Below, piece after piece: positions 1 to 64,000 of a DNA stretch of 64,000 nucleotides (within the stretch, counting starts at the first letter, position 1; each line of letters opens with the position of its first letter). Source of the stretch: a bacterium. Its GTDB lineage: Bacteria > Omnitrophota > Gorgyraeia > Zapsychrales > Zapsychraceae. The notes beneath the pieces are model-generated. The model did not search any database. It was not told the origin of the DNA and saw only the letters and a list, made by a program, of their open reading frames with translations. A program made the translations under genes and the position numbers. The stretch lies in NCBI GenBank assembly GCA_030429765.1, contig JAUIER010000003.1, forward strand, positions 16,402-80,401. The letters run 5' to 3'.

Positions 1-3000
1 GATCCTCGGGAAGTATCTGGTCACGTCGAGCTTTGACTCCCAGCGCGAGCGTAAAGAAATATTCCGTAATCTGGATCCGGAAGAATATTATCCGATTTAC
101 GGGGACGGATCGGAGATTAATTACGACGCGACGAATACGCAGGGCAATCTGTATGTCTTGATCGAGTGGGATAAATCATCGGTGATCTGGGGGAATTACA
201 GTATTGGATTTGATGAAACCGAATTTGGTCGCTTCAGCCGTTCACTGTACGGGGGTAAGGTTGATTTTGAGTCTTTGAGTACCAACAAGTACGGCGACGC
301 GCGGACCAAGATCATCGCGTTTAAGGCCAAGGCGCAGCAGCGCAGCGCGCACAATGAGTTTTTGGCAACAGGCGGTTCACTCTACTTCCTCAAGCACAAA
401 GATATCGTCGAGGGATCGGATAAAGTGACGATCGAGATCCGTGACAAGATCACCGGATTGGTGACGACCTCACGCGACATGGTTGAGGGGGCGGACTATG
501 AGTTGGATTACAGTTCCGGGCGGATGGTGTTCTGGAAGCCTGTTCCAACGCTGGTCCAGTCGTATTCAATTATTGAAGATGACTTATTGGCCGGAAATCT
601 GGTTTATGTGATCGCCGACTATGAGTATGAAGTCAAGGACAAGGTTGATGAAGGAGCTATCGGGGTTCGGGCCCGTCAGGCAGTGGGAGAGAATGTGCTC
701 GTCGGAACGACCTATGTGCGTGAAGGTTTGGAGCAGGAGGATTATCAACTCCGCGGTACGGACGTGACGGTCAAGCTCGGTGAAGAGGCCTCGATCACAG
801 CAGAATACGCGCAGACATCAGCCGAAGTCCAGCCGACATTTGTCTCGACCGACGGCGGTTTGTCATTCACTGAGCTGGCGACGAGCGAGGGATCCCGCGG
901 ACGTGCCTACGGACTTAAGGGGAACGCGCGGCTCTTCAACCGTCTGGGTGTGGACGCGTACTACAAATGGATCGACAATGAATTCTCAACGTCCGCGACG
1001 ACCGCGCAGCAGGGCAAGGAGCTTATCGGGCTTGAATTGACGTATGATCTCGGCGAGCAGACACGGTTCACCCTCAAACAGGATATTCAGCGCTTACTCG
1101 ACGACGGGAACCTCCAAACGCAGCTGCAGGTGGGATCAAACCGCACATCCACGACCATCGCGCAGATCGTGCATGAGGCCCGTCAGTTCCGAATCACGGC
1201 AGAAGCCCGCCGCGATGTCGATGAAGCGGCGGATACTGAGGTTAATATTATTGCGATCCGCGGAGATTATAAGTTCAGCGATCGGTTGATCTTCTCGGCC
1301 ACGCAGCAGGCGACTATTGGCGAAGATGATTGGCGTACGACGCTGGGTGTCTCGGCCAAACCGAGTGACAAGTTGACGCTGACCTTGCAGCAGATTTTCA
1401 GTGAGGACGGATCAGCCACGACGATTGGCTTGATCGCGGATATGAACGAGCGTTTCGCGCTAACGGCCGGTTACACACTGGAAGAGGCCGGCGGTTCCAG
1501 CGCGACTATCGGCGCGATCACCAGACTTAATGAATCGATCGAGCTGGAAACCAAATTTGGTATTTCCTCAACGGAAGGGTTCAGCCGTGCGTTCGCTCTG
1601 GGGGCCAGCGGCAAGCGCAGGTTAGGCGAGGATAGTGTGCTCGACACATCATTTGGTGCCGACGATTCCGGCGTGACAACCGCTACGGCCTCCGTCGGTA
1701 CGACTTCCAAGATAACCGATACCACTGAGATTAGCAGCAGCGTCGAAGTCTCCGGAGACGGATCACGCCGACAAACAGCTGTTACGCTGGGCGGGACGAC
1801 TCAATACGGCGAAGATACAATGTTGCAGAGTCAAATCGAGTTGTCCGAGGCGTCATCGGGTTATCGCGCATCCACATTCTCCATCGGGGGACGTAAACAG
1901 GTCGATGAACAAACGCTGGTCGAGAATAAAATTTCCTTCACGGACTCCAACACGGGTGTGGATCAGACATCCGTTACGTTCGGGACAACCAAGAAGATTA
2001 CGGATGACATCGAGTTGACAACATCGAGAATTTTCGGGACGACAGGCGATAGTCAAACCACGGAGAATCAGTATGGACTATCGCTGGTCCGGGACGGTAA
2101 GAAATTGCAGGGGACGTTAAGCCGTCGTTATCAAAGCGGCGAGACTGAGATTTCGCGAACAAATATCTTCGGGTTGACCGGGGAGCTCGACGACCGATGG
2201 GCGTTGACCGGAAAGTATGAGCGATCGGAAATCGAGAACCTTGACGGATCACAGACACGTCGTGACGTGATTTCACTGGCGGGGGGATACGTTAAAAAGG
2301 ATCCGGAAACGGGGCTTGAAATGTTCAAGAGCTCTACGAAACTTGAGGTGCGTTTTGACGAGGGTAATGAGGATCGCCGTCAGTACTTGATCAGCAACGC
2401 GTCGGAAGGTCAGCTGACACCGGAGTTTTCACTCTTCAGCAAGATCGAGTTATCGGAAACGGTCGATACCAGTCTGGATACACAGATTGAACAGTACAAA
2501 GAGTTTGTGATCGGTGGGGCCTATCGACCGATCATGTTTGATAACCTCAATATTTTGGGTAAATACACGTATCTGGAAGGACGTTCGCCGGCCAGTCAGG
2601 AAGATTCAGCGGATATCGTCGAGGAGAAGGCTCAGGTCATGTCAGCCGAGGCCATTTACGATATCACGGACAAATGGCAGATCACCGAAAAATTCGCCTA
2701 CCGTATTAGCGATGAGAAGGTCGAAGGTTTTGATTTCACCAAAACCCATACGTGGTTGATGATCCATCGATTGACGTACAAGGTCAACAAGGATTGGTCG
2801 GTTAGCGGGGAGTACCGTATGCTTACTCAGCGGGAGGCCGAAGACAGCAAACGCGGCGCGCTCTTTGAAGTGTCCCGACGCGTGGGTGAATATGCGCAGC
2901 TGGGCGTCGGGTATGACTTCACGGACTTTACCGATGATCTCACCGACCTGGATTACACGACCTATGGTCCGTTCGTTCGGGTTACCGGTAAGTTCTACGA

Positions 3001-3388
3001 CCGTTCGCCGGAGGAGATTGAGCGTTCGCGGCAGAAGTGGCTGAATGAAAAGATCGACCGCTGGGCCTGGATCATGGTCCGGGAAGAGCTGGACAAGGAT
3101 TCCAGTCCGATACTACGGGAGTTGAATGATTATTTTGTTATGGCGCAGCTGGCATACGAAAAAGGCGACTACGAAGAGTCGGAGCAAATCTACAAGGATA
3201 TCATCATGGCCGGCCGGATGATGCATGGGGAAGCGGCCGAGTTCATCCGCAAGCATGTCGATAAAGAGAATCGTCTGCGGGAAATGAAGGAGCTCGCTGA
3301 TCAGTATTACAAGAACGGTCAGTACGAAAAAGCGAAGAAAATATTAGAGAAAATTCTGGAAGAGGCCGAAAAGCCTGTGTTAAAATAG
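1..3388 (+). CDS. Outer-membrane beta-barrel-like protein, 5'-partial, with a ~130-aa C-terminal helical TPR-like extension
   Basis: The reading frame is open from base 2 and the listed ATG at 158 is internal. The protein shows long runs of alternating hydrophobic/polar T/S/G-rich segments typical of beta-hairpins. The barrel-like C-terminus is ...YTTYGPFVRVTGKF. It is followed by a helical tail with the TPR-like units LAYEKGDYEESEQIYKDII and YYKNGQYEKAKKILEKILEEA, which resemble the repeats of the downstream gene. Confidence 0.5.
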   Translation, partial: ILGKYLVTSSFDSQRERKEIFRNLDPEEYYPIYGDGSEINYDATNTQGNLYVLIEWDKSSVIWGNYSIGFDETEFGRFSRSLYGGKVDFESLSTNKYGDARTKIIAFKAKAQQRSAHNEFLATGGSLYFLKHKDIVEGSDKVTIEIRDKITGLVTTSRDMVEGADYELDYSSGRMVFWKPVPTLVQSYSIIEDDLLAGNLVYVIADYEYEVKDKVDEGAIGVRARQAVGENVLVGTTYVREGLEQEDYQLRGTDVTVKLGEEASITAEYAQTSAEVQPTFVSTDGGLSFTELATSEGSRGRAYGLKGNARLFNRLGVDAYYKWIDNEFSTSATTAQQGKELIGLELTYDLGEQTRFTLKQDIQRLLDDGNLQTQLQVGSNRTSTTIAQIVHEARQFRITAEARRDVDEAADTEVNIIAIRGDYKFSDRLIFSATQQATIGEDDWRTTLGVSAKPSDKLTLTLQQIFSEDGSATTIGLIADMNERFALTAGYTLEEAGGSSATIGAITRLNESIELETKFGISSTEGFSRAFALGASGKRRLGEDSVLDTSFGADDSGVTTATASVGTTSKITDTTEISSSVEVSGDGSRRQTAVTLGGTTQYGEDTMLQSQIELSEASSGYRASTFSIGGRKQVDEQTLVENKISFTDSNTGVDQTSVTFGTTKKITDDIELTTSRIFGTTGDSQTTENQYGLSLVRDGKKLQGTLSRRYQSGETEISRTNIFGLTGELDDRWALTGKYERSEIENLDGSQTRRDVISLAGGYVKKDPETGLEMFKSSTKLEVRFDEGNEDRRQYLISNASEGQLTPEFSLFSKIELSETVDTSLDTQIEQYKEFVIGGAYRPIMFDNLNILGKYTYLEGRSPASQEDSADIVEEKAQVMSAEAIYDITDKWQITEKFAYRISDEKVEGFDFTKTHTWLMIHRLTYKVNKDWSVSGEYRMLTQREAEDSKRGALFEVSRRVGEYAQLGVGYDFTDFTDDLTDLDYTTYGPFVRVTGKFYDRSPEEIERSRQKWLNEKIDRWAWIMVREELDKDSSPILRELNDYFVMAQLAYEKGDYEESEQIYKDIIMAGRMMHGEAAEFIRKHVDKENRLREMKELADQYYKNGQYEKAKKILEKILEEAEKPVLK

Positions 3389-3421
3389 GCCTCTTGATAC
3401 TATTATTAATAAGTATAATAG

Positions 3422-6400
3422 GTGTTGTGTAAACGGCGCATGTCCGCAAATCCAAAATACATTTCTGCCTTCATTAAGTGCCTGGCCGCGGGGATTCTCT
3501 ATGCGGGAATCTCGACGGGGGGTGCAGTTCTCGCCCAGGAATTACCGGATGATCCTACATTCAAAGAGCGTAAAGCCGAAGAAGGTTACACACTTGATCT
3601 GAAAACGCTGATCAATAAATCCAAGAAACGCATCGAACAAGTTGAAGATAAGCTCAAAGAGCAGGCCAAAGAACGCCGCAATGAACGGCGTGAGGCCAAG
3701 GCGCGTGAGTACTATGAGAAAGCCCAACGTCTGTACGATGAGGGCAAATTTGATGAAGCCGTCGAACTTTGGGAGAAGGCTATCCGTATCACAGAGCATG
3801 ATGAGATGGAGGGGTATGTCCACAAGAGTGTGAGCCGTCAGCGGAAGAAGGACAAGGCGCTGAAGAAAGAAGAACAGCGCCGGCTGAAGCGACTGGAGGT
3901 CGAACGCGGGTATTCAGCCAAAGAGGTCGACAAGAAATATCGGGAGGCGGTCGAACTGTACAAAGATAAAGATTTTCTCGCCTCGAAGGTGGTTTTTGAA
4001 GAGGTCAACAAAATGTTCCCGGACCATCGCGCCACCCGCAGTTATATCGCGCTCATTGATCGACACATTGAAAAGGAACAGCGCGGAATGATCGAATCAA
4101 AGCTCAACAGTCCGGAGATGTCGTCGGCCAAGGCCAAGGCCCGCTGGAAAGAAGAGCTCAAAGAACGCGAACGCCAGCGTGAAAATGAACGCCGCGAACA
4201 GGCCGATGCGCTGTATGAAGAAGGCATCCGGCTGTACAAGAGCAAACAATACGAAAAGGCCAAGGAAAAATTCAAGGAAGTCGAATGGGTTCTGCCGGAC
4301 TACAAGCGGACGCTGCGCTATCTGTCCAAGATTGACAAAGATATCGAAAAGCACGGCGTGCGCTTTACCGAAGAGGATAAACTTCGCTATTTCAAGAATC
4401 AGGTCCGGGAAGGCAAATTGTCACCAGCCGAACAGGCCCAGGCTGAACGTAATCGAGTGGTCCAAGCGCGTGGATTTACCGATGAACGCCGGCGCAAAGA
4501 AGAGGCCGAGTTTGTCTATGATGCCGCGGAAACACTGTACAGGAAAAAATACTACAAACAGGCCCTCGAGAAATTTTATGAAGTCCGTTCGATTTATCCT
4601 GGATACAAGAAGACGGACCGTTTTATCAAGAAGCTGCACAAACGGTTGCCCGACGAGGCGGACAAACATGAAGTGGTCCAGCAGTCCTCTAGTCCGGATT
4701 ACGATGAAATGTACAAAGCTCCGCAGGGGACCAATGAGACCGCCCGCAAGGCCATCGCCAATCATCAGAACGGATTGGTCGCTCAGGCCGAAGAAAAATA
4801 CCAGCAGGCGGTTATGTTTTATAACAAGAAAAACTTTACCGAGGCGCAGCGAAAATTTATAGCGGTTGAGGCAATCATTCCAGGGTACAAGGCCACCCGC
4901 GAGCACCTCGCCCGGATCGACGGCGATATTGCGCGTCACCGCGGCCATACGTCAACCAAAACTGAAAAATCTGTAGCGTCAGCCAAACGCTCCCTATCAC
5001 CTCGTCAGGAGGAGACGGTCAAAGATAAATATCGTCAGGCCCGACGGCTCTACAAAGACAGGAATTATCAGGCCGCCAAAGACTTATTCGTCGAGATCAA
5101 TAAACTAAGTCCGGGGTACCGTTCGACTATGAAATATATTTCCCGATCGAACCGTAAACTCGAGCAGGAAAAAGCGGAGCGTGACAAACTCAAAGGCAAT
5201 GTTGGGGAAATGACCGTTGCGGCGGCGCCGGCAAGCACCATAACAGCCGGGAATTTGGGAACTCAGCGTAATTTGGGACTGGACGAGTACGAACGATTCA
5301 AACAGGCGGCCTATGCCGGTGAGGAATATCAACCAATGATGGGTGCAACCGAATTAGAACAGGTCGAGGCGCAAGCCGTGGAAGTGATTGAGGCTGTAAC
5401 GGCTGATCCCAAGCTCCTGGAAGAATATGATCCGTCCGATGCCAAGTTGTCCCGCGATGACAAGCGTCAGCTTGAGAAGCAGCAGGAGATGGTCCAGAAG
5501 GAAGTATCGCAGCAACAGAAAGATACCAAGCATCAAATGAAGCATATTATCGGCGATACGTATGACGAAGCGCGTGAGCTCTATCAGAAGGAAGAGTGGG
5601 CCGAAGCCAAGATCCGGTTTGAAACGGTGGAACGGTTGAGTCCCGGCTACCGACGGGCAAAATCGTATATCAAGCGAATCAATCGGAAGATCATGGAGCG
5701 GCAGGCCGTACCGGAGATCAAGGTGACAACCGCCGATGGAAAGCCTATTCCTGTGGTGGCGGATGTGACATTGGAAGATATTCAAAAGGCCCGTGAGGCC
5801 GAGCAAGTGGTCAGTCAGGAAGAGCTTCATCGTTCCGCACATCGCGTGGCCAAGCAAATGCAGGAGGAACAGAAACGGTTCGCTGCTTTGGCGGATCAAG
5901 CCATTCATCATTCCATGGAGGATACGGAGGAGGCCCGTAAGCAACGCGAGGCGGCCGCTGAAAAGACCAAGCGCGAACTCAAGGAGTCAATGCGGCTGCT
6001 GGAGTATGAGGCCGAGCAGCGGGAAAAAGCGGCCATGGAGGCACAACAGGCGGTCAATAAATCGTCGCGTCAAAGCCGTCGAGATTTAGATAAACTTCGT
6101 GATGACATGAAAGACGAAATGAAACAGGCGAATCGCGAGACCCTTAGGCGAATGGAAGATATGGTGGCCACCACATATGACGAAGCCAAGGATTTATTTA
6201 AGGAAAAAAGATACACGGCGGCGAAGCTTAAGTTTGAAACCGTCCAGCGACTGCATCCTGGTTACCGTCGGGTGGAATCGTATCTCAAGCGGGTTGATAA
6301 CAAGATACGTACCAATCAGGATTACACTGCCGATATGCCCAAAGATGTGTCGCAGGATCTGCTGCGATTGAAGAAACAAAAAATACGGCTCAAGGCCGAA

Positions 6401-7681
6401 GATGATGCCTATGCGGTCGCACGTGTTCGAAATAATGATTTGGAGAATGTATTGATGACGCGTAAGGAGTACACCAAGCGCGTGAGCGAATTGCATGCCA
6501 TTGATGAGGAACAAAAACGGTTGGCCGGTGAGCGTCGGATGAAACGGTTGGAACAGGAGCGCCTGTTAAAGTTGGAAGAAAAGCTGGCGTTTGAGCGGGC
6601 GCTAAAGGAAAAAGAAGCCAAGATTCGACGCAAGCAAGAAATGGACGAGCAGGAGAAAGAGGAGATTCGCCGGGCTAAACGGCGTGAGCATGACGAGCGG
6701 TTACGCGAGGCGCGTGAGCATCAGGAACGCATGGAACGCAAGTATCGCGAGGACCTCAAGCGGATTCGTAAATACGCGCTGAAACGATACCGCGACAACG
6801 ATATGATCGAGGCTCAGGCATTGACCGGACGTTATGAAGACTTGTTGGCCAAGGCCAATTTCTCCGAGCGCGAGCGGATCAAGATGCGGCAGCAATTCAG
6901 CCGCGAAAAGAAAAAGATCCTCAAGGAATACGACCGGGATCGCTACGAGGCCGAACGGATTTTGTATGAAGGTACTAGATATCAGGCCGCCGAGGCACCG
7001 ACAGCATCCGACGCAAATAAGATTCAGCTGACCCGTTCCAAGGAGTTAGAAGAGTTAGAGGCCAAGATTCGCGAAGAAGAGCGCAAACTGCAGCGGGCCC
7101 GTGAAGAAGAGGAAAAGCGTCGCCAGGAAATGGCAGAAGTACGGGCGCAGTTGACGCCTGATCTCGCGCCTCCAACAATCTCAGAGTCTAAAACCGCTTC
7201 TTTGAGCAAGGCATTCCCGGCGGATGTAGACCGCTATGTGGAAATTCGCGAGGAACGGAATCGAAAACGCGGGATGAAAATCGAAGAGATCCAGGAGCAA
7301 AAACGTAAAGAGATTGAATCCGTCGTCAAATCCCGCCAGGCGGAATTGCGTAAAAAACGCGAAGAGGTCCAGGAGGAGTTTGATAAGAATATCAAGAAGC
7401 TGTACAAAAAGGCGGTAAGGCTTTACAAAAAGAAAAATCTGCAGGAAGCTGAGATCATTTTTGAAGAGATCCAGATAATGAAGCCGGAGTATAAAAAGAC
7501 GGAAAAGTACCTGACGAAGATCCGTAAAAAGATCAAAAAATCGGATCAAACGGTGAAGGCTCAACCGGTTGAAACCGGATTCCGTGAAACCACGTCAATT
7601 CCACTGGAGCCCATCGGCGGCTCCTCCCGTCAAGATGCTGTGACAAGCGCCTTGGACGCCTTTGAACGCCAGATGTGGTAG
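3422..7681 (+). CDS. Secreted, highly charged (K/E/R-rich) repeat protein of 1419 aa with at least 9 TPR-like 'LY..K.Y..A...F..V....PGY.....YI..I...I' units
   Basis: The start is GTG at 3422, or alternatively ATG at 3440. The N-terminal signal peptide is MSANPKYISAFIKCLAAGILYAGISTGGAVLAQE. Repeats include LYEEGIRLYKSKQYEKAKEKFKEVEWVLPDYKRTLRYL, LYKDRNYQAAKDLFVEINKLSPGYRSTMKYI, LYQKEEWAEAKIRFETVERLSPGYRRAKSYI and LFKEKRYTAAKLKFETVQRLHPGYRRVESYL. Charged coiled-coil-like linkers lie between them. Only 33 nt separate this gene from the upstream one. Confidence 0.55.
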   Translation: MLCKRRMSANPKYISAFIKCLAAGILYAGISTGGAVLAQELPDDPTFKERKAEEGYTLDLKTLINKSKKRIEQVEDKLKEQAKERRNERREAKAREYYEKAQRLYDEGKFDEAVELWEKAIRITEHDEMEGYVHKSVSRQRKKDKALKKEEQRRLKRLEVERGYSAKEVDKKYREAVELYKDKDFLASKVVFEEVNKMFPDHRATRSYIALIDRHIEKEQRGMIESKLNSPEMSSAKAKARWKEELKERERQRENERREQADALYEEGIRLYKSKQYEKAKEKFKEVEWVLPDYKRTLRYLSKIDKDIEKHGVRFTEEDKLRYFKNQVREGKLSPAEQAQAERNRVVQARGFTDERRRKEEAEFVYDAAETLYRKKYYKQALEKFYEVRSIYPGYKKTDRFIKKLHKRLPDEADKHEVVQQSSSPDYDEMYKAPQGTNETARKAIANHQNGLVAQAEEKYQQAVMFYNKKNFTEAQRKFIAVEAIIPGYKATREHLARIDGDIARHRGHTSTKTEKSVASAKRSLSPRQEETVKDKYRQARRLYKDRNYQAAKDLFVEINKLSPGYRSTMKYISRSNRKLEQEKAERDKLKGNVGEMTVAAAPASTITAGNLGTQRNLGLDEYERFKQAAYAGEEYQPMMGATELEQVEAQAVEVIEAVTADPKLLEEYDPSDAKLSRDDKRQLEKQQEMVQKEVSQQQKDTKHQMKHIIGDTYDEARELYQKEEWAEAKIRFETVERLSPGYRRAKSYIKRINRKIMERQAVPEIKVTTADGKPIPVVADVTLEDIQKAREAEQVVSQEELHRSAHRVAKQMQEEQKRFAALADQAIHHSMEDTEEARKQREAAAEKTKRELKESMRLLEYEAEQREKAAMEAQQAVNKSSRQSRRDLDKLRDDMKDEMKQANRETLRRMEDMVATTYDEAKDLFKEKRYTAAKLKFETVQRLHPGYRRVESYLKRVDNKIRTNQDYTADMPKDVSQDLLRLKKQKIRLKAEDDAYAVARVRNNDLENVLMTRKEYTKRVSELHAIDEEQKRLAGERRMKRLEQERLLKLEEKLAFERALKEKEAKIRRKQEMDEQEKEEIRRAKRREHDERLREAREHQERMERKYREDLKRIRKYALKRYRDNDMIEAQALTGRYEDLLAKANFSERERIKMRQQFSREKKKILKEYDRDRYEAERILYEGTRYQAAEAPTASDANKIQLTRSKELEELEAKIREEERKLQRAREEEEKRRQEMAEVRAQLTPDLAPPTISESKTASLSKAFPADVDRYVEIREERNRKRGMKIEEIQEQKRKEIESVVKSRQAELRKKREEVQEEFDKNIKKLYKKAVRLYKKKNLQEAEIIFEEIQIMKPEYKKTEKYLTKIRKKIKKSDQTVKAQPVETGFRETTSIPLEPIGGSSRQDAVTSALDAFERQMW
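3700..7545 (+). repeat. Dispersed intragenic repeats (~45 codons each, at least 9 copies) encoding TPR-like helix pairs ending in a P-G-Y motif
   Basis: The protein-level consensus A..LY.....Y..A...F..V....PGY.....Y...I...I recurs along the 3422..7681 product. It follows the TPR consensus positions (L/W4, Y/L8, A11, A20, F24, P32). Confidence 0.6.
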
Positions 7682-7687
7682 GCGTTT

Positions 7688-9997
7688 TTGCTCATCCCGC
7701 AATTTCTTACCATGCACCGACAATTCAGTGTTGACATTCCGGCGCTTTTGCATCAGTATTTGTCTTGGATCATTTTGACGCCGGCCATTCTATTACTTCC
7801 ATTTCACACCCTTGTGTACGCCGGTACAGATATTCTCAAGGATAACACCATGACCGCTGATTCCAAACTCAACAGACTCGCCCAGGAAAAAAGTCCGTAC
7901 CTACTGCAGCACGCGACCAATCCGGTGGATTGGTATCCCTGGTCGAATGAGGCCTTTGACAAGGCGCGGCGCGAGGACAAGCCGATCTTTTTGTCTATCG
8001 GATACTCCACCTGCCATTGGTGTCATGTGATGGAGCATGAGTCTTTCGAGGATGCAAAGATTGCTGAGTACTTGAACGCACATTTTGTTGCCATCAAGGT
8101 AGACCGTGAGGAGCGGCCGGATGTTGATACTATCTACATGAGCGCGGTTCAGACCATGACCGGACAGGGCGGTTGGCCGTTGTCGGTATTCTTAACGCCG
8201 GATAAAAAACCATTTTTCGGCGGGACCTATTTCCCGCCATATCAACGCTGGGGTTCACCCGGATTTCTCGATGTGCTGCGCTCCATTCAGAATTCATGGA
8301 CGAATAACCGTGAACAATTGGTGGCGTCGAGCGAATCGTTGAGCGACATGCTCGCCGAACGTCAATCCGGTCTCAATCCCGGCGATCCGTTAGGGGCACC
8401 GGTTCTGGAAAAAGCCTATAATCTTTTCGCCCGCAACTATGATCGGACATTTGCCGGATTTGGGGATGCTCCCAAATTTCCCACCAGTCACAATTTATCG
8501 TTTCTGCTGCGCTATTGGAAGCGCACGGCGGATGCTCAAGCTCTCGAGATGGTCGAACAAACGTTGAGACGAATGGCCGAGGGAGGAATGTATGATCAAC
8601 TCGGCGGCGGATTTCATCGGTATGCCACCGACCGGGAGTGGCAGGTGCCGCATTTTGAAAAGATGCTTTACGATCAAGCCATCCTGGCCCGGACATACTT
8701 GGAGGCCTATCAAATCACTCGAAATAGTTTTTACGCCGACATCGCCCGCGATATATTTGACTACTGTCTACGTGATTTGCGGGATAGCCTCGGCGGATTT
8801 CATTCGGCCGAGGATGCGGATAGTATCGATCCCTATGAGTTTGAACATACAAGTGTAGAGCTGGAAGGGGCCGAGAAGAAAGAAGGCGCGTTTTATTTGT
8901 GGACGTATACGCATATGCAGCAGATTCTCGGTGAGGCAGATGCCAAGATTTTTGCCGATGTCTACGGCGTTAAGGCAAACGGGAATGCCAAGTCAGACCC
9001 GCATGGAGAGTTCACCGGGAAAAATATTTTGCATATCGATCAGAATCTTGAGCAGGTCGCGGAATCATCAGGAAAGAGCCTGGAGGGAGTTCAGGAGATT
9101 TTGGAGCGCGCTCGCGCCAAGCTGCTCGAGGTGCGACGAACCCGTTTGCGCCCGCATCTGGATGACAAGGTATTGACCGACTGGAATGGATTGATGATAT
9201 CGGCCTTGGCGTATGGGGGCTGCGTGTTGGGAGAGAGCAGGTATCTTGAAGCGGCCGAAGAAGCTGCCAATTTCATCTTACATAACATGTTCGACCGGGG
9301 CCGTCTGCTGCATCGCTATCGGGACGGCGAATCGGGCATTACCGGAACGTTAGAAGACTACGCATTTTTAACAAATGCCTTATTAGATCTCTATGAGGCA
9401 ACCTTCGATGTCCTATATATAGAGAAGGCAGTCGAACTTACCGGTCAGATGCTAGAGTATTTTTGGGATGATGAACGGGGCGGATTTTATCTGACGGCCT
9501 CAGATGCCGAGGCGTTGATCCTGCGTCCCAAGGAGATTTATGATGGCGCGATTCCATCGGGAAATTCGGTGGCGGCCCTGGTGTTGGCGCGCTTGTATCA
9601 CATGACATTCGACGCCGATTATTTGAGTCGGTTGGAGAAAATGAGCCAGACATTTGCCGATACCGTGCGTCAGTACCCAAGCGCGTACGCGCAATTTTTG
9701 ATCGCTATTGATATGGCGGTCGGACCGGCCCAGGAGATTGTGATGGCCGGCCCGGTGGACGATGCCGGAATTCATCATCTGACGAATCAAATTTACGCGC
9801 GTTTTCTGCCGAACCGTGTGCTGCTACATCGGGGGAGCGACGCGGATGACAATTCCATCATATTTAAGATTGCCCCTTTTGTGGCCAATCAACCGCCAAT
9901 CGAGAATCAGCCGACGGTCTATATCTGTGAAAATCATCAATGCAAACAACCGACCAATGATCCAGCCGTTTTTATTCAACGGCTGGAGGATTTATAA
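7688..9997 (+). CDS. Thioredoxin-domain protein of the YyaL / DUF255 (COG1331) family with a C-terminal six-hairpin (N-acylglucosamine 2-epimerase-like) domain
   Basis: Motifs: [54 protein letters not shown] (thioredoxin-like CxxC) and WTNNREQLV. The listed TTG start at 7688 adds a hydrophobic 54-aa extension. The canonical family start fits ATG 7850 ([22 protein letters not shown]). Confidence 0.8.
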
Positions 9998-10011
9998 AGC
10001 GAGGACTTATC

Positions 10012-11823
10012 ATGAAATTTATCAAGGTACTACTCATCATTATTCTGGTGCTCATCGTTCTGATGGGCGTTGGTGCTTTTATTTTTATCAAGACATTTGA
10101 CGCGAATCAGTATAAAGACAAGATCACCCAGGAAATGACCAAGGCCCTTAACCGGCCGGTCAATATGGACCGAATCGACCTGAAGATGTCGGCCGCCAGC
10201 GGGGTTTCGCTTGAGGTTGTTAATCTGGATATCAAGGATATGCTGGAGGTTGAGTCAACCTACCTAGCTGTTGACTTGATGCAGTACGCCAAGAATCGGA
10301 AGATTGTTATTCCGAAGGCGATCGTCAAGTCACCCAAGATCACCTTTGTTCAGGCCGGAACCGGAGCCTCCGGGGCGGCGGGTAGCGGGTCGACGTCTGC
10401 ATCTGGGGCTTCAACGAGCGGTGTCCAGGAAATCCCTGAAGTTTCAATTGAGACCATCCGGATCGAGAACGGGACATTGCACTATCGGGACATCACACAG
10501 GCCAAGCCTGTTGACATCAAGATTCAGCAGCTGGATGTGGAGATCAAGGATGTCGCATTGGATAAGCCGTTTCCGTATAAGGTCGCGCTTGCCGTTTTTT
10601 CTGATCAGCAGCAAACGGTGAAGCTGGACGGATTGGCTACATATTTGTCTAAGAGCGGAGAGATACGTGTTCAAGATCTGAAGGTGGATGTGCTGCTTGG
10701 AAAGATGTCATTGGCGCAAATTCTTCAGGCCGCGCCCGACCTGGCCGGATCAGGGCTTCAATCGATTGACGGCGGGACATTGATTCTTAATCTCAAAGAG
10801 CTGCTGCTAAAATCGGACGGACAATTAGGTGATGTCTCGGCCGACGGTCAGCTTAAGGATCTCAAGCTTCGGGTTGAACAGCTTCCGGGGCCGGTTGCGA
10901 TGGATGCCGATTTTCAGATGACAGGAACGGATGTGCGCATCGGACAGGCTGTGGTCAAACTAGCCGACGGCGAAGTCAAGCTGTCGGGGAATTTAACCGA
11001 TGTCATGCAGTCGATGGGATATGATCTGAAGCTGACGATCAATCAAGTGGACGTTACCAAGTTGATGGATCAATCAGAATTGCCGGTCAAGATTGCCGGA
11101 TCGGCTCAGGGGCAATTTGATGTCACCGGGCAGGGGATTGATGAAGCGGCGATCCGCTCAAATCTCTCCGGGGCTGGGCAATTTCGGATCGCGGACGGCC
11201 GGATCAAGGACAAGAATTTGCTGGGGATCGTGGTCAATCAGCTGGCCTGGTTTCCGGATTTTTCGAATCGCTTTAAATCGAACCTTTCGCCCAAGTATCA
11301 GGAGCGGATCAAGGCGGACGATACGGTGCTCAATGACGTGTCCGCGGATGTTCAAATCGCGGCCGGGCAGATCCAACTCAAGAATGTTCAGCTTGATGCG
11401 GATGGCTTCGTCTACAGCGCGTCCGGCCGGATGGACTTTGATCAAAATCTGAATCTGAAGTCTTCATTCAGTTTTGATCAGGAGCTTAGTGATACAATGC
11501 TCAAAATGCAGGGTGAACTATCGGCCTTATTGGACAATTCCCGGCGCGTGAATTTTCCGTTCAAAGATTATCAAGGCAAAGCGGATAAATACGTGCCGAG
11601 ACCGGACACCAAAGAGCTGTTTAAGCAGGGCGTGGCGAACCGCGGTAAGGCGGAACTCAAGAAAGTTTTGTTTAAGGCATTAGACATGGAAGAACAATCG
11701 GCGCCCAAGGTCGAAGGCACTTTGAACACGGGCGTTGAAAGTAATTTATCAGAACCCAAAGAAGTTAGTACAGAAGAAGTTCTGATCGATAATGTCCTTG
11801 ACGCTATTCCGTTATTTAAGTAG
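10012..11823 (+). CDS. AsmA-family outer-membrane biogenesis protein
   Basis: N-terminal TM helix MKFIKVLLIIILVLIVLMGVGAFIFI followed by KTFDANQYKDKITQEMTKALNRPVNMDRIDLKM, which is typical of the AsmA N-terminus. The long beta-rich remainder also fits. Confidence 0.7.
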   Translation: MKFIKVLLIIILVLIVLMGVGAFIFIKTFDANQYKDKITQEMTKALNRPVNMDRIDLKMSAASGVSLEVVNLDIKDMLEVESTYLAVDLMQYAKNRKIVIPKAIVKSPKITFVQAGTGASGAAGSGSTSASGASTSGVQEIPEVSIETIRIENGTLHYRDITQAKPVDIKIQQLDVEIKDVALDKPFPYKVALAVFSDQQQTVKLDGLATYLSKSGEIRVQDLKVDVLLGKMSLAQILQAAPDLAGSGLQSIDGGTLILNLKELLLKSDGQLGDVSADGQLKDLKLRVEQLPGPVAMDADFQMTGTDVRIGQAVVKLADGEVKLSGNLTDVMQSMGYDLKLTINQVDVTKLMDQSELPVKIAGSAQGQFDVTGQGIDEAAIRSNLSGAGQFRIADGRIKDKNLLGIVVNQLAWFPDFSNRFKSNLSPKYQERIKADDTVLNDVSADVQIAAGQIQLKNVQLDADGFVYSASGRMDFDQNLNLKSSFSFDQELSDTMLKMQGELSALLDNSRRVNFPFKDYQGKADKYVPRPDTKELFKQGVANRGKAELKKVLFKALDMEEQSAPKVEGTLNTGVESNLSEPKEVSTEEVLIDNVLDAIPLFK

Positions 11824-11877
11824 GTTTTAAGGCAGTTTGGACTTTTTCGCATCACGTTGGAATTATTTGAAATTCTC

Positions 11878-11905
11878 TTGTTATAATTTGAAATTCAACT
11901 ATAAT
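11878..11905 (+). promoter_or_regulatory. Sigma70-like promoter candidate (TTGTTA - 16 nt - TATAAT) in the AT-rich gap upstream of the PilZ gene
   Basis: ttgtta at 11878..11883, a 16-nt spacer, tataat at 11900..11905. The predicted TSS is ~30 nt upstream of ATG 11942. Confidence 0.35.
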
Positions 11906-11941
11906 AAAAATCAGTTAATCAAAAACGGTTGAAAAAAACAT

Positions 11942-13699
11942 ATGGTCAATAAATCCGATATCATTTATAACGAAGCACGAAACAATTTACGAGTTAAAGA
12001 ATCACGAAGCGTTTTGTGGCGAGTGAACGATGGAGACATCAAAGGTAAAGGTCAAATCCGTAACATTTCAACCACCGGCATGCTGCTCGAGACCAACTCG
12101 AATTTTGTTCCTACCGAAGGCTGCCGATTTTCATTTGATTCCGCACTAGGACACGATAATTTTATCCCGCAAAATGGAAAGCTGGTTTGGCACAAACGCA
12201 AGCCGTTCTCCAAGAATAAATATCTTTGCGGGATTCGCTTTGTTGAACCCGGCGAGTATGTGCTGACCAAGCTTCGACAGCGCGTTCAAAAGGGTATCAA
12301 GCATATTGCCAACGCCCGCCGCATGCGCAAAGTTGTCAATTTTATGATGATCATCGGTATGATCGCCATGACCGCGTATGTACTCTGGGAAGCCAGTCAT
12401 GTCTACCAAAATATGAATACCACCAACCGCCGCATGCTGGATGCCTCGCAGCAACAGGCCCTGTTGACACAGAGCTTTTCCAGCCGATTGGATGTCAGTG
12501 AAATGCAGCTGGCCAGTGTCACGGAAGAGTTGGATGCCACACGTACCTTATATAGGGAAAGCCAGGGGCTGCTTGGGGAGGTTCGCGTAGAATTGGAGCT
12601 GACCAAGGCCGTTTTGGCGGATACCGAATCATTGCTTGAACAAACCAAGACGGATCTTGTCGGAGTTCAAGGTGAGCTGTCAACCACTCAATCTGATCTT
12701 GCCGCCCGAACCAAAGAATTGGAAGGCGTTAAAGAAGAATTACTTGGTGCACAAACCAATTTGGCCGGCGTTAGTGCCGGACGTGATGAGCTGGCGGCCA
12801 AAATTAAGGCGTTGGAAGAATCGAACACCGGGGCCAAGGCTGATTTTGAAAACACCATTCAGCTGCTTGAGCTCAAGAATCTTCAGCTGAACGAAGAGAT
12901 GGCCAAGCTTCAGCAGAAAATCACCGACATCACCGCCGCGAATGTGGCCGCTGCCACGACGAGCGGTACCGTTGAGTCCCGCAATATCGCGTTGACACAA
13001 GAGATAGAAACTCTCAAGTCGCAGTTAGCGGCTGTATCTGAAAGTCAAACCGTCGGTGCTGATCAGAAAATCATCCAGCTGAACGAACAAATCGACAGTC
13101 TCAAGGCGCAATTGGTGACCGCGAACAATCAGAATGCCAACCTCAAAGAAGTCCGCATAGACAATCAAAAGTTGAACGACGATATCATCCGGCTCAAGAA
13201 AATGCTTTTGGCGGTCTCGGAAAGTAAAGTGGCGGGCGCCGAGGCCAAGATGGCCGAGTTGAATACAGAGATCGACGGGCTCAAGGGTGAATTGGCAGCA
13301 TTGTCAGCCGATAATGTTCTCACCAAAGAGCAAGGACAAAATTTAATCAAGACCTATCGTCAGGAAATGGCCAAGGTCAAAGATAAGCTCAAACATTTCC
13401 GCGCCGAGGCCAAGAAAGTCCGTGAGGACGCCTTGATCGAGCGTGACCGAATTCAAATGTCGCTGGGCAACCAGGGATACTTCATGAAAAACGGTAAGGC
13501 CGTCCAAGTGGACTACGCCAAGTATGAGAATGTCGGCTTAAATGAAGTCCGCCAAAATCAGGAGATCGAAGCGGTGGCCATCAATGTTCCGGAGGTGGGA
13601 GCCACATCCGCGACACCGGCCGTCGAGCCGACACCGGCGAGTGTAGACAAGCCAATCGACAATCGTCAGTTTGAAATTGACGTCACGTTTGTCGAATAA
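11942..13699 (+). CDS. PilZ-domain (c-di-GMP binding) membrane-anchored coiled-coil protein
   Basis: The N-terminus carries the PilZ motifs RNNLR (RxxxR) and NISTTG (D/NxSxxG). A TM segment MMIIGMIAMTAYVLW follows. Next is a ~350-aa heptad-rich coiled coil with an internal duplication (LAAVSESQTVGADQKIIQLNEQIDSLKAQL / LLAVSESKVAGAEAKMAELNTEIDGLKGEL). Confidence 0.55.
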   Translation: MVNKSDIIYNEARNNLRVKESRSVLWRVNDGDIKGKGQIRNISTTGMLLETNSNFVPTEGCRFSFDSALGHDNFIPQNGKLVWHKRKPFSKNKYLCGIRFVEPGEYVLTKLRQRVQKGIKHIANARRMRKVVNFMMIIGMIAMTAYVLWEASHVYQNMNTTNRRMLDASQQQALLTQSFSSRLDVSEMQLASVTEELDATRTLYRESQGLLGEVRVELELTKAVLADTESLLEQTKTDLVGVQGELSTTQSDLAARTKELEGVKEELLGAQTNLAGVSAGRDELAAKIKALEESNTGAKADFENTIQLLELKNLQLNEEMAKLQQKITDITAANVAAATTSGTVESRNIALTQEIETLKSQLAAVSESQTVGADQKIIQLNEQIDSLKAQLVTANNQNANLKEVRIDNQKLNDDIIRLKKMLLAVSESKVAGAEAKMAELNTEIDGLKGELAALSADNVLTKEQGQNLIKTYRQEMAKVKDKLKHFRAEAKKVREDALIERDRIQMSLGNQGYFMKNGKAVQVDYAKYENVGLNEVRQNQEIEAVAINVPEVGATSATPAVEPTPASVDKPIDNRQFEIDVTFVE

Positions 13700-13731
13700 A
13701 TCCGCCTGATTATCCTTCCATCCAACGTATC

Positions 13732-14508
13732 GTGATCAAACGTTCCAAGAAAATTACACGAACGGATCAGATTTTTTCTTCTCAATCAGTCAAGTTACCC
13801 TATGTACTTGTGCGCTCAAATGCCCGGCGGACATCAACGATTATGGTGGACGAACAGGCCAAGGTCAGCGTCTATGTTCCTTATAAGGCGTCGCAAGTAT
13901 ATGTAGATGCTTTTATCCGTGAGAAGATCAACTGGATTGAGAAATGCGTGGCCAATGCCCGCCAGAATCAACGGATCATCGAGCAGAAAAAGTTTGATCA
14001 CGGCGGGAAATTCTGGTTTCTCGGTAAAAAGTATCCGATTCATGTCAAAGCTGATAATCTGAAACGCGCGGTGATCCATTTTGATGGACTAGGCTGGACG
14101 GTTCGGGTCCCGCCCGATATCGAGGATGAACGCCGTGAGGAGATGATTCGGGACAAGCTGGTCAAGTGGTACCGTCAGCAGGCCGAAGAGATCCTTGGAG
14201 GCCGGATCTTTCATTATTCACGAGTGATCGGTGTTGAGCCTAAAAAGATTGCCGTCCGCAGCCAGAAACGGATGTGGGGATGCTGCGACTATACGCGGCA
14301 GGTCATCCACCTCAATTGGCAGATTGTCCTGACGCCCATCCGGGTGATTGACTATGTGGTGGTCCACGAGTTATGCCATTTGATTCATCCCAATCACAGC
14401 AAGCGGTTTTGGAATAAGGTGGGGTCGGTGATGCCTGAATATCAGGAATATCGGGATTGGTTGCGACGTAATCAGACCGAACTGATGCTGCCGATGGCCA
14501 GGACATGA
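13732..14508 (+). CDS. YgjP-like metal-dependent hydrolase (DUF45, zinc HExxH WLM/SprT-like)
   Basis: VVVHELCHLIHPNHSKRFWNKV motif. The start may instead be ATG at 13846. Confidence 0.7.
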   Translation: MIKRSKKITRTDQIFSSQSVKLPYVLVRSNARRTSTIMVDEQAKVSVYVPYKASQVYVDAFIREKINWIEKCVANARQNQRIIEQKKFDHGGKFWFLGKKYPIHVKADNLKRAVIHFDGLGWTVRVPPDIEDERREEMIRDKLVKWYRQQAEEILGGRIFHYSRVIGVEPKKIAVRSQKRMWGCCDYTRQVIHLNWQIVLTPIRVIDYVVVHELCHLIHPNHSKRFWNKVGSVMPEYQEYRDWLRRNQTELMLPMART

Positions 14509-14726
14509 AGATTTACGTTCGGGTGATCCCCCAGGCCAAACGTGCCCAGATTCGCCAGGAAGACACGGGGTTGAAGGTGTATCTGACAGCCCCCGCGGTC
14601 GACGGCAAGGCGAATAAGGCGCTTCTGGCTGTATTGGCCGATTTCTACGGGGTGCGAAAAAGCCGGATTCAGATCATAAAGGGATTGAAATCACGGGACA
14701 AAACAATTATGATAGAAGGCATTTGA
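14505..14726 (+). CDS. DUF167 / YggU-family small protein
   Basis: MKIYVRVIPQAKRAQI...DGKANKALLAVLADFYGVRKSRIQIIKGLKSRDKTIMIEG. A 4-nt ATGA overlap with the upstream gene. Confidence 0.75.
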   Translation: MKIYVRVIPQAKRAQIRQEDTGLKVYLTAPAVDGKANKALLAVLADFYGVRKSRIQIIKGLKSRDKTIMIEGI

Positions 14727-14780
14727 AGCGGACCAGAGGCCTCCCAGGCCCGAATCGGTCCCAAAAAGCCTGGAGACAAC

Positions 14781-15230
14781 ATGTTACAAGAGCAAATCAA
14801 CAAAGATTATATCACCGCCATGAAGGCGCGGGATTCCGTGAAATCATCAACCTTGAACTTTTTACGTGCGCAGTTGAAGAACGTGAGCATCGAGCAGCAG
14901 ACCGAGAAACTCTCGGACGATGCGGTGATCGCAGTATTAAAAAAGCAGATCAAACAGCGTCAGGATTCTATTGAGCAATTCAAACAGGCCGGACGGACCG
15001 AGCTTGTCGACAAAGAATCGGCCGAATTGGCGGTGTTGCAGGAGTATTTACCCGAGCAGATGTCCGCCGAACAGATTGAGGTTATTGTCAAGGATGCCGT
15101 GGCTGAACTACAGGCGAGTTCGATGAAAGATATGGGTCGCGTGATGAAAGCGGTCGGTGAGAAGACCGGGGGCAATGCCGACAACAAGGTCGTCAGCGAA
15201 GTGGTTAAGAAGATCTTAATGAACCAGTAG
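14781..15230 (+). CDS. GatB/YqeY domain protein
   Basis: KDYITAMKARDSVKSSTLNFLRAQLKN ... LQEYLPEQMSAEQIEVIVKDAV ... DMGRVMKAVGEKTGGNADNKVVSEVVKKIL. Confidence 0.8.
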   Translation: MLQEQINKDYITAMKARDSVKSSTLNFLRAQLKNVSIEQQTEKLSDDAVIAVLKKQIKQRQDSIEQFKQAGRTELVDKESAELAVLQEYLPEQMSAEQIEVIVKDAVAELQASSMKDMGRVMKAVGEKTGGNADNKVVSEVVKKILMNQ

Positions 15231-15239
15231 GCGTAGCAG

Positions 15240-16049
15240 ATGACAAAGACAAAGGATAGTAAGCGGCCGCATGTTGTTATGCGGCTTGTTATCGTATTAG
15301 GACTGGTGATCGGACTGGGGATGAGCTTTTGGCTGATCTGGATTGATCAGCATCGAATTGTGCCGATCGTGATGTATCATCATATAGATGAGCTGGATCA
15401 TCATGCGGTGGCCACGATACCCGCCGACCGGTTTGAAAAACATTTACAGTATCTCAAAGATCACCGATTTGATGTGCTTTCGATGGATGAACTGGTACAG
15501 GCCAAACGATCCGGACAGCGGATATCCCGAAAGACGGTCGCGTTAACTTTTGACGACGGATACGTTGACAATTATGAACAGGCGTATCCGTTGCTCAAGC
15601 GTTATGGATTTCCTGCCACGATGTTTATCAGTTCGGATCTCGTCGGAAAGCCCGGCTATATCAGCTGGGATCAGGCCCGTGAAATGCAGAATAACGGTAT
15701 CACCTTCGGCAGCCATACGCGCCGGCATATTTATTTACCGGACGCGGACCGTGAAGAGCAGTTAGACGAAATTGTGAACAGCCGCAAGATTTTGGAACGC
15801 GAGCTCGGGATGCCGGTCAAACATTTTTCATATCCCGTCGGCGGCTTTAATCACGAAATCAAGCAGATGGTTAAAGTGGCAGGATACCAAAGCGCGGTGT
15901 CGACCAATCGGGGATATGATCGATATAACGAGGACGTGTTTGAATTTAACCGCGTCACGATCGATGAGACCGACAATTTCGGTGCGATCCGCTGGGCTAA
16001 ATTTTCAGGGTATTACAATCTATTCCGCACACCCAAGAATCCAGAATAA
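15240..16049 (+). CDS. Polysaccharide deacetylase (NodB-homology / CE4) with an N-terminal TM anchor
   Basis: TFDDGYVDNYEQAYPLLKRYGFPATMFI ... GSHTRRHIYL. TM segment VVMRLVIVLGLVIGLGMSFWLIWI. Confidence 0.8.
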   Translation: MTKTKDSKRPHVVMRLVIVLGLVIGLGMSFWLIWIDQHRIVPIVMYHHIDELDHHAVATIPADRFEKHLQYLKDHRFDVLSMDELVQAKRSGQRISRKTVALTFDDGYVDNYEQAYPLLKRYGFPATMFISSDLVGKPGYISWDQAREMQNNGITFGSHTRRHIYLPDADREEQLDEIVNSRKILERELGMPVKHFSYPVGGFNHEIKQMVKVAGYQSAVSTNRGYDRYNEDVFEFNRVTIDETDNFGAIRWAKFSGYYNLFRTPKNPE

Positions 16050-16070
16050 ATTATAGAGAAGGATATTTTC

Positions 16071-19000
16071 ATGACAAAATCAGCAGTCAAGTACTCCATT
16101 AATAGCAACGGCTATTTCGTAATAGAAGATTATAACCGATCCAAAGTTTTCAGTAGTTTCTTTCCGGGCGTTGCCGGGCTTTGGGGGATTCCGATGTGGG
16201 TGTTTTATGTGAACAGAGGTCAGGGGATAGCCAGTTTCGGTATTCAGTCCAAGGACAAGGCGATCATGGAATTTCAGCCCGCCAACAAATCCTACCGGCT
16301 CACAACCCTTCAAGGGTTTCGCACATTTATCAAGGTCAAACAAGGACAGAAAACCACCTACTGGGAGCCCTTCCAGAATAATTTTGATGGGACAGACTTT
16401 AAGAAAAAACAGAATATGTATATATCGGCGCATGATCTGATCCTGGAAGAAGTCAATCAGGATTTGGGGTTGACGGTCCGGGTCAATTATTTCACATTGC
16501 CGGACGAGCCGTATTCCGCGCTGATGCGGCGTGTTTCCGTCGAGAATACAAGCGGTAAGAAGTGTTCTATCGAGATCCTGGACGGTATGCCGGCGATTGT
16601 GCCGTTCGGACTCAAAGATTGGCTAATCAAAAATCTGGCCCGTACGGTCGAGGCTTGGGTTAAGGTCCGTAATCTCGATGAGCGGGCGCCGTTCTATCAG
16701 CTGAATGTTGAGGTCGCGGATACGTCACAGGTCACGCACATTACGGAAGGCAATTTCTTCTTCAGCTTTGACGCCACGGCGTCGAAGAAGACTATGCTTC
16801 GGCCGATCGTCGAGGCGACGAAGATCTTCGGATCTAATCTGGATTTCAGCAGTCCCGAAAAATTTGTCAACAATACCTTCCAGCCGTCGTCCAAACAAAC
16901 GACCAACAATAAAACGCCATGCGCCTTCGCGCATCACACGTTCAGTCTGCCGGCAGGCAAGACGCATGAAATTGTTTCAGTCTTCGGTTACGCCCGGGAT
17001 GTGGATCAGCTCAAAGAGGTCCAGAAGCAGGTCGTTCAGGAAGGTTTTGTTCCGGCTAAAGAATCACAAAATCGTGAGATCATCGATGATATCAAAAACT
17101 ACGCGCAGACTAACAGCGCGTCGGAGAATTTCAATTTGTATGCCGGACATACATTTCTGGACAATATTCTACGCGGCGGTTTGCCGATTTCGGTGAGAAC
17201 GAGCGAAGGGAATATTGCCTTCAACGTATACAGCCGTAAACACGGCGATCTGGAACGCGATTATAATCATTTTGTCGTCGCGCCGACATTTTATTCTCAA
17301 GGCAACGGGAATTACCGCGATGTGAATCAGAACCGGCGGAATGATGTCTGGTTCAATGCTGACGTTAAGGAAAGTCACATCGTCAGTTTTCTTAACTTGT
17401 CACAGGCGGATGGATATAATCCATTGGTGGTGAAGGGAACGTCGTTCCGGGTCATGGAACGGAAGGACGCGGACCGGATCATTGATGAGTTTGTGGAGTC
17501 GGGCGACAAAGATCTATTGCGTGATTTTCTGATGAAGAACTTTCAGCCAGGTGAACTGCTGGTCTTCGTCGACGAGAATGACATCAAGATTCGTGAAAAC
17601 GTCCGCGTTTTTCTCGGAAGCGTTCTTGAGATCAGCCAAAAGCAGGAGATGGCGGATCACGGGGAAGGATTCTGGTCGGATCACTGGACATACAATCTGG
17701 ACTTGATTCAGAGTTATCTGTCATTGTACCCCGAGCGTCTGCGTGAACTGCTGATCGAAAACAACGAGTTCAGATTTTATCTGAATCACCATTATGTCCG
17801 GCCGCGAGATCAGCGATTTTACCTGACTGAACATGGGGTGCGTCAGTATGAATCGGTGTGTGATGACAGTAAAGACTTTGATCCGTCGAAGTTTAATTTT
17901 CGGCTCAAGACCCGCAGCGGACAAGGCGAGGAATACACCACAAACCTTTTATGCAAACTATTGTGTTTGATCGTCAATAAGGCGGCCAGTCTGGACCCCA
18001 GCGGATGCGGGGTGGAGATGGAGGCCGATAAACCCAATTGGTATGACGCGTTGAATGGCTTACCGGGTCTCGTCGGCTCGTCGGTGTCCGAGACATTTGA
18101 GCTGCAGCGATACAGTGCGTTCTTACTGGACGCCATCGATAAACTCGAGCTGAAGGACAAGGATGAGTTTCCAATCTTTGAAGAGCTGGCTTCGTTTATT
18201 ACGGGCGTCACGAATTTGTTGAGGGTCAATCATTCGGCTCTGGACTATTGGAACAAGTCCAATGATATCAAGGAAAACTATCGTCAGCGGGTCCGCCGTT
18301 TTATCGACGGGCGGGAAACCAAGATGACGGTCCATGAAATTCGCGCGTTCTTGGAGTTGGTGATCAAGAAAACCACGGAATCCTTAAAGATCGCGCGTAA
18401 CAAAAAGGGACAACTGGCCACATATTTCTATCATGAGGTTACAGACTACAAAAAAATCGAAGGTCAGCATAATGAAGAGCACACGCTGGTCCGTCCGCTG
18501 GCCTTTAAAAAGCATGCGCTGCCGTTGTTCCTCGAGGGCTATGTGCACGCCATGAAGATTCAAACCAGTGTCGCCGATGCCCGGAAGATGTACCGTGAAA
18601 TTCAAAAAAGCGATCTTTATGATGAAAAACTCAAGATGTACAAGGTGAACACAAATCTGGATTCGGAAACCGAGGAGATCGGACGCACACGGATATTCCC
18701 GTCGGGATGGCTGGAAAATGAATCGGTGTGGCTACACATGGAGTATAAGTTCATCCTTGAAATCCTGAGGGCTGAGCTGTTTGAAGAGTTTTACGACAAT
18801 TTCAAGAACGTGTTTGTACCGTTCCAAAAGCCGGCGCGTTATGGCCGAAGTATTTTAGAAAACTCATCGTTTATTGTCAGCAGCGCGCATGAGGACAAAG
18901 ATCTGCATGGACGCGGTTTTGTCGCCCGTCTGTCCGGTAGTACGGCTGAATTTCTGCATATCTGGCTGGTGATGAACGCGGGAGAGCGTCCATTTGCCTT

Positions 19001-19349
19001 GAACAAGGAGGGTGAGCTGGTACTTGAGTTTCAGCCGGCCCTGGCGAGTTGGCTGTTTACGACCAAAGCCACAACCGTTGATTTTGCAGATATTCATCAA
19101 AATCGTTATACCTGGAAACTGCCAAAAAGTTCGTACGCCTTCAAGTTTCTGAACTCCACGCTCGTGGTCTACCATAATCCCAAGCGGAAGAATACATTCG
19201 GTAAGGACAAAGCGGTAGTCCAGCGTGTTGAGATTCTGTTTGATTCGCAGGAGGCCCCGGTGGTGGTTGATGCGGCGCAGATTCCGTCACAGTACGCCCG
19301 TCAGATCCGTGATCAAAAGGCCATACGAATCGATGTTCATCTGGGCTAA
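16071..19349 (+). CDS. Large cytosolic (alpha/alpha)6-barrel glycoside hydrolase/phosphorylase-like protein (GH94/cellobiose-phosphorylase-like signature; family uncertain)
   Basis: 1092 aa with no signal peptide. It carries a PNWYDALNGLPG motif resembling the catalytic DWND(A/G)LN box of GH94 phosphorylases. Its size and predicted secondary structure also fit. Family assignment would need an HMM search. Confidence 0.35.
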   Translation: MTKSAVKYSINSNGYFVIEDYNRSKVFSSFFPGVAGLWGIPMWVFYVNRGQGIASFGIQSKDKAIMEFQPANKSYRLTTLQGFRTFIKVKQGQKTTYWEPFQNNFDGTDFKKKQNMYISAHDLILEEVNQDLGLTVRVNYFTLPDEPYSALMRRVSVENTSGKKCSIEILDGMPAIVPFGLKDWLIKNLARTVEAWVKVRNLDERAPFYQLNVEVADTSQVTHITEGNFFFSFDATASKKTMLRPIVEATKIFGSNLDFSSPEKFVNNTFQPSSKQTTNNKTPCAFAHHTFSLPAGKTHEIVSVFGYARDVDQLKEVQKQVVQEGFVPAKESQNREIIDDIKNYAQTNSASENFNLYAGHTFLDNILRGGLPISVRTSEGNIAFNVYSRKHGDLERDYNHFVVAPTFYSQGNGNYRDVNQNRRNDVWFNADVKESHIVSFLNLSQADGYNPLVVKGTSFRVMERKDADRIIDEFVESGDKDLLRDFLMKNFQPGELLVFVDENDIKIRENVRVFLGSVLEISQKQEMADHGEGFWSDHWTYNLDLIQSYLSLYPERLRELLIENNEFRFYLNHHYVRPRDQRFYLTEHGVRQYESVCDDSKDFDPSKFNFRLKTRSGQGEEYTTNLLCKLLCLIVNKAASLDPSGCGVEMEADKPNWYDALNGLPGLVGSSVSETFELQRYSAFLLDAIDKLELKDKDEFPIFEELASFITGVTNLLRVNHSALDYWNKSNDIKENYRQRVRRFIDGRETKMTVHEIRAFLELVIKKTTESLKIARNKKGQLATYFYHEVTDYKKIEGQHNEEHTLVRPLAFKKHALPLFLEGYVHAMKIQTSVADARKMYREIQKSDLYDEKLKMYKVNTNLDSETEEIGRTRIFPSGWLENESVWLHMEYKFILEILRAELFEEFYDNFKNVFVPFQKPARYGRSILENSSFIVSSAHEDKDLHGRGFVARLSGSTAEFLHIWLVMNAGERPFALNKEGELVLEFQPALASWLFTTKATTVDFADIHQNRYTWKLPKSSYAFKFLNSTLVVYHNPKRKNTFGKDKAVVQRVEILFDSQEAPVVVDAAQIPSQYARQIRDQKAIRIDVHLG

Positions 19350-19502
19350 TACCGTGTAGGTACAACGAGTTTTATGAGTTGAGCGTAAGTTGTTGTAATA
19401 TAAATAATTACAATTCATTCGGCGCTCAGCTGATCCTTCCAACGACAGCTGTATTGTTGTATACTTATAAGAGGAATATCTTCTAATATTTATACTAATA
19501 AT

Positions 19503-22500
19503 ATGCGACTGTCCCTTTTGAATATCAAACAATTCTTGCGGTCTAACGGGTTGATCCGCGGACTGGTGGCGGGTCTGATCTTAAGTCAGATTTTCTGGCC
19601 GATTTCTGTGGAGGCTCAGACTATATCCGCCCATATGCCGCGGCCCGGCGCGATGGTGGGGTTTACATCGCATCACACACCTGTGCTGATCAGGGGCGTC
19701 ATTGTCGATCCGCTGGAGCCATTCCGTTTTGATTTTCTGCTGGATACCGGGAATAATATCAGCGACCAACAGGTGCTGCAGGAAGAGTCCACCCGTCTTA
19801 TCAAATATTTTCTCGCCTCTCTCACAGTTCCGGAAGAGGACCTGTGGGTCAATCTTTCACCTTACGAAAATGAACGTATCATACCTGAATACTTCGGGGT
19901 CACCGAAATGGGACGTGATCTTTTGGCGCAGGATTATCTGCTCAAACAGCTCACCGCGACGGTGATGTATCCCGAAGAAGAATTAGGACAAAAGTTTTGG
20001 GACAAGGTGCGCACGCGCGCCTTGGTCGAGTTTGGAACGATGGATGTTCCGGTGAATTCGTTCAATAAGGTCTGGATCGTGCCTGACAAGGCCGTGATCT
20101 ATGAACAGGGTACGTCGGCGTTTATCGTGGAGGCCCGTCTGAAGGTGATGCTCGAAAAAGACTACCTGGCCTGGGATGCTAATGGCGGCACACTCGACGC
20201 GGAGTCGATGAAAGAGGCGGAGGAGCGGGAAGGCCTTGATGCCGTAACGCGAAAGATTATCCGCGAGGTGGTCATCCCGGAGATTGAATCGGAGGTCAAT
20301 GCCGGCACAAATTTTGCCGCGCTGCGTCAGATTTATCATTCGTTGATTTTGGCCAGCTGGTACAAACAAAGCATCCAGGAAAGTCTGATCAATCAACTGT
20401 ATTCGGATCAGAACAAGGTGGCCGGAGTTGATGTCGAAGACAGGAGTATCAAAGAGAAGATTTATCAGCAGTATATCGAGGCCTTCAAAGAAGGTGTTTA
20501 CGATTATATTAAGGAAGAATTTGATCCGGTGTCGCAGGAATTGATTCCGCGTAAATATTTCTCGGGTGGTATGAAGCTGGGGCTGCAGACCAGCGACATT
20601 TTAGAGCGGACCACACGTGCCGACCGTTTTCAGATTCTGGGTGATCCGCTACTCGTACAGGCGGACTTTCGTTCAACGGAGCAGTCGGTTGAATTGGGAA
20701 CGGTCGATGAAGCTATGATGGCCGATGACGGTGACGGTCCGTCGAGGACTAATGATTTCAATCGGCGCGATACAGGCTTTCAGCGGATTCGTCAGGACGT
20801 CAATCAGGTAGAGCGGGTTGAATTATCACCGGCCCAAAAGGCGGTAGCCCTGCAACGGCGGCAGCAGGAAATTTTGCGGTTGCGAGAGGCGCTGGCGCCG
20901 TACACCCAGTCGGTTGACACATTGTACTATCCCGGCATCGGTACAGATATTGAAACGGCATTACGCATTTCAAACGCCCGCCGCATCGTCGGCGTCGATA
21001 TTGATCCGTTTATCGGTGACGCACCGGATATTACGTCAGCGTTTCGTTCAGCTATAGAGGACATGGGCGGTCGAATTATTTTAGCGGAAGCGACAGGTGA
21101 GCTGAATCAGGGCGGACGGTTGAATATAGAGTTTGAGTATGATGGTGTGAGGCGGGAATTTGTGTTTTATCAAGGGGACGCGTTGTCACGGACACCTTCT
21201 ACACTGCCGGAAACACGTGACGGGTATGACATGTTTTTCGAGCAGGCTCCGTCGTTTGATCCAACACCGCAGTATACAGCCGATATTATCACCACGTTGA
21301 ATCCCAATGGTATATTTTTTGGGCGTGACACCTTTGTGGATACGCAATCCAGCCTGCAGCCCAAGATTCGTGTAGCGACACCTGCGTTGGGAAATGTTTG
21401 GGTCAAGACGGCCGAGTCAACTGCGCCTGCAAGCCCGACCGTGTGGGAGAGTTTTGTACCGCAGGGAATCAAGTCTGATCCGGCCTGGCGTCGCGACGGT
21501 ACTTATGTTGACTTCGAGAATCCGTGGATGGGAACTAATGTCAGTGCTGAGGTCCGGATCTATTTGTTTAAGAGGGCGCTTGAAGCGATTAGTATCGAAC
21601 TGCCGGAGATTCAGGATGGACTGGTCATGGGCTTCGGAGAAACCTCCAAGGAATTAGAGGAGATCAAGGACGCATTTGACATCAAGTCTGTTCGGGGAGC
21701 GGAATGGGTGGCTGATCGTGTTCGTGGTGCCGCCCGTGGGTTGCAGGAAAACAACCGCCGACCCGAAGAATTCACTCTCTACCATGAAGACATCCGTGAT
21801 CTTAACGGGGTGTTTGCCGACCGATCTTTTGATTTTATTTATGCCGGAGCTATATCAGACGACTTGCGCAATGCATCACCGCGAATCGCCCGGGAGATTG
21901 TCCGTCTGTTGCGGCTAGGCGGAATCGCTCTGTTTGACGAAAGCAATCCGGAATTTCTTCAGGTTCTATCGAATTCCAGCGGAACTCTGCACAGGTTGAG
22001 CGGCGCTGGTCATCATATATATATCGGATCCGATCAGGCGATGTTGGTCAATGCCGTCGACACAGCCGAAGACGCGTTTCGGCTGCTGCAAAATCGTGAC
22101 CGCCAGTCAGCGGATAATTTTAATATGGCCTTTAAGACGATGGCGGATGCCCGCGAATTTGTATCCAAAGGGGGTATGTTACGGTTTGTCGGTGATATCG
22201 AAAATCCGTTAGCGGTCCTCATGGCGGAGCGACGGCCGAATCCGGAATCAAACTTCATCTATATAGCAGATGTGATTACCAGTCTCGACGGGAAAAATCA
22301 GGGGCTTGGTCGGGGATTGATGCGGGATTTTGTGCGCAAATTTGGCGCGGAAAATTCGATCGGCACCAACCTGCTTTACTTCCGGGGTGATGATCAGGCC
22401 GTTGGCGGAGCGCAACGGGCATGGGAGGAATTTCATCAGGGGCTCGGCTTCAAGATACTTGGCCGTGATGACCGCTATTATTTCCGGACGCCTGGTCCAT

Positions 22501-25500
22501 TCAATCAGGCTGACTCGGCGATGCTGGCCTTAAATGATTTTTCGCGAGAATTTTTGCGACAGGTTAATGATTATCAGCGTTTAACCGAGGATCATCGTGA
22601 CATCTGGCGGGGGATTGTGAGCCGTATACAGCAGGGTGAGGAGGGGCAGGGATTCTTTAAGTTCGGAATTATCCCCAATACGCAACAACTGGATTTTTCG
22701 ACGATGGATCTCAGTGAAACGGTTGAAGGTCACGTCGATCTATTCGGGCAGGTTCGAAATGTCACAGGACGGATAGTTCGGGGTGAGTTTTATATCGAAA
22801 AAGGTAATACATTTCAGATCGCCTTGAAGCGGCCCAATAACATCATCGATCCGGAAAAAATCGCCGATTTGTATCCGGGCTTAACTATACCGGAACGGGG
22901 CGAGGCGCTGGATGAATACCTGAATGACTTGTATATCCTCGCCGCACGCATGCTGACCGGCTACAATCCGTCGACCCTCGATTTTGATGACAATGCGTTG
23001 GTCGATCCGCAGACACCGGGACGTTTGGAACGCAATGACGCGCAGTTTGAGCGTATGACCAGCATCGGGGAACTGGCTCAGCAGCCGCTGCGAATTATCC
23101 GTCTGGAGAATCCGGATGCGGTGAACTATTCCGCGTCAGAGTGGGAGCAGATCGAGGAGACGTTGAACGTTCTTGTAGACGCGGCCAATCGATACACAAC
23201 GGTCTTTACAGGAGATGTTTTTACTGAATATTTCAGCCAGATAAAAGATTGGGTGGATCGTTCGACAAGGATTACACCGGAGAATATTGACGAACTTTCG
23301 GGGGAGGCAATTGCCTTGTTGAGTGAAGTAGAGGCGATGTCAACCGAGGCGACCCGGACGGTTACGGATCAGGTTAAACGGGTACGGGATCAACTGGCGG
23401 ATGAGTATCGGAACAATCAATACACCTTTTTTAATCCGGAATCGTTGAGTCTCGTCGATGTCAAGGGATCAACCGTCGTGCACGATTTTTATAACACTTT
23501 TGGAAACATATTTCACATTGTATTTTACTTGCCGTTGACAGTGGATCCGTCATCGAGAGAAGACTTTTTTGAGGCGCAGAATAGTCTGATTGATTTTGTG
23601 ATTCGAATTGAACGGTTTCTGGAATTTTTTGATGACATTCGTGATCCGCTTCGCGTTACATCAGATTCATTGCTGACCAGTTTTTCCGAGGCGTTTCCGG
23701 AACAAACCTACCGGGATTTTCTGATCCCATTAGCCAATGCACGGCGCCGGCAAGCCAGAGAAGACCGGGCCATGTTAGCGACCGCTCGTACATCTATCGT
23801 TCAGGATCCTCAGGAGATTTCGGAAATTCTGGACGAGTGGTATGCGCAGAATCCGCAGCGGACTTTCGAGCGCGGGAAGTGGGATATCCTTTTGGGTATC
23901 GGTAACAACCTAGAGCTGATGACGGTTCGAAATCCGGATGAAAAGTTAATGGGTATTGCAGCGTTCCGTGATACGAATATCATGGTAACATTTGATGAGT
24001 TCACACCGGGATTTTCGGCCGAACTGATGGAGATAGACGAAGGCTTAAGAGGGCAAAGGCTGGGACGGTTTGTTATGAGCCAGTTAGCTCAGGAAAGTTT
24101 GTCCAGATCAGATCGTACTATGCCTGTTGTTCTCCATCCGCTGGAGGATGGCGGTGTGACCGCTGATAGCCAGCCGATGCGGCGATACTACGAGAAGATG
24201 GGATTTTATTACCTGCCGTTACCAGATGAAGCGGATCTCGAACCCGATGAAATCAGACAGAAGTATCGGCTGCAGCTGTCGGCTGAACTGGCCAATCGCT
24301 TGCAGGAAAGTATCGATGAGCTGATCCAACGCGGTCAAGCCACCGACTCCGCGATGTTAGGGGATGTGAATTGGGAGATAAATGACATTCTCCAGGACCG
24401 GGAAACACTTGATATATATCGGATCGTGGGAATAACAGGGGCTAAGGATGCGCGGGAATCGAGGATTGTCATTGAAAAGATAATCGGCGGGCGCCGTGAA
24501 GCGGTTTTGGTGTCAGAAGCCGAAAGGCGATTCCGATCGGACAAAAACTATAATGAGAGTGACTTCTATCAGATTCCGGAAGCCGATCGGCAGGAATTAG
24601 CTCGCCGAGGTTTTGAGGATATCGAGGTGATTTCCGGGGGAGTCCAGTTTCAATTTGCGGACAGGCAGGTTGACAACAAGACAGTATTTGCGGCCCGTGA
24701 CTCGAATAATGAGCGAGATGTGGTGGTTATAGTGCATAAGGATAGTTTGGAAGTCGCGGAGTTCTATGAGGAATGGAATCAGCCCGGATCAGGCATCATG
24801 GCGATCTATGAAAGCGGAACGTTTACCGATGGTAGTAATTATATGATCGCTGAGCGATTCGAGGGAACGACAATTGAAGATCTAAGCTGGGGGCAGGACG
24901 AAGGTTTTCCGGTCTCACAAATGGTTCGTTCGATTCTGGAATTCGTCGGAAATCTAAGTGAATTTCATGAACGGAATTTCTTTCATGGTGATTTGTCTCC
25001 CGGAAACTTTATCGTGAGCGATGAAGGGCGTGTCACCGCGATTGATCTCAGTAAGGCCTATCAGAACATGTACTATGACCTGGAAGATGTTGATTTAGCC
25101 GATATCCCGGATGAGTGGATACAGCGGCAGCAGGCCGATGATATTGCGTCGACGGGACAGGCCCTGTTGAACTTGGTTACGGGTAACAATGAAGGCTTTG
25201 ACTACGTATATGGCTCGCAGCAGGATCTGTCGGCGTTATTGAGATCGATGACAGATAAAAAGGTCGACTTAAACGCCATTGAGCTGAACATTTTGAGTAC
25301 GATCATCTACAAGATGCTCAATGCCGGTATCGTGGCACTAAATTCTGACAGCGACGCTATTCAGCGGATAGGTGATGATTACTATCGAACGATGGGCGAG
25401 GCGCGGGAGGATTTGCTCAACCTGCAGGCCATTCTCGACGCGGCGATGCTGGCCGATGGAGAAGACGCCGAGACCGGGGGTATCGACTTGACACCAGACA

Positions 25501-25736
25501 AGCTCAATCTGGAGATTCAGCGCGACGACGCGTCGGGTGTTCCCGCGGGCGTGATACCGTTGCCGTCCAGCGATGTGCAGATAGAGGGATTGTATCCGGT
25601 CATCATCAACATCCTGCCGGTCAGTAATCTGCCGGTGCTCTTGGGAACCGCTGAACAGGATGATCCGACGGAAGTGGGATGGCTTGAGTTTGATGTGTTT
25701 GATCAATCACTTGATCTGGTGCGAAAACCGGAATAG
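19503..25736 (+). CDS. Giant secreted multidomain protein (2077 aa): signal peptide, two class-I SAM-methyltransferase-like regions, two GNAT acetyltransferase-like regions, and a protein-kinase-like region
   Basis: Signal peptide MRLSLLNIKQFLRSNGLIRGLVAGLILSQIFWPISVEA. Methyltransferase-like: YYPGIGTDIETALRISNARRIVGVDIDP and FDFIYAGAISDDLRNASPRIAREIVRLLRLGGIALF. GNAT-like: NQGLGRGLMRDFVRKFG...QGLGFK and LRGQRLGRFVMSQLAQ...YYEKMGFYY. Kinase-like: VVVIVHKD ... FFHGDLSPGNFIV ... VTAIDLSKAY. Confidence 0.5.
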   Translation: MRLSLLNIKQFLRSNGLIRGLVAGLILSQIFWPISVEAQTISAHMPRPGAMVGFTSHHTPVLIRGVIVDPLEPFRFDFLLDTGNNISDQQVLQEESTRLIKYFLASLTVPEEDLWVNLSPYENERIIPEYFGVTEMGRDLLAQDYLLKQLTATVMYPEEELGQKFWDKVRTRALVEFGTMDVPVNSFNKVWIVPDKAVIYEQGTSAFIVEARLKVMLEKDYLAWDANGGTLDAESMKEAEEREGLDAVTRKIIREVVIPEIESEVNAGTNFAALRQIYHSLILASWYKQSIQESLINQLYSDQNKVAGVDVEDRSIKEKIYQQYIEAFKEGVYDYIKEEFDPVSQELIPRKYFSGGMKLGLQTSDILERTTRADRFQILGDPLLVQADFRSTEQSVELGTVDEAMMADDGDGPSRTNDFNRRDTGFQRIRQDVNQVERVELSPAQKAVALQRRQQEILRLREALAPYTQSVDTLYYPGIGTDIETALRISNARRIVGVDIDPFIGDAPDITSAFRSAIEDMGGRIILAEATGELNQGGRLNIEFEYDGVRREFVFYQGDALSRTPSTLPETRDGYDMFFEQAPSFDPTPQYTADIITTLNPNGIFFGRDTFVDTQSSLQPKIRVATPALGNVWVKTAESTAPASPTVWESFVPQGIKSDPAWRRDGTYVDFENPWMGTNVSAEVRIYLFKRALEAISIELPEIQDGLVMGFGETSKELEEIKDAFDIKSVRGAEWVADRVRGAARGLQENNRRPEEFTLYHEDIRDLNGVFADRSFDFIYAGAISDDLRNASPRIAREIVRLLRLGGIALFDESNPEFLQVLSNSSGTLHRLSGAGHHIYIGSDQAMLVNAVDTAEDAFRLLQNRDRQSADNFNMAFKTMADAREFVSKGGMLRFVGDIENPLAVLMAERRPNPESNFIYIADVITSLDGKNQGLGRGLMRDFVRKFGAENSIGTNLLYFRGDDQAVGGAQRAWEEFHQGLGFKILGRDDRYYFRTPGPFNQADSAMLALNDFSREFLRQVNDYQRLTEDHRDIWRGIVSRIQQGEEGQGFFKFGIIPNTQQLDFSTMDLSETVEGHVDLFGQVRNVTGRIVRGEFYIEKGNTFQIALKRPNNIIDPEKIADLYPGLTIPERGEALDEYLNDLYILAARMLTGYNPSTLDFDDNALVDPQTPGRLERNDAQFERMTSIGELAQQPLRIIRLENPDAVNYSASEWEQIEETLNVLVDAANRYTTVFTGDVFTEYFSQIKDWVDRSTRITPENIDELSGEAIALLSEVEAMSTEATRTVTDQVKRVRDQLADEYRNNQYTFFNPESLSLVDVKGSTVVHDFYNTFGNIFHIVFYLPLTVDPSSREDFFEAQNSLIDFVIRIERFLEFFDDIRDPLRVTSDSLLTSFSEAFPEQTYRDFLIPLANARRRQAREDRAMLATARTSIVQDPQEISEILDEWYAQNPQRTFERGKWDILLGIGNNLELMTVRNPDEKLMGIAAFRDTNIMVTFDEFTPGFSAELMEIDEGLRGQRLGRFVMSQLAQESLSRSDRTMPVVLHPLEDGGVTADSQPMRRYYEKMGFYYLPLPDEADLEPDEIRQKYRLQLSAELANRLQESIDELIQRGQATDSAMLGDVNWEINDILQDRETLDIYRIVGITGAKDARESRIVIEKIIGGRREAVLVSEAERRFRSDKNYNESDFYQIPEADRQELARRGFEDIEVISGGVQFQFADRQVDNKTVFAARDSNNERDVVVIVHKDSLEVAEFYEEWNQPGSGIMAIYESGTFTDGSNYMIAERFEGTTIEDLSWGQDEGFPVSQMVRSILEFVGNLSEFHERNFFHGDLSPGNFIVSDEGRVTAIDLSKAYQNMYYDLEDVDLADIPDEWIQRQQADDIASTGQALLNLVTGNNEGFDYVYGSQQDLSALLRSMTDKKVDLNAIELNILSTIIYKMLNAGIVALNSDSDAIQRIGDDYYRTMGEAREDLLNLQAILDAAMLADGEDAETGGIDLTPDKLNLEIQRDDASGVPAGVIPLPSSDVQIEGLYPVIINILPVSNLPVLLGTAEQDDPTEVGWLEFDVFDQSLDLVRKPE

Positions 25737-25869
25737 CCGATAAATGATTTAAATCACTCGCATTCAATCATTTGGAGACTAAAGGATTGAATTTTCTTTA
25801 CACTTGTAATAAAATTTTCACATAAATCGAAACCGCAAACTTGAAGTAGCACGATAGATAGGGGGCTTC

Positions 25870-26865
25870 ATGTCAAATAGTGAAATTACCGAAATTAACG
25901 AGCGTGTTCAAAAATCCAGCCAGTTTGTTGAGGCGATTTATACCGAAGCGCAAAAGGTTATGGTTGGCCAGAAGTACCTGTTGGAACGGTTGATGCTGGG
26001 GTTGCTGGCCAATGGTCATATTCTGCTGGAAGGTGTGCCAGGCCTGGCCAAGACAACGGCTGTTAAGACTTTGTCGAGTACTATTCATACAAAATTCCAA
26101 CGGTTGCAGTTTACGCCGGATATGTTACCGGCCGATTTGACCGGGACGTTAATTTATGATCAGAAAAGCGGGGATTTTAAGGTCAAGAAAGGACCGATCT
26201 TCGCCAATATTATTCTGGCTGACGAGATTAACCGCGCGCCGGCCAAGGTGCAGAGCGCGTTACTGGAGGCGATGCAGGAGCGGCAGGTTACGATCGGGTC
26301 CGATACGTTGGGGCTCGAAGATCCGTTCCTGGTGTTGGCCACACAGAATCCGATTGAGCAGGAAGGGACTTATCCGTTACCGGAAGCGCAGGTCGATCGA
26401 TTTATGCTCAAGCTCAAGATTGATTATCCCACCAAGGAAGAAGAACATCAGATCCTGAAACGCATGGCCCATACCAAGAACAAGATCGAGATCAAACCGA
26501 TCATTCATCCCGAAGATCTGCTGGAGGCGCGGAAGATCGTCGACGAGATCTACATGGATGAAAAGATTGAACACTACATTGTCAATATCGTTGACTCGAC
26601 ACGCAATCCTGATCAGTACAACCTTAGTGACATCAAGGGATTACTTCAGTACGGGGCATCGCCGCGGGCGACGATCAATCTGGCGATCGCTTCCAAGGCC
26701 CACGCCTTTCTTCAAGGCCGCGGGTATGTCACGCCTCAAGATGTGAAGTCGATCGGAATGGATGTCCTTCGCCATCGTATTCTGATCAGTTATGAAGCCG
26801 AAGCCGAAGAAAAAACATCAGAAGATATTATCCAACGGATTTTTGACGAGATAGAAGTACCTTAG
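25870..26865 (+). CDS. moxR: MoxR-family AAA+ ATPase (first gene of the Bat-like operon)
   Basis: Walker A GVPGLAKT. ILADEINRAPAKVQSALLEAMQERQVTIG. The C-terminal half is MoxR-typical. Confidence 0.9.
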   Translation: MSNSEITEINERVQKSSQFVEAIYTEAQKVMVGQKYLLERLMLGLLANGHILLEGVPGLAKTTAVKTLSSTIHTKFQRLQFTPDMLPADLTGTLIYDQKSGDFKVKKGPIFANIILADEINRAPAKVQSALLEAMQERQVTIGSDTLGLEDPFLVLATQNPIEQEGTYPLPEAQVDRFMLKLKIDYPTKEEEHQILKRMAHTKNKIEIKPIIHPEDLLEARKIVDEIYMDEKIEHYIVNIVDSTRNPDQYNLSDIKGLLQYGASPRATINLAIASKAHAFLQGRGYVTPQDVKSIGMDVLRHRILISYEAEAEEKTSEDIIQRIFDEIEVP

Positions 26866-27036
26866 TCTGAAACGAGTGATCAGTGATCGGTAACGCGAGT
26901 ATTGCTGGATACCAAGTTCAGGGGCGGTAGGACAAAGGGCTGATATATCAGCGTGTCCTGCCAAGATGAGTCAACCATCCGGGTGTCGCGTGTCACATCA
27001 CCGGTCTCTCTCCCAAAAAACTGTAAGTCATTCATC

Positions 27037-27948
27037 ATGATACCCAAAGACCTGTTTAAGAAAATCAAACAGATTGAAATCACCACCTCCAGGCTGGTGA
27101 CGGATGTATTTGCCGGCCAGTATCACAGTGTATTCAAGGGGCAGGGGATTGAGTTTGATGAGGTGCGTGAGTATCAGATGGGCGATGATATCCGCAGCAT
27201 TGACTGGAATGTGACCGCGCGGACCGGCAAACCGCATGTAAAGAAATTTATCGAGGAGCGGGAGCTGACCGTAATGATCCTCGTCGATGTGTCGGCCTCG
27301 GCCATGTTTGGATCAACACACGAGATCAAGAGCCAGCTGGCGGCGGAGATGTCGGCGCTGTTGGCCTTATCAGCGATCCGTAATAATGATAAAGTCGGAT
27401 TGATCATCTTTACGGATGAGGTTGAGAAGTTTATTCCGCCGCGCAAGGGGCGAGGTCATGTGCTTCGACTGATCCGTGAGGTTTTGTATTTTGTTCCCCA
27501 GGGCAAACACACCAATATAACCAATGCGTTGGAATTTTTGAGCCGGGTGACCTCCCGCAAAACAATATCATTCTTGATTTCAGACTTTCTGGGGCATAAT
27601 TTGGACCGTCCGGACGGCGATCCGGATGAGACATTCAAGAAAGTCTTGTCGATTGCGAATCAGCGTCATGATTTGATCGCGATCACCATGAATGATCCCA
27701 ATGAACAGCGTCTTCCCAAGAGCGGTATCCTGCTGCTGGAGGACGCGGAGACCGGTGAGCTGGTCTATGTCGATTCGAACAGCTCAACCGTGCGCGACCG
27801 ATATGAAAAAAATAACGCCCGGCGAATCGCCAAGCGTGAACAATTATTCCGCTCGCTGGGAATCGATCATATGGATGTGTCGACCGATTCGTCGTATGCC
27901 GACGAGGTGGTTAAATTTTTCCGTCAACGGATACGTAAGCAGCGTTAA
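27037..27948 (+). CDS. DUF58 protein (vWA-like partner of MoxR)
   Basis: DDIRSIDWNVTARTGKPHVKKFIEERELTVMILVDVSASMFGS. ATG 27037 was chosen over the listed 26953. Confidence 0.85.
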   Translation: MIPKDLFKKIKQIEITTSRLVTDVFAGQYHSVFKGQGIEFDEVREYQMGDDIRSIDWNVTARTGKPHVKKFIEERELTVMILVDVSASAMFGSTHEIKSQLAAEMSALLALSAIRNNDKVGLIIFTDEVEKFIPPRKGRGHVLRLIREVLYFVPQGKHTNITNALEFLSRVTSRKTISFLISDFLGHNLDRPDGDPDETFKKVLSIANQRHDLIAITMNDPNEQRLPKSGILLLEDAETGELVYVDSNSSTVRDRYEKNNARRIAKREQLFRSLGIDHMDVSTDSSYADEVVKFFRQRIRKQR

Positions 27949-28541
27949 TGCCGGTTATGAAACATTTTTGTAAACACACAATTTGGATGGGCTGGGTATG
28001 TCTGCTTCCTAGTCTTGTCAATGCTCAGGAGGAGGGCGGATTGCGTGACATCCGCGGGCCGGTGGAATATCCGTCGTTTCCGTGGGGATCTTTTATCACC
28101 ACGCTGGTGCTCTTGTTGCTGATCGGCGGCGGATTATACTTTTATCTCGAGCGTAAGCGACGCCTCAAGGCCAAGTCCCAAGTCGCCAAGTTGCCGTGGC
28201 AGATTGCTCAGGAAAAAATCAAGGCCTTGCTGGCTTCAGACTTGTTGTCGAGCAAACAGTACGAAACATTCTACGCGCGGTTATCAGATGTCTTACGCGA
28301 ATATATCGAAAATCGTTTTGGAATCCGCGCGGTTGAGATGACGACGGACGAATTCCTGACATCTCTAAAGGACAATCAGTCTCTCGCTGACAATCACAAG
28401 CGTCTGCTGAAGCAGTTTCTCGAATATGCGGATATGGTGAAGTTTGCTAAATTCACGCCGAATCAGAAAGATGTCGAAGAAGGTTATGAAGCGGCCCGTA
28501 AGTTTATCACTCAGACGCAGCGTCGATCCGGAGGGGCGTAA
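27948..28541 (+). CDS. DUF4381-like single-pass membrane protein of the Bat operon
   Basis: Signal/TM region plus ITTLVLLLLIGGGLYFYLERKRRLK, followed by a helical domain. The position between the DUF58 and vWA genes fits this family. Confidence 0.6.
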   Translation: MPVMKHFCKHTIWMGWVCLLPSLVNAQEEGGLRDIRGPVEYPSFPWGSFITTLVLLLLIGGGLYFYLERKRRLKAKSQVAKLPWQIAQEKIKALLASDLLSSKQYETFYARLSDVLREYIENRFGIRAVEMTTDEFLTSLKDNQSLADNHKRLLKQFLEYADMVKFAKFTPNQKDVEEGYEAARKFITQTQRRSGGA

Positions 28542-29533
28542 TGGTATTTAAAACACCGTGGATACTCGCGTTGATCCCCATCGTGCTGGCCGGGATCTGG
28601 TGGATGCGCCGGGACAGAAAACCGACGACATTTCGTTTTTCCTCCCAGCAGCTGGTGGGAGGTGTCGGGAGTTCATTGCGTACGCGTTTACTGCCGTTGC
28701 CGACGATCCTTCGTTACATGGTGCTGACCTTGTTTATCTTTGCCCTGGCCGGACCCAGATTTGTGTCCGAGGAGACGGTCCGCAAAACGCAGGGGATTGA
28801 CATTGTGTTGACCATCGACGCATCGGGCAGTATGGCGGCCGAAGATTTTAATATCGGTGACAAACGTGTGAATCGTCTCACGATAGTCAAAGAGGTGGTG
28901 GCCGAATTTATTGAACAGCGGGACAGTGACCGTATCGGATTGATTACCTTTGCCGCGTTGGCCTACACCGTGACACCGCTGACGACCGACTATTCGTGGC
29001 TGCTGGAGAATCTCAAACGCGTTCGGTTAGGGATGATCCAGGATGGAACAGCGATTGGTTCGGCGATTATGTCATCGGTGGCCCGCTTAAAGGACAGTGA
29101 CGCGAAAAGTAAGGTGGCGATTCTGCTGACGGACGGAGTCAACAACGGTCGTGAGGTCGATCCGATTGAAGCCGCGCGCGTGGCCAAGTCATTCGGGGTA
29201 AAGATTTACACTATCGGTGCCGGCACGTCGGGCTATGTGCCGTTTCCGATGCGGGCGTTCGGCCGTCAGATTTATCGCGACGTCAAGATCGATCTTGATG
29301 AAGATGTGCTGAAGGAAGTCGCATATATCACCGGCGGCAAGTATTTTCGGGCGATGGATGCGGCCAAGTTGAGAGCGATCTATGATGAAATCGATCAGCT
29401 TGAAAAAACGGAAGTCGAAGAGCTTGGCTATTTCGAATACACCGAATTATTTGGATGGTTTCTCGGAGCGGGTATGATTTTGCTGTTGCTGGAGATCCTT
29501 TTGAAAAATACTTGGCTGCTGAGGGTTCCCTAA
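28541..29533 (+). CDS. batA: BatA-like vWA-domain membrane protein
   Basis: N-terminal TM region. vWA MIDAS motif: IDIVLTIDASGSMAAEDF ... LLTDGVNNG. C-terminal TM segment. Confidence 0.8.
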   Translation: MVFKTPWILALIPIVLAGIWWMRRDRKPTTFRFSSQQLVGGVGSSLRTRLLPLPTILRYMVLTLFIFALAGPRFVSEETVRKTQGIDIVLTIDASGSMAAEDFNIGDKRVNRLTIVKEVVAEFIEQRDSDRIGLITFAALAYTVTPLTTDYSWLLENLKRVRLGMIQDGTAIGSAIMSSVARLKDSDAKSKVAILLTDGVNNGREVDPIEAARVAKSFGVKIYTIGAGTSGYVPFPMRAFGRQIYRDVKIDLDEDVLKEVAYITGGKYFRAMDAAKLRAIYDEIDQLEKTEVEELGYFEYTELFGWFLGAGMILLLLEILLKNTWLLRVP

Positions 29534-29534
29534 A

Positions 29535-30548
29535 ATGCAATTTGAACAATCGTGGATGCTGAATTTGTTGTGGGCCGTATTGTTGCTGGTCGGATTCTTA
29601 CGCTGGGCAGCGGTCTATAGGGAAGGTGTGATCCGGAAGTTCGTCGACCAGAAGCTTGTCGACAAAGTTGTCATCAACGCCGGGCGCGGAGTGCAATTGT
29701 ATCGTCACATACTGATCGTTGGCGTCTTCGTCTTTGCCATCCTGGCGTTAAGCCGCCCGCAATGGGGATTTGAGTGGCAGGAGGTCAAACGTAAGGCCAT
29801 CGATATCATTGTGGTGATCGATACATCCAAAAGTATGCTGACACAGGATGTCAAACCCAATCGTCTGGAACGCACTAAGTTGGCCGTTAAGGATCTGCTT
29901 AAGAAATTGCGCGGGGATCGAATCGGGCTGATCGCGTTTTCCGGTGAGGCATTCCTGATGTGTCCTTTAACCAGTGATTATAATGGATTTGTACTCAGCC
30001 TCAATGATCTCGACGTGGACTCGGTGCCGCGCGGCGGAACGAATCTGGAGCGGGCCCTGCAGGTCGGACTGGAAAGTTTTGATGAGACGAACAGTCAGTA
30101 CAAAACGATTATTGTTGTCACCGATGGCGACAATCTCGAGGGGGACCCGACCGCGGTGGCCAGACGGGCGCGCGAGGAAGGGGTTAAGATCTATGCGATC
30201 GGCATCGGAACACGCGAAGGAGAGCTGATTCAGATATCAGATGCCGGCGATGCCCCCACGTTTCTCAAGGACTCCGAAGGTAATTTCGTGAAGTCACGTT
30301 TAAATGAGGCGCTGCTTAAGCAAATTTCGCTGATTACCGAAGGTGCCTACGTCAAGGCCAGCGGCGCGCAATTTGGACTGGACCTGATATACGAGCGTGA
30401 TCTATCGAAACTCGAGAAGCGAGAGCTGCAAACCCGGATGCAGAAAAAGTATTTTGACCGGTTTCAATGGCCGTTAACGGTCGCGTTAATCCTGTTGGTG
30501 ATGGAATCATGTTTACCCCGACGAAAAAAACAACTTGTGCAGTCTTAG
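29535..30548 (+). CDS. batB: BatB-like vWA-domain membrane protein
   Basis: IDIIVVIDTSKSMLTQDVKPNRLERTKLAVKDLL ... VVTDGDNLEGDP. N- and C-terminal TM segments. Confidence 0.8.
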   Translation: MQFEQSWMLNLLWAVLLLVGFLRWAAVYREGVIRKFVDQKLVDKVVINAGRGVQLYRHILIVGVFVFAILALSRPQWGFEWQEVKRKAIDIIVVIDTSKSMLTQDVKPNRLERTKLAVKDLLKKLRGDRIGLIAFSGEAFLMCPLTSDYNGFVLSLNDLDVDSVPRGGTNLERALQVGLESFDETNSQYKTIIVVTDGDNLEGDPTAVARRAREEGVKIYAIGIGTREGELIQISDAGDAPTFLKDSEGNFVKSRLNEALLKQISLITEGAYVKASGAQFGLDLIYERDLSKLEKRELQTRMQKKYFDRFQWPLTVALILLVMESCLPRRKKQLVQS

Positions 30549-31702
30549 GTTGGCTTGCGGCCAGCTCGTGTATGGTGACGACGGTCTCGGCCGATAATGT
30601 GGCCAAGCAGACCCGTACGGGCAACCGTCTGTACGAGGCGGACGACTTTGCCGGAGCGCTGGAAAAATACAAGCAGGCCTTAAAAATTAATCCGGAATCT
30701 GGTATCATTAATTTCAATGTCGGAAGTGCGTACTATAAGGCCGGTGAGTATGAATCGGCCGTTGAGCATCTGCAGCGGTCCGTGCTGACCGATGATGATC
30801 AGCTGCGGCAGCGGGCGCATTATAATTTGGGCAATGCGCGCTATCAGTACGGTCGGGGTTTCGTGCAGAAAGACAAGCCAAAAGCCATTGAGCAGTACGA
30901 GCAAGCGATTCGTGAATACGACAAGGTTATAGTCGCCCGGCCGGATGATGAGGATGCGTTGCACAATCGAAAGATCGTCCAGGATGAGCTGGACCGTTTG
31001 AAGCAGGAACAGGCCAGTCAGCCCAACCAGCAGAGTCAGCAAAGTCAGGACGATCAGAACAAAGATTCTCAGTCTGATAATCAGGATCAAAACAACGATC
31101 AGTCAAATCAGTCCGACCAGAACGATGATTCCTCACAGCAGGATCAGTCCGACGACTCGAATCAGGACGAAAATCAGGAAGATCAGTCGGACTCGGAGAA
31201 TCAGCCGGACGATTCCCAGGATCAGCCGGATGATTCGCAAGATCAGCCGCAGAATCAGGATCAATCTGATGAGTCGGAGGATGATTCACAATCTGATCAC
31301 TCGTCGACGGATGATCAGGAGGAACAGAATAATTCTGATGAATCTCAGTCGGATCAGCAAAACAATCAGCAAGATCAGTCGGATAATTCGCAGGGACAGG
31401 ATTCTCCGCAGGATCAGTCTTCGGATTCTCAACAGGACCAAGAGCAGGACGGACAGGGTGATCGGGAGCAGCCGCAGGATGGTCAGGAAAATCAGCCGTC
31501 CGATCAGAACGACAATCAACAGCCGCCCGATTCTCAGGGCGATGGGCGTTCCGGTATGTCACCGCAGCCGGTGGATATCAGTGATTTGACGGCCGGGGAG
31601 GCCGAGATGATGCTGAGAAATTATCAGCAATCGATTGAACCCACGGAGTTATTGAATTTTAATCCGCCAAGCCGGGGCGTTCCGGTATTGAAGGATTGGT
31701 AA
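30509..31702 (+). CDS. batC: BatC-like TPR protein carrying a ~190-aa acidic D/Q/S/N-rich low-complexity region
   Basis: TPR units (YEADDFAGALEKYKQALKINPESG ..., VGSAYYKAGEYESAVEHLQRSV) are followed by QQSQQSQDDQNKDSQSDNQDQNNDQSNQSDQNDDSSQQDQSDDSNQDENQEDQSDSENQPDDSQDQPDDSQDQPQNQDQSDESEDD.... The start could be ATG 30509 (which keeps a signal peptide and overlaps batB) or ATG 30572. Confidence 0.7.
   Translation: MFTPTKKTTCAVLGWLAASSCMVTTVSADNVAKQTRTGNRLYEADDFAGALEKYKQALKINPESGIINFNVGSAYYKAGEYESAVEHLQRSVLTDDDQLRQRAHYNLGNARYQYGRGFVQKDKPKAIEQYEQAIREYDKVIVARPDDEDALHNRKIVQDELDRLKQEQASQPNQQSQQSQDDQNKDSQSDNQDQNNDQSNQSDQNDDSSQQDQSDDSNQDENQEDQSDSENQPDDSQDQPDDSQDQPQNQDQSDESEDDSQSDHSSTDDQEEQNNSDESQSDQQNNQQDQSDNSQGQDSPQDQSSDSQQDQEQDGQGDREQPQDGQENQPSDQNDNQQPPDSQGDGRSGMSPQPVDISDLTAGEAEMMLRNYQQSIEPTELLNFNPPSRGVPVLKDW
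31000..31560 (+). repeat. Low-complexity coding DNA (imperfect gatcag/cagtc/gacgat repeats) encoding the acidic D/Q/S/N tract of BatC
   Basis: Visible nucleotide-level near-repeats, e.g. ggacgattcccaggatcagccggatgattcgcaagatcagccg. They create spurious ORFs on both strands (30927..31562 -, 31125..31589 +, 31286..31519 -). Confidence 0.7.
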
Positions 31703-31706
31703 GCCG

Positions 31707-33524
31707 ATGAATCAATTTGCCATAAGTTTATTCAATAGATGGATCAGGCCTGTCTTTGGATTATGCCTGATGTGTATGCTGCTGACAGCCGCACCGGCAC
31801 AAGCGCAGGATATATCTATCGAAGCCACGGTGAATGTGAACCGCATTCCGCTGGGCTCGGCGGTGAATTTGACCATCACCATCAAAGGCACGCAGAATGT
31901 CTCGGCCTTTGACTTGCCGCCCATTCCGGATTTTGATACCAAGTTTATCGGACCGTCGCGCAATATCTCCGTCGTGAACAATCAGTACACCACATCTATT
32001 TCGTTTACATACTCAATGCTGCCGTTAAAGGCCGGTAAGCTTCAGATCCCGATGCTTCAGGTCACAATTGATGGTAACACATATTCAACTGACGCTATCA
32101 TGCTGGATGTTTATGATCCCGCCGTGGAAGGGGATGGTCCGCAGGCGGAAACAGAACTCAGAGAAAAGATCTTTGTGCAGCTTCAGGTCCCGTCGGAAGA
32201 GGTTTATATCAATGAGCCGATGCAGGTAAAGGTTTTTCTCTATACGTCGGGGGTGGCAATCCGCGACATCCAGTATCCCAAAATGGACATGACCGGATTT
32301 ATTGACGAGGCCTATGAGCAGCCCCGGCAATATCAACAGGTGATTGAGGGTAAGCGATTTGAGATCGTTGAATTTGAAAAGTCGGTGTATCCCACCCGGA
32401 CCGGTGAATTGTCGATTGGTCCGGCACAGGTGGATTGCAATATTGTGATGCGCAACAATCGGCGCCGCGGCAGCAGTTTGATGGAAGATGATTTCTTCAG
32501 CGCATTTTTTGACCGGGGCGAAAAGCGTCCGGCCAAGCTATTGTCTGATCCGGTCAAGCTGACGGTTAAGCCATTGCCCAAAGAGGGGCAGCCGGCGAGT
32601 TTTACCGGCGGCGTGGGCAATCTGGATTTCAGTGCGGATATCAGTCCGGCTGAGGTGAACGTCGGCGATCCGATCACCTTAAGGATGAAGATTCAGGGCA
32701 AAGGGAACCTTAACGCCGTGGCCTTTCCCGAGCTCAAGAACTCCGATCAATTCAAACTTTATGATCCAATCATCAAGGAAGAAGGACGCGTCAAGACGCT
32801 GGAGCAGGTCTTGATCCCCAAATCGACCGATGTGACGGAGATCCCGGCGTTTGATTTTTCCTACTTTAACATCAGCCTCAATAAATATGTGGAAAGCCGG
32901 GAAGGGCCGTTCCCGATCAAGGTATCGCCCGCCGAGCAGGATGGCGGTTTGACCATGGTTGGCGGATTGGGTCAGAGTTCAATCATTGTTCCGCCGGAAC
33001 AATTGGGCGAGGACATTGTGTTTATCAAGGACAGTCCCGGCAAATTTCATCGTTTGGGACAACGGATGTATAATTCCGTTTCGTTCTATGTGGTGTTGAT
33101 TCTGGTGATGGCAGCGCTCATCGGCGGGTATATCTGGTACCGGCTGACGCATCGGCTGGAAACGGATTCGGCGTTTGCCCGTAAACTCAAGGCGTCCAAG
33201 CTCGCCAAACGCGGGCTTAAACATACCCAGCAGTTGATGGAACAGGGCAAGGAGCAAGAGTTTTACGACGAAACGTTTAAACTGCTCAAGCGGTACTTAT
33301 CCGACAAACTCGTGATTCCGGCGGGTACGGTGAATATCCATCAGGTCAGAGAAAAGGTTAAGGATCTGTCCTTTGATGAAATGATCCTGAGCGCGGTCAA
33401 AACAACCTTTGATGAATGCGAGTCCATCCGTTACGCCTCCGCCAGGATCTCTAACGGTCAGATGCAGGCGACCCAATCGCGTGTTCAAAAAGTGATCGAG
33501 TATTTCGAAAGGAAGGTGCGCTGA
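31707..33524 (+). CDS. batD: BatD-like oxygen-tolerance protein (signal peptide, beta-rich N-domain, C-terminal TM plus cytoplasmic helical tail)
   Basis: Signal peptide MNQFAISLFNRWIRPVFGLCLMCMLLTAAPAQA. BatD-like N-domain QDISIEATVNVNRIPLGSAVNLTITIKG. TM segment VSFYVVLILVMAALIGGYIWY. Confidence 0.75.
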   Translation: MNQFAISLFNRWIRPVFGLCLMCMLLTAAPAQAQDISIEATVNVNRIPLGSAVNLTITIKGTQNVSAFDLPPIPDFDTKFIGPSRNISVVNNQYTTSISFTYSMLPLKAGKLQIPMLQVTIDGNTYSTDAIMLDVYDPAVEGDGPQAETELREKIFVQLQVPSEEVYINEPMQVKVFLYTSGVAIRDIQYPKMDMTGFIDEAYEQPRQYQQVIEGKRFEIVEFEKSVYPTRTGELSIGPAQVDCNIVMRNNRRRGSSLMEDDFFSAFFDRGEKRPAKLLSDPVKLTVKPLPKEGQPASFTGGVGNLDFSADISPAEVNVGDPITLRMKIQGKGNLNAVAFPELKNSDQFKLYDPIIKEEGRVKTLEQVLIPKSTDVTEIPAFDFSYFNISLNKYVESREGPFPIKVSPAEQDGGLTMVGGLGQSSIIVPPEQLGEDIVFIKDSPGKFHRLGQRMYNSVSFYVVLILVMAALIGGYIWYRLTHRLETDSAFARKLKASKLAKRGLKHTQQLMEQGKEQEFYDETFKLLKRYLSDKLVIPAGTVNIHQVREKVKDLSFDEMILSAVKTTFDECESIRYASARISNGQMQATQSRVQKVIEYFERKVR

Positions 33525-34285
33525 TGAAGTGGACCCGCGGGATGATAGGTGTAGTGCTATTGTTGATGAGCGCGTTTTCGGCCGAGGCCGCCATGCCGCA
33601 GCAGGAAGCGGTGTCTCAATTTGTCCTGGGCAATCAGGCTTACAAAGAAGGTGCTTACGAAAAAGCGATTGAGGAATACCGCGCGATTCTCGAAGGCGAC
33701 CGTGAGAACGGTCATTTGTATTACAACCTGGCCAATGCCTATTTCAAAAACAGACAACTCGGTTATTCTATTCTAAACTATGAGCGGGCGCGGCGGCTCA
33801 TGCCGCGCGACAGCGACTTGAAATTTAATCTGGCCTACGCCGAATCACTGGTCCGTAAGACGGCACAGCCCGAACCGGCGGGATTCGTTTCGGAGATGAT
33901 CAGCGGTCACGTGAACTTTTATACGTTGGACGAAATGTTCCTGATGACGACGGTTCTGGTGGTATTGCTCGGTGCGGTATTTTTGATGTCACGTTTCCTG
34001 AAATGGCCGAGGGTGATGAAGACGGTCAGTCGCAGTGTCCTGATCATCCTGATCCTGGTTTACAGTATCGGTTTAATTCTCAAGGTCCGCGTGACGGCGG
34101 ATCAGGCGGTTATCGTATCCAATACACCGGCCAATTTTGAGCCGTTAGAGACCGCGACAATGCGTTTCGAATTATTTGAAGGGATGAAGGTAAAGGTGCT
34201 AAGATACAAAGATGGATGGGTCAAGGTCGAGCGGGATGACGGGCTGTTGGGCTGGGTCACGCAGACGTCGCTTGAAGAGATTTAG
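33524..34285 (+). CDS. batE: BatE-like protein (TPR, TM, C-terminal SH3b-like domain)
   Basis: Signal peptide. TPR (GNQAYKEGAYEKAIEEYRAIL, YYNLANAYFKN). TM segments. C-terminal VKVLRYKDGWVKVERDDGLLGWVTQTSLEEI, which is SH3-like. Confidence 0.65.
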   Translation: MKWTRGMIGVVLLLMSAFSAEAAMPQQEAVSQFVLGNQAYKEGAYEKAIEEYRAILEGDRENGHLYYNLANAYFKNRQLGYSILNYERARRLMPRDSDLKFNLAYAESLVRKTAQPEPAGFVSEMISGHVNFYTLDEMFLMTTVLVVLLGAVFLMSRFLKWPRVMKTVSRSVLIILILVYSIGLILKVRVTADQAVIVSNTPANFEPLETATMRFELFEGMKVKVLRYKDGWVKVERDDGLLGWVTQTSLEEI

Positions 34286-34312
34286 TCCAGGATAACCAGT
34301 ACTCACAAGGAT

Positions 34313-34741
34313 ATGGCGTCGAATTTCTACACGGTAAAAACACTATTTCGTTCGCAGGCCAAAGGGCGTCCCAAGTTACCGGACCGGTTTTTTGATCCGG
34401 ATGCGACTTTACTCGAAGAACGGATTCAACTGATCAAGGCCAAAAGCCGGGTCGAAGCCTTGAAGAAGGCCGAAAAGGACGCCCGTGAATACGCCAAGCG
34501 GATTCGTTATCAGAATCCCTACGATCAGGACGTGACACTGGAGTATTTGGGGCTCAATGAGATTTTTGAGGTTGAGCATGCGTTACAGGATAAAACAGAG
34601 ATCTATTCCAGCAGTCGAATCATCAGTCAGAAAACATCTGTGTCAAAGATTGCGCATACCTATCTCAATAAAAAGCAATCGTTAGAGCACAGCAAGCGAA
34701 AAAAATTTGTTAATAAGGCGTATTTCCATGACCAAAATTAA
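34313..34741 (+). CDS. Hypothetical protein, DUF4288-like
   Basis: The N-terminus NFYTVKTLFRSQAKG resembles the WYAVK.LFRS start of DUF4288 proteins. This is a weak call from memory. Confidence 0.35.
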   Translation: MASNFYTVKTLFRSQAKGRPKLPDRFFDPDATLLEERIQLIKAKSRVEALKKAEKDAREYAKRIRYQNPYDQDVTLEYLGLNEIFEVEHALQDKTEIYSSSRIISQKTSVSKIAHTYLNKKQSLEHSKRKKFVNKAYFHDQN

Positions 34742-35453
34742 ATGTCGGGGGATTTTGTCAGCATTGTTCCTCATGTGTATATTTGTCTCACCTGTCCAAG
34801 GGCAGGCGCAGTCCAATCAGAATGCCGATCGACTTGAAGCGCTGCGCGAGTTGATGGAGGCCACCGAGGCGGCGGAGGCCGCGGCCAAGAAGGTGGAAGT
34901 CAAGATCAAAACGGTTGAGGCCGAGGAAAAGGACGAGGCGGCTGAAGAGTCCGACGAACCCGAATTCGTCAACTGCTATCAATACTATCAGGAAACCGAA
35001 ACTTGCCCCAAGGAACAATGTAATCTAGGGTGTTTGGGCGGCATCATTTATGAAGATTGTGAAATCGGCTGTGAACCCAAGCCGTGTTTTGAGATTCCGT
35101 TGGAACATTGCCCGACGAGTGTCTGTCAAATCCAGGAAGGCTGCGAAGGGGTAGACGTTTGTTTTCCGCAGAATGACTACGCACCGCCGAGATGTGGAGA
35201 TTTGGCCTATTCCGGATCAGATGTCGAGTGTTGTCCCGGATATGTGAAGCGCTGCGGGATCGAATTTTTTGACGGAACATGTGATATGGCCGGCCGAGAC
35301 AGTATTTACGGGGTGCCTATTTGTCTGCCCTGCGGTAACGGGATTTGCAATCAGTTTGAAAATGCCTGTAACTGTCCGGAAGATTGCCGTCGACGACACA
35401 CGATCAATATCGAATACACGCCGATTCAGCCGCGCCGGTCCGGATCAAAATAG
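34728..35453 (+). CDS. Cysteine-rich secreted protein (signal peptide, acidic linker, then a ~150-aa domain with ~30 Cys)
   Basis: Signal peptide MTKIKCRGILSALFLMCIFVSPVQG. Cys-rich domain CYQYYQETETCPKEQCNLGCLGGIIYEDCEIGCEPKPCFEIPLEHCPTSVCQIQEGCEGVDVCF...CCPGYVKRCG...CLPCGNGICNQFENACNCPEDC. I recognise no family. Confidence 0.5.
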   Translation: MTKIKCRGILSALFLMCIFVSPVQGQAQSNQNADRLEALRELMEATEAAEAAAKKVEVKIKTVEAEEKDEAAEESDEPEFVNCYQYYQETETCPKEQCNLGCLGGIIYEDCEIGCEPKPCFEIPLEHCPTSVCQIQEGCEGVDVCFPQNDYAPPRCGDLAYSGSDVECCPGYVKRCGIEFFDGTCDMAGRDSIYGVPICLPCGNGICNQFENACNCPEDCRRRHTINIEYTPIQPRRSGSK

Positions 35454-35457
35454 TCTG

Positions 35458-36603
35458 TTACGCTTGAATCGTTTTGAAGATGGCCTCGGCCGCTTTGAGG
35501 GTGGCCGGTGAGGTGCCCAGCGATTCAGTCATCGCCTTTAATTCACGTTTCATTTCCGCGATACGTATTTCATTTGTGAAAATAGCCTGTAGGGCATCGG
35601 CCAGGTCTTTGGGATTGGCGTCATGCTGAATAAATTCAGGAACAACCTCTTTCTGCGCGACGACATTGACCAACGAAATGTGCGGGATCTTGACGACAAG
35701 TTTGGCAAGCGCCCAGGTGCTCCACGACGTCTTGTACATCACTACCATCGGCTTACCCAGGATCGCCGTTTCAAGTGTCGCCGTCCCCGACGTGACCAGA
35801 CAGATATCACACACATTAATTCCGTCGTAGATATGATCCTCGATGATGTTAAAATGGATCGGTATATTTCGGGTCATGTCTTCAATGGTCGATCTCTCTA
35901 TTGACGGGGCCTTGAGGATAACAAACTGCAGCATGGGATAGTCGGCGTGCAGCCGTTCGGCAGTCTCCAACATAACCGGTAAACAGCGTTCGATCTCTTT
36001 TTGACGGGATCCGGGCAATAGGCCCAGCGTGATCTTTTCCTGTTGCAGGGCGAAGAGCTGTGTCGCTTCGGTCTTGGTCATGGATGTCTCGACGGTATCA
36101 ACCAGCGGATGGCCCACAAAGTCCACATCATAATCGTAGCGCGCGTAAAATTCCTTTTCGAAATCAAATAATACCAGCATCCGGTCGATGTATTCTTTGA
36201 TAAAGAATACCCGCTTTTTCTTCCAGGCCCATACCTGCGGGCTGATGTAGTAAATAACTTTGGTATCGAGTTCCTTGAGCTGCTTGGCCAGGCGAAGATT
36301 GAAGCCGGGATAGTCAATGAGAATGACCGCAACGGGTTTTTTCTGCCGGATTTTTTCAAGGATCATATAAAAGATTTTGCGGAATTCGCCATAGTGCTTG
36401 AGTACCTCGACAAAACCCACCACGGCCAGCTTGGTCAGATCATAGTGAATCTCCACGCCGCTTTCACGCATCTTGGGCCCGCCGAGGCCCGAGAACGTTA
36501 AATTGGGATTGAGTTGCTTTAATGCGTCGACGAGAAGGGCGCCGTGAAGGTCGCCCGAATCTTCACCGGCGATTACAACGATATGGTCTGATTGTTTTTC
36601 CAT
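35458..36603 (-). CDS. lpxB: Lipid-A-disaccharide synthase
   Basis: MEKQSDHIVVIAGEDSGDLHGALLVDALKQLNPNLTFSGLGGPKM ... YYISPQVWAWKKKR. Confidence 0.9.
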   Translation of the reverse strand: MEKQSDHIVVIAGEDSGDLHGALLVDALKQLNPNLTFSGLGGPKMRESGVEIHYDLTKLAVVGFVEVLKHYGEFRKIFYMILEKIRQKKPVAVILIDYPGFNLRLAKQLKELDTKVIYYISPQVWAWKKKRVFFIKEYIDRMLVLFDFEKEFYARYDYDVDFVGHPLVDTVETSMTKTEATQLFALQQEKITLGLLPGSRQKEIERCLPVMLETAERLHADYPMLQFVILKAPSIERSTIEDMTRNIPIHFNIIEDHIYDGINVCDICLVTSGTATLETAILGKPMVVMYKTSWSTWALAKLVVKIPHISLVNVVAQKEVVPEFIQHDANPKDLADALQAIFTNEIRIAEMKRELKAMTESLGTSPATLKAAEAIFKTIQA

Positions 36604-37511
36604 AAATGATCGCTGATTTGTAGCGCGACATCCAGCGCGTTTATACCTTCCTGGCCGGTGACGTAGGGAGTCTGATCATTGAGGATGCAATCGGCGAAGT
36701 GTTCGAGTTCCTTTTGAAGAGGTTGATCTTTTTCAATTGGAAGACTGTGTTTGGAAATTTGATTGTCATGTTTTCGATAGATATAGGCGGACTGCTTGAC
36801 ATAATCGAGCGAGATGTAGGCGTTCCGTTGGAAGATTCTGATTTTACGCATCATGTCATCCGAGATTCGGCTGGCTGTCAAGTTGCAGACGCATCCGTTC
36901 TCAAATGTAAGCCGGACGCTGGCGATATCTTCCAGTGGCGTGAGCACCGGAATACCGGTGGCGCGAATTTCGGTAATAGACGACTTGTTCAGCGCCAGCA
37001 CGATATCGATGTCATGAATCATCAGATCCATGATGACGCCGATGTCCAGCGACCGGTTCGGAAACCGGTTGAGACGATGACATTCGATAAAGAGCGGCTG
37101 GTCGGTGAAATGCATAATCGACTGAAACGCGGTATTAAACCGTTCCACGTGACCAATCTGCAGCTTGACATTGTGAATCTCGGATAATTGAGTCAGGACC
37201 TTGGCTTCGGCCACCGTCTTAGCGATCGGTTTTTCGATAAATGTGTGAATGTTATGGCTGAGGAAAAATTCAGCGATCTCGAAATGCTTGTCTGTAGGGG
37301 TGCAGATGCTGACGGCGTCGACCCGGCCCAGCAGATCCTTGTAGTCGGTAAAGCCGGGGATGCCAAAATCGGCCGAAAGACGTTCGACCCGGTCTTTTTT
37401 GACGTCGCAGATGCCGGTCAGCTCGACTTTGTGATTGAGTTCATTGAAGATTTTGAGGTGAAGCGAGCCGAGGTGTCCGACCCCGATGATGCCGAGTTTG
37501 ATTTTTTGCAT
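36573..37511 (-). CDS. Gfo/Idh/MocA-family NAD(P)-dependent oxidoreductase (co-transcribed with lpxB; candidate GnnA-like UDP-GlcNAc 3-dehydrogenase)
   Basis: N-terminal Rossmann fold KLGIIGVGHLGSLHLKIF. The Gfo/Idh/MocA C-terminal domain is present. It overlaps the lpxB start by 31 nt. Confidence 0.8.
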   Translation of the reverse strand: MQKIKLGIIGVGHLGSLHLKIFNELNHKVELTGICDVKKDRVERLSADFGIPGFTDYKDLLGRVDAVSICTPTDKHFEIAEFFLSHNIHTFIEKPIAKTVAEAKVLTQLSEIHNVKLQIGHVERFNTAFQSIMHFTDQPLFIECHRLNRFPNRSLDIGVIMDLMIHDIDIVLALNKSSITEIRATGIPVLTPLEDIASVRLTFENGCVCNLTASRISDDMMRKIRIFQRNAYISLDYVKQSAYIYRKHDNQISKHSLPIEKDQPLQKELEHFADCILNDQTPYVTGQEGINALDVALQISDHLWKNNQTISL

Positions 37512-37620
37512 GAATAGGGATGACTTACGTAAATTGTTGAATCAGTTAAGTTTAATTCAATTTTGTCGATCAATAAATGCCTCGACAAATGCGGAAGGGT
37601 ATGCTAATATCCCAACCATT

Positions 37621-39414
37621 ATGACAAATTATTTAAAACTTTTAAGATTTCTCAAAGGTCATGAAAAGCTTTTTTCGATCGCTGTGGTGCTCATGATCTT
37701 TGCCAGCATTTTCGAGGGGTTCCAGCTGCCGCTGCTGGTTCCTCTGATGGACCGTATCTTCAACAACAAGCCGATCGTGGTCGCCAACGACCTGCCCGAT
37801 TTTCTCGATAATTTTATCCAACACCTTAACACGATGGACCCGGAAAAGCTATTCTGGATTTTTCCGGTGATAACCATTGTGCTGCTGATCGTGAAGCACA
37901 CGTTTATTTTCTTCTACAAATTGTGTATGAGTGATGTGTCGCAGCGCGTCATGCGTGATATTCGTAACAAGCTTTACAGTAAGATGCAACATTTGTCGTT
38001 GGACTATTTCAGTAACAAACGGACCGGCGAATTGGTTTCCCGGATTACGTTTGACGTGAATCTCGTCGAGAATGCCTTGTCGTACGGGTTGATCGATTTA
38101 TTCTGTCAGACAACGATGATTGTTATTTATGCGACCATTGCCTTCACGATCTTTCCGAAGGGGACAATTATTCTGCTGTGTGTCTTTCCTCTCATCGCGA
38201 TTCCCATGTCTAGTCTTGGGAAGCGTCTGCGAAAATTTTCCAAGGGCATTCAGGAAAAAATAGCTGATATAAATTCCATACTACTCGAAACTATCTCCGG
38301 AGTCAAACTTGTTAAGGCTTTTTGTGCGGAGAAGCAGGAGATTGAACGTTTCGAGGCCAAGAATCATGAATATTACAAACTGCGGATGAGTTCGATCAAG
38401 CGGATTCTGGCTATTTCACCGATGACCGAGATTTTCGGGACGGTCTGCGGGGTCGGAATTATCCTGTGGATTGGTCGGCTGGTGATGAGCGGTGAGCTGT
38501 CCTCGGGGATTTTCATCCTGTTTTTTGGGTCGATTATGTCGATAATCTCGCCGATCAAGAAGCTGGGGAATGTGAACGCCCTGATTCAGCAGGCCTTGGT
38601 GGCGAATGAGCGGATTCATCAGGTCCTGGAGGCCCCGATATCAGTCCGGGAGGCGGATGATCCCTACGAGCTGGAGGAGCTCAGGGAGTCGATCCGGATG
38701 GAGGGCGTTGAATTTCGGTATTCTGATGATACGGACATAGTCTTTGCGGGGATTGACCTGGAGATCAAAAAGGGGGAGCTCATTGCCATAGTGGGACCGA
38801 CCGGGACCGGTAAAACAACCCTGGTCAGTCTGATTCCGCGCTTCTATGATCCCACCAAGGGCCGGGTGCTCTTCGACGGGCAGGACCTCAAGGACGTGAG
38901 TTTTAGGTCGCTGCGGCAGCAAATCGGCATCGTGACACAGGAATCAATCCTGTTCAATGATACGGTGCGGGCCAATATCGCCTATGGCCGTCCCAAGGCC
39001 TCACTCGCGGAAGTCGAGGAGGTGGCCAAGCAGGCCTTCGCCCACCGCTTCATTGTGAAGATGCCCCAGGGATACAGCACGGTGATTGGAGATCGGGGTT
39101 TCAGGCTTTCAGGGGGCGAAAAGCAGCGCTTATCCATCGCCCGGGCCATCCTCAAGAATCCACCAATCCTGATCCTGGATGAGGCGACCAGCCAGCTGGA
39201 TTCAGAGTCCGAAAAATTTGTCCAGGAGGCGCTCGATGAGCTGATGAAGGGCAGGACTGTCATCGCGATCGCGCATCGTTTGTCTACGATCACCAAGGCG
39301 GATAAGATCGTCGTTCTCGACGAAGGAAAGATCGTCGGTCTGGGCAAGCACAAAGAATTGCTCGAAACATGCGACCTTTACAAACGATTGCACAGCATGC
39401 AGTTTCAGGCTTAG
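37621..39414 (+). CDS. msbA: ABC transporter permease/ATPase, MsbA-like lipid A exporter
   Basis: Six-TM N-domain. Walker A GPTGTGKTT, signature LSGGEKQRLSIARA, Walker B ILILDEATS. ATG 37621 was chosen, which avoids overlap with the divergent gene. Confidence 0.85.
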   Translation: MTNYLKLLRFLKGHEKLFSIAVVLMIFASIFEGFQLPLLVPLMDRIFNNKPIVVANDLPDFLDNFIQHLNTMDPEKLFWIFPVITIVLLIVKHTFIFFYKLCMSDVSQRVMRDIRNKLYSKMQHLSLDYFSNKRTGELVSRITFDVNLVENALSYGLIDLFCQTTMIVIYATIAFTIFPKGTIILLCVFPLIAIPMSSLGKRLRKFSKGIQEKIADINSILLETISGVKLVKAFCAEKQEIERFEAKNHEYYKLRMSSIKRILAISPMTEIFGTVCGVGIILWIGRLVMSGELSSGIFILFFGSIMSIISPIKKLGNVNALIQQALVANERIHQVLEAPISVREADDPYELEELRESIRMEGVEFRYSDDTDIVFAGIDLEIKKGELIAIVGPTGTGKTTLVSLIPRFYDPTKGRVLFDGQDLKDVSFRSLRQQIGIVTQESILFNDTVRANIAYGRPKASLAEVEEVAKQAFAHRFIVKMPQGYSTVIGDRGFRLSGGEKQRLSIARAILKNPPILILDEATSQLDSESEKFVQEALDELMKGRTVIAIAHRLSTITKADKIVVLDEGKIVGLGKHKELLETCDLYKRLHSMQFQA

Positions 39415-39466
39415 GAGCAAACGGCCCTGGATGAGGATTTTTTTGCGCCGCAGGCGAAATTAAAGG

Positions 39467-39495
39467 TTGCATTCAAAACAATTATTGGGTATACT
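39467..39495 (+). promoter_or_regulatory. Sigma70 promoter candidate for rpsB (TTGCAT - 17 nt - TATACT) with a ~110-nt 5' leader
   Basis: ttgcat at 39467..39472, a 17-nt spacer, tatact at 39490..39495. The leader 39502..39611 could hold an S2 autoregulatory structure. Confidence 0.45.
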
Positions 39496-39611
39496 ACCAC
39501 GATTAAAATTTGGAAAGCACGTTAATGCACAGCATTACGCGGATTTGTCCTGCATCAGATGATGTTTTAAGGGCGAAAGAAACATGATGCTGAAACTCAC
39601 ATGGAGGAAAC

Positions 39612-40457
39612 ATGGTTGAAGAACTCATCAAGAAGCTACTAGAATCTGGGGTCCATTTCGGACATCAAACCCAGCGGTGGAACCCGAAAATGCAGCGTTT
39701 CATTTTCGGGCAGCGCAGCGGAATTTACATCATAGATTTGGAGAAGACAGCTGAGCATTTGGGTCAAGCTCAGGATTTTGTCAGAGACGTGGCGGCTCGC
39801 GGCGGACGCATCCTGTTTGTCGGAACGAAAAAACAGGCACAGATGATCGTTGAAGAAGAAGCCGTTAAGTCCGACATGTTCTACATCAAAAGCCGTTGGT
39901 TGGGCGGATTGTTGACCAACTTTCAAACTGTAAAAAAATCGATTCAGCGTCTGGATACAATCGAGAAGATGGCTGAAAACGGGATCTGGGAAAGTCTCAA
40001 GAAAAAAGAGATCGCGCGGCTGAATAAAGAGAAAGAGCGTTTGTTGAGAGATCTTGGCGGAATCCGTCAGATGAAGGAACTTCCGGATGTGATCTTTATC
40101 GTCGATCCAAAGCGTGAGTCGATCGCGGTCAAGGAAGCAATGAAATTGGGAATCCCACTGGTAGCGATTGTTGATACCAACTGCGATCCGGAATGTATCG
40201 ATTACCCTATCCCTGGAAACGATGATGCGTTAAAGTCAGTTCGGCTGTTGACGTCATTGATTTCTGAAAGTATCCGTGAAGGGCGTAAAGAGTTTGTGAC
40301 CAGCACAAACAAGGCGGCTGAAGAGGCTGAAGCCAAGGCCAAGGCTGATGCAGAAAAAGCCGAAGCCGAAAAGGCGGAAGCAGCCAAGGCTGCAGAAGCC
40401 CCGGCGGCCGGCAGCGGCGAGACTGGCGCGGAAACCTCCGAGAAGCCAGCTGCATAA
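39612..40457 (+). CDS. rpsB: 30S ribosomal protein S2, with an A/E/K-rich C-terminal tail
   Basis: [38 protein letters not shown] ... tail [32 protein letters not shown]. Confidence 0.95.
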
Positions 40458-40505
40458 ATCACGGAACACTTTAAGATTTAATATTTGACGAAAGGATAAA
40501 GAATC

Positions 40506-41033
40506 ATGGCAATTACGGCAGAAGATATCAGAGAACTCAGAGAGATGACATCATGCGGTGTTATGGAATGTAAGAAGGCATTGGAAGAAACCGGCGGAGA
40601 TAAAGAGAAGGCCAAGGAAGTTCTCAAAAAACGTGGATTGGAATTGGCAGCCAAAAAAGGAAGCCGATCGGCCACAGAAGGACGGATTGAAACGTACATC
40701 CACGGCGGCGCAAAGATCGGTGTTATTGTTGAAGTGAATTGTGAAACAGATTTCGTCGCGAAGAACGAAGACTTTATCGCCTTCACGAGAGATTTAGCGA
40801 TGCATATCGCGGCCCTAGCTCCGCAATATGTCAGCAAAGATGACATTCCTCAGGAAGACTTGGATTCAGCCAAGGATCCCAAGGGATACGTTAAGGAAGT
40901 TGCGCTATTGGAACAGCCTTTTGTCAAAGATCCTAAATCAACGATTCAGGAAAAACTTACATCACTGGTTGCTTCAATCGGAGAAAATATTTTCATTCGA
41001 CGTTTTGTCCGTTACAAAGTCAACGAAGTATAG
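40506..41033 (+). CDS. tsf: Elongation factor Ts (short 175-aa form)
   Basis: ITAEDIRELREMTSCGVMECKKALEETGGDKEKAKEVLKKRG. Confidence 0.9.
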   Translation: MAITAEDIRELREMTSCGVMECKKALEETGGDKEKAKEVLKKRGLELAAKKGSRSATEGRIETYIHGGAKIGVIVEVNCETDFVAKNEDFIAFTRDLAMHIAALAPQYVSKDDIPQEDLDSAKDPKGYVKEVALLEQPFVKDPKSTIQEKLTSLVASIGENIFIRRFVRYKVNEV

Positions 41034-41036
41034 TGA

Positions 41037-41816
41037 ATGGCGGCTCCAGCCGGTAAATCATTTGACAAAAAAGATCGTATTTCAGTGGTTAATCAAAAAC
41101 CTGCCTACAATACAATATTACTCAAGCTTAGCGGAGAGGCATTACTCGGTAGTCAAGACCACGGTATCGATATCGAGATGTGCGCTTCATTAGCTGAGCA
41201 GATCAAGGATATTCATACATTAGGAGTACGAATCGCATTAGTCGTCGGAGGTGGTAACATCTTTCGGGGACAAGTCCAATCCAAGCGTTTTGGTTTGGAC
41301 CGCTCTGTGGCAGATTATATGGGAATGTTAGCCACCGTTCTTAACGGGCTGGCATTACAGAACGCGCTCGAAAAGGTTGGTGTCCCGACCAGGGTCATGA
41401 CGGCGATTGAAATGTCTGCCGTCGCTGAACCATACATCCGGCGTCGGGCGCTTCGACATTTGGAAAAAAATCGTGTGGTCATCTTTGTGGCCGGAACCGG
41501 GAATCCTTATTTCACGACGGATACGGCCGCGGCGCTACGCGCGTCAGAGCTCAAGGCGGACGTGATCCTCAAGGCGACGAAAGTTGACGGTGTCTATTCT
41601 GATGATCCGGTCAAAAATCCGGATGCGACACGTTTTGATTCTTTGAAATTTATCGATGTGCTTCAGAAGAATTTGCGAGTTATGGATGCCACGGCGATCA
41701 GCATGTGCATGGACAATAATTTGCCGATCATCGTTTTTAATTTGCTGCAGGAAGGAAATGTCAAAAAAGTGGTACTGGGCGAAAATATTGGAACCGTCGT
41801 TAACAGTGGAGATTAA
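41037..41816 (+). CDS. pyrH: UMP kinase
   Basis: [15 protein letters not shown] ... [11 protein letters not shown] ... [25 protein letters not shown]. Confidence 0.95.
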
Positions 41817-41818
41817 GT

Positions 41819-42379
41819 ATGCCAGTTAAAGAAATCTTAAATGACACTGAATCAAAAATGAAAAAGACCATCGAAGCGACCAAGCGGGAATTCGCGGAGG
41901 TCCGAACGGGACGCGCGCATCCAGGTTTGATCGAAGGTTTACATGTTGATTATTATGGAACTCCGACGATGGTGAAGGACATGGCGTCAATCAACATTCC
42001 CGATCCGAAGACGATATCAATTCAGCCGTGGGATGCATCGGCGTTACCGGAGATCGAAAAAGCTATTTCAGCGTCGAATCTGGGGCTGACACCCAATAAC
42101 GACGGTAAGATCATCCGGCTGAATATTCCGCCATTATCAGAAGAACGTCGAATTGAGTTGGCGAAGATGGTGAAGGAAATGGCCGAGAAGTCACGCGTGT
42201 CGCTCCGAACGATCCGTCGTGATTCAAATGACAAACTCAAGAAGATGAAGGCGGATAAGCAGGTTTCGGAGGATGATGAATTCAAAGCGCATGAAGCCGT
42301 GCAGAAATTGACGGATACGTATATTAAGGAAATTGACGGTCTATTGGCTGATAAAGAAAAACAGTTGATGGAACACTGA
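41819..42379 (+). CDS. frr: Ribosome recycling factor
   Basis: EFAEVRTGRAHPGLIEGLHVDYYGTPTMVKDMASINIPDPKTISIQPWD. Confidence 0.95.
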   Translation: MPVKEILNDTESKMKKTIEATKREFAEVRTGRAHPGLIEGLHVDYYGTPTMVKDMASINIPDPKTISIQPWDASALPEIEKAISASNLGLTPNNDGKIIRLNIPPLSEERRIELAKMVKEMAEKSRVSLRTIRRDSNDKLKKMKADKQVSEDDEFKAHEAVQKLTDTYIKEIDGLLADKEKQLMEH

Positions 42380-42461
42380 TTCTGTTCTTTAAAAATTGAA
42401 TTTTAGTATTCACATTTAATTCAGATTTGTGTAAACTCTGAAAATAAGTTTGCATCAATTT

Positions 42462-42534
42462 GAGCCTCTAGCTCATCCGGTAGAGCATCTCCCTTTTAAG
42501 GAGAGGGTGGCGCGTTCGAGTCGCGCGAGGCTCA
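42462..42534 (+). tRNA. tRNA-Lys (anticodon TTT)
   Basis: Cloverleaf checked by hand. The 7-bp acceptor stem gagcctc/gaggctc pairs perfectly. Anticodon loop cttttaa. T-loop ttcgagt. Discriminator A. Confidence 0.85.
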
Positions 42535-42589
42535 CTCTTGTTCCTCCGGCTCAGACCTGAGATAGTCCGAGTCGGAGGAAAACATTTTT

Positions 42590-42671
42590 GCCCCGCTGGT
42601 GGAATTGGTAGACACGCTAGTCTTAGGAACTAGTGCCGCAAGGCGTGGGGGTTCAAGTCCCTCGCGGGGCA
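42590..42671 (+). tRNA. tRNA-Leu (anticodon TAG), type II with a long variable arm
   Basis: Acceptor stem gccccgc/gcggggc. Anticodon stem-loop ctagt-cttagga-actag. Variable arm tgccgcaaggcgt. T-loop ttcaagt. Confidence 0.85.
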
Positions 42672-42757
42672 TTTTATGAAGTCCTATCCGGATCATTATT
42701 TCAGAATTTATAGCAGCACGGACGTCACGTCCGGAGCTTTTATACAATCACAATTTT

Positions 42758-42831
42758 GCGGCGGTAATTCAGTTGGCTAGAATGCCACCTTGCCAAGGTG
42801 GATGTCGTGGGTTCGAATCCCATCCGCCGCT
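42758..42831 (+). tRNA. tRNA-Gly (anticodon GCC); CCA is encoded at 42832..42834
   Basis: Acceptor stem gcggcgg/ccgccgc. Anticodon stem-loop ccacc-ttgccaa-ggtgg. T-loop ttcgaat. Discriminator T. Confidence 0.85.
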
Positions 42832-42918
42832 CCATTTTACAAAACAACCATCTTATACAGACCTAGATCAACCGGGTTTGCTTGGAACGCAGCTTGCGGC
42901 CAATTTGGAGGAATATAT

Positions 42919-43395
42919 ATGAAAATTAGTGACTTTCTTTGCACGAAAGCTGTTTGTTCAGATCTACAGGCCAGCACAAAAGAAGAGGTTATTTCTGAGT
43001 TGGTCGGCCTATTGATTGACGCCGGAGAGATCAAGAAGAATCATAAAAGCAAGATCATCGAAGTTCTTCTGGCCCGTGAGGCGCTGGGATCTACAGCTAT
43101 CGGCCAAGGAATCGCCATCCCGCACGGGAAGACCGGTTGTGTGGATAGCCTGGTCGGATGTCTCGGAGTCAGCAAGAAAGGCATCAACTTTGACTCGTTG
43201 GATGGTGAACCAGCTTATATATTTTTCCTACTCGTTGCTCCTGTCGACTCGGCAGGTCCTCACCTCAAAGCTTTGGCACGTATTTCCCGTCTCCTGAAAG
43301 ACAAATTTGTCCGTGACAATTTGAAAGCCGTCAAGGACGACAAAGATATGTTAAAGCTCGTCCAGCAAGAAGACGGACGACTATCAAAACTTTAG
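42919..43395 (+). CDS. ptsN: PTS EIIA-Ntr-like (fructose-family EIIA) regulatory protein
   Basis: The ggagg RBS lies 8 nt upstream of ATG 42919. SDLQASTKEEVISELVGLL ... GIAIPHGK (active-site His). The listed ORF start at 42790 would overlap tRNA-Gly and is rejected. Confidence 0.8.
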   Translation: MKISDFLCTKAVCSDLQASTKEEVISELVGLLIDAGEIKKNHKSKIIEVLLAREALGSTAIGQGIAIPHGKTGCVDSLVGCLGVSKKGINFDSLDGEPAYIFFLLVAPVDSAGPHLKALARISRLLKDKFVRDNLKAVKDDKDMLKLVQQEDGRLSKL

Positions 43396-43397
43396 TT

Positions 43398-44648
43398 ATG
43401 CCTAAAAATCCTTTCAGATGGCTGTACCCCGGCATGAAGATCAAACGGTGGTTGCTCGCTTCTTTGCTGGGCATTGTCATTGTTGCTGTCGGCGCGGTCA
43501 TTATAGGGAAGGTAGATGAACCTCATCCGCTGGTCAGCACGATCGGATTTATCTGGATCTTGTGCGGGATGGTATTAATCGTCCTCGGGATGAGCAAGAT
43601 GATTGTTTCGCTGTTGGCTTTGGTTCTACCCAAGGGTGAGCGGGAGCTGGTGAACATTCTGTACCAGAAGACGTATCTCGAGCGCGGACCCAAGATCGCC
43701 ACTGTAGGCGGCGGGACGGGTTTGTCGCATTTAATATTTGGTCTGAAGGAATATTCGTCGAACATCACCGCGATCGTTACTGTGGCGGATAGCGGTGGAT
43801 CTTCAGGCCGGCTGCGCGAAGAATTTAACATTGTCGCTCCAGGAGACATACGCAACTGTTTGGTGGCGTTAGCTGATGCCCCCGAACTGGTTGGCGAGCT
43901 CTTTCAATACCGTTTTTCCAAAGATTCACAATTGCAGGGACACAATTTCGGCAATCTTTTTTTGACCGCCATGTATCAACTGACGGATGGTGATTTTGAA
44001 AAAGCTGTCAACGAGACCAGCAAGGTCCTCGCCATTCGCGGGAAAGTTGTACCGGCCACGGTGAGTAATGTGCATCTGGAAGCAGAATATGTCGACGGAA
44101 CCCGTACACACGGCGAAGACAAGATTCCCAATCCGGATGTCCGAATTCATCGCGTGTCTTTGACCGGTGAAGCCTCGAAACCGACTCGGGATGCCCTTAA
44201 GGCCATCCAGGAAGCTGATATTATTGTGTTGGGTCCCGGCAGTTTGTACACCAGTGTCATTCCCAATCTGCTGATTAACGGAATGAGCGAGGCGATTGCC
44301 AAATCGCAGGCGTTTAAGATCTATATCTGCAACGTGATGACCCAGCATGGCGAAACAGACGGCTACTCGGCAAGTGACCACGCTCGGGCCATTATCGATC
44401 ATTCTCAAGAAGGAGTGATCGATGCCTGTTTGATTAACAATGCGATTGTTCCGCCGGAGGCCCTTGAACGCTATCAGGAGGAACAGGCGTATCCCGTCGA
44501 GGCGGATATTGAAAAATTCAGGGAGCTAGGCGTCAAAGTGGAAGCCACCGATTTGTTGGGAGTAACGGATTATGTTCGGCACGATTCGAAAAAGCTGAAC
44601 AAAGCGCTCATTAAACTCATTGAAACGCATCGTGTGATACGACGCTAG
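43398..44648 (+). CDS. yvcK: YvcK / gluconeogenesis-factor (UPF0052, CofD-like) protein with an ~90-aa N-terminal two-TM extension
   Basis: IATVGGGTGLSHLIFGLKEYSSNITAIVTVADSGGSSGRLREEFNIVAPGDIRNCLVALAD. The N-terminus carries TM helices LLASLLGIVIVAVGAVIIG and IWILCGMVLIVLGM. Confidence 0.85.
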   Translation: MPKNPFRWLYPGMKIKRWLLASLLGIVIVAVGAVIIGKVDEPHPLVSTIGFIWILCGMVLIVLGMSKMIVSLLALVLPKGERELVNILYQKTYLERGPKIATVGGGTGLSHLIFGLKEYSSNITAIVTVADSGGSSGRLREEFNIVAPGDIRNCLVALADAPELVGELFQYRFSKDSQLQGHNFGNLFLTAMYQLTDGDFEKAVNETSKVLAIRGKVVPATVSNVHLEAEYVDGTRTHGEDKIPNPDVRIHRVSLTGEASKPTRDALKAIQEADIIVLGPGSLYTSVIPNLLINGMSEAIAKSQAFKIYICNVMTQHGETDGYSASDHARAIIDHSQEGVIDACLINNAIVPPEALERYQEEQAYPVEADIEKFRELGVKVEATDLLGVTDYVRHDSKKLNKALIKLIETHRVIRR

Positions 44649-44673
44649 ATTATTTGTCAGCCGGGATCTTGAG

Positions 44674-44937
44674 ATGCCTAAAGTGCAAAAAGAAGTGATC
44701 ATCAAGAACGAAAAGGGATTGCATATCCGTGTGGCCAGTGAATTGGTCAGGGTAGCGTCCCAGTACCAGGCTGATCTGTTTCTTCACAAAGGGGATAATC
44801 AGATCGACGCCAAATCGATCATGAGTGTCTTAACATTGGAGGGTTCATATAACTCCAAAATCCTGATTGTTGCCGACGGGGAAGATGCTGAAGAGGCGAT
44901 TATCGAGATTGAAAAGATCTTAATCGAGCAAGAATAA
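44674..44937 (+). CDS. ptsH: HPr-like phosphocarrier protein
   Basis: 87 aa. GLHIRVAS contains the His15 equivalent. KSIMSVLTL is the Ser46 region. Confidence 0.8.
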
Positions 44938-44941
44938 AGAT

Positions 44942-46708
44942 ATGAAAGAAACCATCATCAAAGGAATTCCGGCTGCGCCGGGTATCGCGATCGGCAAGGC
45001 ATTTGTCCTGGATAAACAGGAGTTCGTCGTGCCGCCACGGTATATCATGCCGCAGGAAGTGTCTGTTGAGATCGCCCGTTTTGAAGAGGCCTTAAACAAG
45101 GCTAAGTACGAAATCGAAGAGATCCAGAAACGTATTGCGGAAGAGATCGGCGAGGAGCATTCAAAGATATTTGACGGTCACATTATGGTGCTCCAGGATA
45201 AGACGATGATGGGCGAGGTTATCAAGCAGATCCAGGAAGACAAGATGTCGGCCGAGTTTGTTTTTTCTGAAGTGCTCAAAAAGTATTCCAAGATCTTCGA
45301 GAAAATGGAGGATGAATACATCAAAGAACGTGTCAGTGACATCAGCGATGTGGGCCGCCGTGTTCTCAAGAATCTCACTAATGAATATAAACTGCATGAT
45401 TTTGAAAATCTGACCAACGATTTGATCATTGTCAGCTATGATCTTTCTCCATCGGACACAGCGAGTATGTTCAATAAGAAAATCCTCGCGTTTTGTACGG
45501 ACGTGGGCGGAAAGACTTCGCACTCGGCGATTATGGCCAAGTCGCTGGGAATACCCGCGGTCGTGGGATTGAAGGACGCGACGCTTCGAATCCGCAATCA
45601 GGATACGATTATTGTCGACGGACGCAAAGGGTTGGTTATCATCAATCCATCCGGTGATACGCGCAAAGAGTACGAGAGCGTGCAGGACCGGATCAATGAA
45701 TTCAAGGATCAGTACCAGAATATCAAGGACCTGCCGGCCGAGACACTCGACGGACATCAGGTCCAGCTTTACGCCAATCTGGAGTTGCCCGAAGAGATTC
45801 CACTCGTGCAGCAGCAAAATGCCAATGGAATCGGTTTGTACCGCACGGAATATTTCTACATGAACAGGGTCGACCTGCCTTCCGAAGAGGAACAGTTTAA
45901 GGCGTACAAACACGTAGCTGAGGCGGTGGCGCCCAAGCAAATCACCATCCGTAGTCTGGATTTGGGCGGGGACAAGTTTTTGTCGAGCCTTCAGATTCCC
46001 AAAGAGATGTATCCTTCATTGGGATGGCGGGCGATTCGTTTTTGTCTGGCCCAGCCTGAGATTTTTAAAACGCAATTGCGGGCCATTCTGCGGGCATCAC
46101 ACTACGGCAAGATCCGTTTGATGTATCCCATGATTTCGGGTTTATCCGAGCTTAAGCAGGCAAATGCGGTTCTGGACGAAGTTAAAAAAGGCCTGATGGA
46201 TGAGAAGATTCCGTTTGATCAGGAATTACCGGTGGGTGTGATGATCGAAGTCCCGTCAGCGGCGATGACGGCGGATATTCTCTCCCAGGAAGCCGACTTC
46301 TTCAGCATCGGAACGAATGATTTGATCCAGTACACTCTCGCGATTGACCGGGTCAACGAGCAGACAGCCAATTTGTATGAGCCGAGTCATCCGGCTATTT
46401 TACGCCTGATAAAGAAAACCATCGACAGTGGTCAGACGGCGGGGATCAATGTTTCTTTGTGTGGAGAGATGTCGGGTGAACCGATATCGGCCTTGCTGTT
46501 GTTGGGAATGGGCTTGAAGGAATTTAGTATGTCGCCGTTAAGTTTGCTTCAAATCAAGAAGTTGGTGCGTTCGGTCAACTACAGCGATGCCAAATTACTG
46601 GCGGATGAAGTCTTAAATTTGTCAACGGGTGAGGAAGTCGAACGTGTTGCACGCAAACGGCTGAAGGATCTGGCCCCGAATGTCTTTGAAATTGCCGCAG
46701 AGGAATAA
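44942..46708 (+). CDS. ptsI: Phosphoenolpyruvate-protein phosphotransferase (PTS Enzyme I)
   Basis: [21 protein letters not shown] (phospho-His region) and the PEP-utilizing C-domain [35 protein letters not shown]. Confidence 0.9.
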
Positions 46709-46719
46709 GGAGTTAACAC

Positions 46720-47457
46720 ATGAAAATTTTAGTATTGGCCGCTGGATACGGAACCCGCTTGAAGGCCATCGCAGAAAACACCCCTAAACCGCTTTTGCCG
46801 ATTAGTGACCGTCCGTTGATGAATTATATCCTGGACCGGGTCAAGGGGTTGAATAGACTGAATGAAGTGATTGTGATCACCAACAATAAATTTGCCGAAA
46901 CCTTCGAACAATGGGCGGCGGAGACCTCCATCGGGGTTCCCATCACCGTGGTCAATGACGGCACCAATTCTCCGGAGGACCGCCTGGGATCGATCGGGGA
47001 TATTAATTTTGCCATTGAGAACCGCCAGCTGGAGGATGACCTGCTGGTCATCGGAGGCGATAATTTGTTTGATTATAACGTGGATGAGTATATAATGTTT
47101 GCTCAGGAAAAGGTGGCCGGATCCGCCGTGATCGGGCTATATGACGTGGGTGACAGAGAAGAGGCCAAGCTGTATGGCGTTGTGGGACTTGATGATACGA
47201 ACCGGATCATCTCGTTCGAGGAAAAGCCCCAGGAGCCCAAATCGACTCTGATTTCCATGTGTTTTTACTACCTGCCCAAAGATAATCTGTCGCTGGTTGG
47301 ACAGTATTTAAGGGAAGTCGGAAAGGCCGACAAGGCCGGAGACTATATCCGCTGGTTGCACAAACAAACCGATGTTTATGGATTTACGTTCAGCGGTAAG
47401 TGGTTTGACATAGGCAGTGTGGAAGCATATCAAGATGCTCAGAAAAATTTTAAATAA
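46720..47457 (+). CDS. Sugar-phosphate nucleotidyltransferase (NTP_transferase family)
   Basis: MKILVLAAGYGTRLKAIAENTPKPLLPISDRPLMNYILDRV. Confidence 0.75.
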   Translation: MKILVLAAGYGTRLKAIAENTPKPLLPISDRPLMNYILDRVKGLNRLNEVIVITNNKFAETFEQWAAETSIGVPITVVNDGTNSPEDRLGSIGDINFAIENRQLEDDLLVIGGDNLFDYNVDEYIMFAQEKVAGSAVIGLYDVGDREEAKLYGVVGLDDTNRIISFEEKPQEPKSTLISMCFYYLPKDNLSLVGQYLREVGKADKAGDYIRWLHKQTDVYGFTFSGKWFDIGSVEAYQDAQKNFK

Positions 47458-47486
47458 CATCGACTTGCGGTGAGCAAGTTTGGGCA

Positions 47487-47506
47487 GTCAATATATCGTT
47501 ATTGAC
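47487..47506 (+). promoter_or_regulatory. Inverted repeat gtcaata-N6-tattgac immediately upstream of the metK RBS (candidate operator)
   Basis: Perfect 7-nt arms at 47487..47493 and 47500..47506, 26 nt upstream of GTG 47532. The 74-nt gap is too short for a SAM-I riboswitch. Confidence 0.3.
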
Positions 47507-47531
47507 ATATTACGCAAAGGGAGGCGTTACA

Positions 47532-48698
47532 GTGAAAGGTACTTATTTCTTTACATCGGAATCTGTTGGAAAAGGTCATCCTGATAAGGTCAGTGATCAG
47601 GTGTCGGATGCAATTTTGGATGCTTGTTTAACCGGTGATCCAAACAGTCGAGTCGCGTGCGAAACATTTGTATGCCATGGAAAGCTAATTGTCGGAGGGG
47701 AGATCACGACACAATCCAAATTTGATGTGGAAGCGATCTGCCGGGACGTCCTCAATGATATCGGATATATTGACAAAAAATTCGGATTTGATGTGAACAA
47801 TTGCGAGATTCAAAACGCGATTAACACCCAATCACCAGACATTTCTCAGGGAGTTGACACGGGCGGTGCGGGTGATCAGGGAATTATGTTCGGTTACGCG
47901 TGTGATGAAACCGAAGAACTTATGCCGTTGGCAATCATGCTGGCGCACAAACTTGTGGCCCGGGTTGATGAAGTCCGTCGATCCGGTGAACTACCTTACC
48001 TAGGGCCTGACTGTAAGAGCCAGGTGACAATCGAATACAAAGATGGTGAACCTCAAAGAGTCGATGCCGTTGTTTTGGCGTGTCAACATACCGAGGATAT
48101 CGTGGATGAGTCCGGAGCGCGCATCACAGACAAGGCGCGTCAGGAAATTATCGACACGATTGCTAAACCGATTGTCGGTAAACTAGCGGATGAAAACACC
48201 AAATACTTTATCAACGAAACCGGTAAATTCGTCGTTGGTGGACCACAGGGTGACACCGGTTTGACAGGACGAAAGATCGTCGTTGATACATACGGTGGTT
48301 ACGTCGCGCACGGAGGAGGAGCCTTCTCCGGAAAAGACTGTACTAAGGTAGACCGATCAGCCACATATATGACTCGGTACGTGACCAAGAATATCGTTGC
48401 CGCCAAGCTGGCGCGAAAATGTATGGTCCAGTTGAGTTACGCAATCGGATATCCAGAACCGATCAGCATCTATGTAGACACGTACGGCACAGGGAAAGTT
48501 TCGGATGAGCAATTGGTTGAATTGATCCGTAAAAACTTCGACCTGACTCCAAAAGGAATCATCGAACAACTAGACCTTCGCAGTCCGAACTTCCTGAAGA
48601 CAGCTGCTTTCGGGCACTTCGGGCGCGACGGATTCACATGGGAACGCACGGATAAAGCTGCCGCCTTGGAAAAAGATGCGGCTGCGCTGGCGTCCTAA
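47532..48698 (+). CDS. metK: S-adenosylmethionine synthetase
   Basis: [27 protein letters not shown] ... [19 protein letters not shown]. The start is GTG 47532, preceded by an aaagggagg RBS. The listed ATG 47502 is unlikely. Confidence 0.95.
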
Positions 48699-48711
48699 GG
48701 GAGAGATATTT

Positions 48712-50052
48712 ATGGAAACGATTACAAACAAGAGTGGAGAATCCATGACTAATTCAACACAGGATTACAAGGTTAAAGATATATCGTTAGCCGATTTCGG
48801 GCGCAAAGAGATTCGGATTGCCGAAGCCGAAATGCCCGGACTAATGGCTATTCGAGATGAATACAAGGCCGAGCAGCCGCTGAAAGGCGCGCGCATCGCT
48901 GGTTGTATCCATATGACCATTCAAACAGCTGTTTTGATCGAAGCGCTGGTGGCGCTCGGGGCTGAGGTCAGATGGTCATCATGTAACATTTTTTCAACGC
49001 AGGATCACGCGGCGGCGGCAATTGCGGCGGCCGGCATTCCGGTATTCGCCTGGAAAGGTGAGACCGAAGAAGAATACGTCTGGTGTGTGAAGCAAACGAT
49101 CACATGGCCGGATGGTAAGGGACCAAACATGATCCTGGATGACGGTGGTGATCTGACCCAGATCATGCACGACGAATACCCGGAATTTTTGGCTGATGTC
49201 AAAGGGCTTTCGGAAGAAACGACGACCGGTGTTCACCGACTTTATGAAATGGTTGAAAAAGGGACGTTAAAAGTTCCTGCGATCAATGTCAATGACTCGG
49301 TGACAAAATCAAAGTTCGACAATCTGTATGGTTGCCGTGAGTCGTTACTCGACGGAATCAAGCGTGCCACAGACGTGATGGTCGCCGGGAAAGTATGTGT
49401 GGTGGCCGGATACGGTGATGTAGGTAAAGGGTGTGTCCAGGCGATTAAAGGTCTCGGTGGACGTATCATTGTTACAGAAATCGATCCGATCTGTGCGTTG
49501 CAGGCGGCCATGGAAGGCTATGAAGTCATGAAGATGGATGACGCCGCGAAAATCGGTGACATCTTTGTCACGACCACAGGATGCCGTGATGTCATTACCG
49601 GCAAGCATCTTGATTCCATGAAGAGTGGAGCGATTGTTTGTAACATCGGTCACTTTGATCTGGAAATCGATGTGGCCTACCTGAACAATCGAGGCGACAT
49701 CAAAAAAGATGAGATCAAGGCGCAGGTTCACGAGTATACGTATCCCGATGACAAAAAGATCATCGTTCTGGCTGAAGGTCGATTGGTCAACCTTGGATGC
49801 GCGACAGGACATCCGTCGTTTGTCATGAGTAATTCGTTCACCAATCAGGTCATGGCTCAGATTGAATTGTACAAAAATTCAGCGAACTATGAAAATCGCG
49901 TCTATGTGCTGCCCAAGCTTCTCGACGAGAAAGTGGCCCGGCTGCATTTGGCCCAGATCGGTGTGACGTTGGATACATTGACGGCTGAGCAGGCCAAGTA
50001 CCTTAACATCAAGGCCGAAGGCCCGTACAAACCTGAGCATTACCGATACTAA
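48712..50052 (+). CDS. ahcY: Adenosylhomocysteinase
   Basis: [34 protein letters not shown] ... [42 protein letters not shown]. Confidence 0.95.
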
Positions 50053-50058
50053 TCGTTC

Positions 50059-51042
50059 ATGAGTGTTTTTAACGATAAAAAAATCGAAAAAATCGGCATC
50101 CTAACTTCTGGTGGTGATGGGCCGGGAATGAATGCCGCCGTTCGGGCGGTCGTTCGCTGTTCATTAAACCAGGGGTTAGCTGTCGATGGAATTATGCGCG
50201 GGTATGCCGGTCTGCTTAAGGAAGAGATTATTCCTTTGGGGCATCGATCGGTATCCAATATCATCAATCGTGGCGGAACAATTCTCAAGACCGCGAGATC
50301 CAAAGAATTCGGAACACCGGAAGGCAAGAAGAAGGCCGTCCAAATCCTGAAGCAGCACAAGATTGATTGTCTGATCGTCATCGGCGGAGATGGAAGTTAC
50401 CGCGGGGCGACCGAGCTCTTTGAGGTACATGGATTCCCCACAATCGGTTTGCCGGGCACAATCGACAATGATCTGTACGGGACGGACCAAACGATCGGTT
50501 GTCACACAGCTGTGAACACGGCCTTAGAGGCGATCGACAAGATTCGTGACACAGCGCACAGTATGGAGCGTGTCTTTATCATCGAAGTGATGGGGAATAA
50601 ATCCGGATACATCGCCGCCGAGGTGGCCCTGGGTGCGGGAGCCGAAGAGGTTATCGTTCCGGAACGCAAATTTGATTTTGAAGCCATGTGTCGACACATC
50701 CGTAAAGGAAATGATCGGGGCAAGATCAGCTGGATGGTAGTCGTGGCGGAAGGCGCCGGCAAGGCCCATGAGATTGCCAGTACGGTCACGACCATGACGG
50801 GCTTAGAAACACGATTTGTTGTGCTGGGACATGTTCAGCGCGGTGGTGTCCCCAGCGGGCGCGATCGAATCCTGGCTACGCGGCTTGGCGCGGCAGCGGT
50901 AAATTTGGTGATTCGGGGAGAATTCGGTAAGGCGGTTGGGATTCTCCAGGATGAAATAAACATCATTGATTTGAAAAATGCGACTCATAAAGAGTTCAAA
51001 CATCTGGATGAATTCCGGAATCTGGTCAAGATCTTGACATAG
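50059..51042 (+). CDS. pfkA: ATP-dependent 6-phosphofructokinase
   Basis: IGILTSGGDGPGMNAAVRAVVR ... IVIGGDGSYRGA ... GLPGTIDNDL ... LGHVQRGG. Confidence 0.9.
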   Translation: MSVFNDKKIEKIGILTSGGDGPGMNAAVRAVVRCSLNQGLAVDGIMRGYAGLLKEEIIPLGHRSVSNIINRGGTILKTARSKEFGTPEGKKKAVQILKQHKIDCLIVIGGDGSYRGATELFEVHGFPTIGLPGTIDNDLYGTDQTIGCHTAVNTALEAIDKIRDTAHSMERVFIIEVMGNKSGYIAAEVALGAGAEEVIVPERKFDFEAMCRHIRKGNDRGKISWMVVVAEGAGKAHEIASTVTTMTGLETRFVVLGHVQRGGVPSGRDRILATRLGAAAVNLVIRGEFGKAVGILQDEINIIDLKNATHKEFKHLDEFRNLVKILT

Positions 51043-51080
51043 CCGGTTCATCTGAGTTAAACACGAGAGAGGTTTTTTAA

Positions 51081-52073
51081 ATGGCAAAAATTTATTATGA
51101 CAAAGACGCGGACTTAAAAGTTTATAAGAATCGGACGATTGCGATTGTCGGATATGGAATTCAGGGCCGGGGACAGGCCTTGAGTCTACGGGACAGCGGG
51201 CTGGACGTGGTCGTCGCCCAACGCAAGGGCGGTAAGAACTATGATCAGGCCAAGAAAGATAAATTCAAGCCTATCGATGCCGAAGAAGCGGCCAAGATCG
51301 CGGATGTGATCATGGTCCTGACGCAGGATCACCTACAAGGTGACATCTACAAAGATTCACTTAAAAAACACATGAAGAAAGGCAAATCATTGGCCTTTTC
51401 ACACGGTTTTAATATTCATTTTGGTCAGATCAAGCCGTCCAAAGATATCGACGTATGGATGATCGCCCCGAAAGGGCCGGGAGCATTGGTTCGACGACAA
51501 TTTGAAGAAGGTAAAGGCGTTCCGTGTCTTGTGGCGGTACATCAGGACGCGTCGAAAAAAGCGCTCAAAGATGCATTGGCCTATGCCAAAGGTATCGGTG
51601 GCGGTCGAGCCGGAATCTTTCGGACAACATTTAAAGAAGAGACAGAGACGGATCTATTCGGTGAGCAAGCAGTTCTTTGCGGTGGGGCCAGTGAGTTGAT
51701 CAAGACAGGTTTCGAGACATTGGTTGAAGCTGGATACGCGCCGGAAATGGCCTACTTTGAGTGTCTTCATGAAATGAAGCTGATCATCGATCTGATTTAT
51801 GAGGAGGGTATTGTCGGAATGCGCGAACGCGTGTCGGACACCGCCGAGTACGGCGACTATTCGCGTGGACCTCGCGTGGTTAACCAGCGAACCAAGAAAG
51901 AAATGCAGAAGATCCTCAAGGAGATTCAGTCAGGTAAGTTCGCGCGCGAGTGGATGAAGGAAAACCGTGAAGGTCGTCGACGTTTCGAAGATTACCGACG
52001 GGATGCGAAGAAGCATAAGATTGAAAAAGTAGGTGTCAAACTTCGTGACATGATGTCTTGGATGCAGAAGTAA
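51081..52073 (+). CDS. ilvC: Ketol-acid reductoisomerase
   Basis: MAKIYYDKDADLKVYKNRTIAIVGYGIQGRGQALSLRDSGLDVVV. Confidence 0.95.
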   Translation: MAKIYYDKDADLKVYKNRTIAIVGYGIQGRGQALSLRDSGLDVVVAQRKGGKNYDQAKKDKFKPIDAEEAAKIADVIMVLTQDHLQGDIYKDSLKKHMKKGKSLAFSHGFNIHFGQIKPSKDIDVWMIAPKGPGALVRRQFEEGKGVPCLVAVHQDASKKALKDALAYAKGIGGGRAGIFRTTFKEETETDLFGEQAVLCGGASELIKTGFETLVEAGYAPEMAYFECLHEMKLIIDLIYEEGIVGMRERVSDTAEYGDYSRGPRVVNQRTKKEMQKILKEIQSGKFAREWMKENREGRRRFEDYRRDAKKHKIEKVGVKLRDMMSWMQK

Positions 52074-52101
52074 GTTAGTCTCATTCAGGATTTAGCAATT
52101 T

Positions 52102-52131
52102 AAAGGGCGAGGTGAAGCAACCTCGCCCTTT
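52102..52131 (+). terminator. Hairpin terminator candidate downstream of ilvC (11-bp perfect stem, 8-nt loop)
   Basis: aaagggcgagg-tgaagcaa-cctcgcccttt, followed by an A/T-rich tail (agttatatata) rather than a pure T-run. Confidence 0.45.
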
Positions 52132-52188
52132 AGTTATATATAAGCTAGTAATATCAACACAGGAAATTTAAACAATTGAGGATGACCA

Positions 52189-53730
52189 ATGGCAAATAAT
52201 GATCGCGTATTTATATTTGATACGACCTTAAGAGACGGGGAGCAGGCTCCAGGCGCAAGTATGAATCAGAAGGAAAAGCTGGATATCGCCTTTGCCCTGG
52301 AACGCCTCGGTGTTGATATTATTGAGGCTGGATTTCCGGTAATCTCTAAAGGTGACTTTGATTCAGTACGGCTTGTCGCCGAGAATATCAAGGAATCGAC
52401 GATCTGCGGATTGGCACGCTCAATCAAAAAGGATATAGATGCAGCCGCCGAGGCCCTTCAATCGGCCAAGCAAAAGCGGATCCATGTATTTCTGGCCACA
52501 TCCAAGATTCATATGGAGCACAAGTTCAAGAAATCTCAGGAACAGATCCTGCAAATGGCCGTCGATGCCGTCAAATATGCCAAGAGCAAGGTCGATGACG
52601 TCGAGTTTTCTCCGGAGGATGCATCACGTTCTGATCGTGATTTTATCTTCAAGGTTCTTGAGGAAGTGATCAAGGTTGGCGCGACAACGGTCAATATTCC
52701 TGACACCGTCGGTTACGCGATGCCGGCCGAGTACGGCGGTTTGATTGAAGCCATACGCAATAATGTTCCGAACATCGATAAGGCCGTGATCTCGACACAC
52801 TGTCATGATGACCTGGGTGTCGCCGTCGCCAATTCATTGGCCGCCGTCACACGCGGCGCGCGTCAGGTTGAGTGCACCATCAATGGTATCGGTGAGCGCG
52901 CGGGTAATGCGTCCATGGAAGAAGTGGTGATGGCGATTAATACCCGCAGTGATTTCTACGGACTGAAAACGGGGATCAAGACACGTGAATTTTTACGGAC
53001 GTCCCATCTTGTCAGTAAATACACCGGCTTTACGGTTCCGCCTAACAAGGCTATTGTGGGCAGCAACGCCTTTCGTCACGAGTCCGGGATTCATCAGGAC
53101 GGCATCTTGAAGGAACGTTCCACGTACGAAATTATGCAGCCGGAAGATGTGGGTTACGTCGGGACCGGACTTGTGCTTGGTAAACACTCGGGACGTCACG
53201 CGTTCAAAGATCGGCTTCGGGAACTAGGCATTGTCTTGAGCGACGAGGATTTAGACAAGGCCTTCGGGCGATTCAAGAATGTGGCTGACAAAAAGAAACA
53301 GGTCTTTGATGAAGATCTTATCGCCATTGTTGACGATGAAGTGCATACCTTTCAGGAAACATGGCATCTTGACAGTATAACGTTGCAAAGCGGAACCAAT
53401 ATTCCATCAAAAGTGTCTGTGACATTAAAATCTGACGGGCAGACCCACCAGAAAGAAGTGGTCGGCGAGGGGCCGGTGGATACGTGTTACAAGGCCATCG
53501 ACGCATTGACGAATGTTAAAGGTGAGTTGATGGATTACTCTATCCGTTCAGTGTCGCGGGGGAAAGACGCGTTGGGTGAGGTGTCGGTCAAGGTCAAGTT
53601 TAAGGGCAAGGGACAAACCATCATCGCCCACGGAACCAGTACGGATATCCTTGAGGCGTCAGCCAAGGCCTACGTGAACGCGCTGAATAAATTGTTGTCG
53701 CAAGAAGCCAACCGAAAGAAAAATTCGTAA
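52189..53730 (+). CDS. leuA: 2-isopropylmalate synthase (could also be citramalate synthase; the two cannot be separated by eye)
   Basis: RVFIFDTTLRDGEQAPGASM ... HCHDDLGVAVANSLAAV ... a C-terminal LeuA-dimer-like domain. ilvC is adjacent. Confidence 0.8.
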   Translation: MANNDRVFIFDTTLRDGEQAPGASMNQKEKLDIAFALERLGVDIIEAGFPVISKGDFDSVRLVAENIKESTICGLARSIKKDIDAAAEALQSAKQKRIHVFLATSKIHMEHKFKKSQEQILQMAVDAVKYAKSKVDDVEFSPEDASRSDRDFIFKVLEEVIKVGATTVNIPDTVGYAMPAEYGGLIEAIRNNVPNIDKAVISTHCHDDLGVAVANSLAAVTRGARQVECTINGIGERAGNASMEEVVMAINTRSDFYGLKTGIKTREFLRTSHLVSKYTGFTVPPNKAIVGSNAFRHESGIHQDGILKERSTYEIMQPEDVGYVGTGLVLGKHSGRHAFKDRLRELGIVLSDEDLDKAFGRFKNVADKKKQVFDEDLIAIVDDEVHTFQETWHLDSITLQSGTNIPSKVSVTLKSDGQTHQKEVVGEGPVDTCYKAIDALTNVKGELMDYSIRSVSRGKDALGEVSVKVKFKGKGQTIIAHGTSTDILEASAKAYVNALNKLLSQEANRKKNS

Positions 53731-54602
53731 TGCAAGACGCTTCCAAAGCTATTTATGGAATAATCGGAAATCCGGTCAAGCACAGTCTGTCTCCGATTAT
53801 GCACAACACCGCGTTTAAGGAATTAGATGTAAACGCGGAGTACCGGTTGTTTCCGTTGGAAGAATTTGAACTGGTTGATTTTTTCAAGGAACTTAAATCC
53901 GATCAGTGCCCGATCTTTGGTTTGAACGTGACGGTTCCCTACAAAGAGAAGGTCATGGGTTATATGGACAGTTTTTCTCCATTGGCCCAGAAGCTCGGGG
54001 CTGTCAATACGATCATGATCAATAAAGAACGTAAATTGATCGGATATAATACCGACGCGCCCGGGTTTATTTCGCATCTCACCGAGCTTAATTTTAATCC
54101 GGAAGGCAAGCGGATTGCGATTTTGGGATCAGGTGGGTCTTGCCGGGCGATCCTCGGAACATTATGCATGCTGCCCGAACGGCCGGAGTCGATTCGAATT
54201 TACAACCGGACCACATCCCGCTTGAACGATCTGATCAAGGATTTGGGTGAGCGTATCGATCTGAGTATCGTTGAGATGGTGTACAGCGTCGACGATCTGA
54301 ATATCGAGCTGGCCGACCTGCTGATCAATACAACATCCGTCGGCCTCAAACCCGAGGACCCGATATTAGTTGAAGAAGATATGTTACACGCGTCACTTTT
54401 GGTGTATGATTTAATCTACCGGCCCAAGGCCACCGAGTTGTTGCGGATGGCGCAGGATCGGGGGGCGCAGACGGCGAACGGACTCAATATGCTGTTTTAT
54501 CAAGGCGTGTTGTCGTTCCAGCGCTGGGCAAATATGGAATTGCCCGAAGAGATTAAAACAAAGATGTTGAATGCCATTGAAAGGGCACTCGATAGTGACT
54601 GA
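53730..54602 (+). CDS. aroE: Shikimate dehydrogenase
   Basis: IYGIIGNPVKHSLSPIMHNTAFKELDVNAEY ... GLNVTVPYKEKV ... ILGSGGSCRAI. Confidence 0.85.
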   Translation: MQDASKAIYGIIGNPVKHSLSPIMHNTAFKELDVNAEYRLFPLEEFELVDFFKELKSDQCPIFGLNVTVPYKEKVMGYMDSFSPLAQKLGAVNTIMINKERKLIGYNTDAPGFISHLTELNFNPEGKRIAILGSGGSCRAILGTLCMLPERPESIRIYNRTTSRLNDLIKDLGERIDLSIVEMVYSVDDLNIELADLLINTTSVGLKPEDPILVEEDMLHASLLVYDLIYRPKATELLRMAQDRGAQTANGLNMLFYQGVLSFQRWANMELPEEIKTKMLNAIERALDSD

Positions 54603-55632
54603 AGTTCACATTTTGTCGTTCGTATTTTTTATTTTCGGAATCTGTTTCGGCAGCTTTCTCAATGTCTGTATCGTGCGTTGGCCACATGAGCGCTCGGTGG
54701 TCAAACCCCGGTCAAGCTGTGTGGCGTGTAAAACACCCATCGCCTGGTACGACAATATTCCCTTGGTCAGCTATGTGCTGTTGGGCGGTAAGTGCCGGCA
54801 CTGTCAGGCCAAATTTTCCTTCCTGTACTTTTTCATTGAATTATTGACCGGTATCACGTTTGTCCTGTTTTATTTGTATTACGGGCTGGATATTGTCCTG
54901 GTTCCGTATCTGTTTATGGTCTGCTGTTTTATTATCGCTACATTTGTTGACTTTGGACATCGAATCATTCCGGACGAAGTCAGTCTCGGAGGGTTGGCCT
55001 TTGGTGTGGGTTTCAGTCTGTTGATTCCGCAGTTGCACACAATGGATGACGCCACCTTGGCGATGGGACGGATCTTTATGCGAATCCTGATCGGAGCGAT
55101 AATTGTGATTCATGCCCTGGATTATGCCTGGCACAAGTTCCGCGAATCACGCGGTATGGATGTCGGCGAAGAAGAGGAAGGGTTTGATCTGTGGACGGCG
55201 GTCGTGGTCTTCAGCGCGCTGGGATTTGACCTGCTAATCGACTATGGTCGAGGTTTTTTGGAGGCGTCGGCCTTAAGCGCGTGGTTGCCGAATCTATTGA
55301 GCCTGGATGCGGCGGTGATCGGCTTTATGGTCGGCGGCGGATCGATCTACGCGATGGGACTGCTGGGTGATTTCCTTTTTCGCAAAGAGTCAATGGGCGG
55401 CGGTGATGTGAAGCTATTGGCGATGGCCGGCGCGTTCCTGGGCTGGAAGGCCTCGATCCTGGCCTTTTTCATCGCTCCATTTTTCGGCGCTGTGTTCGGA
55501 GTGGTCGAGAAGATCCGCACCAAAGACACCACCATTGCCTACGGCCCCTTTTTGGTCGCCGGATGCCTGATCGCATTGTTCTGGCAAAATCAGATCATTG
55601 AGTATATAATGGGATTATACGGTTTCCGGTAA
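54571..55632 (+). CDS. pilD: Prepilin (type IV leader) peptidase, A24 family
   Basis: Zinc ribbon CVACKTPIAWYDNIPLVSYVLLGGKCRHCQAK. Catalytic-Asp region MGGGDVKLLAMAGAFLGW. The start could be ATG 54571 (32-nt overlap with aroE), TTG 54577 or GTG 54595. Confidence 0.8.
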   Translation: MPLKGHSIVTEVHILSFVFFIFGICFGSFLNVCIVRWPHERSVVKPRSSCVACKTPIAWYDNIPLVSYVLLGGKCRHCQAKFSFLYFFIELLTGITFVLFYLYYGLDIVLVPYLFMVCCFIIATFVDFGHRIIPDEVSLGGLAFGVGFSLLIPQLHTMDDATLAMGRIFMRILIGAIIVIHALDYAWHKFRESRGMDVGEEEEGFDLWTAVVVFSALGFDLLIDYGRGFLEASALSAWLPNLLSLDAAVIGFMVGGGSIYAMGLLGDFLFRKESMGGGDVKLLAMAGAFLGWKASILAFFIAPFFGAVFGVVEKIRTKDTTIAYGPFLVAGCLIALFWQNQIIEYIMGLYGFR

Positions 55633-55694
55633 ACCCATTCCCCTTTAGTCATTCCCCTTTTCATAAATACCTAAATTACAAGCACTTGTCAAAA

Positions 55695-55723
55695 TTGACA
55701 GCCAAATTGGCATATGTTAGAAT
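55695..55723 (+). promoter_or_regulatory. Sigma70 promoter candidate (TTGACA - 17 nt - TAGAAT) ending 5 nt before the probable aroK ATG, which implies a leaderless or near-leaderless transcript
   Basis: ttgaca at 55695..55700, a 17-nt spacer, tagaat at 55718..55723. The palindrome tgtcaaaattgaca (55687..55700) overlaps the -35 element. The listed ATG 55714 lies inside the spacer. Confidence 0.4.
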
Positions 55724-55728
55724 CCAGC

Positions 55729-56244
55729 ATGTCTACCAACAAAAATATTGTGATGATCGGTTTCATGGCTAGCGGTAAATCCTTGATTTCAAGGAGTTTA
55801 GCAAAGAAAATGAACCGAAATGTGGTGTCGACCGACCAGCTGATCGAGCAGCGTGAGGGATGTTCAATTAAAGAAATTTTCGCGCAACAGGGTGAGGCCT
55901 ATTTTCGTCGCGTCGAAGCGGATGTAGTGGCCGAACTGGCTCAGCGCGAGGGGATCATCATCGATTGCGGCGGAGGTGTGATACTGAACCCGGACAATGT
56001 GGCCCATCTGAAACACAATGGGGTTTTGGTTCATTTGAATATCGACCCCCACATCGTGGCTGATCGGGTCAAGGCCTCCGATAAACGGCCGCTGTTGAAT
56101 GTGGACGATGTCCTGGAAACGGTCGTGCGGATGATGGACGAACGTGCGCCGTATTACGCGCAGGCCGATATTTCGGTCGATGTGTCAGGGTTGGAACCTG
56201 ATGAAGCGGCCGATCAAATACAGGAGCGCATGCAAAATGTCTGA
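55729..56244 (+). CDS. aroK: Shikimate kinase
   Basis: NIVMIGFMASGKSLISRSLAKKMNRNVVSTDQLIEQREGCSIKEIF. ATG 55729 was chosen because of the upstream promoter. Confidence 0.85.
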   Translation: MSTNKNIVMIGFMASGKSLISRSLAKKMNRNVVSTDQLIEQREGCSIKEIFAQQGEAYFRRVEADVVAELAQREGIIIDCGGGVILNPDNVAHLKHNGVLVHLNIDPHIVADRVKASDKRPLLNVDDVLETVVRMMDERAPYYAQADISVDVSGLEPDEAADQIQERMQNV

Positions 56245-57322
56245 GACGGAAGCGTTAATGATCTTGAACGCGATCGATGGTCTATCGAATCGGCGTGTTC
56301 ACCAGCTTATCCAGACGTATGGAAGCGGATTGGACATCCTTAAACTAAACGCGAATGACTGGCGGGAGATCAAGGGCATCAAGGAACAGACAATTTCGCG
56401 GATTATGGACTTTCCGCGCGACAAATTTCTCAGAAATGAATATGAATTTGCGGGCAATAATACTAGAATAATCAAATATACTGACGACGAGTACAGTCCG
56501 TATCTGCGGCAAATCGCCGATGCGCCGGTCGTGCTTTATGTTCAGGGTCAGTTGCCCGAGCATCACCGGTCACATCTGGCCATCGTGGGTTCACGGCGGG
56601 CGTCGTTATACGGGTTGAGCATCGCGGAAAAGTTTGCCATGCGTTTGTCAGAGCGCGGTATATGTGTTGTCTCCGGATTGGCGCGGGGGATTGATACCGC
56701 GGCGCATCGGGGTTCCGTGCGGGCCTGCGGTCCCTCAGTGGGTGTGTTGGGCTGCGGGTTAAGTGTCCAGTATCCCCGGGAAAATCAGGATTTACGCGAG
56801 CGGATGCTGGAATTCGGAGCGGTGGTTTCGGAATTTCCCATGCAAACACAGCCGTTGCCCTACAATTTTCCCCGTCGGAACCGGATTGTAAGTGGTTTAT
56901 CTTTAGGGGTGATTGTCGTGGAGGCCGCTTTAAAAAGCGGCGCGCTGATCACGGCAGATTTCGCTCTTGAGCAGGGACGCGAAGTTTACGCGGTGCCCGG
57001 TCCCGTTGATTCACCCAATTCCCGGGGCGTCCACGCGTTGGTCCGACAGGGAGCGCAGTTAGTGACATCGATCGACGAGATCCTTGAGGAATATGAAGAT
57101 CGTATGTGCGAGGCCGAACAACAATCATCGCCCGCGGCGGATCGGCCTCATTTGTCAGAAGACGAGAATCATCTGTATCAGTTTGTAACGGATAAACCGA
57201 TTCACATCGATGAACTGGTTTCATTGTCACAAACAGACATCTCCACAGCAACAACATTGCTATTTCAAATGGAATTGAAAAATCATATCAAACAGCTACC
57301 CGGAAAGAGGTTTAAACGTTAA
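56237..57322 (+). CDS. dprA: DNA-processing protein A (Smf)
   Basis: LAIVGSRRASLYGLSIAEKFAMRLSERGICVVSGLARGIDTAAHRGS. ATG 56237 overlaps the aroK stop by 8 nt. Confidence 0.85.
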   Translation: MSETEALMILNAIDGLSNRRVHQLIQTYGSGLDILKLNANDWREIKGIKEQTISRIMDFPRDKFLRNEYEFAGNNTRIIKYTDDEYSPYLRQIADAPVVLYVQGQLPEHHRSHLAIVGSRRASLYGLSIAEKFAMRLSERGICVVSGLARGIDTAAHRGSVRACGPSVGVLGCGLSVQYPRENQDLRERMLEFGAVVSEFPMQTQPLPYNFPRRNRIVSGLSLGVIVVEAALKSGALITADFALEQGREVYAVPGPVDSPNSRGVHALVRQGAQLVTSIDEILEEYEDRMCEAEQQSSPAADRPHLSEDENHLYQFVTDKPIHIDELVSLSQTDISTATTLLFQMELKNHIKQLPGKRFKR

Positions 57323-59326
57323 ATGGCTAAAGCAATTGTTATCGTAGAGTCTCCCACGAAGGTAAAGACCATCAATAAGATTTTAGGATCCAAATTCAAG
57401 GTTGTCTCATCTATGGGGCATCTAGTCGATTTACCTAAATCGACATTGGGTGTTGATATTGACAATGATTTTAAACCCAAACTGATCGTTGTCCGGTCGA
57501 AACAGAAGATGCTGACCAAGATCAAGAAAGACAGCAAGAGTGCTAAAGAAATTTATATCGCGACTGACCCGGATCGAGAGGGTGAGGCGATTGGATGGAA
57601 TCTCGTCGAGCATATCGGCGAGGGTAAAAAGGTTTATCGGGTGACGTTTCAGGAAATCACCAAGGACGCCGTGCTCAAGGCGTTTGACAATGTGCGTGAG
57701 TTTGACGCACAAAAAGTCGAGGCACAGATCGCGCGCCGGATTCTTGACCGGATTGTGGGTTACAAGATCAGTCCATTGTTGTGGAAGAAAGTGGGATCGC
57801 GTTTGAGTGCCGGACGCGTTCAATCCGTTGCGCTGCGGGTCATCGTTGAGCGTGAGCGCAGTATTCAGGCGTTCGTCCCCAAAGAATATTGGCATATCGC
57901 GGTGGATCTCAAGAAGAAGGAATACGATGATATCGTCGAGGCCACGCTTGAAAAGATCGATGACAAAAAGGCTGAACTCCATAATGAATCTGAAACCAAT
58001 GAAATCGTCAAGTATCTGGAGGGACAGGAGTACAAGGTCAGCAAGATCTCCAAACGGGAGGTGAAACGCAAACCGTCCCCGCCGCTGATCACCAGTACGA
58101 TGCAGCAGGAAGCGTTCAACAAACTGCGTTTTAATTCCAACCGGACGATGATGATCGCCCAGCAATTGTATGAAGGGATTGATTTGGGCAACGGCGAGAC
58201 CATCGGTTTGATTACCTACATGCGTACCGATTCGGTGAATCTCTCAGCCGAAGCGGTTGAAAAATGCCGGAACTTTATCAAAGAGAAATACGGTGATACG
58301 TACCTGCCGGACAAGCCGAATAAATATAAATCCAAAAAATCAGCCCAGGAGGCTCACGAGGCCATCCGACCTGGTGACGTCAAGCTCACGCCCGAAAGCA
58401 TCGCCAAGTATCTGGATAAGGATCAGTTCAAACTCTATCAATTGATCTACAACAAATTTATCAGTTGTCAGATGGTTCCGGCGGTGTATGAATACAAGAA
58501 GATGGAGATCGAAGCGGGCAAGTGTTCGTTCGGGGCATCCGGATCGACGCTGAAGTTCGACGGATATCTGACCGTGGACCGCGAAGCCAAAGAAGAAGAA
58601 AAGAAGATTGATTTTTCACACTTTGTCAAAAATGACGTGCTCGAAGCGATGGAGACCAAACCGACTCAGCATTTTACCAAACCGCCGCCGCGATTTTCGG
58701 ACGCGAGTCTGGTGAAGGCGCTGGAAGAGGACGGAATCGGCCGACCAAGTACTTATGCATCGATTATATCCACACTGGTTTTACGAAACTATATCGTTCG
58801 TGACCGGGGATATTTAACGCCGACCGAATTAGGCATGTTGATCTGCGATCTGCTCGTCGAGTATTTTTCCAAGGTCATGGATGTCGGGTTTACCGCGGAG
58901 ATGGAGGAGAAGCTTGACCTGATCGAAGAAGGTAAGTTGTCCTATCCGGATTTGCTGGCGAAGTTTTATGACAATTTTAAAGATGAACTCACATATGCCG
59001 AAGAGAACATTGTCAAAACCGAGAATTTTATCGACAGAGAATGTCCTGAATGCGGCAAGCAATTACAAATCAAGTGGGGCCGTCGTGGTAAGTTTATCAG
59101 TTGTTCAGGATTTCCGGACTGTAAGCATGCGGAGCCGTTCACACTCGGAGTTCCTTGTCCGGAAGAAGGCTGTGAGGGTGAATTGATCATGCGGCGTTCC
59201 CGACGGGGATCATTTTACGGATGTACCAATTATCCCAAGTGCACGTATGTCTCAAAAGAGCTGCCGGGGGAAGGCAAAGAAGAGGATTCAGATGAGTCAA
59301 AGGCGGACAAACCGTCCGCGTCATAG
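57323..59326 (+). CDS. topA: DNA topoisomerase I (with a C-terminal Zn-ribbon region)
   Basis: MAKAIVIVESPTKVKTINKILGSKFKVVSSMGHLVDLP ... TYMRTDS ... CPECGK...CSGFPDCKH. Confidence 0.95.
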   Translation: MAKAIVIVESPTKVKTINKILGSKFKVVSSMGHLVDLPKSTLGVDIDNDFKPKLIVVRSKQKMLTKIKKDSKSAKEIYIATDPDREGEAIGWNLVEHIGEGKKVYRVTFQEITKDAVLKAFDNVREFDAQKVEAQIARRILDRIVGYKISPLLWKKVGSRLSAGRVQSVALRVIVERERSIQAFVPKEYWHIAVDLKKKEYDDIVEATLEKIDDKKAELHNESETNEIVKYLEGQEYKVSKISKREVKRKPSPPLITSTMQQEAFNKLRFNSNRTMMIAQQLYEGIDLGNGETIGLITYMRTDSVNLSAEAVEKCRNFIKEKYGDTYLPDKPNKYKSKKSAQEAHEAIRPGDVKLTPESIAKYLDKDQFKLYQLIYNKFISCQMVPAVYEYKKMEIEAGKCSFGASGSTLKFDGYLTVDREAKEEEKKIDFSHFVKNDVLEAMETKPTQHFTKPPPRFSDASLVKALEEDGIGRPSTYASIISTLVLRNYIVRDRGYLTPTELGMLICDLLVEYFSKVMDVGFTAEMEEKLDLIEEGKLSYPDLLAKFYDNFKDELTYAEENIVKTENFIDRECPECGKQLQIKWGRRGKFISCSGFPDCKHAEPFTLGVPCPEEGCEGELIMRRSRRGSFYGCTNYPKCTYVSKELPGEGKEEDSDESKADKPSAS

Positions 59327-59357
59327 AGAGACGGCTTGGGTTCAGCGGTGACGGGAT

Positions 59358-60218
59358 ATGAATCGATATGTCGACAAGTTTATTTCGTACTTAACGACTG
59401 AAAAAAATTATTCGTCGCACACCATTGTCAATTATCGTCTTGATCTGGAGAATTTTTTGGATTATATCGGCAAGACACCGATCAAAAAAGTCGATTACCA
59501 GCTGTTGCGCCGATATCTCGCCCATTTGCGGACTCAAAATCTCAAGCCGCGTTCCCTTTCAAGAAAATTATCTTCACTGCGCAGCTTCTTTAAATATTTA
59601 TTTCGTGAAGGATATATAAAGGAAAGTCCGGCTGTACTGCTGATGTCTCCCAAACTGGATAAGCCGTTGCCGAAATTTTTAACGGAGTCAGAAATGACCG
59701 CTTTTATCGAAGCGCCCAAGGGGCGAGGAGAATACGCGAAACGGGATCGGGCGATTTTGGAAACGTTGTACTCAACCGGTATACGTGTCACCGAATTAAC
59801 AGGTCTGAATATGAGCGACGTCGATTTGATCGGAAACATCGCCAAGGTTTCGGGTAAGGGGAAGAAAGAACGCTTGGTGCCGATTGGTCGCAAGGCCACG
59901 GAGGCGATCAAGGACTATTTGGATTGCCGGGCGTCGACGCCGCAGGCTCTGTTTCTCAACAAGCACGGAACTCGCTTGTCAGACCGCTCGGTCCGCAATA
60001 TCACCACCAAATATATTCGGCGCACGAGCGTTAACCGGGAGATTTCACCGCATGTGTTGCGGCATTCATTTGCCACCCATTTACTCAATCGGGGAGCGGA
60101 CCTCCGTTCGGTGCAGGAGCTGTTGGGGCATGTTAACTTATCAACCACTCAAGTCTACACACATGTGACGACGGACAAGCTGAAAAAAGTTTATGATCAG
60201 GCCCATCCGCGGGCATAA
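59358..60218 (+). CDS. xerC: Tyrosine site-specific recombinase XerC/XerD
   Basis: RDRAILETLYSTGIRVTELTGL ... HVLRHSFATHLLNRGADLRSVQELLGHVNLSTTQVYTHV. Confidence 0.85.
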   Translation: MNRYVDKFISYLTTEKNYSSHTIVNYRLDLENFLDYIGKTPIKKVDYQLLRRYLAHLRTQNLKPRSLSRKLSSLRSFFKYLFREGYIKESPAVLLMSPKLDKPLPKFLTESEMTAFIEAPKGRGEYAKRDRAILETLYSTGIRVTELTGLNMSDVDLIGNIAKVSGKGKKERLVPIGRKATEAIKDYLDCRASTPQALFLNKHGTRLSDRSVRNITTKYIRRTSVNREISPHVLRHSFATHLLNRGADLRSVQELLGHVNLSTTQVYTHVTTDKLKKVYDQAHPRA

Positions 60219-60223
60219 TCAAT

Positions 60224-61486
60224 ATGAGCGTTCTTTTAAATATCGTCTACAGCATTGTATTTTTGTTCTACCTTCCAAATTTGTATTTGAAGGGCAAGCT
60301 GCACAGCGGTTACCGTATGCGGTTCGGATCGATTCCGGATGATATACGAAAGCGTTTGTCTGAGAGAACAAACATATGGATTCACGCGATCAGCGTGGGC
60401 GAAGTCATGGCCGTGCTGGATTTGATCGGCAAGATTCAGGAACGGTATCCGGATCGACAGATTGTCTGCTCGGTGGTGACCCAAACCGGATATGAGTTGG
60501 CCCGTGAAAAGCTCGGTGCAGATTCGATCGTAGTTTACGCGCCGATGGACTTCAGCTGGATTGTCAGGCATTTTATCAATGTGATCCAGCCGCAGATTTA
60601 TATTTATGCGGAGACCGAAATCTGGCCTAATCTGTTTGCCAGACTTCAGAAACGCAACGTTCCGATGATTCAGGTGAATGGACGTATCTCGGATAAGTCG
60701 TATGAAGGGTACCAACGCATCAAATTTTTGACACGCCGAGCGCTGAGCGATGTTCAATGTTTATGTATGCAGTCGCAACAGGATGCCGAACGGATCATCG
60801 ATCTCGGCGCGAACAGCGATCGTACGTTGACCGTTGGAAATCTGAAGTTTGACAACTTTCCTGAAACTGAAGATATCCGGCCCCAAGATTTGGGGTTTAG
60901 CTCTACGGACAAGCTGCTGATAGCCGGCAGCACGCATCCGGGCGAAGAAGAATTATTGGTGGATGTGTATCAACGCATTCGTCAACACGATGGTCATTGC
61001 CGGCTGGTGATTTGTCCACGCCATATTGAACGGGCGCAGCAGGTGCGGCAGGTTGTAGAAAAACTCGGACTGAGTGCGCAGATGTTCTCCGAACGGGACA
61101 AAGAGCCGTTGGCTGAAGGAGCGGTGTTGATCGTCGACACAATTGGTGTGTTGCGGCAAGTTTACAGTCTGGCCTGGTTGGTGGTGATCGGTAAGACTTT
61201 TCGTGTCGGTGGCGGACAGAATATGCTGGAGCCGGCGTTCTTCGGGAAGCCGGTTGTGGTCGGGCCCTTGACGTCGAATTTCCGTGATATCGTGGGGCTG
61301 CTCAAGTCCGAGAAGGCGATCGTTCAGGTGCAATCGGAGAGTGAACTTGTCGAGGAAGCGATGGATATTTGGAACAATGCCATCCGGCGTGAGTCATTGG
61401 GAATGGCGGCCCGTCGAGTGGTGCAGAAGTATCAGGGGGCGACCGCGCGTACGATGGATGAGATCGAGCGGCTGATGGCGCCATGA
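60224..61486 (+). CDS. waaA: 3-deoxy-D-manno-octulosonic acid (Kdo) transferase
   Basis: GYRMRFG ... IWIHAISVGEVMAVLDLIGKIQERYPDRQIVCSVVTQTG. Confidence 0.85.
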   Translation: MSVLLNIVYSIVFLFYLPNLYLKGKLHSGYRMRFGSIPDDIRKRLSERTNIWIHAISVGEVMAVLDLIGKIQERYPDRQIVCSVVTQTGYELAREKLGADSIVVYAPMDFSWIVRHFINVIQPQIYIYAETEIWPNLFARLQKRNVPMIQVNGRISDKSYEGYQRIKFLTRRALSDVQCLCMQSQQDAERIIDLGANSDRTLTVGNLKFDNFPETEDIRPQDLGFSSTDKLLIAGSTHPGEEELLVDVYQRIRQHDGHCRLVICPRHIERAQQVRQVVEKLGLSAQMFSERDKEPLAEGAVLIVDTIGVLRQVYSLAWLVVIGKTFRVGGGQNMLEPAFFGKPVVVGPLTSNFRDIVGLLKSEKAIVQVQSESELVEEAMDIWNNAIRRESLGMAARRVVQKYQGATARTMDEIERLMAP

Positions 61487-62541
61487 AAGAATATTTATAT
61501 GCGCTCGCTACGGATCAACGCAACGATTGGTTGGCGCAATGCGTCAAGGGCGTGATGTGGGTGCTTTCGTTGATGTATGGGGCGATTACGTGGAGTCGAA
61601 ACGCCCTTTATGATGTCGGCGTCTTAAAGGCATATTCAGCCGGTATTCCGGTGATCAGTGTCGGCAACATGACAATGGGAGGCGCGGGAAAATCGCCGCT
61701 GGTTGAATGTATCGTCCGACATATTATCAAGCAGGGACGTAAACCGGTCATCCTCATGCGCGGCTACATGCAGCGATCGGATGCGGTCATCAGTGATGAA
61801 CGGGAAGTCTTCGATGAGAAGTTTCCGCAAGTCGAGGTACTAGTCGGGGCGGACCGTAGATCAAATATTCAAAAGTTTCTTGCGGCCAACACATGTGACG
61901 TATTTGTGATGGATGACGGTTATCAGCATCGTCAAGTGCAACGCGACTTGAATATTGCGGTGGTGGATGCCACATGTCCTTTTGGTAATCGATCCCTGAT
62001 TCCCCGTGGAATTCTGCGGGAAGGGTTGGGAGCGCTGAAACGAGCCGATGTGATCGTGCTTTCGCGAGCGGATCTCGCCGGAGCACAAGCGGCCGCCGTC
62101 CGAGCTGAGGTGCAGTCGCGGAGCAAAGACGTCAAGATTTTAGAGGCCAGTCACCGTCCGTGCCACTTTGTGAACGTCGTGTCCGGCGAAACATATCCGC
62201 TGAATCATTTACAGGGAGCTCGCGCGATCGCCTTTTGCGGGATCGGAAATCCGTCCGCCTTCTTCAAGACGCTGGATCAGCTGAAGATTCAGATTGCACG
62301 GGCGGACACGTATATCGACCACTATGAGTACCGGCGAGAGGATATCGATCAACTATCGGGCCTGGCGACAGAACATCAGGTGGGGTGGGTCATCACGACC
62401 CAAAAGGATGCGGTCAAGCTCAAACAAATTGCTGAAGAAATTCCGGATGGTATTCATCTGGTTTATCTGGAAATCAACCTAGAGATTATCAATGGCCAAG
62501 AAGAGTTCATTGCTCGAATCGATCATTTATTACGGCGTTAA
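61483..62541 (+). CDS. lpxK: Tetraacyldisaccharide 4'-kinase
   Basis: PVISVGNMTMGGAGKSPLVECIV. A 4-nt overlap with waaA. Confidence 0.85.
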   Translation: MKEYLYALATDQRNDWLAQCVKGVMWVLSLMYGAITWSRNALYDVGVLKAYSAGIPVISVGNMTMGGAGKSPLVECIVRHIIKQGRKPVILMRGYMQRSDAVISDEREVFDEKFPQVEVLVGADRRSNIQKFLAANTCDVFVMDDGYQHRQVQRDLNIAVVDATCPFGNRSLIPRGILREGLGALKRADVIVLSRADLAGAQAAAVRAEVQSRSKDVKILEASHRPCHFVNVVSGETYPLNHLQGARAIAFCGIGNPSAFFKTLDQLKIQIARADTYIDHYEYRREDIDQLSGLATEHQVGWVITTQKDAVKLKQIAEEIPDGIHLVYLEINLEIINGQEEFIARIDHLLRR

Positions 62542-64000
62542 GGTTTCAGGGGCGGTTGCCCGGGCGCTACCCGTGGAGTTTGCCTTGTGGTGCGGCCGCC
62601 GCGTCGGTGATTTTGTCTATATGATCGACATCAAACACAAGGCGATGACTTATGCCAATTTAAATAAGGCCTTTGCCGGTGAAAAAAGTCCCGGGGAAAT
62701 ACGGCAGATCGCCAAAGACGTCTTCAGGAATATTGGACAGAACATCGTCGAGCTCTACAGACTTCCGTTAATTGATCGAAAACTCTACGACACATACATT
62801 GATTTTCAGGGACGCGATAACATTGATGCGGCCCTGGAAAAAGGCAACGGATGTATTCTATTGGCGATGCATTTCGGAAGTTGGGAAATGGCAAACCTGT
62901 CGTGCGCCATGTACGGATACCCGTATAAAGTGTTGGTCCGCAAACAGCCCAAGTTTTCCCGGCTTGATGATTTGCTCAACCAATACCGGACGTGTAACGG
63001 ATCAATCGTGATCGCCCGAGGAGCCGGCACACGCGATTTGGTGAAAAGCCTGAAGAATAATGAAGTCGTCGGCATGGTGGTGGACCAGGGGGGCCGGGGC
63101 GGAGAACTTGTTCCGTTCTTCGGGCGGAACGCCTCGATGTCTGTCGGGGCGATACGCATGGCGCTCAAGTTTGACGTGCCGATCTGTTTTTCGGTCATCG
63201 TTCGGCAGAAAGGCCCGTACCATAAGATCGTTGTCCACAAACCGTTTGAGCTCAAACGGACAGGCGATCCCGAACGCGACGTATCAGAAAATCTGAGCCA
63301 GTTGATTGCCACCATGGAACAGTACACCCGGAATCATCCGACGGAATATGTTTGGATGTACAAGGTCTGGAAATATTCAGATCAGGCCAATATTTTAATC
63401 CTCAGCGACGGAAAGACCGGTCATTTGCGTCAGTCGGAAAAGACCGCGCAATTGCTCGAACAGGCATTGGCGGAGCGTGATATCAAATGCCGGACGGAGA
63501 CGGTCAATATCAAGTACCGGAACGACTCCAAGAAAAGGGCATTTGGTGTGTTTTACAAATTGATGGGGTGGAGCCTGGCTTACGGCGGAGTTCATCGGGT
63601 GCAGCCTTATCTCACCGATGAGTGTTATCGGCAGATCACGTCGATTCGGCCGGACTATATTATATCGACCGGTTCGTCGGTGGCGAGTTTGAATCACCTG
63701 CTCTCAAAAGATCATCAGGCCAAGTCGATCTGCATTCTCAAGCCGGGATTGCTGAGTACCCGTTTGTTCAACCTGGTGTTGATGCCCAAGCATGATGTGG
63801 TCTCCGAGGACACCCTGTCCAAGAATATTACAGTAATCCGCGGAGCGCCGAATTTGATCACCAAGGAATATCTCAAGACGCAGACCGATCTGCTGCTTAA
63901 GCGTTACTCGCATTTGAAGGATAAGTTTCGCACCAAGATCGGAATCTTGATCGGCGGGGACGCGCGCAATCTGTATATTAGTGAAGAACAGATTAAAATG
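62492..64000 (+). CDS. lpxL: Lipid A biosynthesis acyltransferase (LpxL/HtrB family) with an extra C-terminal domain (possibly ELM1/DUF1022-like). 3'-partial. Overlaps the lpxK end by 50 nt
   Basis: ALPVEFALWCGRRVGDFVYMIDIKHKAMTYANLNKAFAGEKSPGEIRQIAKDVFRNIGQNIVELYRLP ... ILLAMHFGSWEM ... MVVDQGG are acyltransferase motifs. After ~aa 300 a second domain follows (ILILSDGKTGHLRQSEKTAQLLE...). No stop is reached before the window ends. Confidence 0.6.
   Translation, partial: MAKKSSLLESIIYYGVKVSGAVARALPVEFALWCGRRVGDFVYMIDIKHKAMTYANLNKAFAGEKSPGEIRQIAKDVFRNIGQNIVELYRLPLIDRKLYDTYIDFQGRDNIDAALEKGNGCILLAMHFGSWEMANLSCAMYGYPYKVLVRKQPKFSRLDDLLNQYRTCNGSIVIARGAGTRDLVKSLKNNEVVGMVVDQGGRGGELVPFFGRNASMSVGAIRMALKFDVPICFSVIVRQKGPYHKIVVHKPFELKRTGDPERDVSENLSQLIATMEQYTRNHPTEYVWMYKVWKYSDQANILILSDGKTGHLRQSEKTAQLLEQALAERDIKCRTETVNIKYRNDSKKRAFGVFYKLMGWSLAYGGVHRVQPYLTDECYRQITSIRPDYIISTGSSVASLNHLLSKDHQAKSICILKPGLLSTRLFNLVLMPKHDVVSEDTLSKNITVIRGAPNLITKEYLKTQTDLLLKRYSHLKDKFRTKIGILIGGDARNLYISEEQIKM

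What the first reader, a model, noticed from the sequence alone, without database searches (positions are those of the whole stretch)
1..7681. Outer-membrane beta-barrel protein and 1419-aa secreted charged protein share the same TPR-like 'PGY' module: candidate envelope-spanning pair
The upstream beta-barrel-like protein ends with an unusual ~130-aa helical tail after its terminal ...VTGKF strand. That tail carries the same Y..A..LY..g.Y..A...F motif that recurs at least 9 times in the downstream protein, which is secreted and 34% charged. A 33-nt gap points to co-transcription. A shared module between an OM barrel and a giant periplasmic/surface coiled-coil protein suggests a docking or scaffold system, e.g. 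a tether or surface-layer anchor. YyaL and AsmA envelope genes follow in the same strand block.
Basis: partly seen in the sequence, partly recalled or inferred. Interest (0 to 1): 0.7.

Follow-up and report, generated by a model that had tools for sequence, protein, structure and literature searches.

The report
Outer-membrane barrel tail with cognate partner

Summary
The gene pair is real and conserved, but the proposed link, a shared 'PGY' module, does not hold in this window.

- **Gene 1 (2..3388, 5'-truncated).** It models as about 46 membrane-type beta-strands ending in the beta-signal ...VRVTGKF, followed by a 130-aa four-helix tail ('TAIL').
- **Gene 2 (3440..7681).** It is an exported, basic, all-helical protein of 164 kDa. 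It has a conserved N-terminal domain ('NTD'), eight TPR-like PGY modules and ER/K-rich helices.
- **Tail versus module.** TAIL matches the PGY profile only over a generic TPR hairpin. The score is 8 bits, the same as an unrelated TPR protein in the window. A TAIL profile run against 1.84 billion proteins retrieves generic TPR_12 proteins, not PGY proteins.
- **Co-occurrence.** In 30 of 30 loci with a TAIL-bearing barrel, an NTD gene lies immediately downstream. In 36 tail-less relatives, none does.
- **Independent context.** Six of those 30 loci carry TAIL on an unrelated barrel, a ~700-aa ShlB/FhaC-type TpsB transporter. One of these also has a canonical TpsA substrate beside it.

The best reading is a portable periplasmic TAIL–NTD docking pair that couples outer-membrane barrels to a long scaffold or tether protein. 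No function has been shown. I found no description of it in the literature or in family libraries.

The parts
2..3388 (+). Gene 1, 5'-truncated by the window edge. It is the C-terminal 1128 aa of a ~2960-aa outer-membrane protein. Orthologs have a signal peptide, a beta-helix-like N-terminus, and Big_6/CarboxypepD_reg/DUF11(CLIPPER) domains.
   Evidence: The ortholog L002:1000-9876 is 2958 aa and 74% identical over the visible part.
149..541 (+). Conserved pre-barrel beta-sandwich-like domain carrying the family signature [GA]TGGS[LF][YF][YF].
   Evidence: AF2 strands at aa 50-177, pLDDT 80-93. The pattern was used for, and confirmed in, 588 genome loci.
599..2995 (+). Membrane beta-barrel region of about 46 antiparallel strands with short turns. 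It ends in the beta-signal YGPFVRVTGKF (2963-2995).
2996..3385 (+). TAIL domain: 130 aa, four helices, containing two TPR-like hairpins. Junction sequence is F-YDRSPEEIER...RWAW.
   Evidence: pLDDT around 90; alignment A3. The full-length domain is found only at the C-termini of giant barrels and of ShlB-type TpsB transporters.
3278..3361 (+). Last TPR-like hairpin of TAIL (REMKELADQYYKNGQYEKAKKILEKILE). This is the only part resembling the A/B helices of the PGY module.
   Evidence: hhalign probability 82%, 28 columns. HMM score 8.0 bits. Pfam TPR_2 24 bits, below the cut-off.
3389..3439 (+). Intergenic spacer: 33 nt to GTG 3422, 51 nt to ATG 3440. It is in the same frame as both genes but holds five further in-frame stop codons. 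No terminator-like hairpin.
3440..7681 (+). Gene 2, the partner protein: 1413 aa from ATG 3440, or 1419 aa from GTG 3422. The mature form is 164.5 kDa, pI 9.4, net charge +47 and has no Cys.
3440..3535 (+). Sec-type signal peptide, with predicted cleavage VLA|QE.
   Evidence: Read from the sequence. The ...A|QE site is conserved across 60 homologs. No dedicated predictor was available.
3551..3844 (+). NTD, the most conserved part of the partner: EGYxxDLKxLIxKSKxxI helix, RRNxxREE helix, and TPR#1 ending in ITEHxEMxGY.
   Evidence: Invariant columns in A2. pLDDT 92-97. An NTD HMM finds it downstream of every TAIL-bearing barrel.
3926..4075 (+). PGY module 1 (PDH variant).
   Evidence: 64.3 bits.
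4202..4351 (+). PGY module 2 (PDY).
   Evidence: 76.8 bits.
4505..4648 (+). PGY module 3.
   Evidence: 50.1 bits.
4787..4933 (+). PGY module 4.
   Evidence: 68.2 bits.
5018..5164 (+). PGY module 5.
   Evidence: 57.9 bits.
5555..5692 (+). PGY module 6.
   Evidence: 57.6 bits.
6167..6310 (+). PGY module 7.
   Evidence: 57.4 bits.
6500..6799 (+). Most extreme ER/K-rich segment, 57-70% charged. It resembles a single-alpha-helix spacer.
   Evidence: Charge profile.
7391..7540 (+). PGY module 8 (PEY).
   Evidence: 54.3 bits.
7625..7678 (+). Conserved C-terminal motif sRxxxVxxALDxFExxMW of the long partner forms.
   Evidence: C-termini of 60 homologs. Nearly invariant L column at the end of A2.
7688..9997 (+). 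DUF255/YyaL-type thioredoxin-fold gene. It is a neighbour but not a constant one.
   Evidence: Pfam PF03190, 1.4e-80. Present in L002, absent in L004.
10012..11823 (+). AsmA-family gene. It is a neighbour but not a constant one.
   Evidence: Pfam PF05170, 9.8e-21. Present in L004, absent in L002.

Best explanation
Genes 1 and 2 form a cognate two-gene cassette of Omnitrophota.

- **Gene 1** is a very large outer-membrane beta-barrel protein. Its last strand, the beta-signal ...VRVTGKF, is followed by a 130-aa helical TAIL domain. That position should place TAIL in the periplasm.
- **Gene 2** is exported by a Sec signal peptide.
- **Proposed contact.** The partner's conserved ~100-aa N-terminal domain (NTD) is the element that docks onto TAIL.
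- **Proposed role.** The rest of the partner is a basic, Cys-free chain of eight separate three-helix TPR-like PGY modules joined by ER/K-rich helices. It would act as a long periplasmic tether or scaffold coupling the barrel to other envelope structures. In this it would substitute for the OmpA-type peptidoglycan anchor that some relatives carry.

*Shown:* barrel-like fold, tail, module architecture, strict co-occurrence, and reuse of TAIL+NTD on a second barrel family.

*Inferred:* physical TAIL–NTD binding, periplasmic location of the partner, and the tether/scaffold role.
For: 2. **TAIL follows the beta-signal in two barrel families.** The identical full-length TAIL also follows the C-terminal strand (..FSxDF) of ~700-aa POTRA_2+ShlB TpsB transporters. 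By established knowledge of the Omp85 fold, the C-termini of those 16-strand barrels face the periplasm.
3. **Co-occurrence.** In 24 distinct giant-barrel+TAIL loci and 6 distinct TpsB+TAIL loci, a signal-peptide gene carrying the NTD starts within about 0-120 nt downstream on the same strand. Among 36 tail-less relatives with at least 3 kb downstream, none has it. Fisher p is about 1e-18, not corrected for phylogeny.
4. **The NTD is the constant part.** Minimal partners of 242-283 aa keep the NTD with no or few PGY modules. TAIL and NTD scores diverge in parallel, Spearman 0.67.
5. **The partner is not simply a TPS substrate.** In L088-L090 the TpsB+TAIL gene also has a canonical TPS-domain TpsA beside it.
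6. **Alternative anchors in relatives.** Some tail-less relatives carry an OmpA-type peptidoglycan-binding domain instead. Others fuse partner-like sequence directly to the barrel end.
7. **Partner model.** It is all-helical, with confidently modelled modules (pLDDT above 90) but low pTM of 0.33, i.e. beads on a string.
Against: - No direct test of binding was possible.
- The tailed giant-barrel loci belong largely to one lineage, so 24 of the 30 co-occurrences are not independent.
- The partner's helical segments, if extended, would exceed a typical periplasmic width. The ER/K stretch alone is 100 aa, about 15 nm, and the chain has roughly 1380 residues. This fits lateral scaffolding or a surface fibre better than a simple perpendicular tether.
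- No peptidoglycan- or membrane-binding domain was detected in the partner.
Confidence: 0.45

Rival explanations
1. Two-partner-secretion-like export. The partner would be a substrate passed across the outer membrane through the adjacent barrel. TAIL would be its periplasmic receptor and the NTD its secretion domain. The result would be a long, basic surface fibre.
For: - One of the two TAIL-bearing barrel families is a bona fide ShlB/FhaC-type TpsB with a POTRA_2 domain.
- The gene order, barrel then large exported protein, resembles shlBA.
- The partner has a conserved N-terminal region followed by a variable repetitive body. It is Cys-free and potentially longer than the periplasm.
- Fusions of partner-like sequence to the barrel C-terminus are compatible with inverse-autotransporter-style export.
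Against: - The L088-L090 locus has a canonical TPS-domain TpsA (1562 aa, PF05860) next to the TpsB+TAIL gene, and the partner there is only 273 aa.
- The partner lacks a TPS domain.
- Partners can be as short as 242 aa.
- The modules are compact folded TPR-like units typical of periplasmic adaptors. The best family-level hints are BamD (TIGR03302) and source labels of 'TolA-binding protein'.
Confidence: 0.2
2. Dedicated assembly or targeting factor. The partner would be a BamD-like periplasmic TPR chaperone needed to insert barrels whose beta-signal is internal because TAIL follows it.
For: - There is one partner gene per TAIL-bearing barrel gene.
- There are weak matches to BamD (TIGR03302, 35.6 bits) and to the SycD/LcrH chaperone TPR family.
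- The beta-signal is internal in every TAIL-bearing barrel.
Against: - Scores are far below the family cut-offs (35.6 against 81.4).
- Chaperones are not expected to be 1400-2270 aa long with 9-19 modules and ER/K spacers.
- Fused variants keep the partner-like sequence permanently attached.
Confidence: 0.1
3. The tail would itself be a PGY-type module that stacks homotypically with the partner's PGY modules.
For: - Profile-profile alignment of TAIL positions 95-122 with module columns 3-30 gives probability 82%, against 6% for a control TPR.
- In some relatives the post-barrel tail is a genuine PGY module, at 25-58 bits: three partly partial proteins (P0027, P0034, P0040), two of them named Candidatus Scalindua sp., plus P0064 and P0067. 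P0051 matches more weakly at 17.7 bits.
Against: - The window's tail scores 8 bits, equal to an unrelated TPR protein. It lacks the PGY turn and the third helix.
- A TAIL profile run over 1.84e9 proteins lists TPR_12/TPR_10 NB-ARC/CHAT proteins, and no gene-2-family protein appears among the top 150.
- Partners without PGY modules still pair with TAIL.
Confidence: 0.08
4. No functional coupling. The adjacency would be inherited gene order within one lineage.
For: Downstream synteny (PilZ, YgjP, PF1765-like, YqeY, deacetylase, ~1090-aa gene) is also conserved among the window, L002 and L004. This shows that gene order is generally stable in this clade.
Against: - The same TAIL→NTD adjacency recurs with an unrelated barrel family in entirely different neighbourhoods: ExbBD/Trk, FecR/PAS kinase, and glycosyltransferase contexts.
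- Tail-less paralogs in Omnitrophota never have it.
- Fusion proteins exist.
Confidence: 0.05

Closest known systems
OmpM/SlpA-type and OmpA/Pal-type outer-membrane tethers
   Different: Here the periplasmic element lies after the barrel's C-terminus, not before it. It is split over two genes (TAIL plus a separate partner). No SLH, OmpA or other wall-binding domain was detected in either window gene.
BamA–BamD and Tol–Pal CpoB (YbgF): periplasmic TPR adaptors of outer-membrane machines
   Same: An exported TPR-like protein is associated with an Omp85-family or other outer-membrane barrel. Weak hits to BamD exist, and some sources label homologs 'TolA-binding protein'.
   Different: Scores are far below the family cut-offs. 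The partner is 5-10 times longer. Its TPR-like units are isolated three-helix modules separated by charged helices rather than a contiguous superhelix (pTM 0.33, Foldseek TM around 0.1). There is no lipobox.
Two-partner secretion (type Vb; FhaC/FhaB, ShlB/ShlA)
   Same: An adjacent barrel gene and large exported-protein gene. TAIL is found on genuine ShlB/POTRA_2 transporters.
   Different: The window barrel is not Omp85-like. It has about 46 strands, and no POTRA was detected in the ortholog. The partner has no TPS domain. One TpsB+TAIL locus has its own canonical TpsA in addition.
SprA, the type IX secretion translocon and largest solved single-chain barrel (36 strands)
   Different: There is no sequence relationship. 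The strand count here is about 46 within only 800 residues, with minimal loops. Closure into one barrel is unverified. SprA as the largest known barrel is stated in bioRxiv 10.64898/2026.03.07.710327.
BcsC/PgaA/AlgK-AlgE type TPR-plus-barrel exporters
   Different: In those systems the TPR region is N-terminal to the barrel and contiguous. Here the helical domain is C-terminal, short, and paired with a separate multi-module protein.

Membership tests
Outer-membrane beta-barrel protein (OMBB) | Antiparallel beta-meander with an even number of membrane-length strands | tested here: met
   46 strands of 9-16 aa between aa 200 and 996, with short turns and alternating hydrophobicity.
Outer-membrane beta-barrel protein (OMBB) | C-terminal beta-signal ending in an aromatic residue | tested here: met
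   YGPFVRVTGKF at aa 988-998. It is the true C-terminus in tail-less relatives, but is internal here because TAIL follows it.
Outer-membrane beta-barrel protein (OMBB) | Structural similarity to solved membrane barrels | tested here: met
Outer-membrane beta-barrel protein (OMBB) | N-terminal signal peptide | not testable with these tools
   The 5' end lies outside the window. The ortholog L002:1000-9876 begins with a signal-peptide-like sequence.
TPR repeat proteins (Pfam TPR_2, PF07719) | Score above the Pfam gathering threshold | tested here: met
   Gene 2 scores 42.8 bits against a cut-off of 27, through TPR#1 at aa 94-126. The gene-1 tail scores 24.1 bits, below the cut-off.
PGY module (defined here from 507 modules of 62 gene-2 homologs) | Full 50-column match including the P-[GDE]-[YH] turn and third helix | tested here: not met
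   The gene-1 tail scores 8.0 bits over HMM positions 10-27 only. Gene 2 has 8 full matches at 50-77 bits.
Two-partner secretion (T5bSS) | POTRA domains plus a 16-strand ShlB/Omp85 barrel in the transporter | tested here: not met
   No POTRA, ShlB or Omp85 hit in gene 1 or in its full-length ortholog.
Two-partner secretion (T5bSS) | TPS domain (PF05860) at the N-terminus of the exoprotein | tested here: not met
   No TPS hit in gene 2.
BamD/YfiO (TIGR03302) | Score above the curated cut-off (81.4 bits) | tested here: not met
   Gene 2 scores 35.6 bits, with no single stretch passing.
Classical autotransporter (T5aSS) | 12-strand C-terminal autotransporter barrel domain | tested here: not met
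   No autotransporter family hit. About 46 strands are predicted.
TAIL–NTD cassette (defined here) | TAIL domain directly after the last barrel strand, with an NTD-bearing signal-peptide gene immediately downstream on the same strand | tested here: met
   In the window, TAIL scores 178 bits and NTD 140 bits, with a 33-51 nt gap. The pattern holds in 30/30 assessable loci.

The most novel reading that the evidence does not exclude
TAIL–NTD would be a portable 'plug and socket' by which Omnitrophota attach different outer-membrane barrels (a giant adhesin-like barrel and TpsB transporters) to long, basic ER/K-plus-TPR rods. Together these would form a previously unknown periplasmic skeleton or outer-membrane tethering system in place of Lpp/OmpA/Pal-type anchors. 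The ~46 strands of gene 1 would close into a single barrel, larger than SprA, the largest one solved.
Probability: 0.2. Interest if true: 0.8.

Novelty: new variant of a known kind. Interest (0 to 1): 0.6.

Why it matters
Omnitrophota are uncultured, mostly ultra-small and possibly host-dependent bacteria (PMC10066038). Almost nothing is known about their envelope.

- **A testable interaction.** A domain that is always appended after the beta-signal of two unrelated barrel families, and always encoded next to one partner family, points to a specific protein-protein contact. It could explain how these cells anchor or organise large outer-membrane machines.
- **An assembly question.** It raises the question of how BAM handles barrels whose beta-signal is internal.
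- **An unannotated barrel family.** The barrel has no Pfam or NCBIfam model. It occurs in at least 588 places in a collection of species-representative genomes spanning several phyla. It may be among the largest beta-barrel architectures known.

Tried and rejected
- **Recovering the missing 5' end of gene 1.** An exact look-up of gene 2 found only 7.7-kb contigs that stop short. The ortholog L002 was used instead.
- **Sequence search of both proteins against PDB.** It returned only generic TPR hits.
- **Foldseek of the gene-2 model against PDB.** It returned generic TPR superhelices with TM around 0.1 and gave no functional lead.
- **afdb50 fold search.** The library was unavailable.
- **Literature searches.** Searches on Omnitrophota outer-membrane barrels, giant surface proteins, and TpsB C-terminal extensions found nothing on this pair.
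- **Internal duplication of the barrel.** Comparing the two halves showed only hairpin-level repeats, with no evidence for two duplicated barrels.
- **A read-through or fused AF2 'complex'.** I considered modelling TAIL plus gene 2 this way but did not run it.
- **Gene 1 and gene 2 as one disrupted gene.** Rejected. They share a frame, but the spacer holds five in-frame stops after the gene-1 stop codon (six in a row), gene 2 has its own signal peptide, and the split is conserved in all orthologs.
- **YyaL and AsmA as members of the system.** Rejected, because each is missing in one of the two closest syntenic loci.

Full report
**What is in the window**

The region 1-7681 holds two same-strand ORFs. 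Gene 1 runs off the left edge (2..3388, 1128 aa visible). Gene 2 runs from GTG 3422 or ATG 3440 to 7681; an independent gene call on a public contig uses the ATG, giving 1413 aa. Gene 1 stops at TAG 3386-3388. The spacer is 33 nt to the GTG or 51 nt to the ATG and has no terminator-like hairpin.

Named homologs are almost all from Candidatus Omnitrophota. The closest genome is an Omnitrophota MAG with a 1-Mb contig. It is 74% identical over gene 1 and has the same gene order.

**Gene 1 is a very large outer-membrane barrel protein**

- Full-length orthologs are 2958-2973 aa. They have a signal-peptide-like start, a beta-helix-like N-terminus, and Big_6, CarboxypepD_reg and DUF11 (CLIPPER, an isopeptide-type) domains. 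The window therefore shows only the C-terminal ~38%.
- An AF2 model built on 76 sequences (mean pLDDT 75.5, pTM 0.58) gives three parts. There is a small beta-sandwich at aa 50-180, then 46 consecutive strands of 9-16 aa with short turns from aa 200 to 996, then four helices.
- The last strand, YGPFVRVTGKF, is the exact C-terminus of dozens of tail-less relatives.
- No Pfam or NCBIfam model covers the barrel, and no solved structure is related by sequence.
- The family is widespread. At least 588 confirmed places were found in a collection of species-representative genomes from Omnitrophota, Planctomycetota, Acidobacteriota and Gammaproteobacteria.
- I could not inspect coordinates. Whether the 46 strands close into one barrel is therefore open. 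The largest solved single-chain barrel, SprA, has 36 strands.

**Gene 2 is an exported, basic, all-helical modular protein**

- It starts with a hydrophobic signal sequence. The ...A|QE site is conserved in 60 homologs.
- The mature chain is 164.5 kDa, with pI 9.4, net charge +47, no cysteine and 42% D/E/K/R.
- An HMM built from 507 modules of 62 homologs finds eight full 'PGY' modules (50-77 bits) plus a half module, TPR#1. Homologs carry 6-19 modules.
- AF2 on aa 1-620 gives mean pLDDT 82 and pTM 0.33. Each module is a confident three-helix unit, but their mutual arrangement is undefined. Foldseek finds only generic TPR proteins, at TM around 0.1.
- The best-conserved part is not the modules. 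It is the ~100 aa after the signal peptide, the NTD (EGYxxDLKxLIxKSK..., RRNxxREE, and TPR#1 ending in ITEHxEMxGY), which contains several invariant residues. A C-terminal motif, ALDxFE, is also conserved.

**Does the tail share the PGY module? No.**

- The tail scores 8.0 bits on the module HMM, over positions 10-27 only. This covers helix A and the start of helix B, with no PGY turn and no third helix. An unrelated BatC-like TPR ORF in the same window scores 8.3 bits.
- Profile-profile comparison aligns 28 columns with 82% probability, against 6% for a control TPR, so there is at most a faint extra resemblance in one hairpin.
- The decisive test was a profile of 19 tails searched against 1.84 billion representative proteins. 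It returned full-length tails and many multi-repeat TPR_12/TPR_10 proteins of the NB-ARC, CHAT and HET type. No gene-2-family protein appeared in the top 150. The tail is therefore a domain of its own, which I call TAIL.
- Some relatives do carry true PGY modules after the barrel, at 25-58 bits: P0027, P0034 and P0040 (two of them named Candidatus Scalindua sp.), plus P0064 and P0067. P0051 matches more weakly at 17.7 bits. Others fuse a TPR#1-like element or a long E/K/R/Q coil directly to the barrel end: P0061, P0018 and P0015.

**The pair is nevertheless real, and the link is TAIL–NTD**

- Among 80 genome loci, every barrel gene that aligns through the tail and has readable downstream DNA is followed on the same strand by a gene with a signal peptide and the NTD.
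- The one apparent exception, L029, has a 242-aa partner that keeps the NTD and lacks PGY modules.
- None of the 36 tail-less loci with at least 3 kb downstream has such a gene.
- The TAIL profile also found the complete domain at the C-terminus of ~700-aa proteins. These are ShlB/FhaC-type TpsB transporters (POTRA_2 plus ShlB barrel), with the same junction (...FSxDF-EDRxPEEIERI...W.W). At least one is annotated as Omnitrophota.
- All six distinct TpsB+TAIL loci with downstream sequence again have an NTD-bearing signal-peptide gene starting 1-38 nt downstream. Their surrounding neighbourhoods are otherwise unrelated to each other.
- The total is 30/30 against 0/36.
- TAIL and NTD scores fall in parallel across loci, with Spearman 0.67. 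Both statistics are inflated by shared ancestry. The TpsB context provides the independent replicate.

**Mechanism**

- TAIL directly follows the last barrel strand in two barrel families, one of them the 16-strand Omp85/TpsB fold, whose termini face the periplasm by established knowledge. TAIL should therefore be periplasmic.
- The partner is Sec-exported and carries no recognisable outer-membrane targeting feature.
- The simplest model is that the NTD docks on TAIL in the periplasm, and the partner's modular, ER/K-rich body serves as a tether or scaffold.
- Two observations favour this over export of the partner. In L088-L090 the TpsB+TAIL gene has a canonical 1562-aa TPS-domain TpsA next to it, and the partner there is only 273 aa. 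Some tail-less relatives instead carry an OmpA-type peptidoglycan-binding domain, which suggests that periplasmic anchoring is a recurrent need of this barrel family.
- Against a simple perpendicular tether, the partner is potentially much longer than a periplasm and has no detectable wall- or membrane-binding domain.
- A TPS-like export model and a BamD-like assembly-factor model remain open.

**Context**

Each is missing in one of the two closest syntenic loci.
- The further downstream order is conserved in these loci: PilZ-coiled-coil, YgjP, PF1765-like, YqeY, polysaccharide deacetylase, and a ~1090-aa protein with no known domain. This most likely reflects lineage synteny.

**Novelty and verdict**

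- Searches of the held literature and of Pfam, NCBIfam and PDB found no description of TAIL, the NTD, the PGY protein family or the barrel family.
- In kind it resembles known barrel-plus-periplasmic-adaptor arrangements. It differs in three ways: the post-beta-signal position of the docking domain, its portability between barrel families, and the architecture of the partner.
- I rate it a new variant of a known kind, with moderate to high interest.

Noticed in passing
window 19503-25736 (+): A 2077-aa ORF combining Methyltransf_11, GNAT acetyltransferase and ABC1 atypical-kinase matches. A gene of similar size (2156 aa) sits at the same syntenic position in L002.
   Followed up: no
window 16071-19349 (+): A 1092-aa ORF with no Pfam match. 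It is conserved at the same syntenic position in L002 (1096 aa) and L004 (1090 aa).
   Followed up: no
window 25870-33524 (+): A complete Bat/MoxR-type operon: MoxR AAA_3, DUF58, DUF4381, BatA-VWA, VWA, a TPR (BatC-like) protein and BatD. Its TPR protein served as the generic-TPR control.
   Followed up: partly
window 11942-13699 (+): A PilZ domain fused to a ~450-aa SMC-like coiled coil. A PilZ gene is conserved at this position in L002 and L004.
   Followed up: no
TAIL C-termini in relatives (P0006, P0012, P0014, P0203, P0209; L085-L092): Many TAIL domains end in a short ...P[LI]x[LVI][EK]F strand with a terminal aromatic residue. It looks like a second beta-signal after the helices. The window's TAIL ends earlier (...EKPVLK) and lacks it.
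   Followed up: partly
window 3386-3439: Genes 1 and 2 are in the same reading frame. They are separated by six in-frame stop codons within 36 nt, counting the gene-1 stop.
   Followed up: yes
L020 (DYOU01000006.1): A contig with a typical giant barrel+TAIL and an 18-module partner is labelled Candidatus Elulimicrobium. NCBI places that genus in the Patescibacteria group, a group not expected to have an outer membrane. This is probably a binning or labelling problem.
   Followed up: partly
L088-L090 and L094: A FecR-domain gene lies divergently upstream of the TpsB+TAIL gene in two different TpsB+TAIL locus types. In L088-L090 a PAS-histidine-kinase-PilZ gene lies beyond it.
   Followed up: no
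L091:12098-13540: In this TpsB+TAIL locus the partner carries an extra ~300-aa N-terminal domain before the NTD, followed by a single PGY module. The next gene looks like a YD/RHS-repeat protein.
   Followed up: no
whole window: Almost all long ORFs are on the + strand, and GC skew is positive in every 2-kb bin. A tRNA-Lys/Leu/Gly cluster lies at 42462-42834.
   Followed up: no
P0097 and similar relatives (one search list): In some tail-less relatives an OmpA-type peptidoglycan-binding domain sits between Ig-like domains N-terminal to the barrel (aa 620-715 of 1857). This implies that at least part of the large N-terminal region is periplasmic in those proteins.
   Followed up: partly

Follow-up and report, generated by a model that had tools for sequence, protein, structure and literature searches.

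Spaced single TPR-like units in an exported Omnitrophota protein encoded beside a predicted giant outer-membrane barrel

The TPR-like units considered here all lie in one open reading frame (3422..7681, plus strand) of the window, the 64,000-nucleotide stretch of DNA that was analysed. The first-pass annotation had drawn the array at 3700-7545, which is exactly the stretch of this frame bounded by its outermost units (aa 94-1374). The gene of a giant protein ends 33 nt upstream of the ORF. The features of the two proteins, apart from the units and the linkers, are as follows.

2..2995, plus strand: upstream giant protein, C-terminal 998 aa; the gene continues past the left window edge
2996..3388, plus strand: C-terminal helical tail of the giant protein (about 130 aa, then the stop); four helices with pLDDT ~90 in the AlphaFold model
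3440..7681, plus strand: rod protein gene; the ORF opens with GTG at 3422, the likely start is ATG at 3440; 1413 aa plus stop
3440..3535, plus strand: Sec-type signal peptide MSANPKYISAFIKCLAAGILYAGISTGGAVLA, read from the sequence; cut likely before QELPDD
3542..3700, plus strand: conserved N-terminal helical segment (aa 41-93), running into unit 0
7628..7666, plus strand: conserved C-terminal motif RQDAVTSALDAFE (aa 1403-1415)

The product of the second gene, the rod protein, is an uncharacterised exported protein of the Omnitrophota, and a database entry (P0001, 1413 aa) matches it with 100% identity. Export is likely through Sec, judging from a signal peptide that recurs in the homologs, whose N-termini are comparable and end in ..ASA/QE or ..FSQ; on our reading of the sequence, the signal peptide region has no lipobox. 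The conserved segment at aa 41-93 (mean identity 0.57-0.65 against 19 relatives) is modelled as a short helix and the beginning of a 47-aa helix, and the pLDDT is only 44-74 over the first 30 modelled residues. At the other end, the motif RQDAVTSALDAFE is preceded by a P/S/T-rich stretch and stands 4 aa from the end of the protein. Its family consensus is sR.d.is.ALDlfE, and it is found within the last 30 aa in 93/199 family sequences, many of them truncated. The family as a whole has conserved ends and a variable middle.

Turning to the units, the earlier count of at least nine is borne out: the rod protein contains eight units of one 52-aa type and one canonical TPR_2.

3701..3859, plus strand: unit 0 (aa 94-146); canonical TPR_2 pair, then the ITEH.EM.GY motif and a third helix
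3923..4078, plus strand: unit 1 (aa 168-219); leave-one-out 59.4 bits, at most 5.5 in shuffles; three helices in AlphaFold
4199..4354, plus strand: unit 2 (aa 260-311); leave-one-out 59.6 bits
4502..4657, plus strand: unit 3 (aa 361-412); leave-one-out 40.4 bits
4784..4939, plus strand: unit 4 (aa 455-506); leave-one-out 51.9 bits; three helices in AlphaFold
5015..5170, plus strand: unit 5 (aa 532-583); leave-one-out 63.9 bits; three helices in AlphaFold
5546..5701, plus strand: unit 6 (aa 709-760); leave-one-out 64.3 bits
6161..6316, plus strand: unit 7 (aa 914-965); leave-one-out 61.5 bits
7388..7543, plus strand: unit 8, the last unit (aa 1323-1374); leave-one-out 53.8 bits
6755..6901, plus strand: candidate degenerate tenth TPR-like unit (about aa 1112-1160), without the PxY turn, found by eye

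The eight 52-aa units fit the pattern PGY.....YI..I...I given by the first-pass annotation, carry P[GDE][YH] at aa 200, 292, 393, 487, 564, 741, 946 and 1355, and share 25-48% pairwise identity. When each unit is left out of the HMM in turn, it is recovered with 40-64 bits, whereas 500 shuffles of the whole protein never give more than 9.1 bits. At the DNA level a repeat was looked for in the rod gene, and none was found. The TPR_2 score of the whole protein is 42.8 bits (cut-off 27), and aa 94-126 is the sole unit that Pfam recognises on its own. In this unit 0, the match to the unit HMM covers helices A and B (i-E 3e-4), the ITEH.EM.GY motif is family-specific, and T124, E128 and M129 are invariant, with H126 nearly so, among 54 sequences. 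The position of unit 8 is conserved across the family (mean identity 0.44). The candidate tenth unit is moderately conserved in the family and gives no significant match to the unit HMM. The units start about 75, 92, 101, 94, 77, 177, 205 and 409 aa from one another, and the 34-aa spacing is never found.

The next question is how the units fold and whether they pack together. The AlphaFold model of the rod protein (pLDDT 83, pTM 0.34) gives three helices per unit, and designed consensus TPRs, solvating helix included, align with the unit profile, as do YbgF and the last TPR of FKBP4 with the helix that follows it. A TPR helix pair and a third helix therefore make up each unit, as had been proposed. 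The helix pair, the characteristic small and large residues and the proline closing helix B are those of TPR proteins such as CTPR arrays, OGT and P58IPK, and the third helix corresponds to the solvating helix of CTPR3. Helix A is modelled as the terminal part of a 31-47-aa helix; in unit 2 it ends a 43-aa helix that starts in the linker, and in unit 3 a 40-aa helix. Foldseek comparison with OGT, P58IPK, SPY and CTPR returns probabilities near 1 with TM of 0.08-0.15 and rmsd of 25-45 Å. Because the pTM is low and the matches to TPR solenoids are local only, the protein is not one packed solenoid, which the first-pass annotation had also held. In contrast to the TPR solenoids, the repeats of this family are never adjacent (spacing 52-128 aa or more instead of 34), only one unit alone passes Pfam, and both the superhelix and the multi-repeat groove are missing. 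A lone TPR unit does not have the multi-repeat groove used in classical TPR ligand binding.

Several relatives are labelled "TolA-binding protein" (CpoB/YbgF) by JGI. CpoB/YbgF is periplasmic, with a helical region and a TPR domain, and the rod unit profile matches that domain (2xev, E 7e-5). However, YbgF is a protein of about 260 aa whose three TPRs form one compact domain, and it lies in the tol-pal cluster, whereas the rod protein has nine dispersed units in 1413 aa and no tol-pal genes among the neighbours examined. We therefore reject the label as annotation carry-over.

We now consider the linkers, which had been described as 60-120 residues of K/E/R-rich predicted coiled coil. Their measured lengths are 21, 40, 49, 42, 25, 125, 153 and 357 aa, so that the actual range is much wider. 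Charged stretches are listed here together with a P/G/S/T-rich one.

6575..6772, plus strand: longest ER/K-type charged helix candidate (aa 1052-1117)
5924-5989, plus strand: shorter ER/K-type helix candidate (aa 835-856)
7025-7147, plus strand: shorter ER/K-type helix candidate (aa 1202-1242)
7304-7399, plus strand: shorter ER/K-type helix candidate (aa 1295-1326)
5189..5350, plus strand: P/G/S/T-rich stretch (aa 590-643), probably flexible from its composition and a pLDDT <50 at aa 596-618

The ER/K candidates are windows with at least 60% charged and at most 20% hydrophobic residues, no P or G, and at least five opposite-charge i/i+4 pairs. The charged description stands for these stretches and fails for three linkers (aa 413-454, 507-531 and 584-708), which are only 24-36% charged and rich in P/G/S/T. 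The pLDDT falls below 50 at about aa 423-434, 509-524 and 596-618, each of the first five linkers is broken in the model, and several linkers have pLDDT >90. The stretch at aa 590-643 opens a poorly conserved middle section, where the alignment occupancy is 0.14-0.23 over aa 601-680. With several of its linkers broken by P/G-rich hinges, the protein here would be a segmented rod. The coiled coil did not hold up: no residue reaches the heptad a/d contrast of GCN4, a level reached by 54% of tropomyosin residues, and the ER/K candidates carry no heptad signal. From their sequence, the charged linkers look like ER/K single helices rather than coiled coil.

Single alpha-helix (SAH) spacers of the ER/K type, as in myosin VI/X and caldesmon, share with these linkers the high E/K/R content, the opposite charges at i/i+4, the missing hydrophobic seam, the absence of P and G, and a length varying by whole helical turns. 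Those examples are eukaryotic, cytoplasmic, single spacers, whereas in this exported bacterial rod the SAH-like segments alternate periodically with folded knots. The spectrin-repeat rods (spectrin, alpha-actinin and the bacterial EzrA) appear to share the logic that the last helix of one three-helix unit continues into the first of the next, which yields a rod. The rod unit, however, is a TPR knot of 52 aa whose middle helix is short, while the spectrin repeat is a 106-aa bundle of three equal helices, and no spectrin family is among the Pfam matches of the rod protein.

The linkers were also compared across the family. About 200 relatives were collected, all traced to Omnitrophota, spanning ~900 to 2400 aa and ~5 to 26 units, and the distance from one unit to the next is quantised in them: the best-fitting period is 3.61-3.63 residues, and the phase is half a turn. 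In a first scan of non-redundant linkers over periods of 2.5-12 residues, the best period is 3.62-3.63 and the phase 0.47-0.49 turn, with R of 0.41 for all linkers, 0.67-0.70 for those free of P and G, and 0.34 for those with P or G. A hold-out set of 110 cluster representatives absent from that analysis gives a period of 3.61, a phase of 0.50 turn and R of 0.40 overall and 0.64 for P/G-free linkers. The spacing classes differ from one another by 3, 4, 7 or 11 residues, and the consensus linkers of the 63- and 99-aa classes contain no P or G, with more than 60% of the columns charged and almost none hydrophobic. Spacing quantised at the helical period indicates that the linkers are continuous helices with a fixed geometry, which supports the rod idea of the first-pass annotation independently.

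This result bears on three other arrangements. In the first, the chain would double back so that the units come together as a single TPR superhelix from which the linkers project as hairpins. The short breaks in the first five linkers would permit hairpins and the pLDDT >90 of several linkers can indicate packing, but the low pTM and the poor global superposition on every TPR solenoid speak against it, neither the spacing steps of 3 and 4 residues nor the P/G-free consensus linkers are suited to two-armed hairpins, and one continuous helix fits the steps of 3, 4, 7 and 11 better; we give this arrangement very little credence. Alternatively, the linkers may pair between chains into a dimeric or trimeric coiled-coil fibre with the TPR knots as nodes, in keeping with the coiled coil of the first-pass annotation; we think this unlikely. 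The AlphaFold model is of a monomer only, the heptad contrast rises weakly, to 0.5-0.6, at aa 57-91, 796-829, 1091-1121, 1204-1245 and 1300-1329, and in CpoB/YbgF, which among named bacterial proteins is closest to the unit, trimers form through the helical region. Against such a fibre stand the absence of any residue with the contrast of GCN4 or typical tropomyosin, consensus linkers almost devoid of hydrophobic columns, and a period of 3.6 rather than 3.5 residues with steps of both 3 and 4. Rigid, phase-locked helices of discrete lengths also recall the molecular ruler suggested by the first-pass annotation, one that would measure, for example, envelope width or fibre length. Since lengths and unit numbers differ between species by a factor of more than two, a ruler for a single fixed distance is hard to reconcile with the family; the middle third of the rod protein is poorly conserved and partly disordered, and a type 3 secretion or phage-tail context is missing. 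A ruler is accordingly highly improbable. The spaced TPR-like units themselves are thus partly confirmed as described, and their earlier interpretation is partly supported.

We turn our attention to the upstream protein, predicted from its model (pLDDT 75.8, pTM 0.64) to be a giant outer-membrane barrel. In the model, the part inside the window combines beta-rich domains with a barrel-like sheet of very large size, ~44-47 strands, ending in ..GPFVRVTGKF, and its Foldseek matches are LptD, TonB-dependent receptors, SlpA and SprA. Barrel relatives in other phyla stop at the final residue of ..GPFVRVTGKF, and here a helical tail follows with one TPR-like unit and a terminal helix pair without a third helix. 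The tail resembles a rod unit but stops after helix B: hhalign against the unit profile gives 81.5% probability (E 1e-5) for helices A and B, and 40% (E 3e-4) for a complete unit. We examined 61 loci, 58 of them with usable upstream DNA, and in 58/58 a barrel homolog with the full tail lies directly upstream of the rod gene. The query of 138 aa, made of the last barrel residues and the tail, is matched over its full length in all 58, and the region is exactly 138 aa long in 53/59 sequences. Barrel relatives without the full tail (three ending at the barrel, one ~30 residues beyond) have no rod gene downstream in 4/4 cases. Since the gene order around the locus is conserved over many genes, adjacency alone is weaker evidence than it would be in a shuffled genome. 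When an outer-membrane barrel has an even strand count, its C-terminus lies on the periplasmic side, and an even-stranded barrel here would therefore place the tail in the periplasm.

What, then, may the rod do beside such a barrel? One answer is a periplasmic chaperone or assembly factor whose TPR knots hold unfolded segments of the ~3000-aa barrel chain before insertion, in the manner of BamD or SycD. The close coupling of the rod and barrel genes fits this picture, and so does the AsmA-like gene in what looks like one operon with them, as do BamD among the local Foldseek matches and weak partial matches to the BamD and SycD/LcrH models, the former between aa 909-947, around unit 7, and the N-terminal part of BamD. 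These matches, however, are far under the family cut-offs (35.6 bits against 81.4, and 15.7 against 104.8), a single TPR has no client groove, and rigid phase-locked linkers of conserved sequence point to a structural role rather than transient holding, so that we judge a chaperone decidedly improbable.

A rod outside the cell is a more serious contender, though still doubtful: a surface fibre, or a substrate exported via the wide barrel, with the C-terminal motif as a sorting or anchoring signal and the fibre contacting host or prey cells. The barrel-then-cargo order recalls two-partner systems. The barrel is predicted to exceed every solved relative in size, the type 9 translocon SprA is among its matches, the conserved motif sits at the extreme C-terminus after a disordered stretch, length and unit number differ widely between species as in surface fibrils, and attachment to other cells is believed to occur in Omnitrophota (PMC10066038). 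On the other hand, the tail that strictly co-occurs with the rod should face the periplasm, which would make any contact there periplasmic; a domain search of the barrel finds no Omp85/POTRA or type 9 signature domains; and tail-less barrel relatives without a rod imply that the barrel functions independently of it.

We tentatively favour, as a reading that may well be right while falling somewhat short of probable, a Sec-exported helical rod serving as a periplasmic strut or scaffold partner of the upstream barrel. Sequence comparison and structure prediction underlie its architecture, the phase locking, the pairing of the genes and the unit-like tail; the periplasmic location, the contact with the tail and the strut function are inferred. 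OmpM and the SlpA of Deinococcus (8agd) offer a precedent, both linking a barrel of very large size to a long periplasmic helical element. The stalk and SLH anchor of SlpA are N-terminal parts of the barrel chain itself and form a trimeric coiled coil, whereas here the helical element would be a separate protein plus a short C-terminal tail of the barrel, and domain searches of the rod protein gave neither an SLH domain nor one that binds peptidoglycan. We count against the strut that the rod may oligomerise and that the AlphaFold model interrupts all of its first five linkers. The rod N-terminus and C-terminal motif were tested as the possible missing third helix of the tail, and neither gives a significant match (hhalign probability 4.9% and 2%; HMM not significant). 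By residue counts, the longer relatives, fully extended, would far exceed the usual width of the periplasm, and a radial tether from inner to outer membrane is therefore unlikely for them. A full-text literature search including Omnitrophota papers found neither the rod family nor a protein of such build described.

According to the strut model, the protein would be elongated and nearly all-helical, its building block a single TPR used as a three-helix knot (A, B and C). Long, highly charged helices would leave helix C of one knot and enter helix A of the next, and across the family they would be continuous single helices whose length equals whole turns plus a half turn, setting neighbouring knots in a fixed orientation about 180 degrees apart. 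One conserved end of the rod would dock on the C-terminal TPR-like tail of the barrel, whose last helix pair lacks a capping helix, and the variable middle would set the reach or spacing of the rod.

The open reading frame at 3422..7681 on the + strand contains the whole of the span that the first-pass annotation had described as at least nine spaced TPR-like units, and translation likely starts at the ATG at 3440, since this gives the 1413 amino acids of an identical protein in the database. The parts of this gene that we refer to are as follows.

Features of the rod gene (window coordinates, strand)
3440..7681 (+): the rod protein, 1413 aa
3782..3817 (+): rod aa 121-132, the motif ITEH.EM.GY, found where a PxYK turn would follow the first TPR
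4127..4156 (+): rod aa 236-245, a segment of the linker between units 1 and 2 with an invariant Trp and Lys (SAKAKARWKEEL)

As read from the sequence, the rod begins with a Sec-type signal peptide (MSANPKY...GGAVLA, cut before QELPDD) without a lipobox, and 42% of its residues are charged (K 12%, E 14%, R 11%, D 5.5%). Eight copies of a 52-aa unit are found in it, with the motif P[GDE][YH] at aa 200, 292, 393, 487, 564, 741, 946 and 1355 and a pairwise identity of 25-48%. When an HMM made from seven of the units is used to search for the eighth, the left-out units score 40-64 bits, while the best match in 500 shuffles of the whole rod is 9.1 bits. A ninth unit (aa 94-126) is the only one detected by Pfam (whole-protein TPR_2 score of 42.8 bits against a cut-off of 27), and the unit HMM, too, matches it in helices A and B. 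The units proposed from the sequence are thus real and the internal repeat is significant, the flagged span running from unit 0 to unit 8 with an agreement within two bases. A degenerate candidate tenth unit at about aa 1112-1160, not significant with the unit HMM, is plausible by eye and is kept in the family. No tandem repeats are found in the gene at the DNA level, so the units should be old, with no recent expansion. The motif ITEH.EM.GY, whose T, E and M never vary and whose H hardly varies among 54 sequences, may be a specific contact site or a putative metal site.

TPRs are generally known as stacking repeats, usually 3-16 of them adjacent, that form a right-handed superhelix. The rod contains the 34-residue helix-turn-helix of the TPR (Pfam clan CL0020), as seen from the TPR_2 score, from profile matches and from the helix pairs in the AlphaFold model. 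A profile of 44 diverse units matches designed consensus TPRs (e.g., CTPR3 over profile positions 1-44, the solvating helix included), the TPR domain of YbgF, and the last TPR of FKBP4 with the helix after it (E 4e-6 to 9e-5). In the AlphaFold model of the rod (aa 36-640, 54 aligned sequences, mean pLDDT 82.9), every modeled unit is made of three helices, termed A (13-16 aa), B (14 aa) and C (11-31 aa), and together with the match to the solvating helix of CTPR3 this bears out the description of each unit as one TPR with a capping helix.

The adjacent repeats and the superhelix, on the other hand, are not found in the rod. Its units are spaced by 75-409 aa, and in the whole family the spacing is never 34. 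The Foldseek matches of the model to OGT, P58IPK, SPINDLY and CTPR arrays in the PDB all have a probability of about 1, but their TM scores are 0.08-0.15 with an rmsd of 25-45 A, and the pTM of the model is 0.34, which speaks against the rival that the rod is a hidden solenoid. Judged from the model, the rod resembles TPR solenoids locally and has an overall shape with no relation to theirs, in keeping with the original view that the units are not packed as one contiguous solenoid.

Known helical proteins differ from the rod in other ways. The spectrin repeat is a three-helix bundle of about 106 aa, whereas the rod unit has 52 aa with a middle helix of 14 aa; there are no spectrin families among the Pfam and NCBIfam matches of the rod, and the resemblance is limited to the logic of the connection. 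CpoB/YbgF, encoded in the tol-pal cluster, has about 260 aa with an N-terminal trimerising helix and a single C-terminal domain of three TPRs, unlike the 1413 aa and dispersed single units of the rod, and no tol-pal genes are among the flanking genes examined at the rod locus. BamD is a lipoprotein with five TPRs; the rod scores 35.6 bits with its model (TIGR03302, cut-off 81.4), the match being limited to model positions 27-65, and has no lipobox cysteine at the signal-peptide cut. The labels "TolA-binding protein", BamD and SycD are all rejected for the rod, with matches far under the cut-offs.

We turn to the linkers, which had been put at 60-120 residues of charged coiled coil. Their measured lengths are 21, 40, 49, 42, 25, 125, 153 and 357 aa, a much wider range. 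The charged character holds in part: four stretches of the rod (161 aa in total, the longest at aa 1052-1117) have the composition of an ER/K single alpha-helix, i.e., rich in E/K/R, with salt-bridge pairs at i/i+4, and free of helix breakers and of a hydrophobic seam, whereas three linkers are weakly charged and P/G/S/T-rich, with parts that are unstructured in the AlphaFold model. The coiled coil is not supported. A coiled coil has hydrophobic a and d heptad positions across at least four heptads, and in a crude home-made scan of the a/d contrast 0% of the rod residues reach the 0.7 level that is reached by GCN4 and by 54% of tropomyosin. The consensus linkers of the 63- and 99-aa spacing classes of the family are likewise almost without hydrophobic columns; they contain no P or G, are more than 60% charged and are ER/K-like. 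Both results speak against the rival of a multi-chain coiled-coil fibre. In the AlphaFold model of the rod, helix A is the C-terminal end of helices of 31-47 aa that start in the linker, helix C often extends into the linker, and a short break is present in each of the first five linkers.

The geometry of the linkers can be followed across the family. With a unit HMM made for the whole family, 952 units are found in the first sequence set. The start-to-start distances between them are quantised: 63 and 99 aa are large classes, and 77, 88, 92 and 128 are others. In one relative (P0020), seven 63-aa repeats stand in a row at about aa 560-1010. The spacings were scanned for periods from 2.5 to 12 residues, and the scan was repeated with a hold-out set of 110 more cluster representatives that are absent from the first spacing analysis.

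Periodicity of unit-to-unit spacing in the rod family (period in residues)
All spacings of at most 140 aa: n=649, best period 3.62, R 0.56
Non-redundant linkers: n=359, best period 3.63, R 0.41, phase 0.48 turn
Non-redundant P/G-free linkers: n=78, period 3.63, R 0.67-0.70, phase 0.47 turn
Non-redundant linkers with P or G: n=281, period 3.62, R 0.34, phase 0.49 turn
Hold-out non-redundant linkers: n=461, period 3.61, R 0.40, phase 0.50 turn
Hold-out P/G-free linkers: n=109, period 3.61, R 0.64, phase 0.50 turn

The observed R is never reached when the spacings are jittered by +/-3 residues. With the hold-out set, the classes are 52, 59, 63, 70, 81, 85, 88, 92, 99, 110, 121 and 128, which differ by 3, 4, 7 or 11 residues, and nearly all of them equal whole alpha-helical turns plus about half a turn. 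Linkers that share descent are not independent, so the case for phase rests on the many length classes that agree modulo 3.6 and on the replication. This locking of the spacing to 3.61-3.63 residues supports and strengthens the rod-like reading of the first-pass annotation. From these sequence statistics we infer that, in most of the family, helix C would run on through the linker into the next helix A as a single continuous helix, and that selection would hold adjacent TPR knots about 180 degrees apart around the linker helix. Of the spacings in the rod of the window, only those of 92 and 77 aa fall in family classes; those of 94 and 101 aa are out of phase, with P or G present in their linkers, which makes this rod a more hinged member of the family.

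The first search gives 89 relatives of the rod, every named one from Candidatus Omnitrophota, and a scan with one genome per species gives 59 rod loci. The titles of these loci are Omnitrophota except for MAGs labelled "uncultured Planctomycetales", Elusimicrobia or Lysobacterales, which we take as mis-assignments because the loci have the same gene order. An exhaustive HMMER search yields 124 clusters (50% identity) at E up to 1e-30 and 564 at E up to 1e-3. The N-terminal domain alone returns no matches as a query, which is put down to a word-index limit since full-length relatives clearly exist. In the MAG HK-STAS-OMNI-4, two loci with a barrel and a rod gene are present (L005 on JACKFL010000007 and L009 on JACKFL010000006), either a real duplication of the pair or two strains in one bin; their rods are 56-61% identical to that of the window.

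Per-residue conservation of the rod (MAFFT alignment)
Highest: aa 41-320, the first two linkers included
Lowest: aa 600-920
Moderate: the last unit and the C-terminal motif

Conservation in the linker between units 1 and 2 equals that of the units, which gives the N-terminal linkers, at least, a role beyond spacing. The C-terminal motif (consensus sR.d.is.ALDlfE) lies a few residues before the end and is recurrent in the family. The rod as a fixed ruler is a rival suggested by the quantised spacing, but the size of the first-search relatives, from about 900 to 2300 aa, speaks against it. We favour a strut of which the conserved ends would attach while the variable middle would set the reach or the spacing.

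The candidate partner is encoded 33 nt upstream. In all 58 loci with usable upstream DNA (61 examined), a gene for a giant predicted outer-membrane barrel with a helical tail is directly upstream of the rod gene, and the neighbouring genes can be listed as follows.

Features of the neighbourhood (window coordinates, strand)
2..3388 (+): C-terminal 1128 aa, or one third, of a giant exported barrel protein of about 3000 aa, its gene cut by the left window edge
2996..3388 (+): helical tail of the barrel
7688..11823 (+): DUF255/DsbH-type thioredoxin-like gene, 6 nt after the rod gene, with a hydrophobic N-terminus and a GlcNAc-2-epimerase-like region, then an AsmA-like gene
11942..13699 (+): 585-aa protein, N-terminal PilZ, then a long helical region with weak SMC/Rad50-like matches
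16071..19349 (+): 1092-aa protein with no Pfam match
19503..25736 (+): 2077-aa protein with a signal-peptide-like N-terminus
42462..42831 (+): three consecutive tRNA genes (Rfam RF00005, 54-68 bits)

The short gaps suggest a single operon of the barrel, rod, DUF255 and AsmA-like genes, an order conserved across many Omnitrophota loci, and after the AsmA-like gene the PilZ, YgjP, polysaccharide-deacetylase and GH149-like genes also follow in conserved order, the 585-aa PilZ protein gene being conserved downstream in many loci. The first 370 aa of the 1092-aa protein match the GH149 beta-1,3-glucan phosphorylase model at E 7.5e-39, far under the family cut-off, and this protein, 52-75% identical across Omnitrophota loci, is the best conserved one of the neighbourhood. 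The 2077-aa protein has weak protein-kinase-like matches at about aa 1760-1860 (UbiB, PknB and Bud32 models). All sizeable open reading frames in 1..35453 are on the + strand and the GC skew is positive over the entire window, which is consistent with a single replichore and a strong strand bias.

An outer-membrane barrel is recognised by a long run of antiparallel amphipathic strands that closes, with a terminal aromatic beta-signal. The AlphaFold model of the barrel fragment (64 sequences, pLDDT 75.8, pTM 0.64) has a barrel-like sheet of about 44-47 beta strands at aa 199-996, compared with 26 in LptD, 30 in SlpA and 36 in SprA, and then four helices at aa 1003-1123 with a pLDDT of about 90. 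Foldseek gives a probability of 1.0 to LptD, TonB-dependent receptors, Deinococcus SlpA, the type 9 translocon SprA, FimD and MtrB with TM scores of at most 0.31, as expected if the barrel is much larger than these structures. The homolog at locus L001 is 2961 aa long and carries a signal peptide as well as DUF11/CLIPPER and CarboxypepD_reg domains. A typical barrel end, ..GPFVRVTGKF, is the terminus of the barrel relatives from Scalindua, Nitrospira, Luteimonas and others; tail-less relatives also occur in Thermodesulfovibrionia, some tail-less ones have an OmpA domain placed earlier in the chain, and one relative has a weak OMP_b-brl match.

Barrels paired with a rod carry an extra tail of about 130 aa. 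A 138-aa query, made up of the last barrel residues and the tail, finds a full-length match in 58/58 loci (41-83% identity), and the region is exactly 138 aa in 53/59 sequences. When the barrel is used as a sequence query against the PDB, the matches are confined to the tail and are to TPR designs and kinesin light chain; a weak match to the N-terminus of the secretin Amuc_1098, far under the cut-off, is rejected. By hhalign, a complete rod-type unit lies in the tail (probability 40%, E 3e-4), and the last element of the tail is a pair of helices A and B (81.5%, E 1e-5), after which only six residues remain and a third helix is missing. Among the four barrel relatives without a full tail (three stop at the barrel end and one about 30 residues beyond it), none has a rod gene downstream. 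The rod could be read as an assembly chaperone, a less likely rival that shares with ours the constant pairing of the two genes; the phase-locked linkers point to a structural role instead.

The C-termini of outer-membrane barrels face the periplasm, and the tail should be periplasmic as well. A rival reading, to which the adjacent barrel would lend itself, has the rod exported through the barrel as a surface fibre; the expected location of the tail points to the periplasm instead. The reading we prefer is that the rod is an exported helical strut of TPR knots and single-helix spacers, that it would act in the periplasm together with the giant barrel, and that it would probably dock on the barrel tail. 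One may speculate that a helix of the rod completes the unfinished TPR of the tail in trans, an idea to which sequence similarity gives no support: as helix C for the last pair of the tail, the rod N-terminus is insignificant with the unit HMM (hhalign probability 4.9%) and the C-terminal ALDxFE motif reaches an hhalign probability of 2%.

No description of the rod family or its architecture was found in full-text searches, including one for bacterial single alpha-helices, or in the Omnitrophota papers checked. The architecture varies the known use of TPRs in a new way, and barrel and rod together are a module, present across Omnitrophota, that is so far uncharacterised. A bolder proposal, which we regard as rather doubtful when taken whole, is that the rod and its barrel, with about 45 strands, make up an envelope apparatus of the whole phylum that is still undescribed, in which the rod is a stiff strut with a two-fold screw, made of single TPR knots and single helices of n+1/2 turns, and completes the terminal TPR of the barrel with one of its helices in trans. 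If this were true, TPR knots linked by single alpha-helices fixed at n+1/2 turns would be a new structural principle.

TPR proteins are here built in a new way, with the motif standing alone as a joint that connects long charged helices. The helical phase is kept over hundreds of diverged linkers, a signature visible from sequence alone that speaks for rigid linkers whose geometry matters, and the rod, a natural case of rigid spacing in which length and orientation are defined, may serve as a template for protein engineering. Omnitrophota is an uncultured phylum of ultra-small, probably host-dependent bacteria. As the rod is tied to a giant predicted barrel larger than any solved one, the pair offers a testable handle on the envelope or the cell contact of these organisms.

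Follow-up and report, generated by a model that had tools for sequence, protein, structure and literature searches.

The gene at 11942..13699 (+) of the window, as we call the whole 64-kb stretch of DNA analyzed here, encodes a 585-aa protein which, with somewhat better than even probability, is best explained as a bitopic inner-membrane protein that would relay an internal c-di-GMP signal through its transmembrane (TM) helix to a periplasmic stalk and tip. The protein is a member of an unnamed family that is nearly restricted to Omnitrophota, and profile and alignment comparisons indicate that the defining part of this family is an undescribed C-terminal module, not the PilZ domain; judged from gene order, the gene is part of a syntenic core kept across the phylum. 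The open reading frame begins with ATG, and its product is identical in sequence to P0001 of a public protein collection.

Omnitrophota are ultra-small, often host-attached bacteria that form a poorly understood phylum. To our knowledge, PilZ domains have been described as acting on cytoplasmic targets or on glycosyltransferases, either fused to them or as partners. In the window protein, a helix predicted to be continuous would connect an intact PilZ domain with a long periplasmic stalk and an unannotated, strongly conserved tip.

An N-terminal PilZ domain retaining both ligand-binding motifs

The initial annotation had recognized PilZ motifs near the N-terminus, and both were located, RxxxR as R13-N-N-L-R17 (11978-11992, +) and NxSxxG as N41-I-S-T-T-G46 (12062-12079, +), with 23 intervening residues. 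The Pfam search suggested there as a check assigned aa 13-113 (11978..12280, +) to PF07238 above the curated gathering cut-off (30.0 versus 22.5 bits, E 6.9e-7), the alignment spanning profile positions 3-98 of 102, and the domain was also matched in 17/17 close relatives (best E 2e-8). At 30 bits, the PilZ score of the window protein is modest. AlphaFold2 predicted a beta-barrel with six strands between aa 23 and 100, followed by a helix from residue 104 (pLDDT 70-83), and in a Foldseek comparison of this predicted N-terminal fold the 16 top-ranked matches were solved PilZ domains, with PP4397, BcsA, YcgR and VCA0042 coming first at probability 1.00 (E <= 0.001 for the best one only); the PilZ domain of Alg44 was among the matches. 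Searching PDB sequences with a profile of the family's PilZ region retrieved no solved PilZ domain at E <= 0.01, the best matches being PilZ proteins at E 0.09-0.3, so that it is the Pfam HMM, together with the motifs and the fold, that supports PilZ membership.

The PilZ reading had also been staked on conservation of the R and N motifs in orthologues, which was found almost throughout: RxxxR...[DN]xSxxG occurs in 95 of the 97 full-length PilZ forms, with the identical 23-residue spacing in 86 of those 95. Such consistent retention of both ligand motifs at a fixed spacing indicates selection for binding, and PilZ fusion proteins invariably retain their binding motifs (bioRxiv 10.1101/814665). 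The domain thus appears to be of the canonical, ligand-competent type, and it probably binds c-di-GMP. The residue preceding RxxxR is Ala, which would predict 1:1 binding and not an intercalated dimer. PilZ genes and GGDEF domains are already reported from Omnitrophota (bioRxiv 10.1101/2023.11.21.568195), the PilZ genes including small ones downstream of giant genes; the window gene is not one of these.

A predicted continuous helix from the PilZ domain into the membrane

The PilZ C-terminal helix and juxtamembrane linker (aa 104-130; 12251..12331, +), delimited by alignment and AlphaFold2, contain a conserved LRxRVQxGI motif and a K/R-rich stretch, with R112, R114, V115, Q116 and G118 invariant in alignment A1. 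AlphaFold2 models a single helix from residue 104 to 249 that passes through the TM segment, with pLDDT 73-89 over residues 111-160. The single TM helix proposed to follow the PilZ domain corresponds to the only strongly hydrophobic 19-residue window of the protein (aa 131-149, Kyte-Doolittle 1.95), from which, together with the positive-inside rule, a TM helix of aa 131-151 (12332..12394, +) with N-in/C-out orientation was assigned. The position of this hydrophobic segment is conserved in the family. K+R residues near the TM helix number 4.27 on the N-side versus 1.31 on the C-side, and the N-side excess recurs in 91/97 PilZ forms and 32/37 PilZ-less forms; by the positive-inside rule, the PilZ domain is predicted to be cytoplasmic and the coiled coil extracytoplasmic.

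A conserved C-terminal tip defines the family

Profile and alignment place the family-defining C-terminal module at aa 472-524 (13355..13513, +), where a conserved helix (VKDKLKHFR..A..REDAL.ERDR) is followed by LGNQGYFMKNGKAVQVD. The hairpin motif takes the form (L)GN(N/Q)G(Y/F)xxxxG, with G, N, G, G and V invariant in 84 sequences, and the tip consensus as a whole comprises the helix, LGNNGYfxKxGkxVxVD, a variable linker and a terminal xIDVxFVx strand. In the window protein, the linker corresponds to a variable tail (aa 525-576; 13514..13669, +) made of a short KY..GL segment and a low-complexity A/P/T/V-rich stretch, which is very variable in length among orthologues and has a pLDDT of about 60, and the extreme C-terminus is formed by the beta-strand-like motif FEIDVTFVE (13670..13696, +). 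An AlphaFold2 monomer of the tip, built with 84 sequences, gave a helix and a minimal hairpin with a mean pLDDT of 79. Three C-terminal tips searched against Pfam at E <= 10 matched no family, the tip profile gave only a chance-level match of 14.6 bits among PDB sequences, and Foldseek comparison of the tip model with the PDB returned nothing below E = 2.5. Within the 64-kb window there is no second copy of the tip or PilZ motifs except for a chance motif pair inside the GH161 gene described below.

The profile of this module scored 132.8 bits (E 4.9e-34) on the window protein and recovered 180 cluster representatives among 1.84 billion proteins; the genome matches were nearly all from Omnitrophota. 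Only two architectures occurred among the profile matches, namely PilZ-TM-coiled coil-tip and TM-coiled coil-tip, and the window protein has the N-in single TM helix followed by a heptad stalk of 150-360 residues that characterizes the family. The PilZ-less forms are homologous to the PilZ forms from TM to tip (hhalign probability 100%, E 2.3e-38). Orthologues of this kind, from another clade, occupy the same syntenic slot 5′ of the YgjP-like gene and have only about 10 cytoplasmic residues. Their presence at the same position indicates that TM, stalk and tip constitute the core, to which PilZ is an added cytoplasmic input, and suggests that the core works without c-di-GMP; these same-slot orthologues also offer a natural with/without comparison for c-di-GMP control.

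Conservation in the family is strongest in the periplasmic tip. FtsB, FtsL and DivIC are bitopic proteins in which an N-in single TM helix is followed by a coiled coil in the periplasm and a short segment at the C-terminus; in FtsB, this segment binds its partner by beta-strand addition. The window protein resembles them in layout, and they suggest a way in which the xIDVxFVx terminus might act; on the other hand, there is no sequence relationship, the window stalk is 4-10 times longer and division genes are absent from its context. By this analogy, our guess is that beta-strand addition is the most likely way for the tip to dock, the partner being periplasmic, peptidoglycan-associated or in the outer membrane.

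A coiled-coil stalk lengthened in the lineage of the window

Between the TM helix and the tip extends an extracytoplasmic coiled-coil stalk (aa 152-507; 12395..13462, +), supported by heptad analysis, AlphaFold2 and alignment. It contains 0 Pro and 0 Cys, and its hydrophobic enrichment at heptad positions a and d is 0.506 versus 0.261 ± 0.024 in shuffles (z = 10), in agreement with the coiled coil of about 350 aa described in the initial annotation. AlphaFold2 predicts helix from residue 104 to 507 with three short breaks; the full-length monomer has a pTM of 0.24 and is uninformative on the arrangement of the stalk. Islands of the stalk are common to the PilZ-less orthologues, comprising a juxtamembrane YQn..tN, LELTKAVLADTESLL (about aa 217-232) and ENTIQLLELKNLQL (about aa 302-315).

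Stalk length is narrowly distributed in most of the family, with a median of 191 residues overall, an interquartile range (IQR) of 178-199 in PilZ forms and a median of 163 in PilZ-less forms. The clade of the window departs from this by stepwise growth to 228, 262, 299 and 359 residues, the last being the length in the window's own lineage and the longest in the family. Estimated as straight stalks, 191 residues correspond to about 28 nm and 359 residues to about 53 nm; the typical stalk would thus fit a periplasm, whereas the 359-residue stalk would not. As the latter also shows five shifts of heptad register after residue 311, it is questionable whether this stalk could serve as a simple rigid rod for transmission.

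The stalk contains a 124-aa insertion (aa 325-448; 12914..13285, +) that the alignment reveals only in the window protein and P0002. A faint PF24161/CCDC39 match in P0002 is coiled-coil noise. Self-comparison identified a duplication of unit A (aa 348-403; 12983..13150, +), which contains sub-repeats, and unit B (aa 408-463; 13163..13330, +), which lies exactly 180 nt 3′ of unit A. The two units are identical at 24/56 residues, with a BLOSUM62 local score of 106 versus 28.4 ± 5.8 in shuffles (z = 13), and at the DNA level 12983-13150 is 53.6% identical to the sequence displaced by +180 nt, compared with 23.8 ± 3.3% at other offsets (z = 8.9). The tandem duplication claimed earlier from the DNA is therefore real, with a correction of 5-7 nt to its second interval: 13020-13110 pairs with 13200-13290, not with 13207-13295. 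Because the end of unit B overlaps the family-conserved segment GELAALSADNV, unit A looks like the derived copy. The alignment shows the internal duplication as an elaboration specific to this lineage and located within the 124-aa insertion.

A conserved gene neighborhood

The gene had been placed between AsmA and a YgjP/YggU/YqeY set, and Pfam confirmed all four neighbors. An AsmA-family gene lies upstream (10012..11823, +) and adjoins in most, though not all, orthologous loci. Downstream, on the same strand, follow genes for a YgjP-like zincin (13732-14508), YggU/DUF167 (14505-14726), YqeY (14781-15230), a membrane-anchored PgaB/IcaB-like deacetylase (15240-16049) and a cytoplasmic, catabolic GH161-type phosphorylase (16071-19349). 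With gaps of -4 to 54 nt and a conserved order, the genes in 13732..19349 (+) are likely co-transcribed; a terminator search between them gave no convincing candidate and one weak one, with 3 G-C pairs, at 15978-15996 inside the deacetylase gene.

Writing X for the gene under study, the array (DUF255)-AsmA-X-YgjP-YggU-YqeY-deacetylase-GH161 phosphorylase keeps its order in almost all related loci, even at 32-35% protein identity. The most persistent link is that between X and the YgjP-like gene, which X directly precedes in the window, in 19/20 PilZ-form loci and in 2/2 PilZ-less loci, even where the other neighbors change. Since synteny extends over more than 15 kb phylum-wide, the neighbors are weak evidence for functional partnership. 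The genome encodes lipopolysaccharide (LPS) and outer-membrane functions (AsmA, LpxB, KdtA and an MsbA-like protein), which makes it reasonable to read the gene as an envelope element, and an envelope role for the PilZ-TM-coiled-coil protein is suggested.

Proposed inside-out signaling and its alternatives

In the model that we favor, the C-terminal helix of the PilZ domain would run unbroken into the TM helix and on into the extracytoplasmic coiled-coil stalk, which would end in the conserved tip of helix, GNNGY beta-hairpin, flexible linker and terminal beta-strand. TM helix, stalk and tip would be the ancestral functional core, an envelope protein that is presumably oligomeric and that in most of the phylum carries a fused PilZ domain. 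Binding of c-di-GMP in the cytoplasm may alter how the juxtamembrane helices pack or the register in which they do so; through the rigid helix, this change would be passed on to the state of the stalk and tip, with signaling probably running in this direction. Such inside-out signaling would resemble that of LapD, in a PilZ-TM-periplasmic layout like that of Alg44 without its HlyD domain. In LapD, a c-di-GMP receptor domain in the cytoplasm is linked across the membrane to an output in the periplasm that acts on an envelope partner (PMC3032553). The likeness is one of concept, since LapD has a degenerate EAL domain, HAMP, two TM helices and a folded periplasmic domain, none of which the window protein has; Pfam found no degenerate GGDEF-EAL, HAMP or LapD/MoxY periplasmic domain in it. 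The cytoplasmic PilZ receptors, both stand-alone and fused (MapZ, YcgR/PlzD and the BcsA PilZ), share the domain, the motifs and the predicted fold; they act, however, on cytoplasmic targets or a fused glycosyltransferase, whereas the fusion partners of the window PilZ are a TM anchor and an extracytoplasmic stalk.

Should the inside-out model hold, the family would offer a simple system of one chain and one TM helix in which to study how the binding of a second messenger is transmitted mechanically across a membrane, and the study of envelope regulation in Omnitrophota would gain a first entry point. Otherwise, what remains is a family of conserved envelope proteins that deserves a Pfam entry. 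A bolder version, speculative and unlikely in its particulars, casts the protein as a phylum-specific, c-di-GMP-tunable trans-envelope strut, in which a coiled coil of periplasmic width in most lineages would dock its tip by beta-strand addition on an outer-membrane or bridge-like lipid-transport partner, for which the adjacent AsmA is the obvious candidate, and c-di-GMP would set envelope spacing, outer-membrane contact or lipid flow. If so, the stepwise lengthening of the stalk in the window's lineage would track a change of envelope geometry, and the PilZ output mechanism would lack a described precedent.

Alternatively, the output could be cytoplasmic and not periplasmic. The protein would then be a c-di-GMP-dependent recruitment hub at the membrane, whose stalk only positions it, for example at envelope contact sites, and whose loaded PilZ domain recruits a partner from the cytoplasm, such as the YgjP-like zincin, or releases it. 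The X-YgjP adjacency and the strong conservation of the LRxRVQxGI linker favor this unlikely reading, and PilZ C-terminal helices are known protein-interaction surfaces (bioRxiv 10.1101/814665). Nevertheless, the PilZ-less orthologues, with their residual cytoplasmic tail, keep the YgjP adjacency, which is therefore independent of PilZ, and the concentration of conservation in the periplasmic tip favors a function outside.

Quite unlikely is an Alg44-like co-polymerase or periplasmic adaptor, that is, a c-di-GMP-activated subunit of an exopolysaccharide synthesis or export machine whose coiled coil bridges to the outer membrane while the PgaB/IcaB-like deacetylase modifies the polymer. Alg44, the Pseudomonas alginate co-polymerase, has an N-terminal PilZ domain, a TM helix and a periplasmic HlyD-like domain, and its PilZ C-terminal helix mediates dimerization (bioRxiv 10.1101/814665). 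The two proteins share a canonical N-terminal PilZ domain that carries RxxxR and D/NxSxxG and whose C-terminal helix leads into one TM helix, a helical periplasmic region and, presumably, the sensing of c-di-GMP inside for a function outside; moreover, the membrane-anchored polysaccharide deacetylase is conserved four genes downstream, and one PilZ-less locus, the only such case, has a GT2 glycosyltransferase directly upstream. Against this, the periplasmic part of the window protein consists of a long heptad stalk and a small, unrelated tip, and HlyD, membrane-fusion or lipoyl domains were detected in 0/17 members: HlyD-family Pfam models gave no match at E <= 1 in the window protein or at E <= 0.01 in 17 relatives, and in place of a HlyD, lipoyl or beta-barrel domain after the TM helix AlphaFold2 gives only helix and the minimal hairpin. 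No partner synthase gene is adjacent, and no synthase-type glycosyltransferase, export porin or tetratricopeptide repeat (TPR) scaffold adjoins the gene in the window or in most loci. The Alg8-like glycosyltransferase and export linkage is absent, the neighbors being DUF255, AsmA, the housekeeping-type YgjP, YggU and YqeY in between, the deacetylase and, as the large neighbor, a phosphorylase that is cytoplasmic and catabolic. The window family, unlike Alg44, is almost confined to Omnitrophota and has PilZ-less orthologues.

A purely structural tether or spacer, an Lpp-like periplasmic ruler with a PilZ domain that is vestigial or purely dimerizing and unresponsive to c-di-GMP, would account for the narrow, near-periplasmic length of the typical stalk and for orthologues that function without PilZ. 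It is very unlikely, as both ligand-binding motifs are almost universally retained at fixed spacing, the stepwise growth of the stalk is odd for a ruler, and a stalk that far exceeds the family median argues against a rigid one.

A cytoplasmic SMC-like or cytoskeletal coiled-coil protein, whose hydrophobic segment would not be a true TM helix, can be dismissed as highly improbable. It is hinted at by weak NCBIfam matches to SMC, Rad50 and ASRP models and by the JGI name "chromosome segregation ATPase" of the PilZ-less member P0107, but these NCBIfam matches score 25-28 bits at cut-offs of 300-730 and cover only coiled coil, an ATPase head is absent, the PDB matches are generic zippers such as GCN4 and myosin, and the hydrophobic segment is conserved in position and has a strong positive-inside bias. 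An SMC/Rad50-like identity was accordingly rejected, the sub-threshold NCBIfam matches to SMC, Rad50 and HmpF being coiled-coil noise; the full-length PilZ-less profile likewise matched only generic leucine zippers in the PDB.

A conserved promoter in the upstream gap

The 118-nt gap preceding the gene (11824-11941) has 29% GC versus about 50% around it, and the strong promoter-like character attributed to this AT-rich gap was borne out by pattern search and orthologue comparison, which delimited a conserved promoter block at 11857..11905 (+). The promoter consists of a -35 element TTGTTA (11878-11883), a 16-nt spacer and a -10 element TATAAT (11900-11905), which would place the start of transcription about 7 nt beyond 11905, and the pattern CTTGTNA-N15-17-TATAMT occurs once in the 64-kb window and in none of 100 shuffles. 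The block is nearly invariant in the window and in the related loci L031, L010, L001 and L003 while its flanks diverge, and CTTGTCA...TATAMT is also found 5′ of distant orthologues. In the inside-out model, this strong, conserved sigma-70-type promoter would drive the gene as the first cistron of the array of YgjP, YggU, YqeY, deacetylase and GH161 phosphorylase. Rfam searches returned only 3 tRNAs and no riboswitch or leader RNA family in the window, and no leader RNA family in 10 related loci; the stability of leader folds was not above that of shuffles. A second, overlapping candidate promoter combines TTGGAA (11857-11862) with an extended -10 element TGTTATAAT (11879-11887), and a 21-nt unit, TTGnnAT(T/A)ATTTGAAATTC, is present in two tandem copies in the promoter block.

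The PilZ domain and its c-di-GMP-binding motifs

The PilZ stalk protein (585 aa, ORF 11942-13699 on the + strand, ATG start) carries the existing annotation 'PilZ domain-containing protein' and nothing more. Our initial annotation had assigned it an N-terminal PilZ domain with RNNLR and NISTTG motifs, and the Pfam search agreed: PF07238 matched aa 13-113 with 30.0 bits, over the gathering score of 22.5, and both c-di-GMP-binding motifs were present (R13NNLR17 and N41ISTTG46). These residues are also kept in orthologues, RxxxR followed by [DN]xSxxG being found in 95 of 97 full-length PilZ forms, with a spacing of exactly 23 residues in 86; the two forms lacking the pair look truncated or misclassified. 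A family PilZ profile gave no significant match among PDB sequences, the best matches being PilZ proteins (E 0.09-0.3). In the model the N-terminal domain forms a beta-barrel with a C-terminal helix, and its best-ranked 16 structural matches were solved PilZ domains (PP4397, BcsA, YcgR, VCA0042), with Alg44 ranked lower. According to Galperin and Chou (bioRxiv 10.1101/814665), a PilZ domain that is part of a fusion protein invariably keeps its binding capacity, and its C-terminal helix mediates interactions, Alg44 dimerisation among them; GGDEF domains and PilZ genes have been reported for Omnitrophota (bioRxiv 10.1101/2023.11.21.568195). We infer that the PilZ domain of the stalk protein binds c-di-GMP.

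Membrane topology and architecture of the stalk

Hydropathy analysis revealed one TM-grade segment, aa 131-151 (KD19 maximum 1.95), matching the single TM helix expected after the PilZ domain. K+R in the 15 flanking residues was 4.27 on the N-side versus 1.31 on the C-side, with N exceeding C in 91 of 97 PilZ forms and in 32 of 37 PilZ-less forms (orthologues comprising TM helix, stalk and tip alone), which places PilZ inside and the stalk outside; PilZ must be inside the cell to meet c-di-GMP. The LPS pathway genes within the window, LpxB (35458-36603, - strand), an MsbA-like ABC exporter (37486-39414) and a Kdo transferase (60224-61486), support a diderm envelope, and AsmA is encoded there too; 'outside' for the stalk is therefore the periplasm.

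Stalk residues 152-507 contain no proline and no cysteine, and hydrophobic enrichment at heptad positions a/d is 0.506 versus 0.261 +/- 0.024 in shuffles (z = 10). AlphaFold2 predicted a helix over 104-507 with three short breaks, so that the coiled coil of ~350 aa originally proposed is upheld on both counts; in the model a single helix begins where the PilZ barrel ends (aa 104) and continues through the TM helix to residue 249 (pLDDT 73-89 at 111-160). Heptad register is continuous over 175-311 and then shifts five times, so the distal half is segmented and may fold back on itself.

The internal tandem duplication proved real at both levels, although the second DNA interval first assigned to it was 5-7 nt out of register. 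Residues 348-403 and 408-463 are identical at 24 of 56 positions (local score 106 versus 28 +/- 6 in shuffles), and the DNA copies, offset by exactly 180 nt, share 53.6% identity versus 23.8 +/- 3.3% at other offsets. Beneath it lie five sub-repeats of ~30 aa each, of (Q/K)LNxEIdxLK type. PilZ forms have a median of 191 residues (IQR 178-199) between the TM helix and the GNxGY motif, against 163 for PilZ-less forms; at the textbook helix rise of ~0.148 nm per residue, a typical stalk is ~24-28 nm, on the order of the Gram-negative periplasm. Stalk lengths in the window's clade step up through 228, 262, 299 and 359 residues, the longest of the whole family belonging to the PilZ stalk protein and its close relative P0002. 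A 124-aa insertion (aa 325-448) accounts for the added length and encloses the duplication, which is a recent elaboration and not a family feature. Because this long, segmented stalk departs from the family length, a rigid-ruler model is weakened for the window's lineage.

A conserved C-terminal module shared with PilZ-less forms

Searching 5.8 billion proteins with a word index yielded only 17 relatives, all PilZ-positive, the named ones coming from Omnitrophota MAGs. Four parts are conserved in their alignment: PilZ itself, an LRxRVQxGI linker, the TM helix together with stretches of the stalk, and a C-terminal module (the tip). The tip consists, in order, of a helix VKDKLxHFR..A..REDAL.ERDR, the segment LGNNGYFxKxGKxVxVD..KY, a low-complexity linker that varies between members, and xIDVTFVE at the terminus. 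The module matched no Pfam family at E <= 10 and nothing meaningful among PDB sequences, and its AlphaFold2 model (84 sequences, mean pLDDT 79), in which a long helix, a tight hairpin and some short helices are the sole elements, had no Foldseek match. The output module is hitherto undescribed.

Searching 1.84 billion cluster representatives with the module profile retrieved 180 proteins at E <= 1e-3, which by inspection fell into just two architectures: PilZ-TM(~131)-coiled coil-tip (97 full-length representatives, mostly 330-425 aa) and TM(~10)-coiled coil-tip without PilZ (~40 representatives, 210-270 aa). One outlier stands apart, a helicase-like protein of 1043 aa in which the motif GNLIKNGKG is repeated; it looks unrelated. 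The two forms align from TM helix to tip (hhalign probability 100%, E 2.3e-38, 193 columns), and PilZ-less genes occupy the same slot, directly 5' of YgjP and followed further on by YggU, YqeY and the 1090-aa gene; TM-stalk-tip is therefore the conserved core, and PilZ a cytoplasmic part gained or lost depending on lineage. In two PilZ-less loci (L028 9582-11525, L029 2648-6289), extra genes lie between YgjP and YggU, encoding a flavodoxin-like FMN reductase, unannotated ORFs and a stand-alone response-regulator receiver; where PilZ is missing, the receiver may provide regulatory input instead.

Distribution and gene neighbourhood

A locus scan taking one genome per GTDB species gave 19 loci, labelled Omnitrophota/Omnitrophica (14), Candidatus Zapsychrus exili (1), 'Planctomycetales' (3) and 'Lysobacterales' (1). 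The conserved array runs large TPR protein, DUF255 thioredoxin-like protein, AsmA, PilZ stalk gene, YgjP, YggU, YqeY, polysaccharide deacetylase, ~1090-aa protein and (large protein or MoxR), with AsmA upstream and YgjP, YggU and YqeY downstream as initially described. It persists where the PilZ stalk protein is only 32-35% identical, adjacency of the stalk gene to YgjP being the most persistent link; since the whole region is syntenic phylum-wide, the neighbours are weak functional evidence. The MAG contigs labelled 'uncultured Planctomycetales' (L014, L017, L025) and 'Lysobacterales' (L019) have this Omnitrophota-specific array, so their labels are probably wrong or the contigs misbinned.

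The deacetylase kept in the array (15240-16049) has an N-terminal membrane anchor and is closest, below threshold, to PgaB/IcaB N-deacetylase domains. The 1092-aa protein (16071-19349) is a GH161-type phosphorylase, closely homologous to solved GH161 phosphorylases (PDB 9qqk, E 2.7e-229), with a faint GH94 Pfam match and a partial match to a GH149 beta-1,3-glucan phosphorylase model; at 55-67% identity phylum-wide, it is more conserved than the PilZ stalk protein.

Promoter and probable operon

The AT-rich, promoter-like gap noted 5' of the gene was recovered as 118 nt of 29% GC, versus ~50% GC in the region, containing TTGTTA-16-TATAAT. A tighter pattern, CTTGTNA-N15-17-TATAMT, has a single match in the 64-kb window and none in 100 shuffles, and the -35/-10 pair, often preceded by AAATT, recurs 5' of the orthologous gene in at least 11 of 22 loci, distant ones included. 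Within the window's clade a promoter block of ~50 nt (TTGTAATTATTTGAAATTCnCTTGTTATAATTTGAAATTCAAyTATAAT) is almost invariant while flanks and 5' UTR diverge; it is near-invariant across five genomes with protein identities of just 60-73%. In the window the block (11857-11905) holds a 21-nt tandem repeat (TTGGAATTATTTGAAATTCTC / TTGTTATAATTTGAAATTCAA), interpretable either as a repeated operator or as a pair of overlapping promoters; read by eye, the block may include a second promoter that overlaps the first and has an extended -10 (TGTTATAAT).

No terminator-like site was found between the PilZ stalk gene and YgjP, and the downstream array has small intergenic gaps (-4 to 54 nt) and a lone weak terminator candidate (15978-15996), so the PilZ stalk gene probably heads an operon that extends to 19349. 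GC-rich hairpins followed by a U-run occur in L007 (~25-50 nt 5' of the start at 176) and L014 (~15-40 nt 5' of the start at 7026), and L024 also has a terminator-like hairpin 5' of 7095. Their placement between conserved promoter and start codon suggests a leader attenuator or small RNA in these distant loci; no Rfam match was found, and overall leader folds were no more stable than shuffles.

Proposed mechanism and relation to known systems

The observation is real and, to the extent that sequence analysis can show, the initial interpretation is supported; we class the protein as a putative PilZ receptor with a new, extracytoplasmic output. We propose oligomerisation and a helix relay as the most economical reading: the stalk would drive oligomerisation, c-di-GMP binding would alter how the PilZ domains and their C-terminal helices pack, the helix would convey this change into the periplasm, and the conserved tip would engage or release a partner. 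Beta-strand addition is how FtsB binds FtsQ, and the terminal xIDVxFVx, with alternating hydrophobics on a flexible linker, suggests by analogy that the tip could bind in this way. AsmA is an obvious candidate partner, though not adjacent in every genome.

Alg44 offers the closest known layout, but the PilZ stalk protein falls outside that class because it has no HlyD-type domain and its locus no partner synthase. LapD is closest in logic, yet all LapD domains are absent. Components and general logic are already familiar. Phylum-wide conservation, natural PilZ-less controls and one-helix transmembrane coupling make for a clean experimental target.

Other genes in the window

The presence of a prepilin (type IV leader) peptidase gene (54571-55632) shows that this genome encodes machinery of the type IV pilus or Tad-like kind; nothing linking it to the PilZ stalk protein was found. 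A complete Bat/MoxR-type 'aerotolerance' operon (25870-34285) encodes MoxR AAA+, DUF58, DUF4381, two BatA/BatB-like VWA proteins, a TPR protein, BatD and a further TPR protein, MoxR being 75-82% identical across related loci. Three tRNA genes in a row (42462-42831) lie directly 3' of an rpsB-tsf-pyrH-frr block (39612-42379). Large products include TPR-containing proteins of 1076 and 1419 aa (158-3388 and 3422-7681) and a 2077-aa protein (19503-25736) with methyltransferase, GNAT acetyltransferase and ABC1/kinase-like regions. Related loci have still larger genes nearby (> 2900 aa), which fits the giant genes reported for Omnitrophota.
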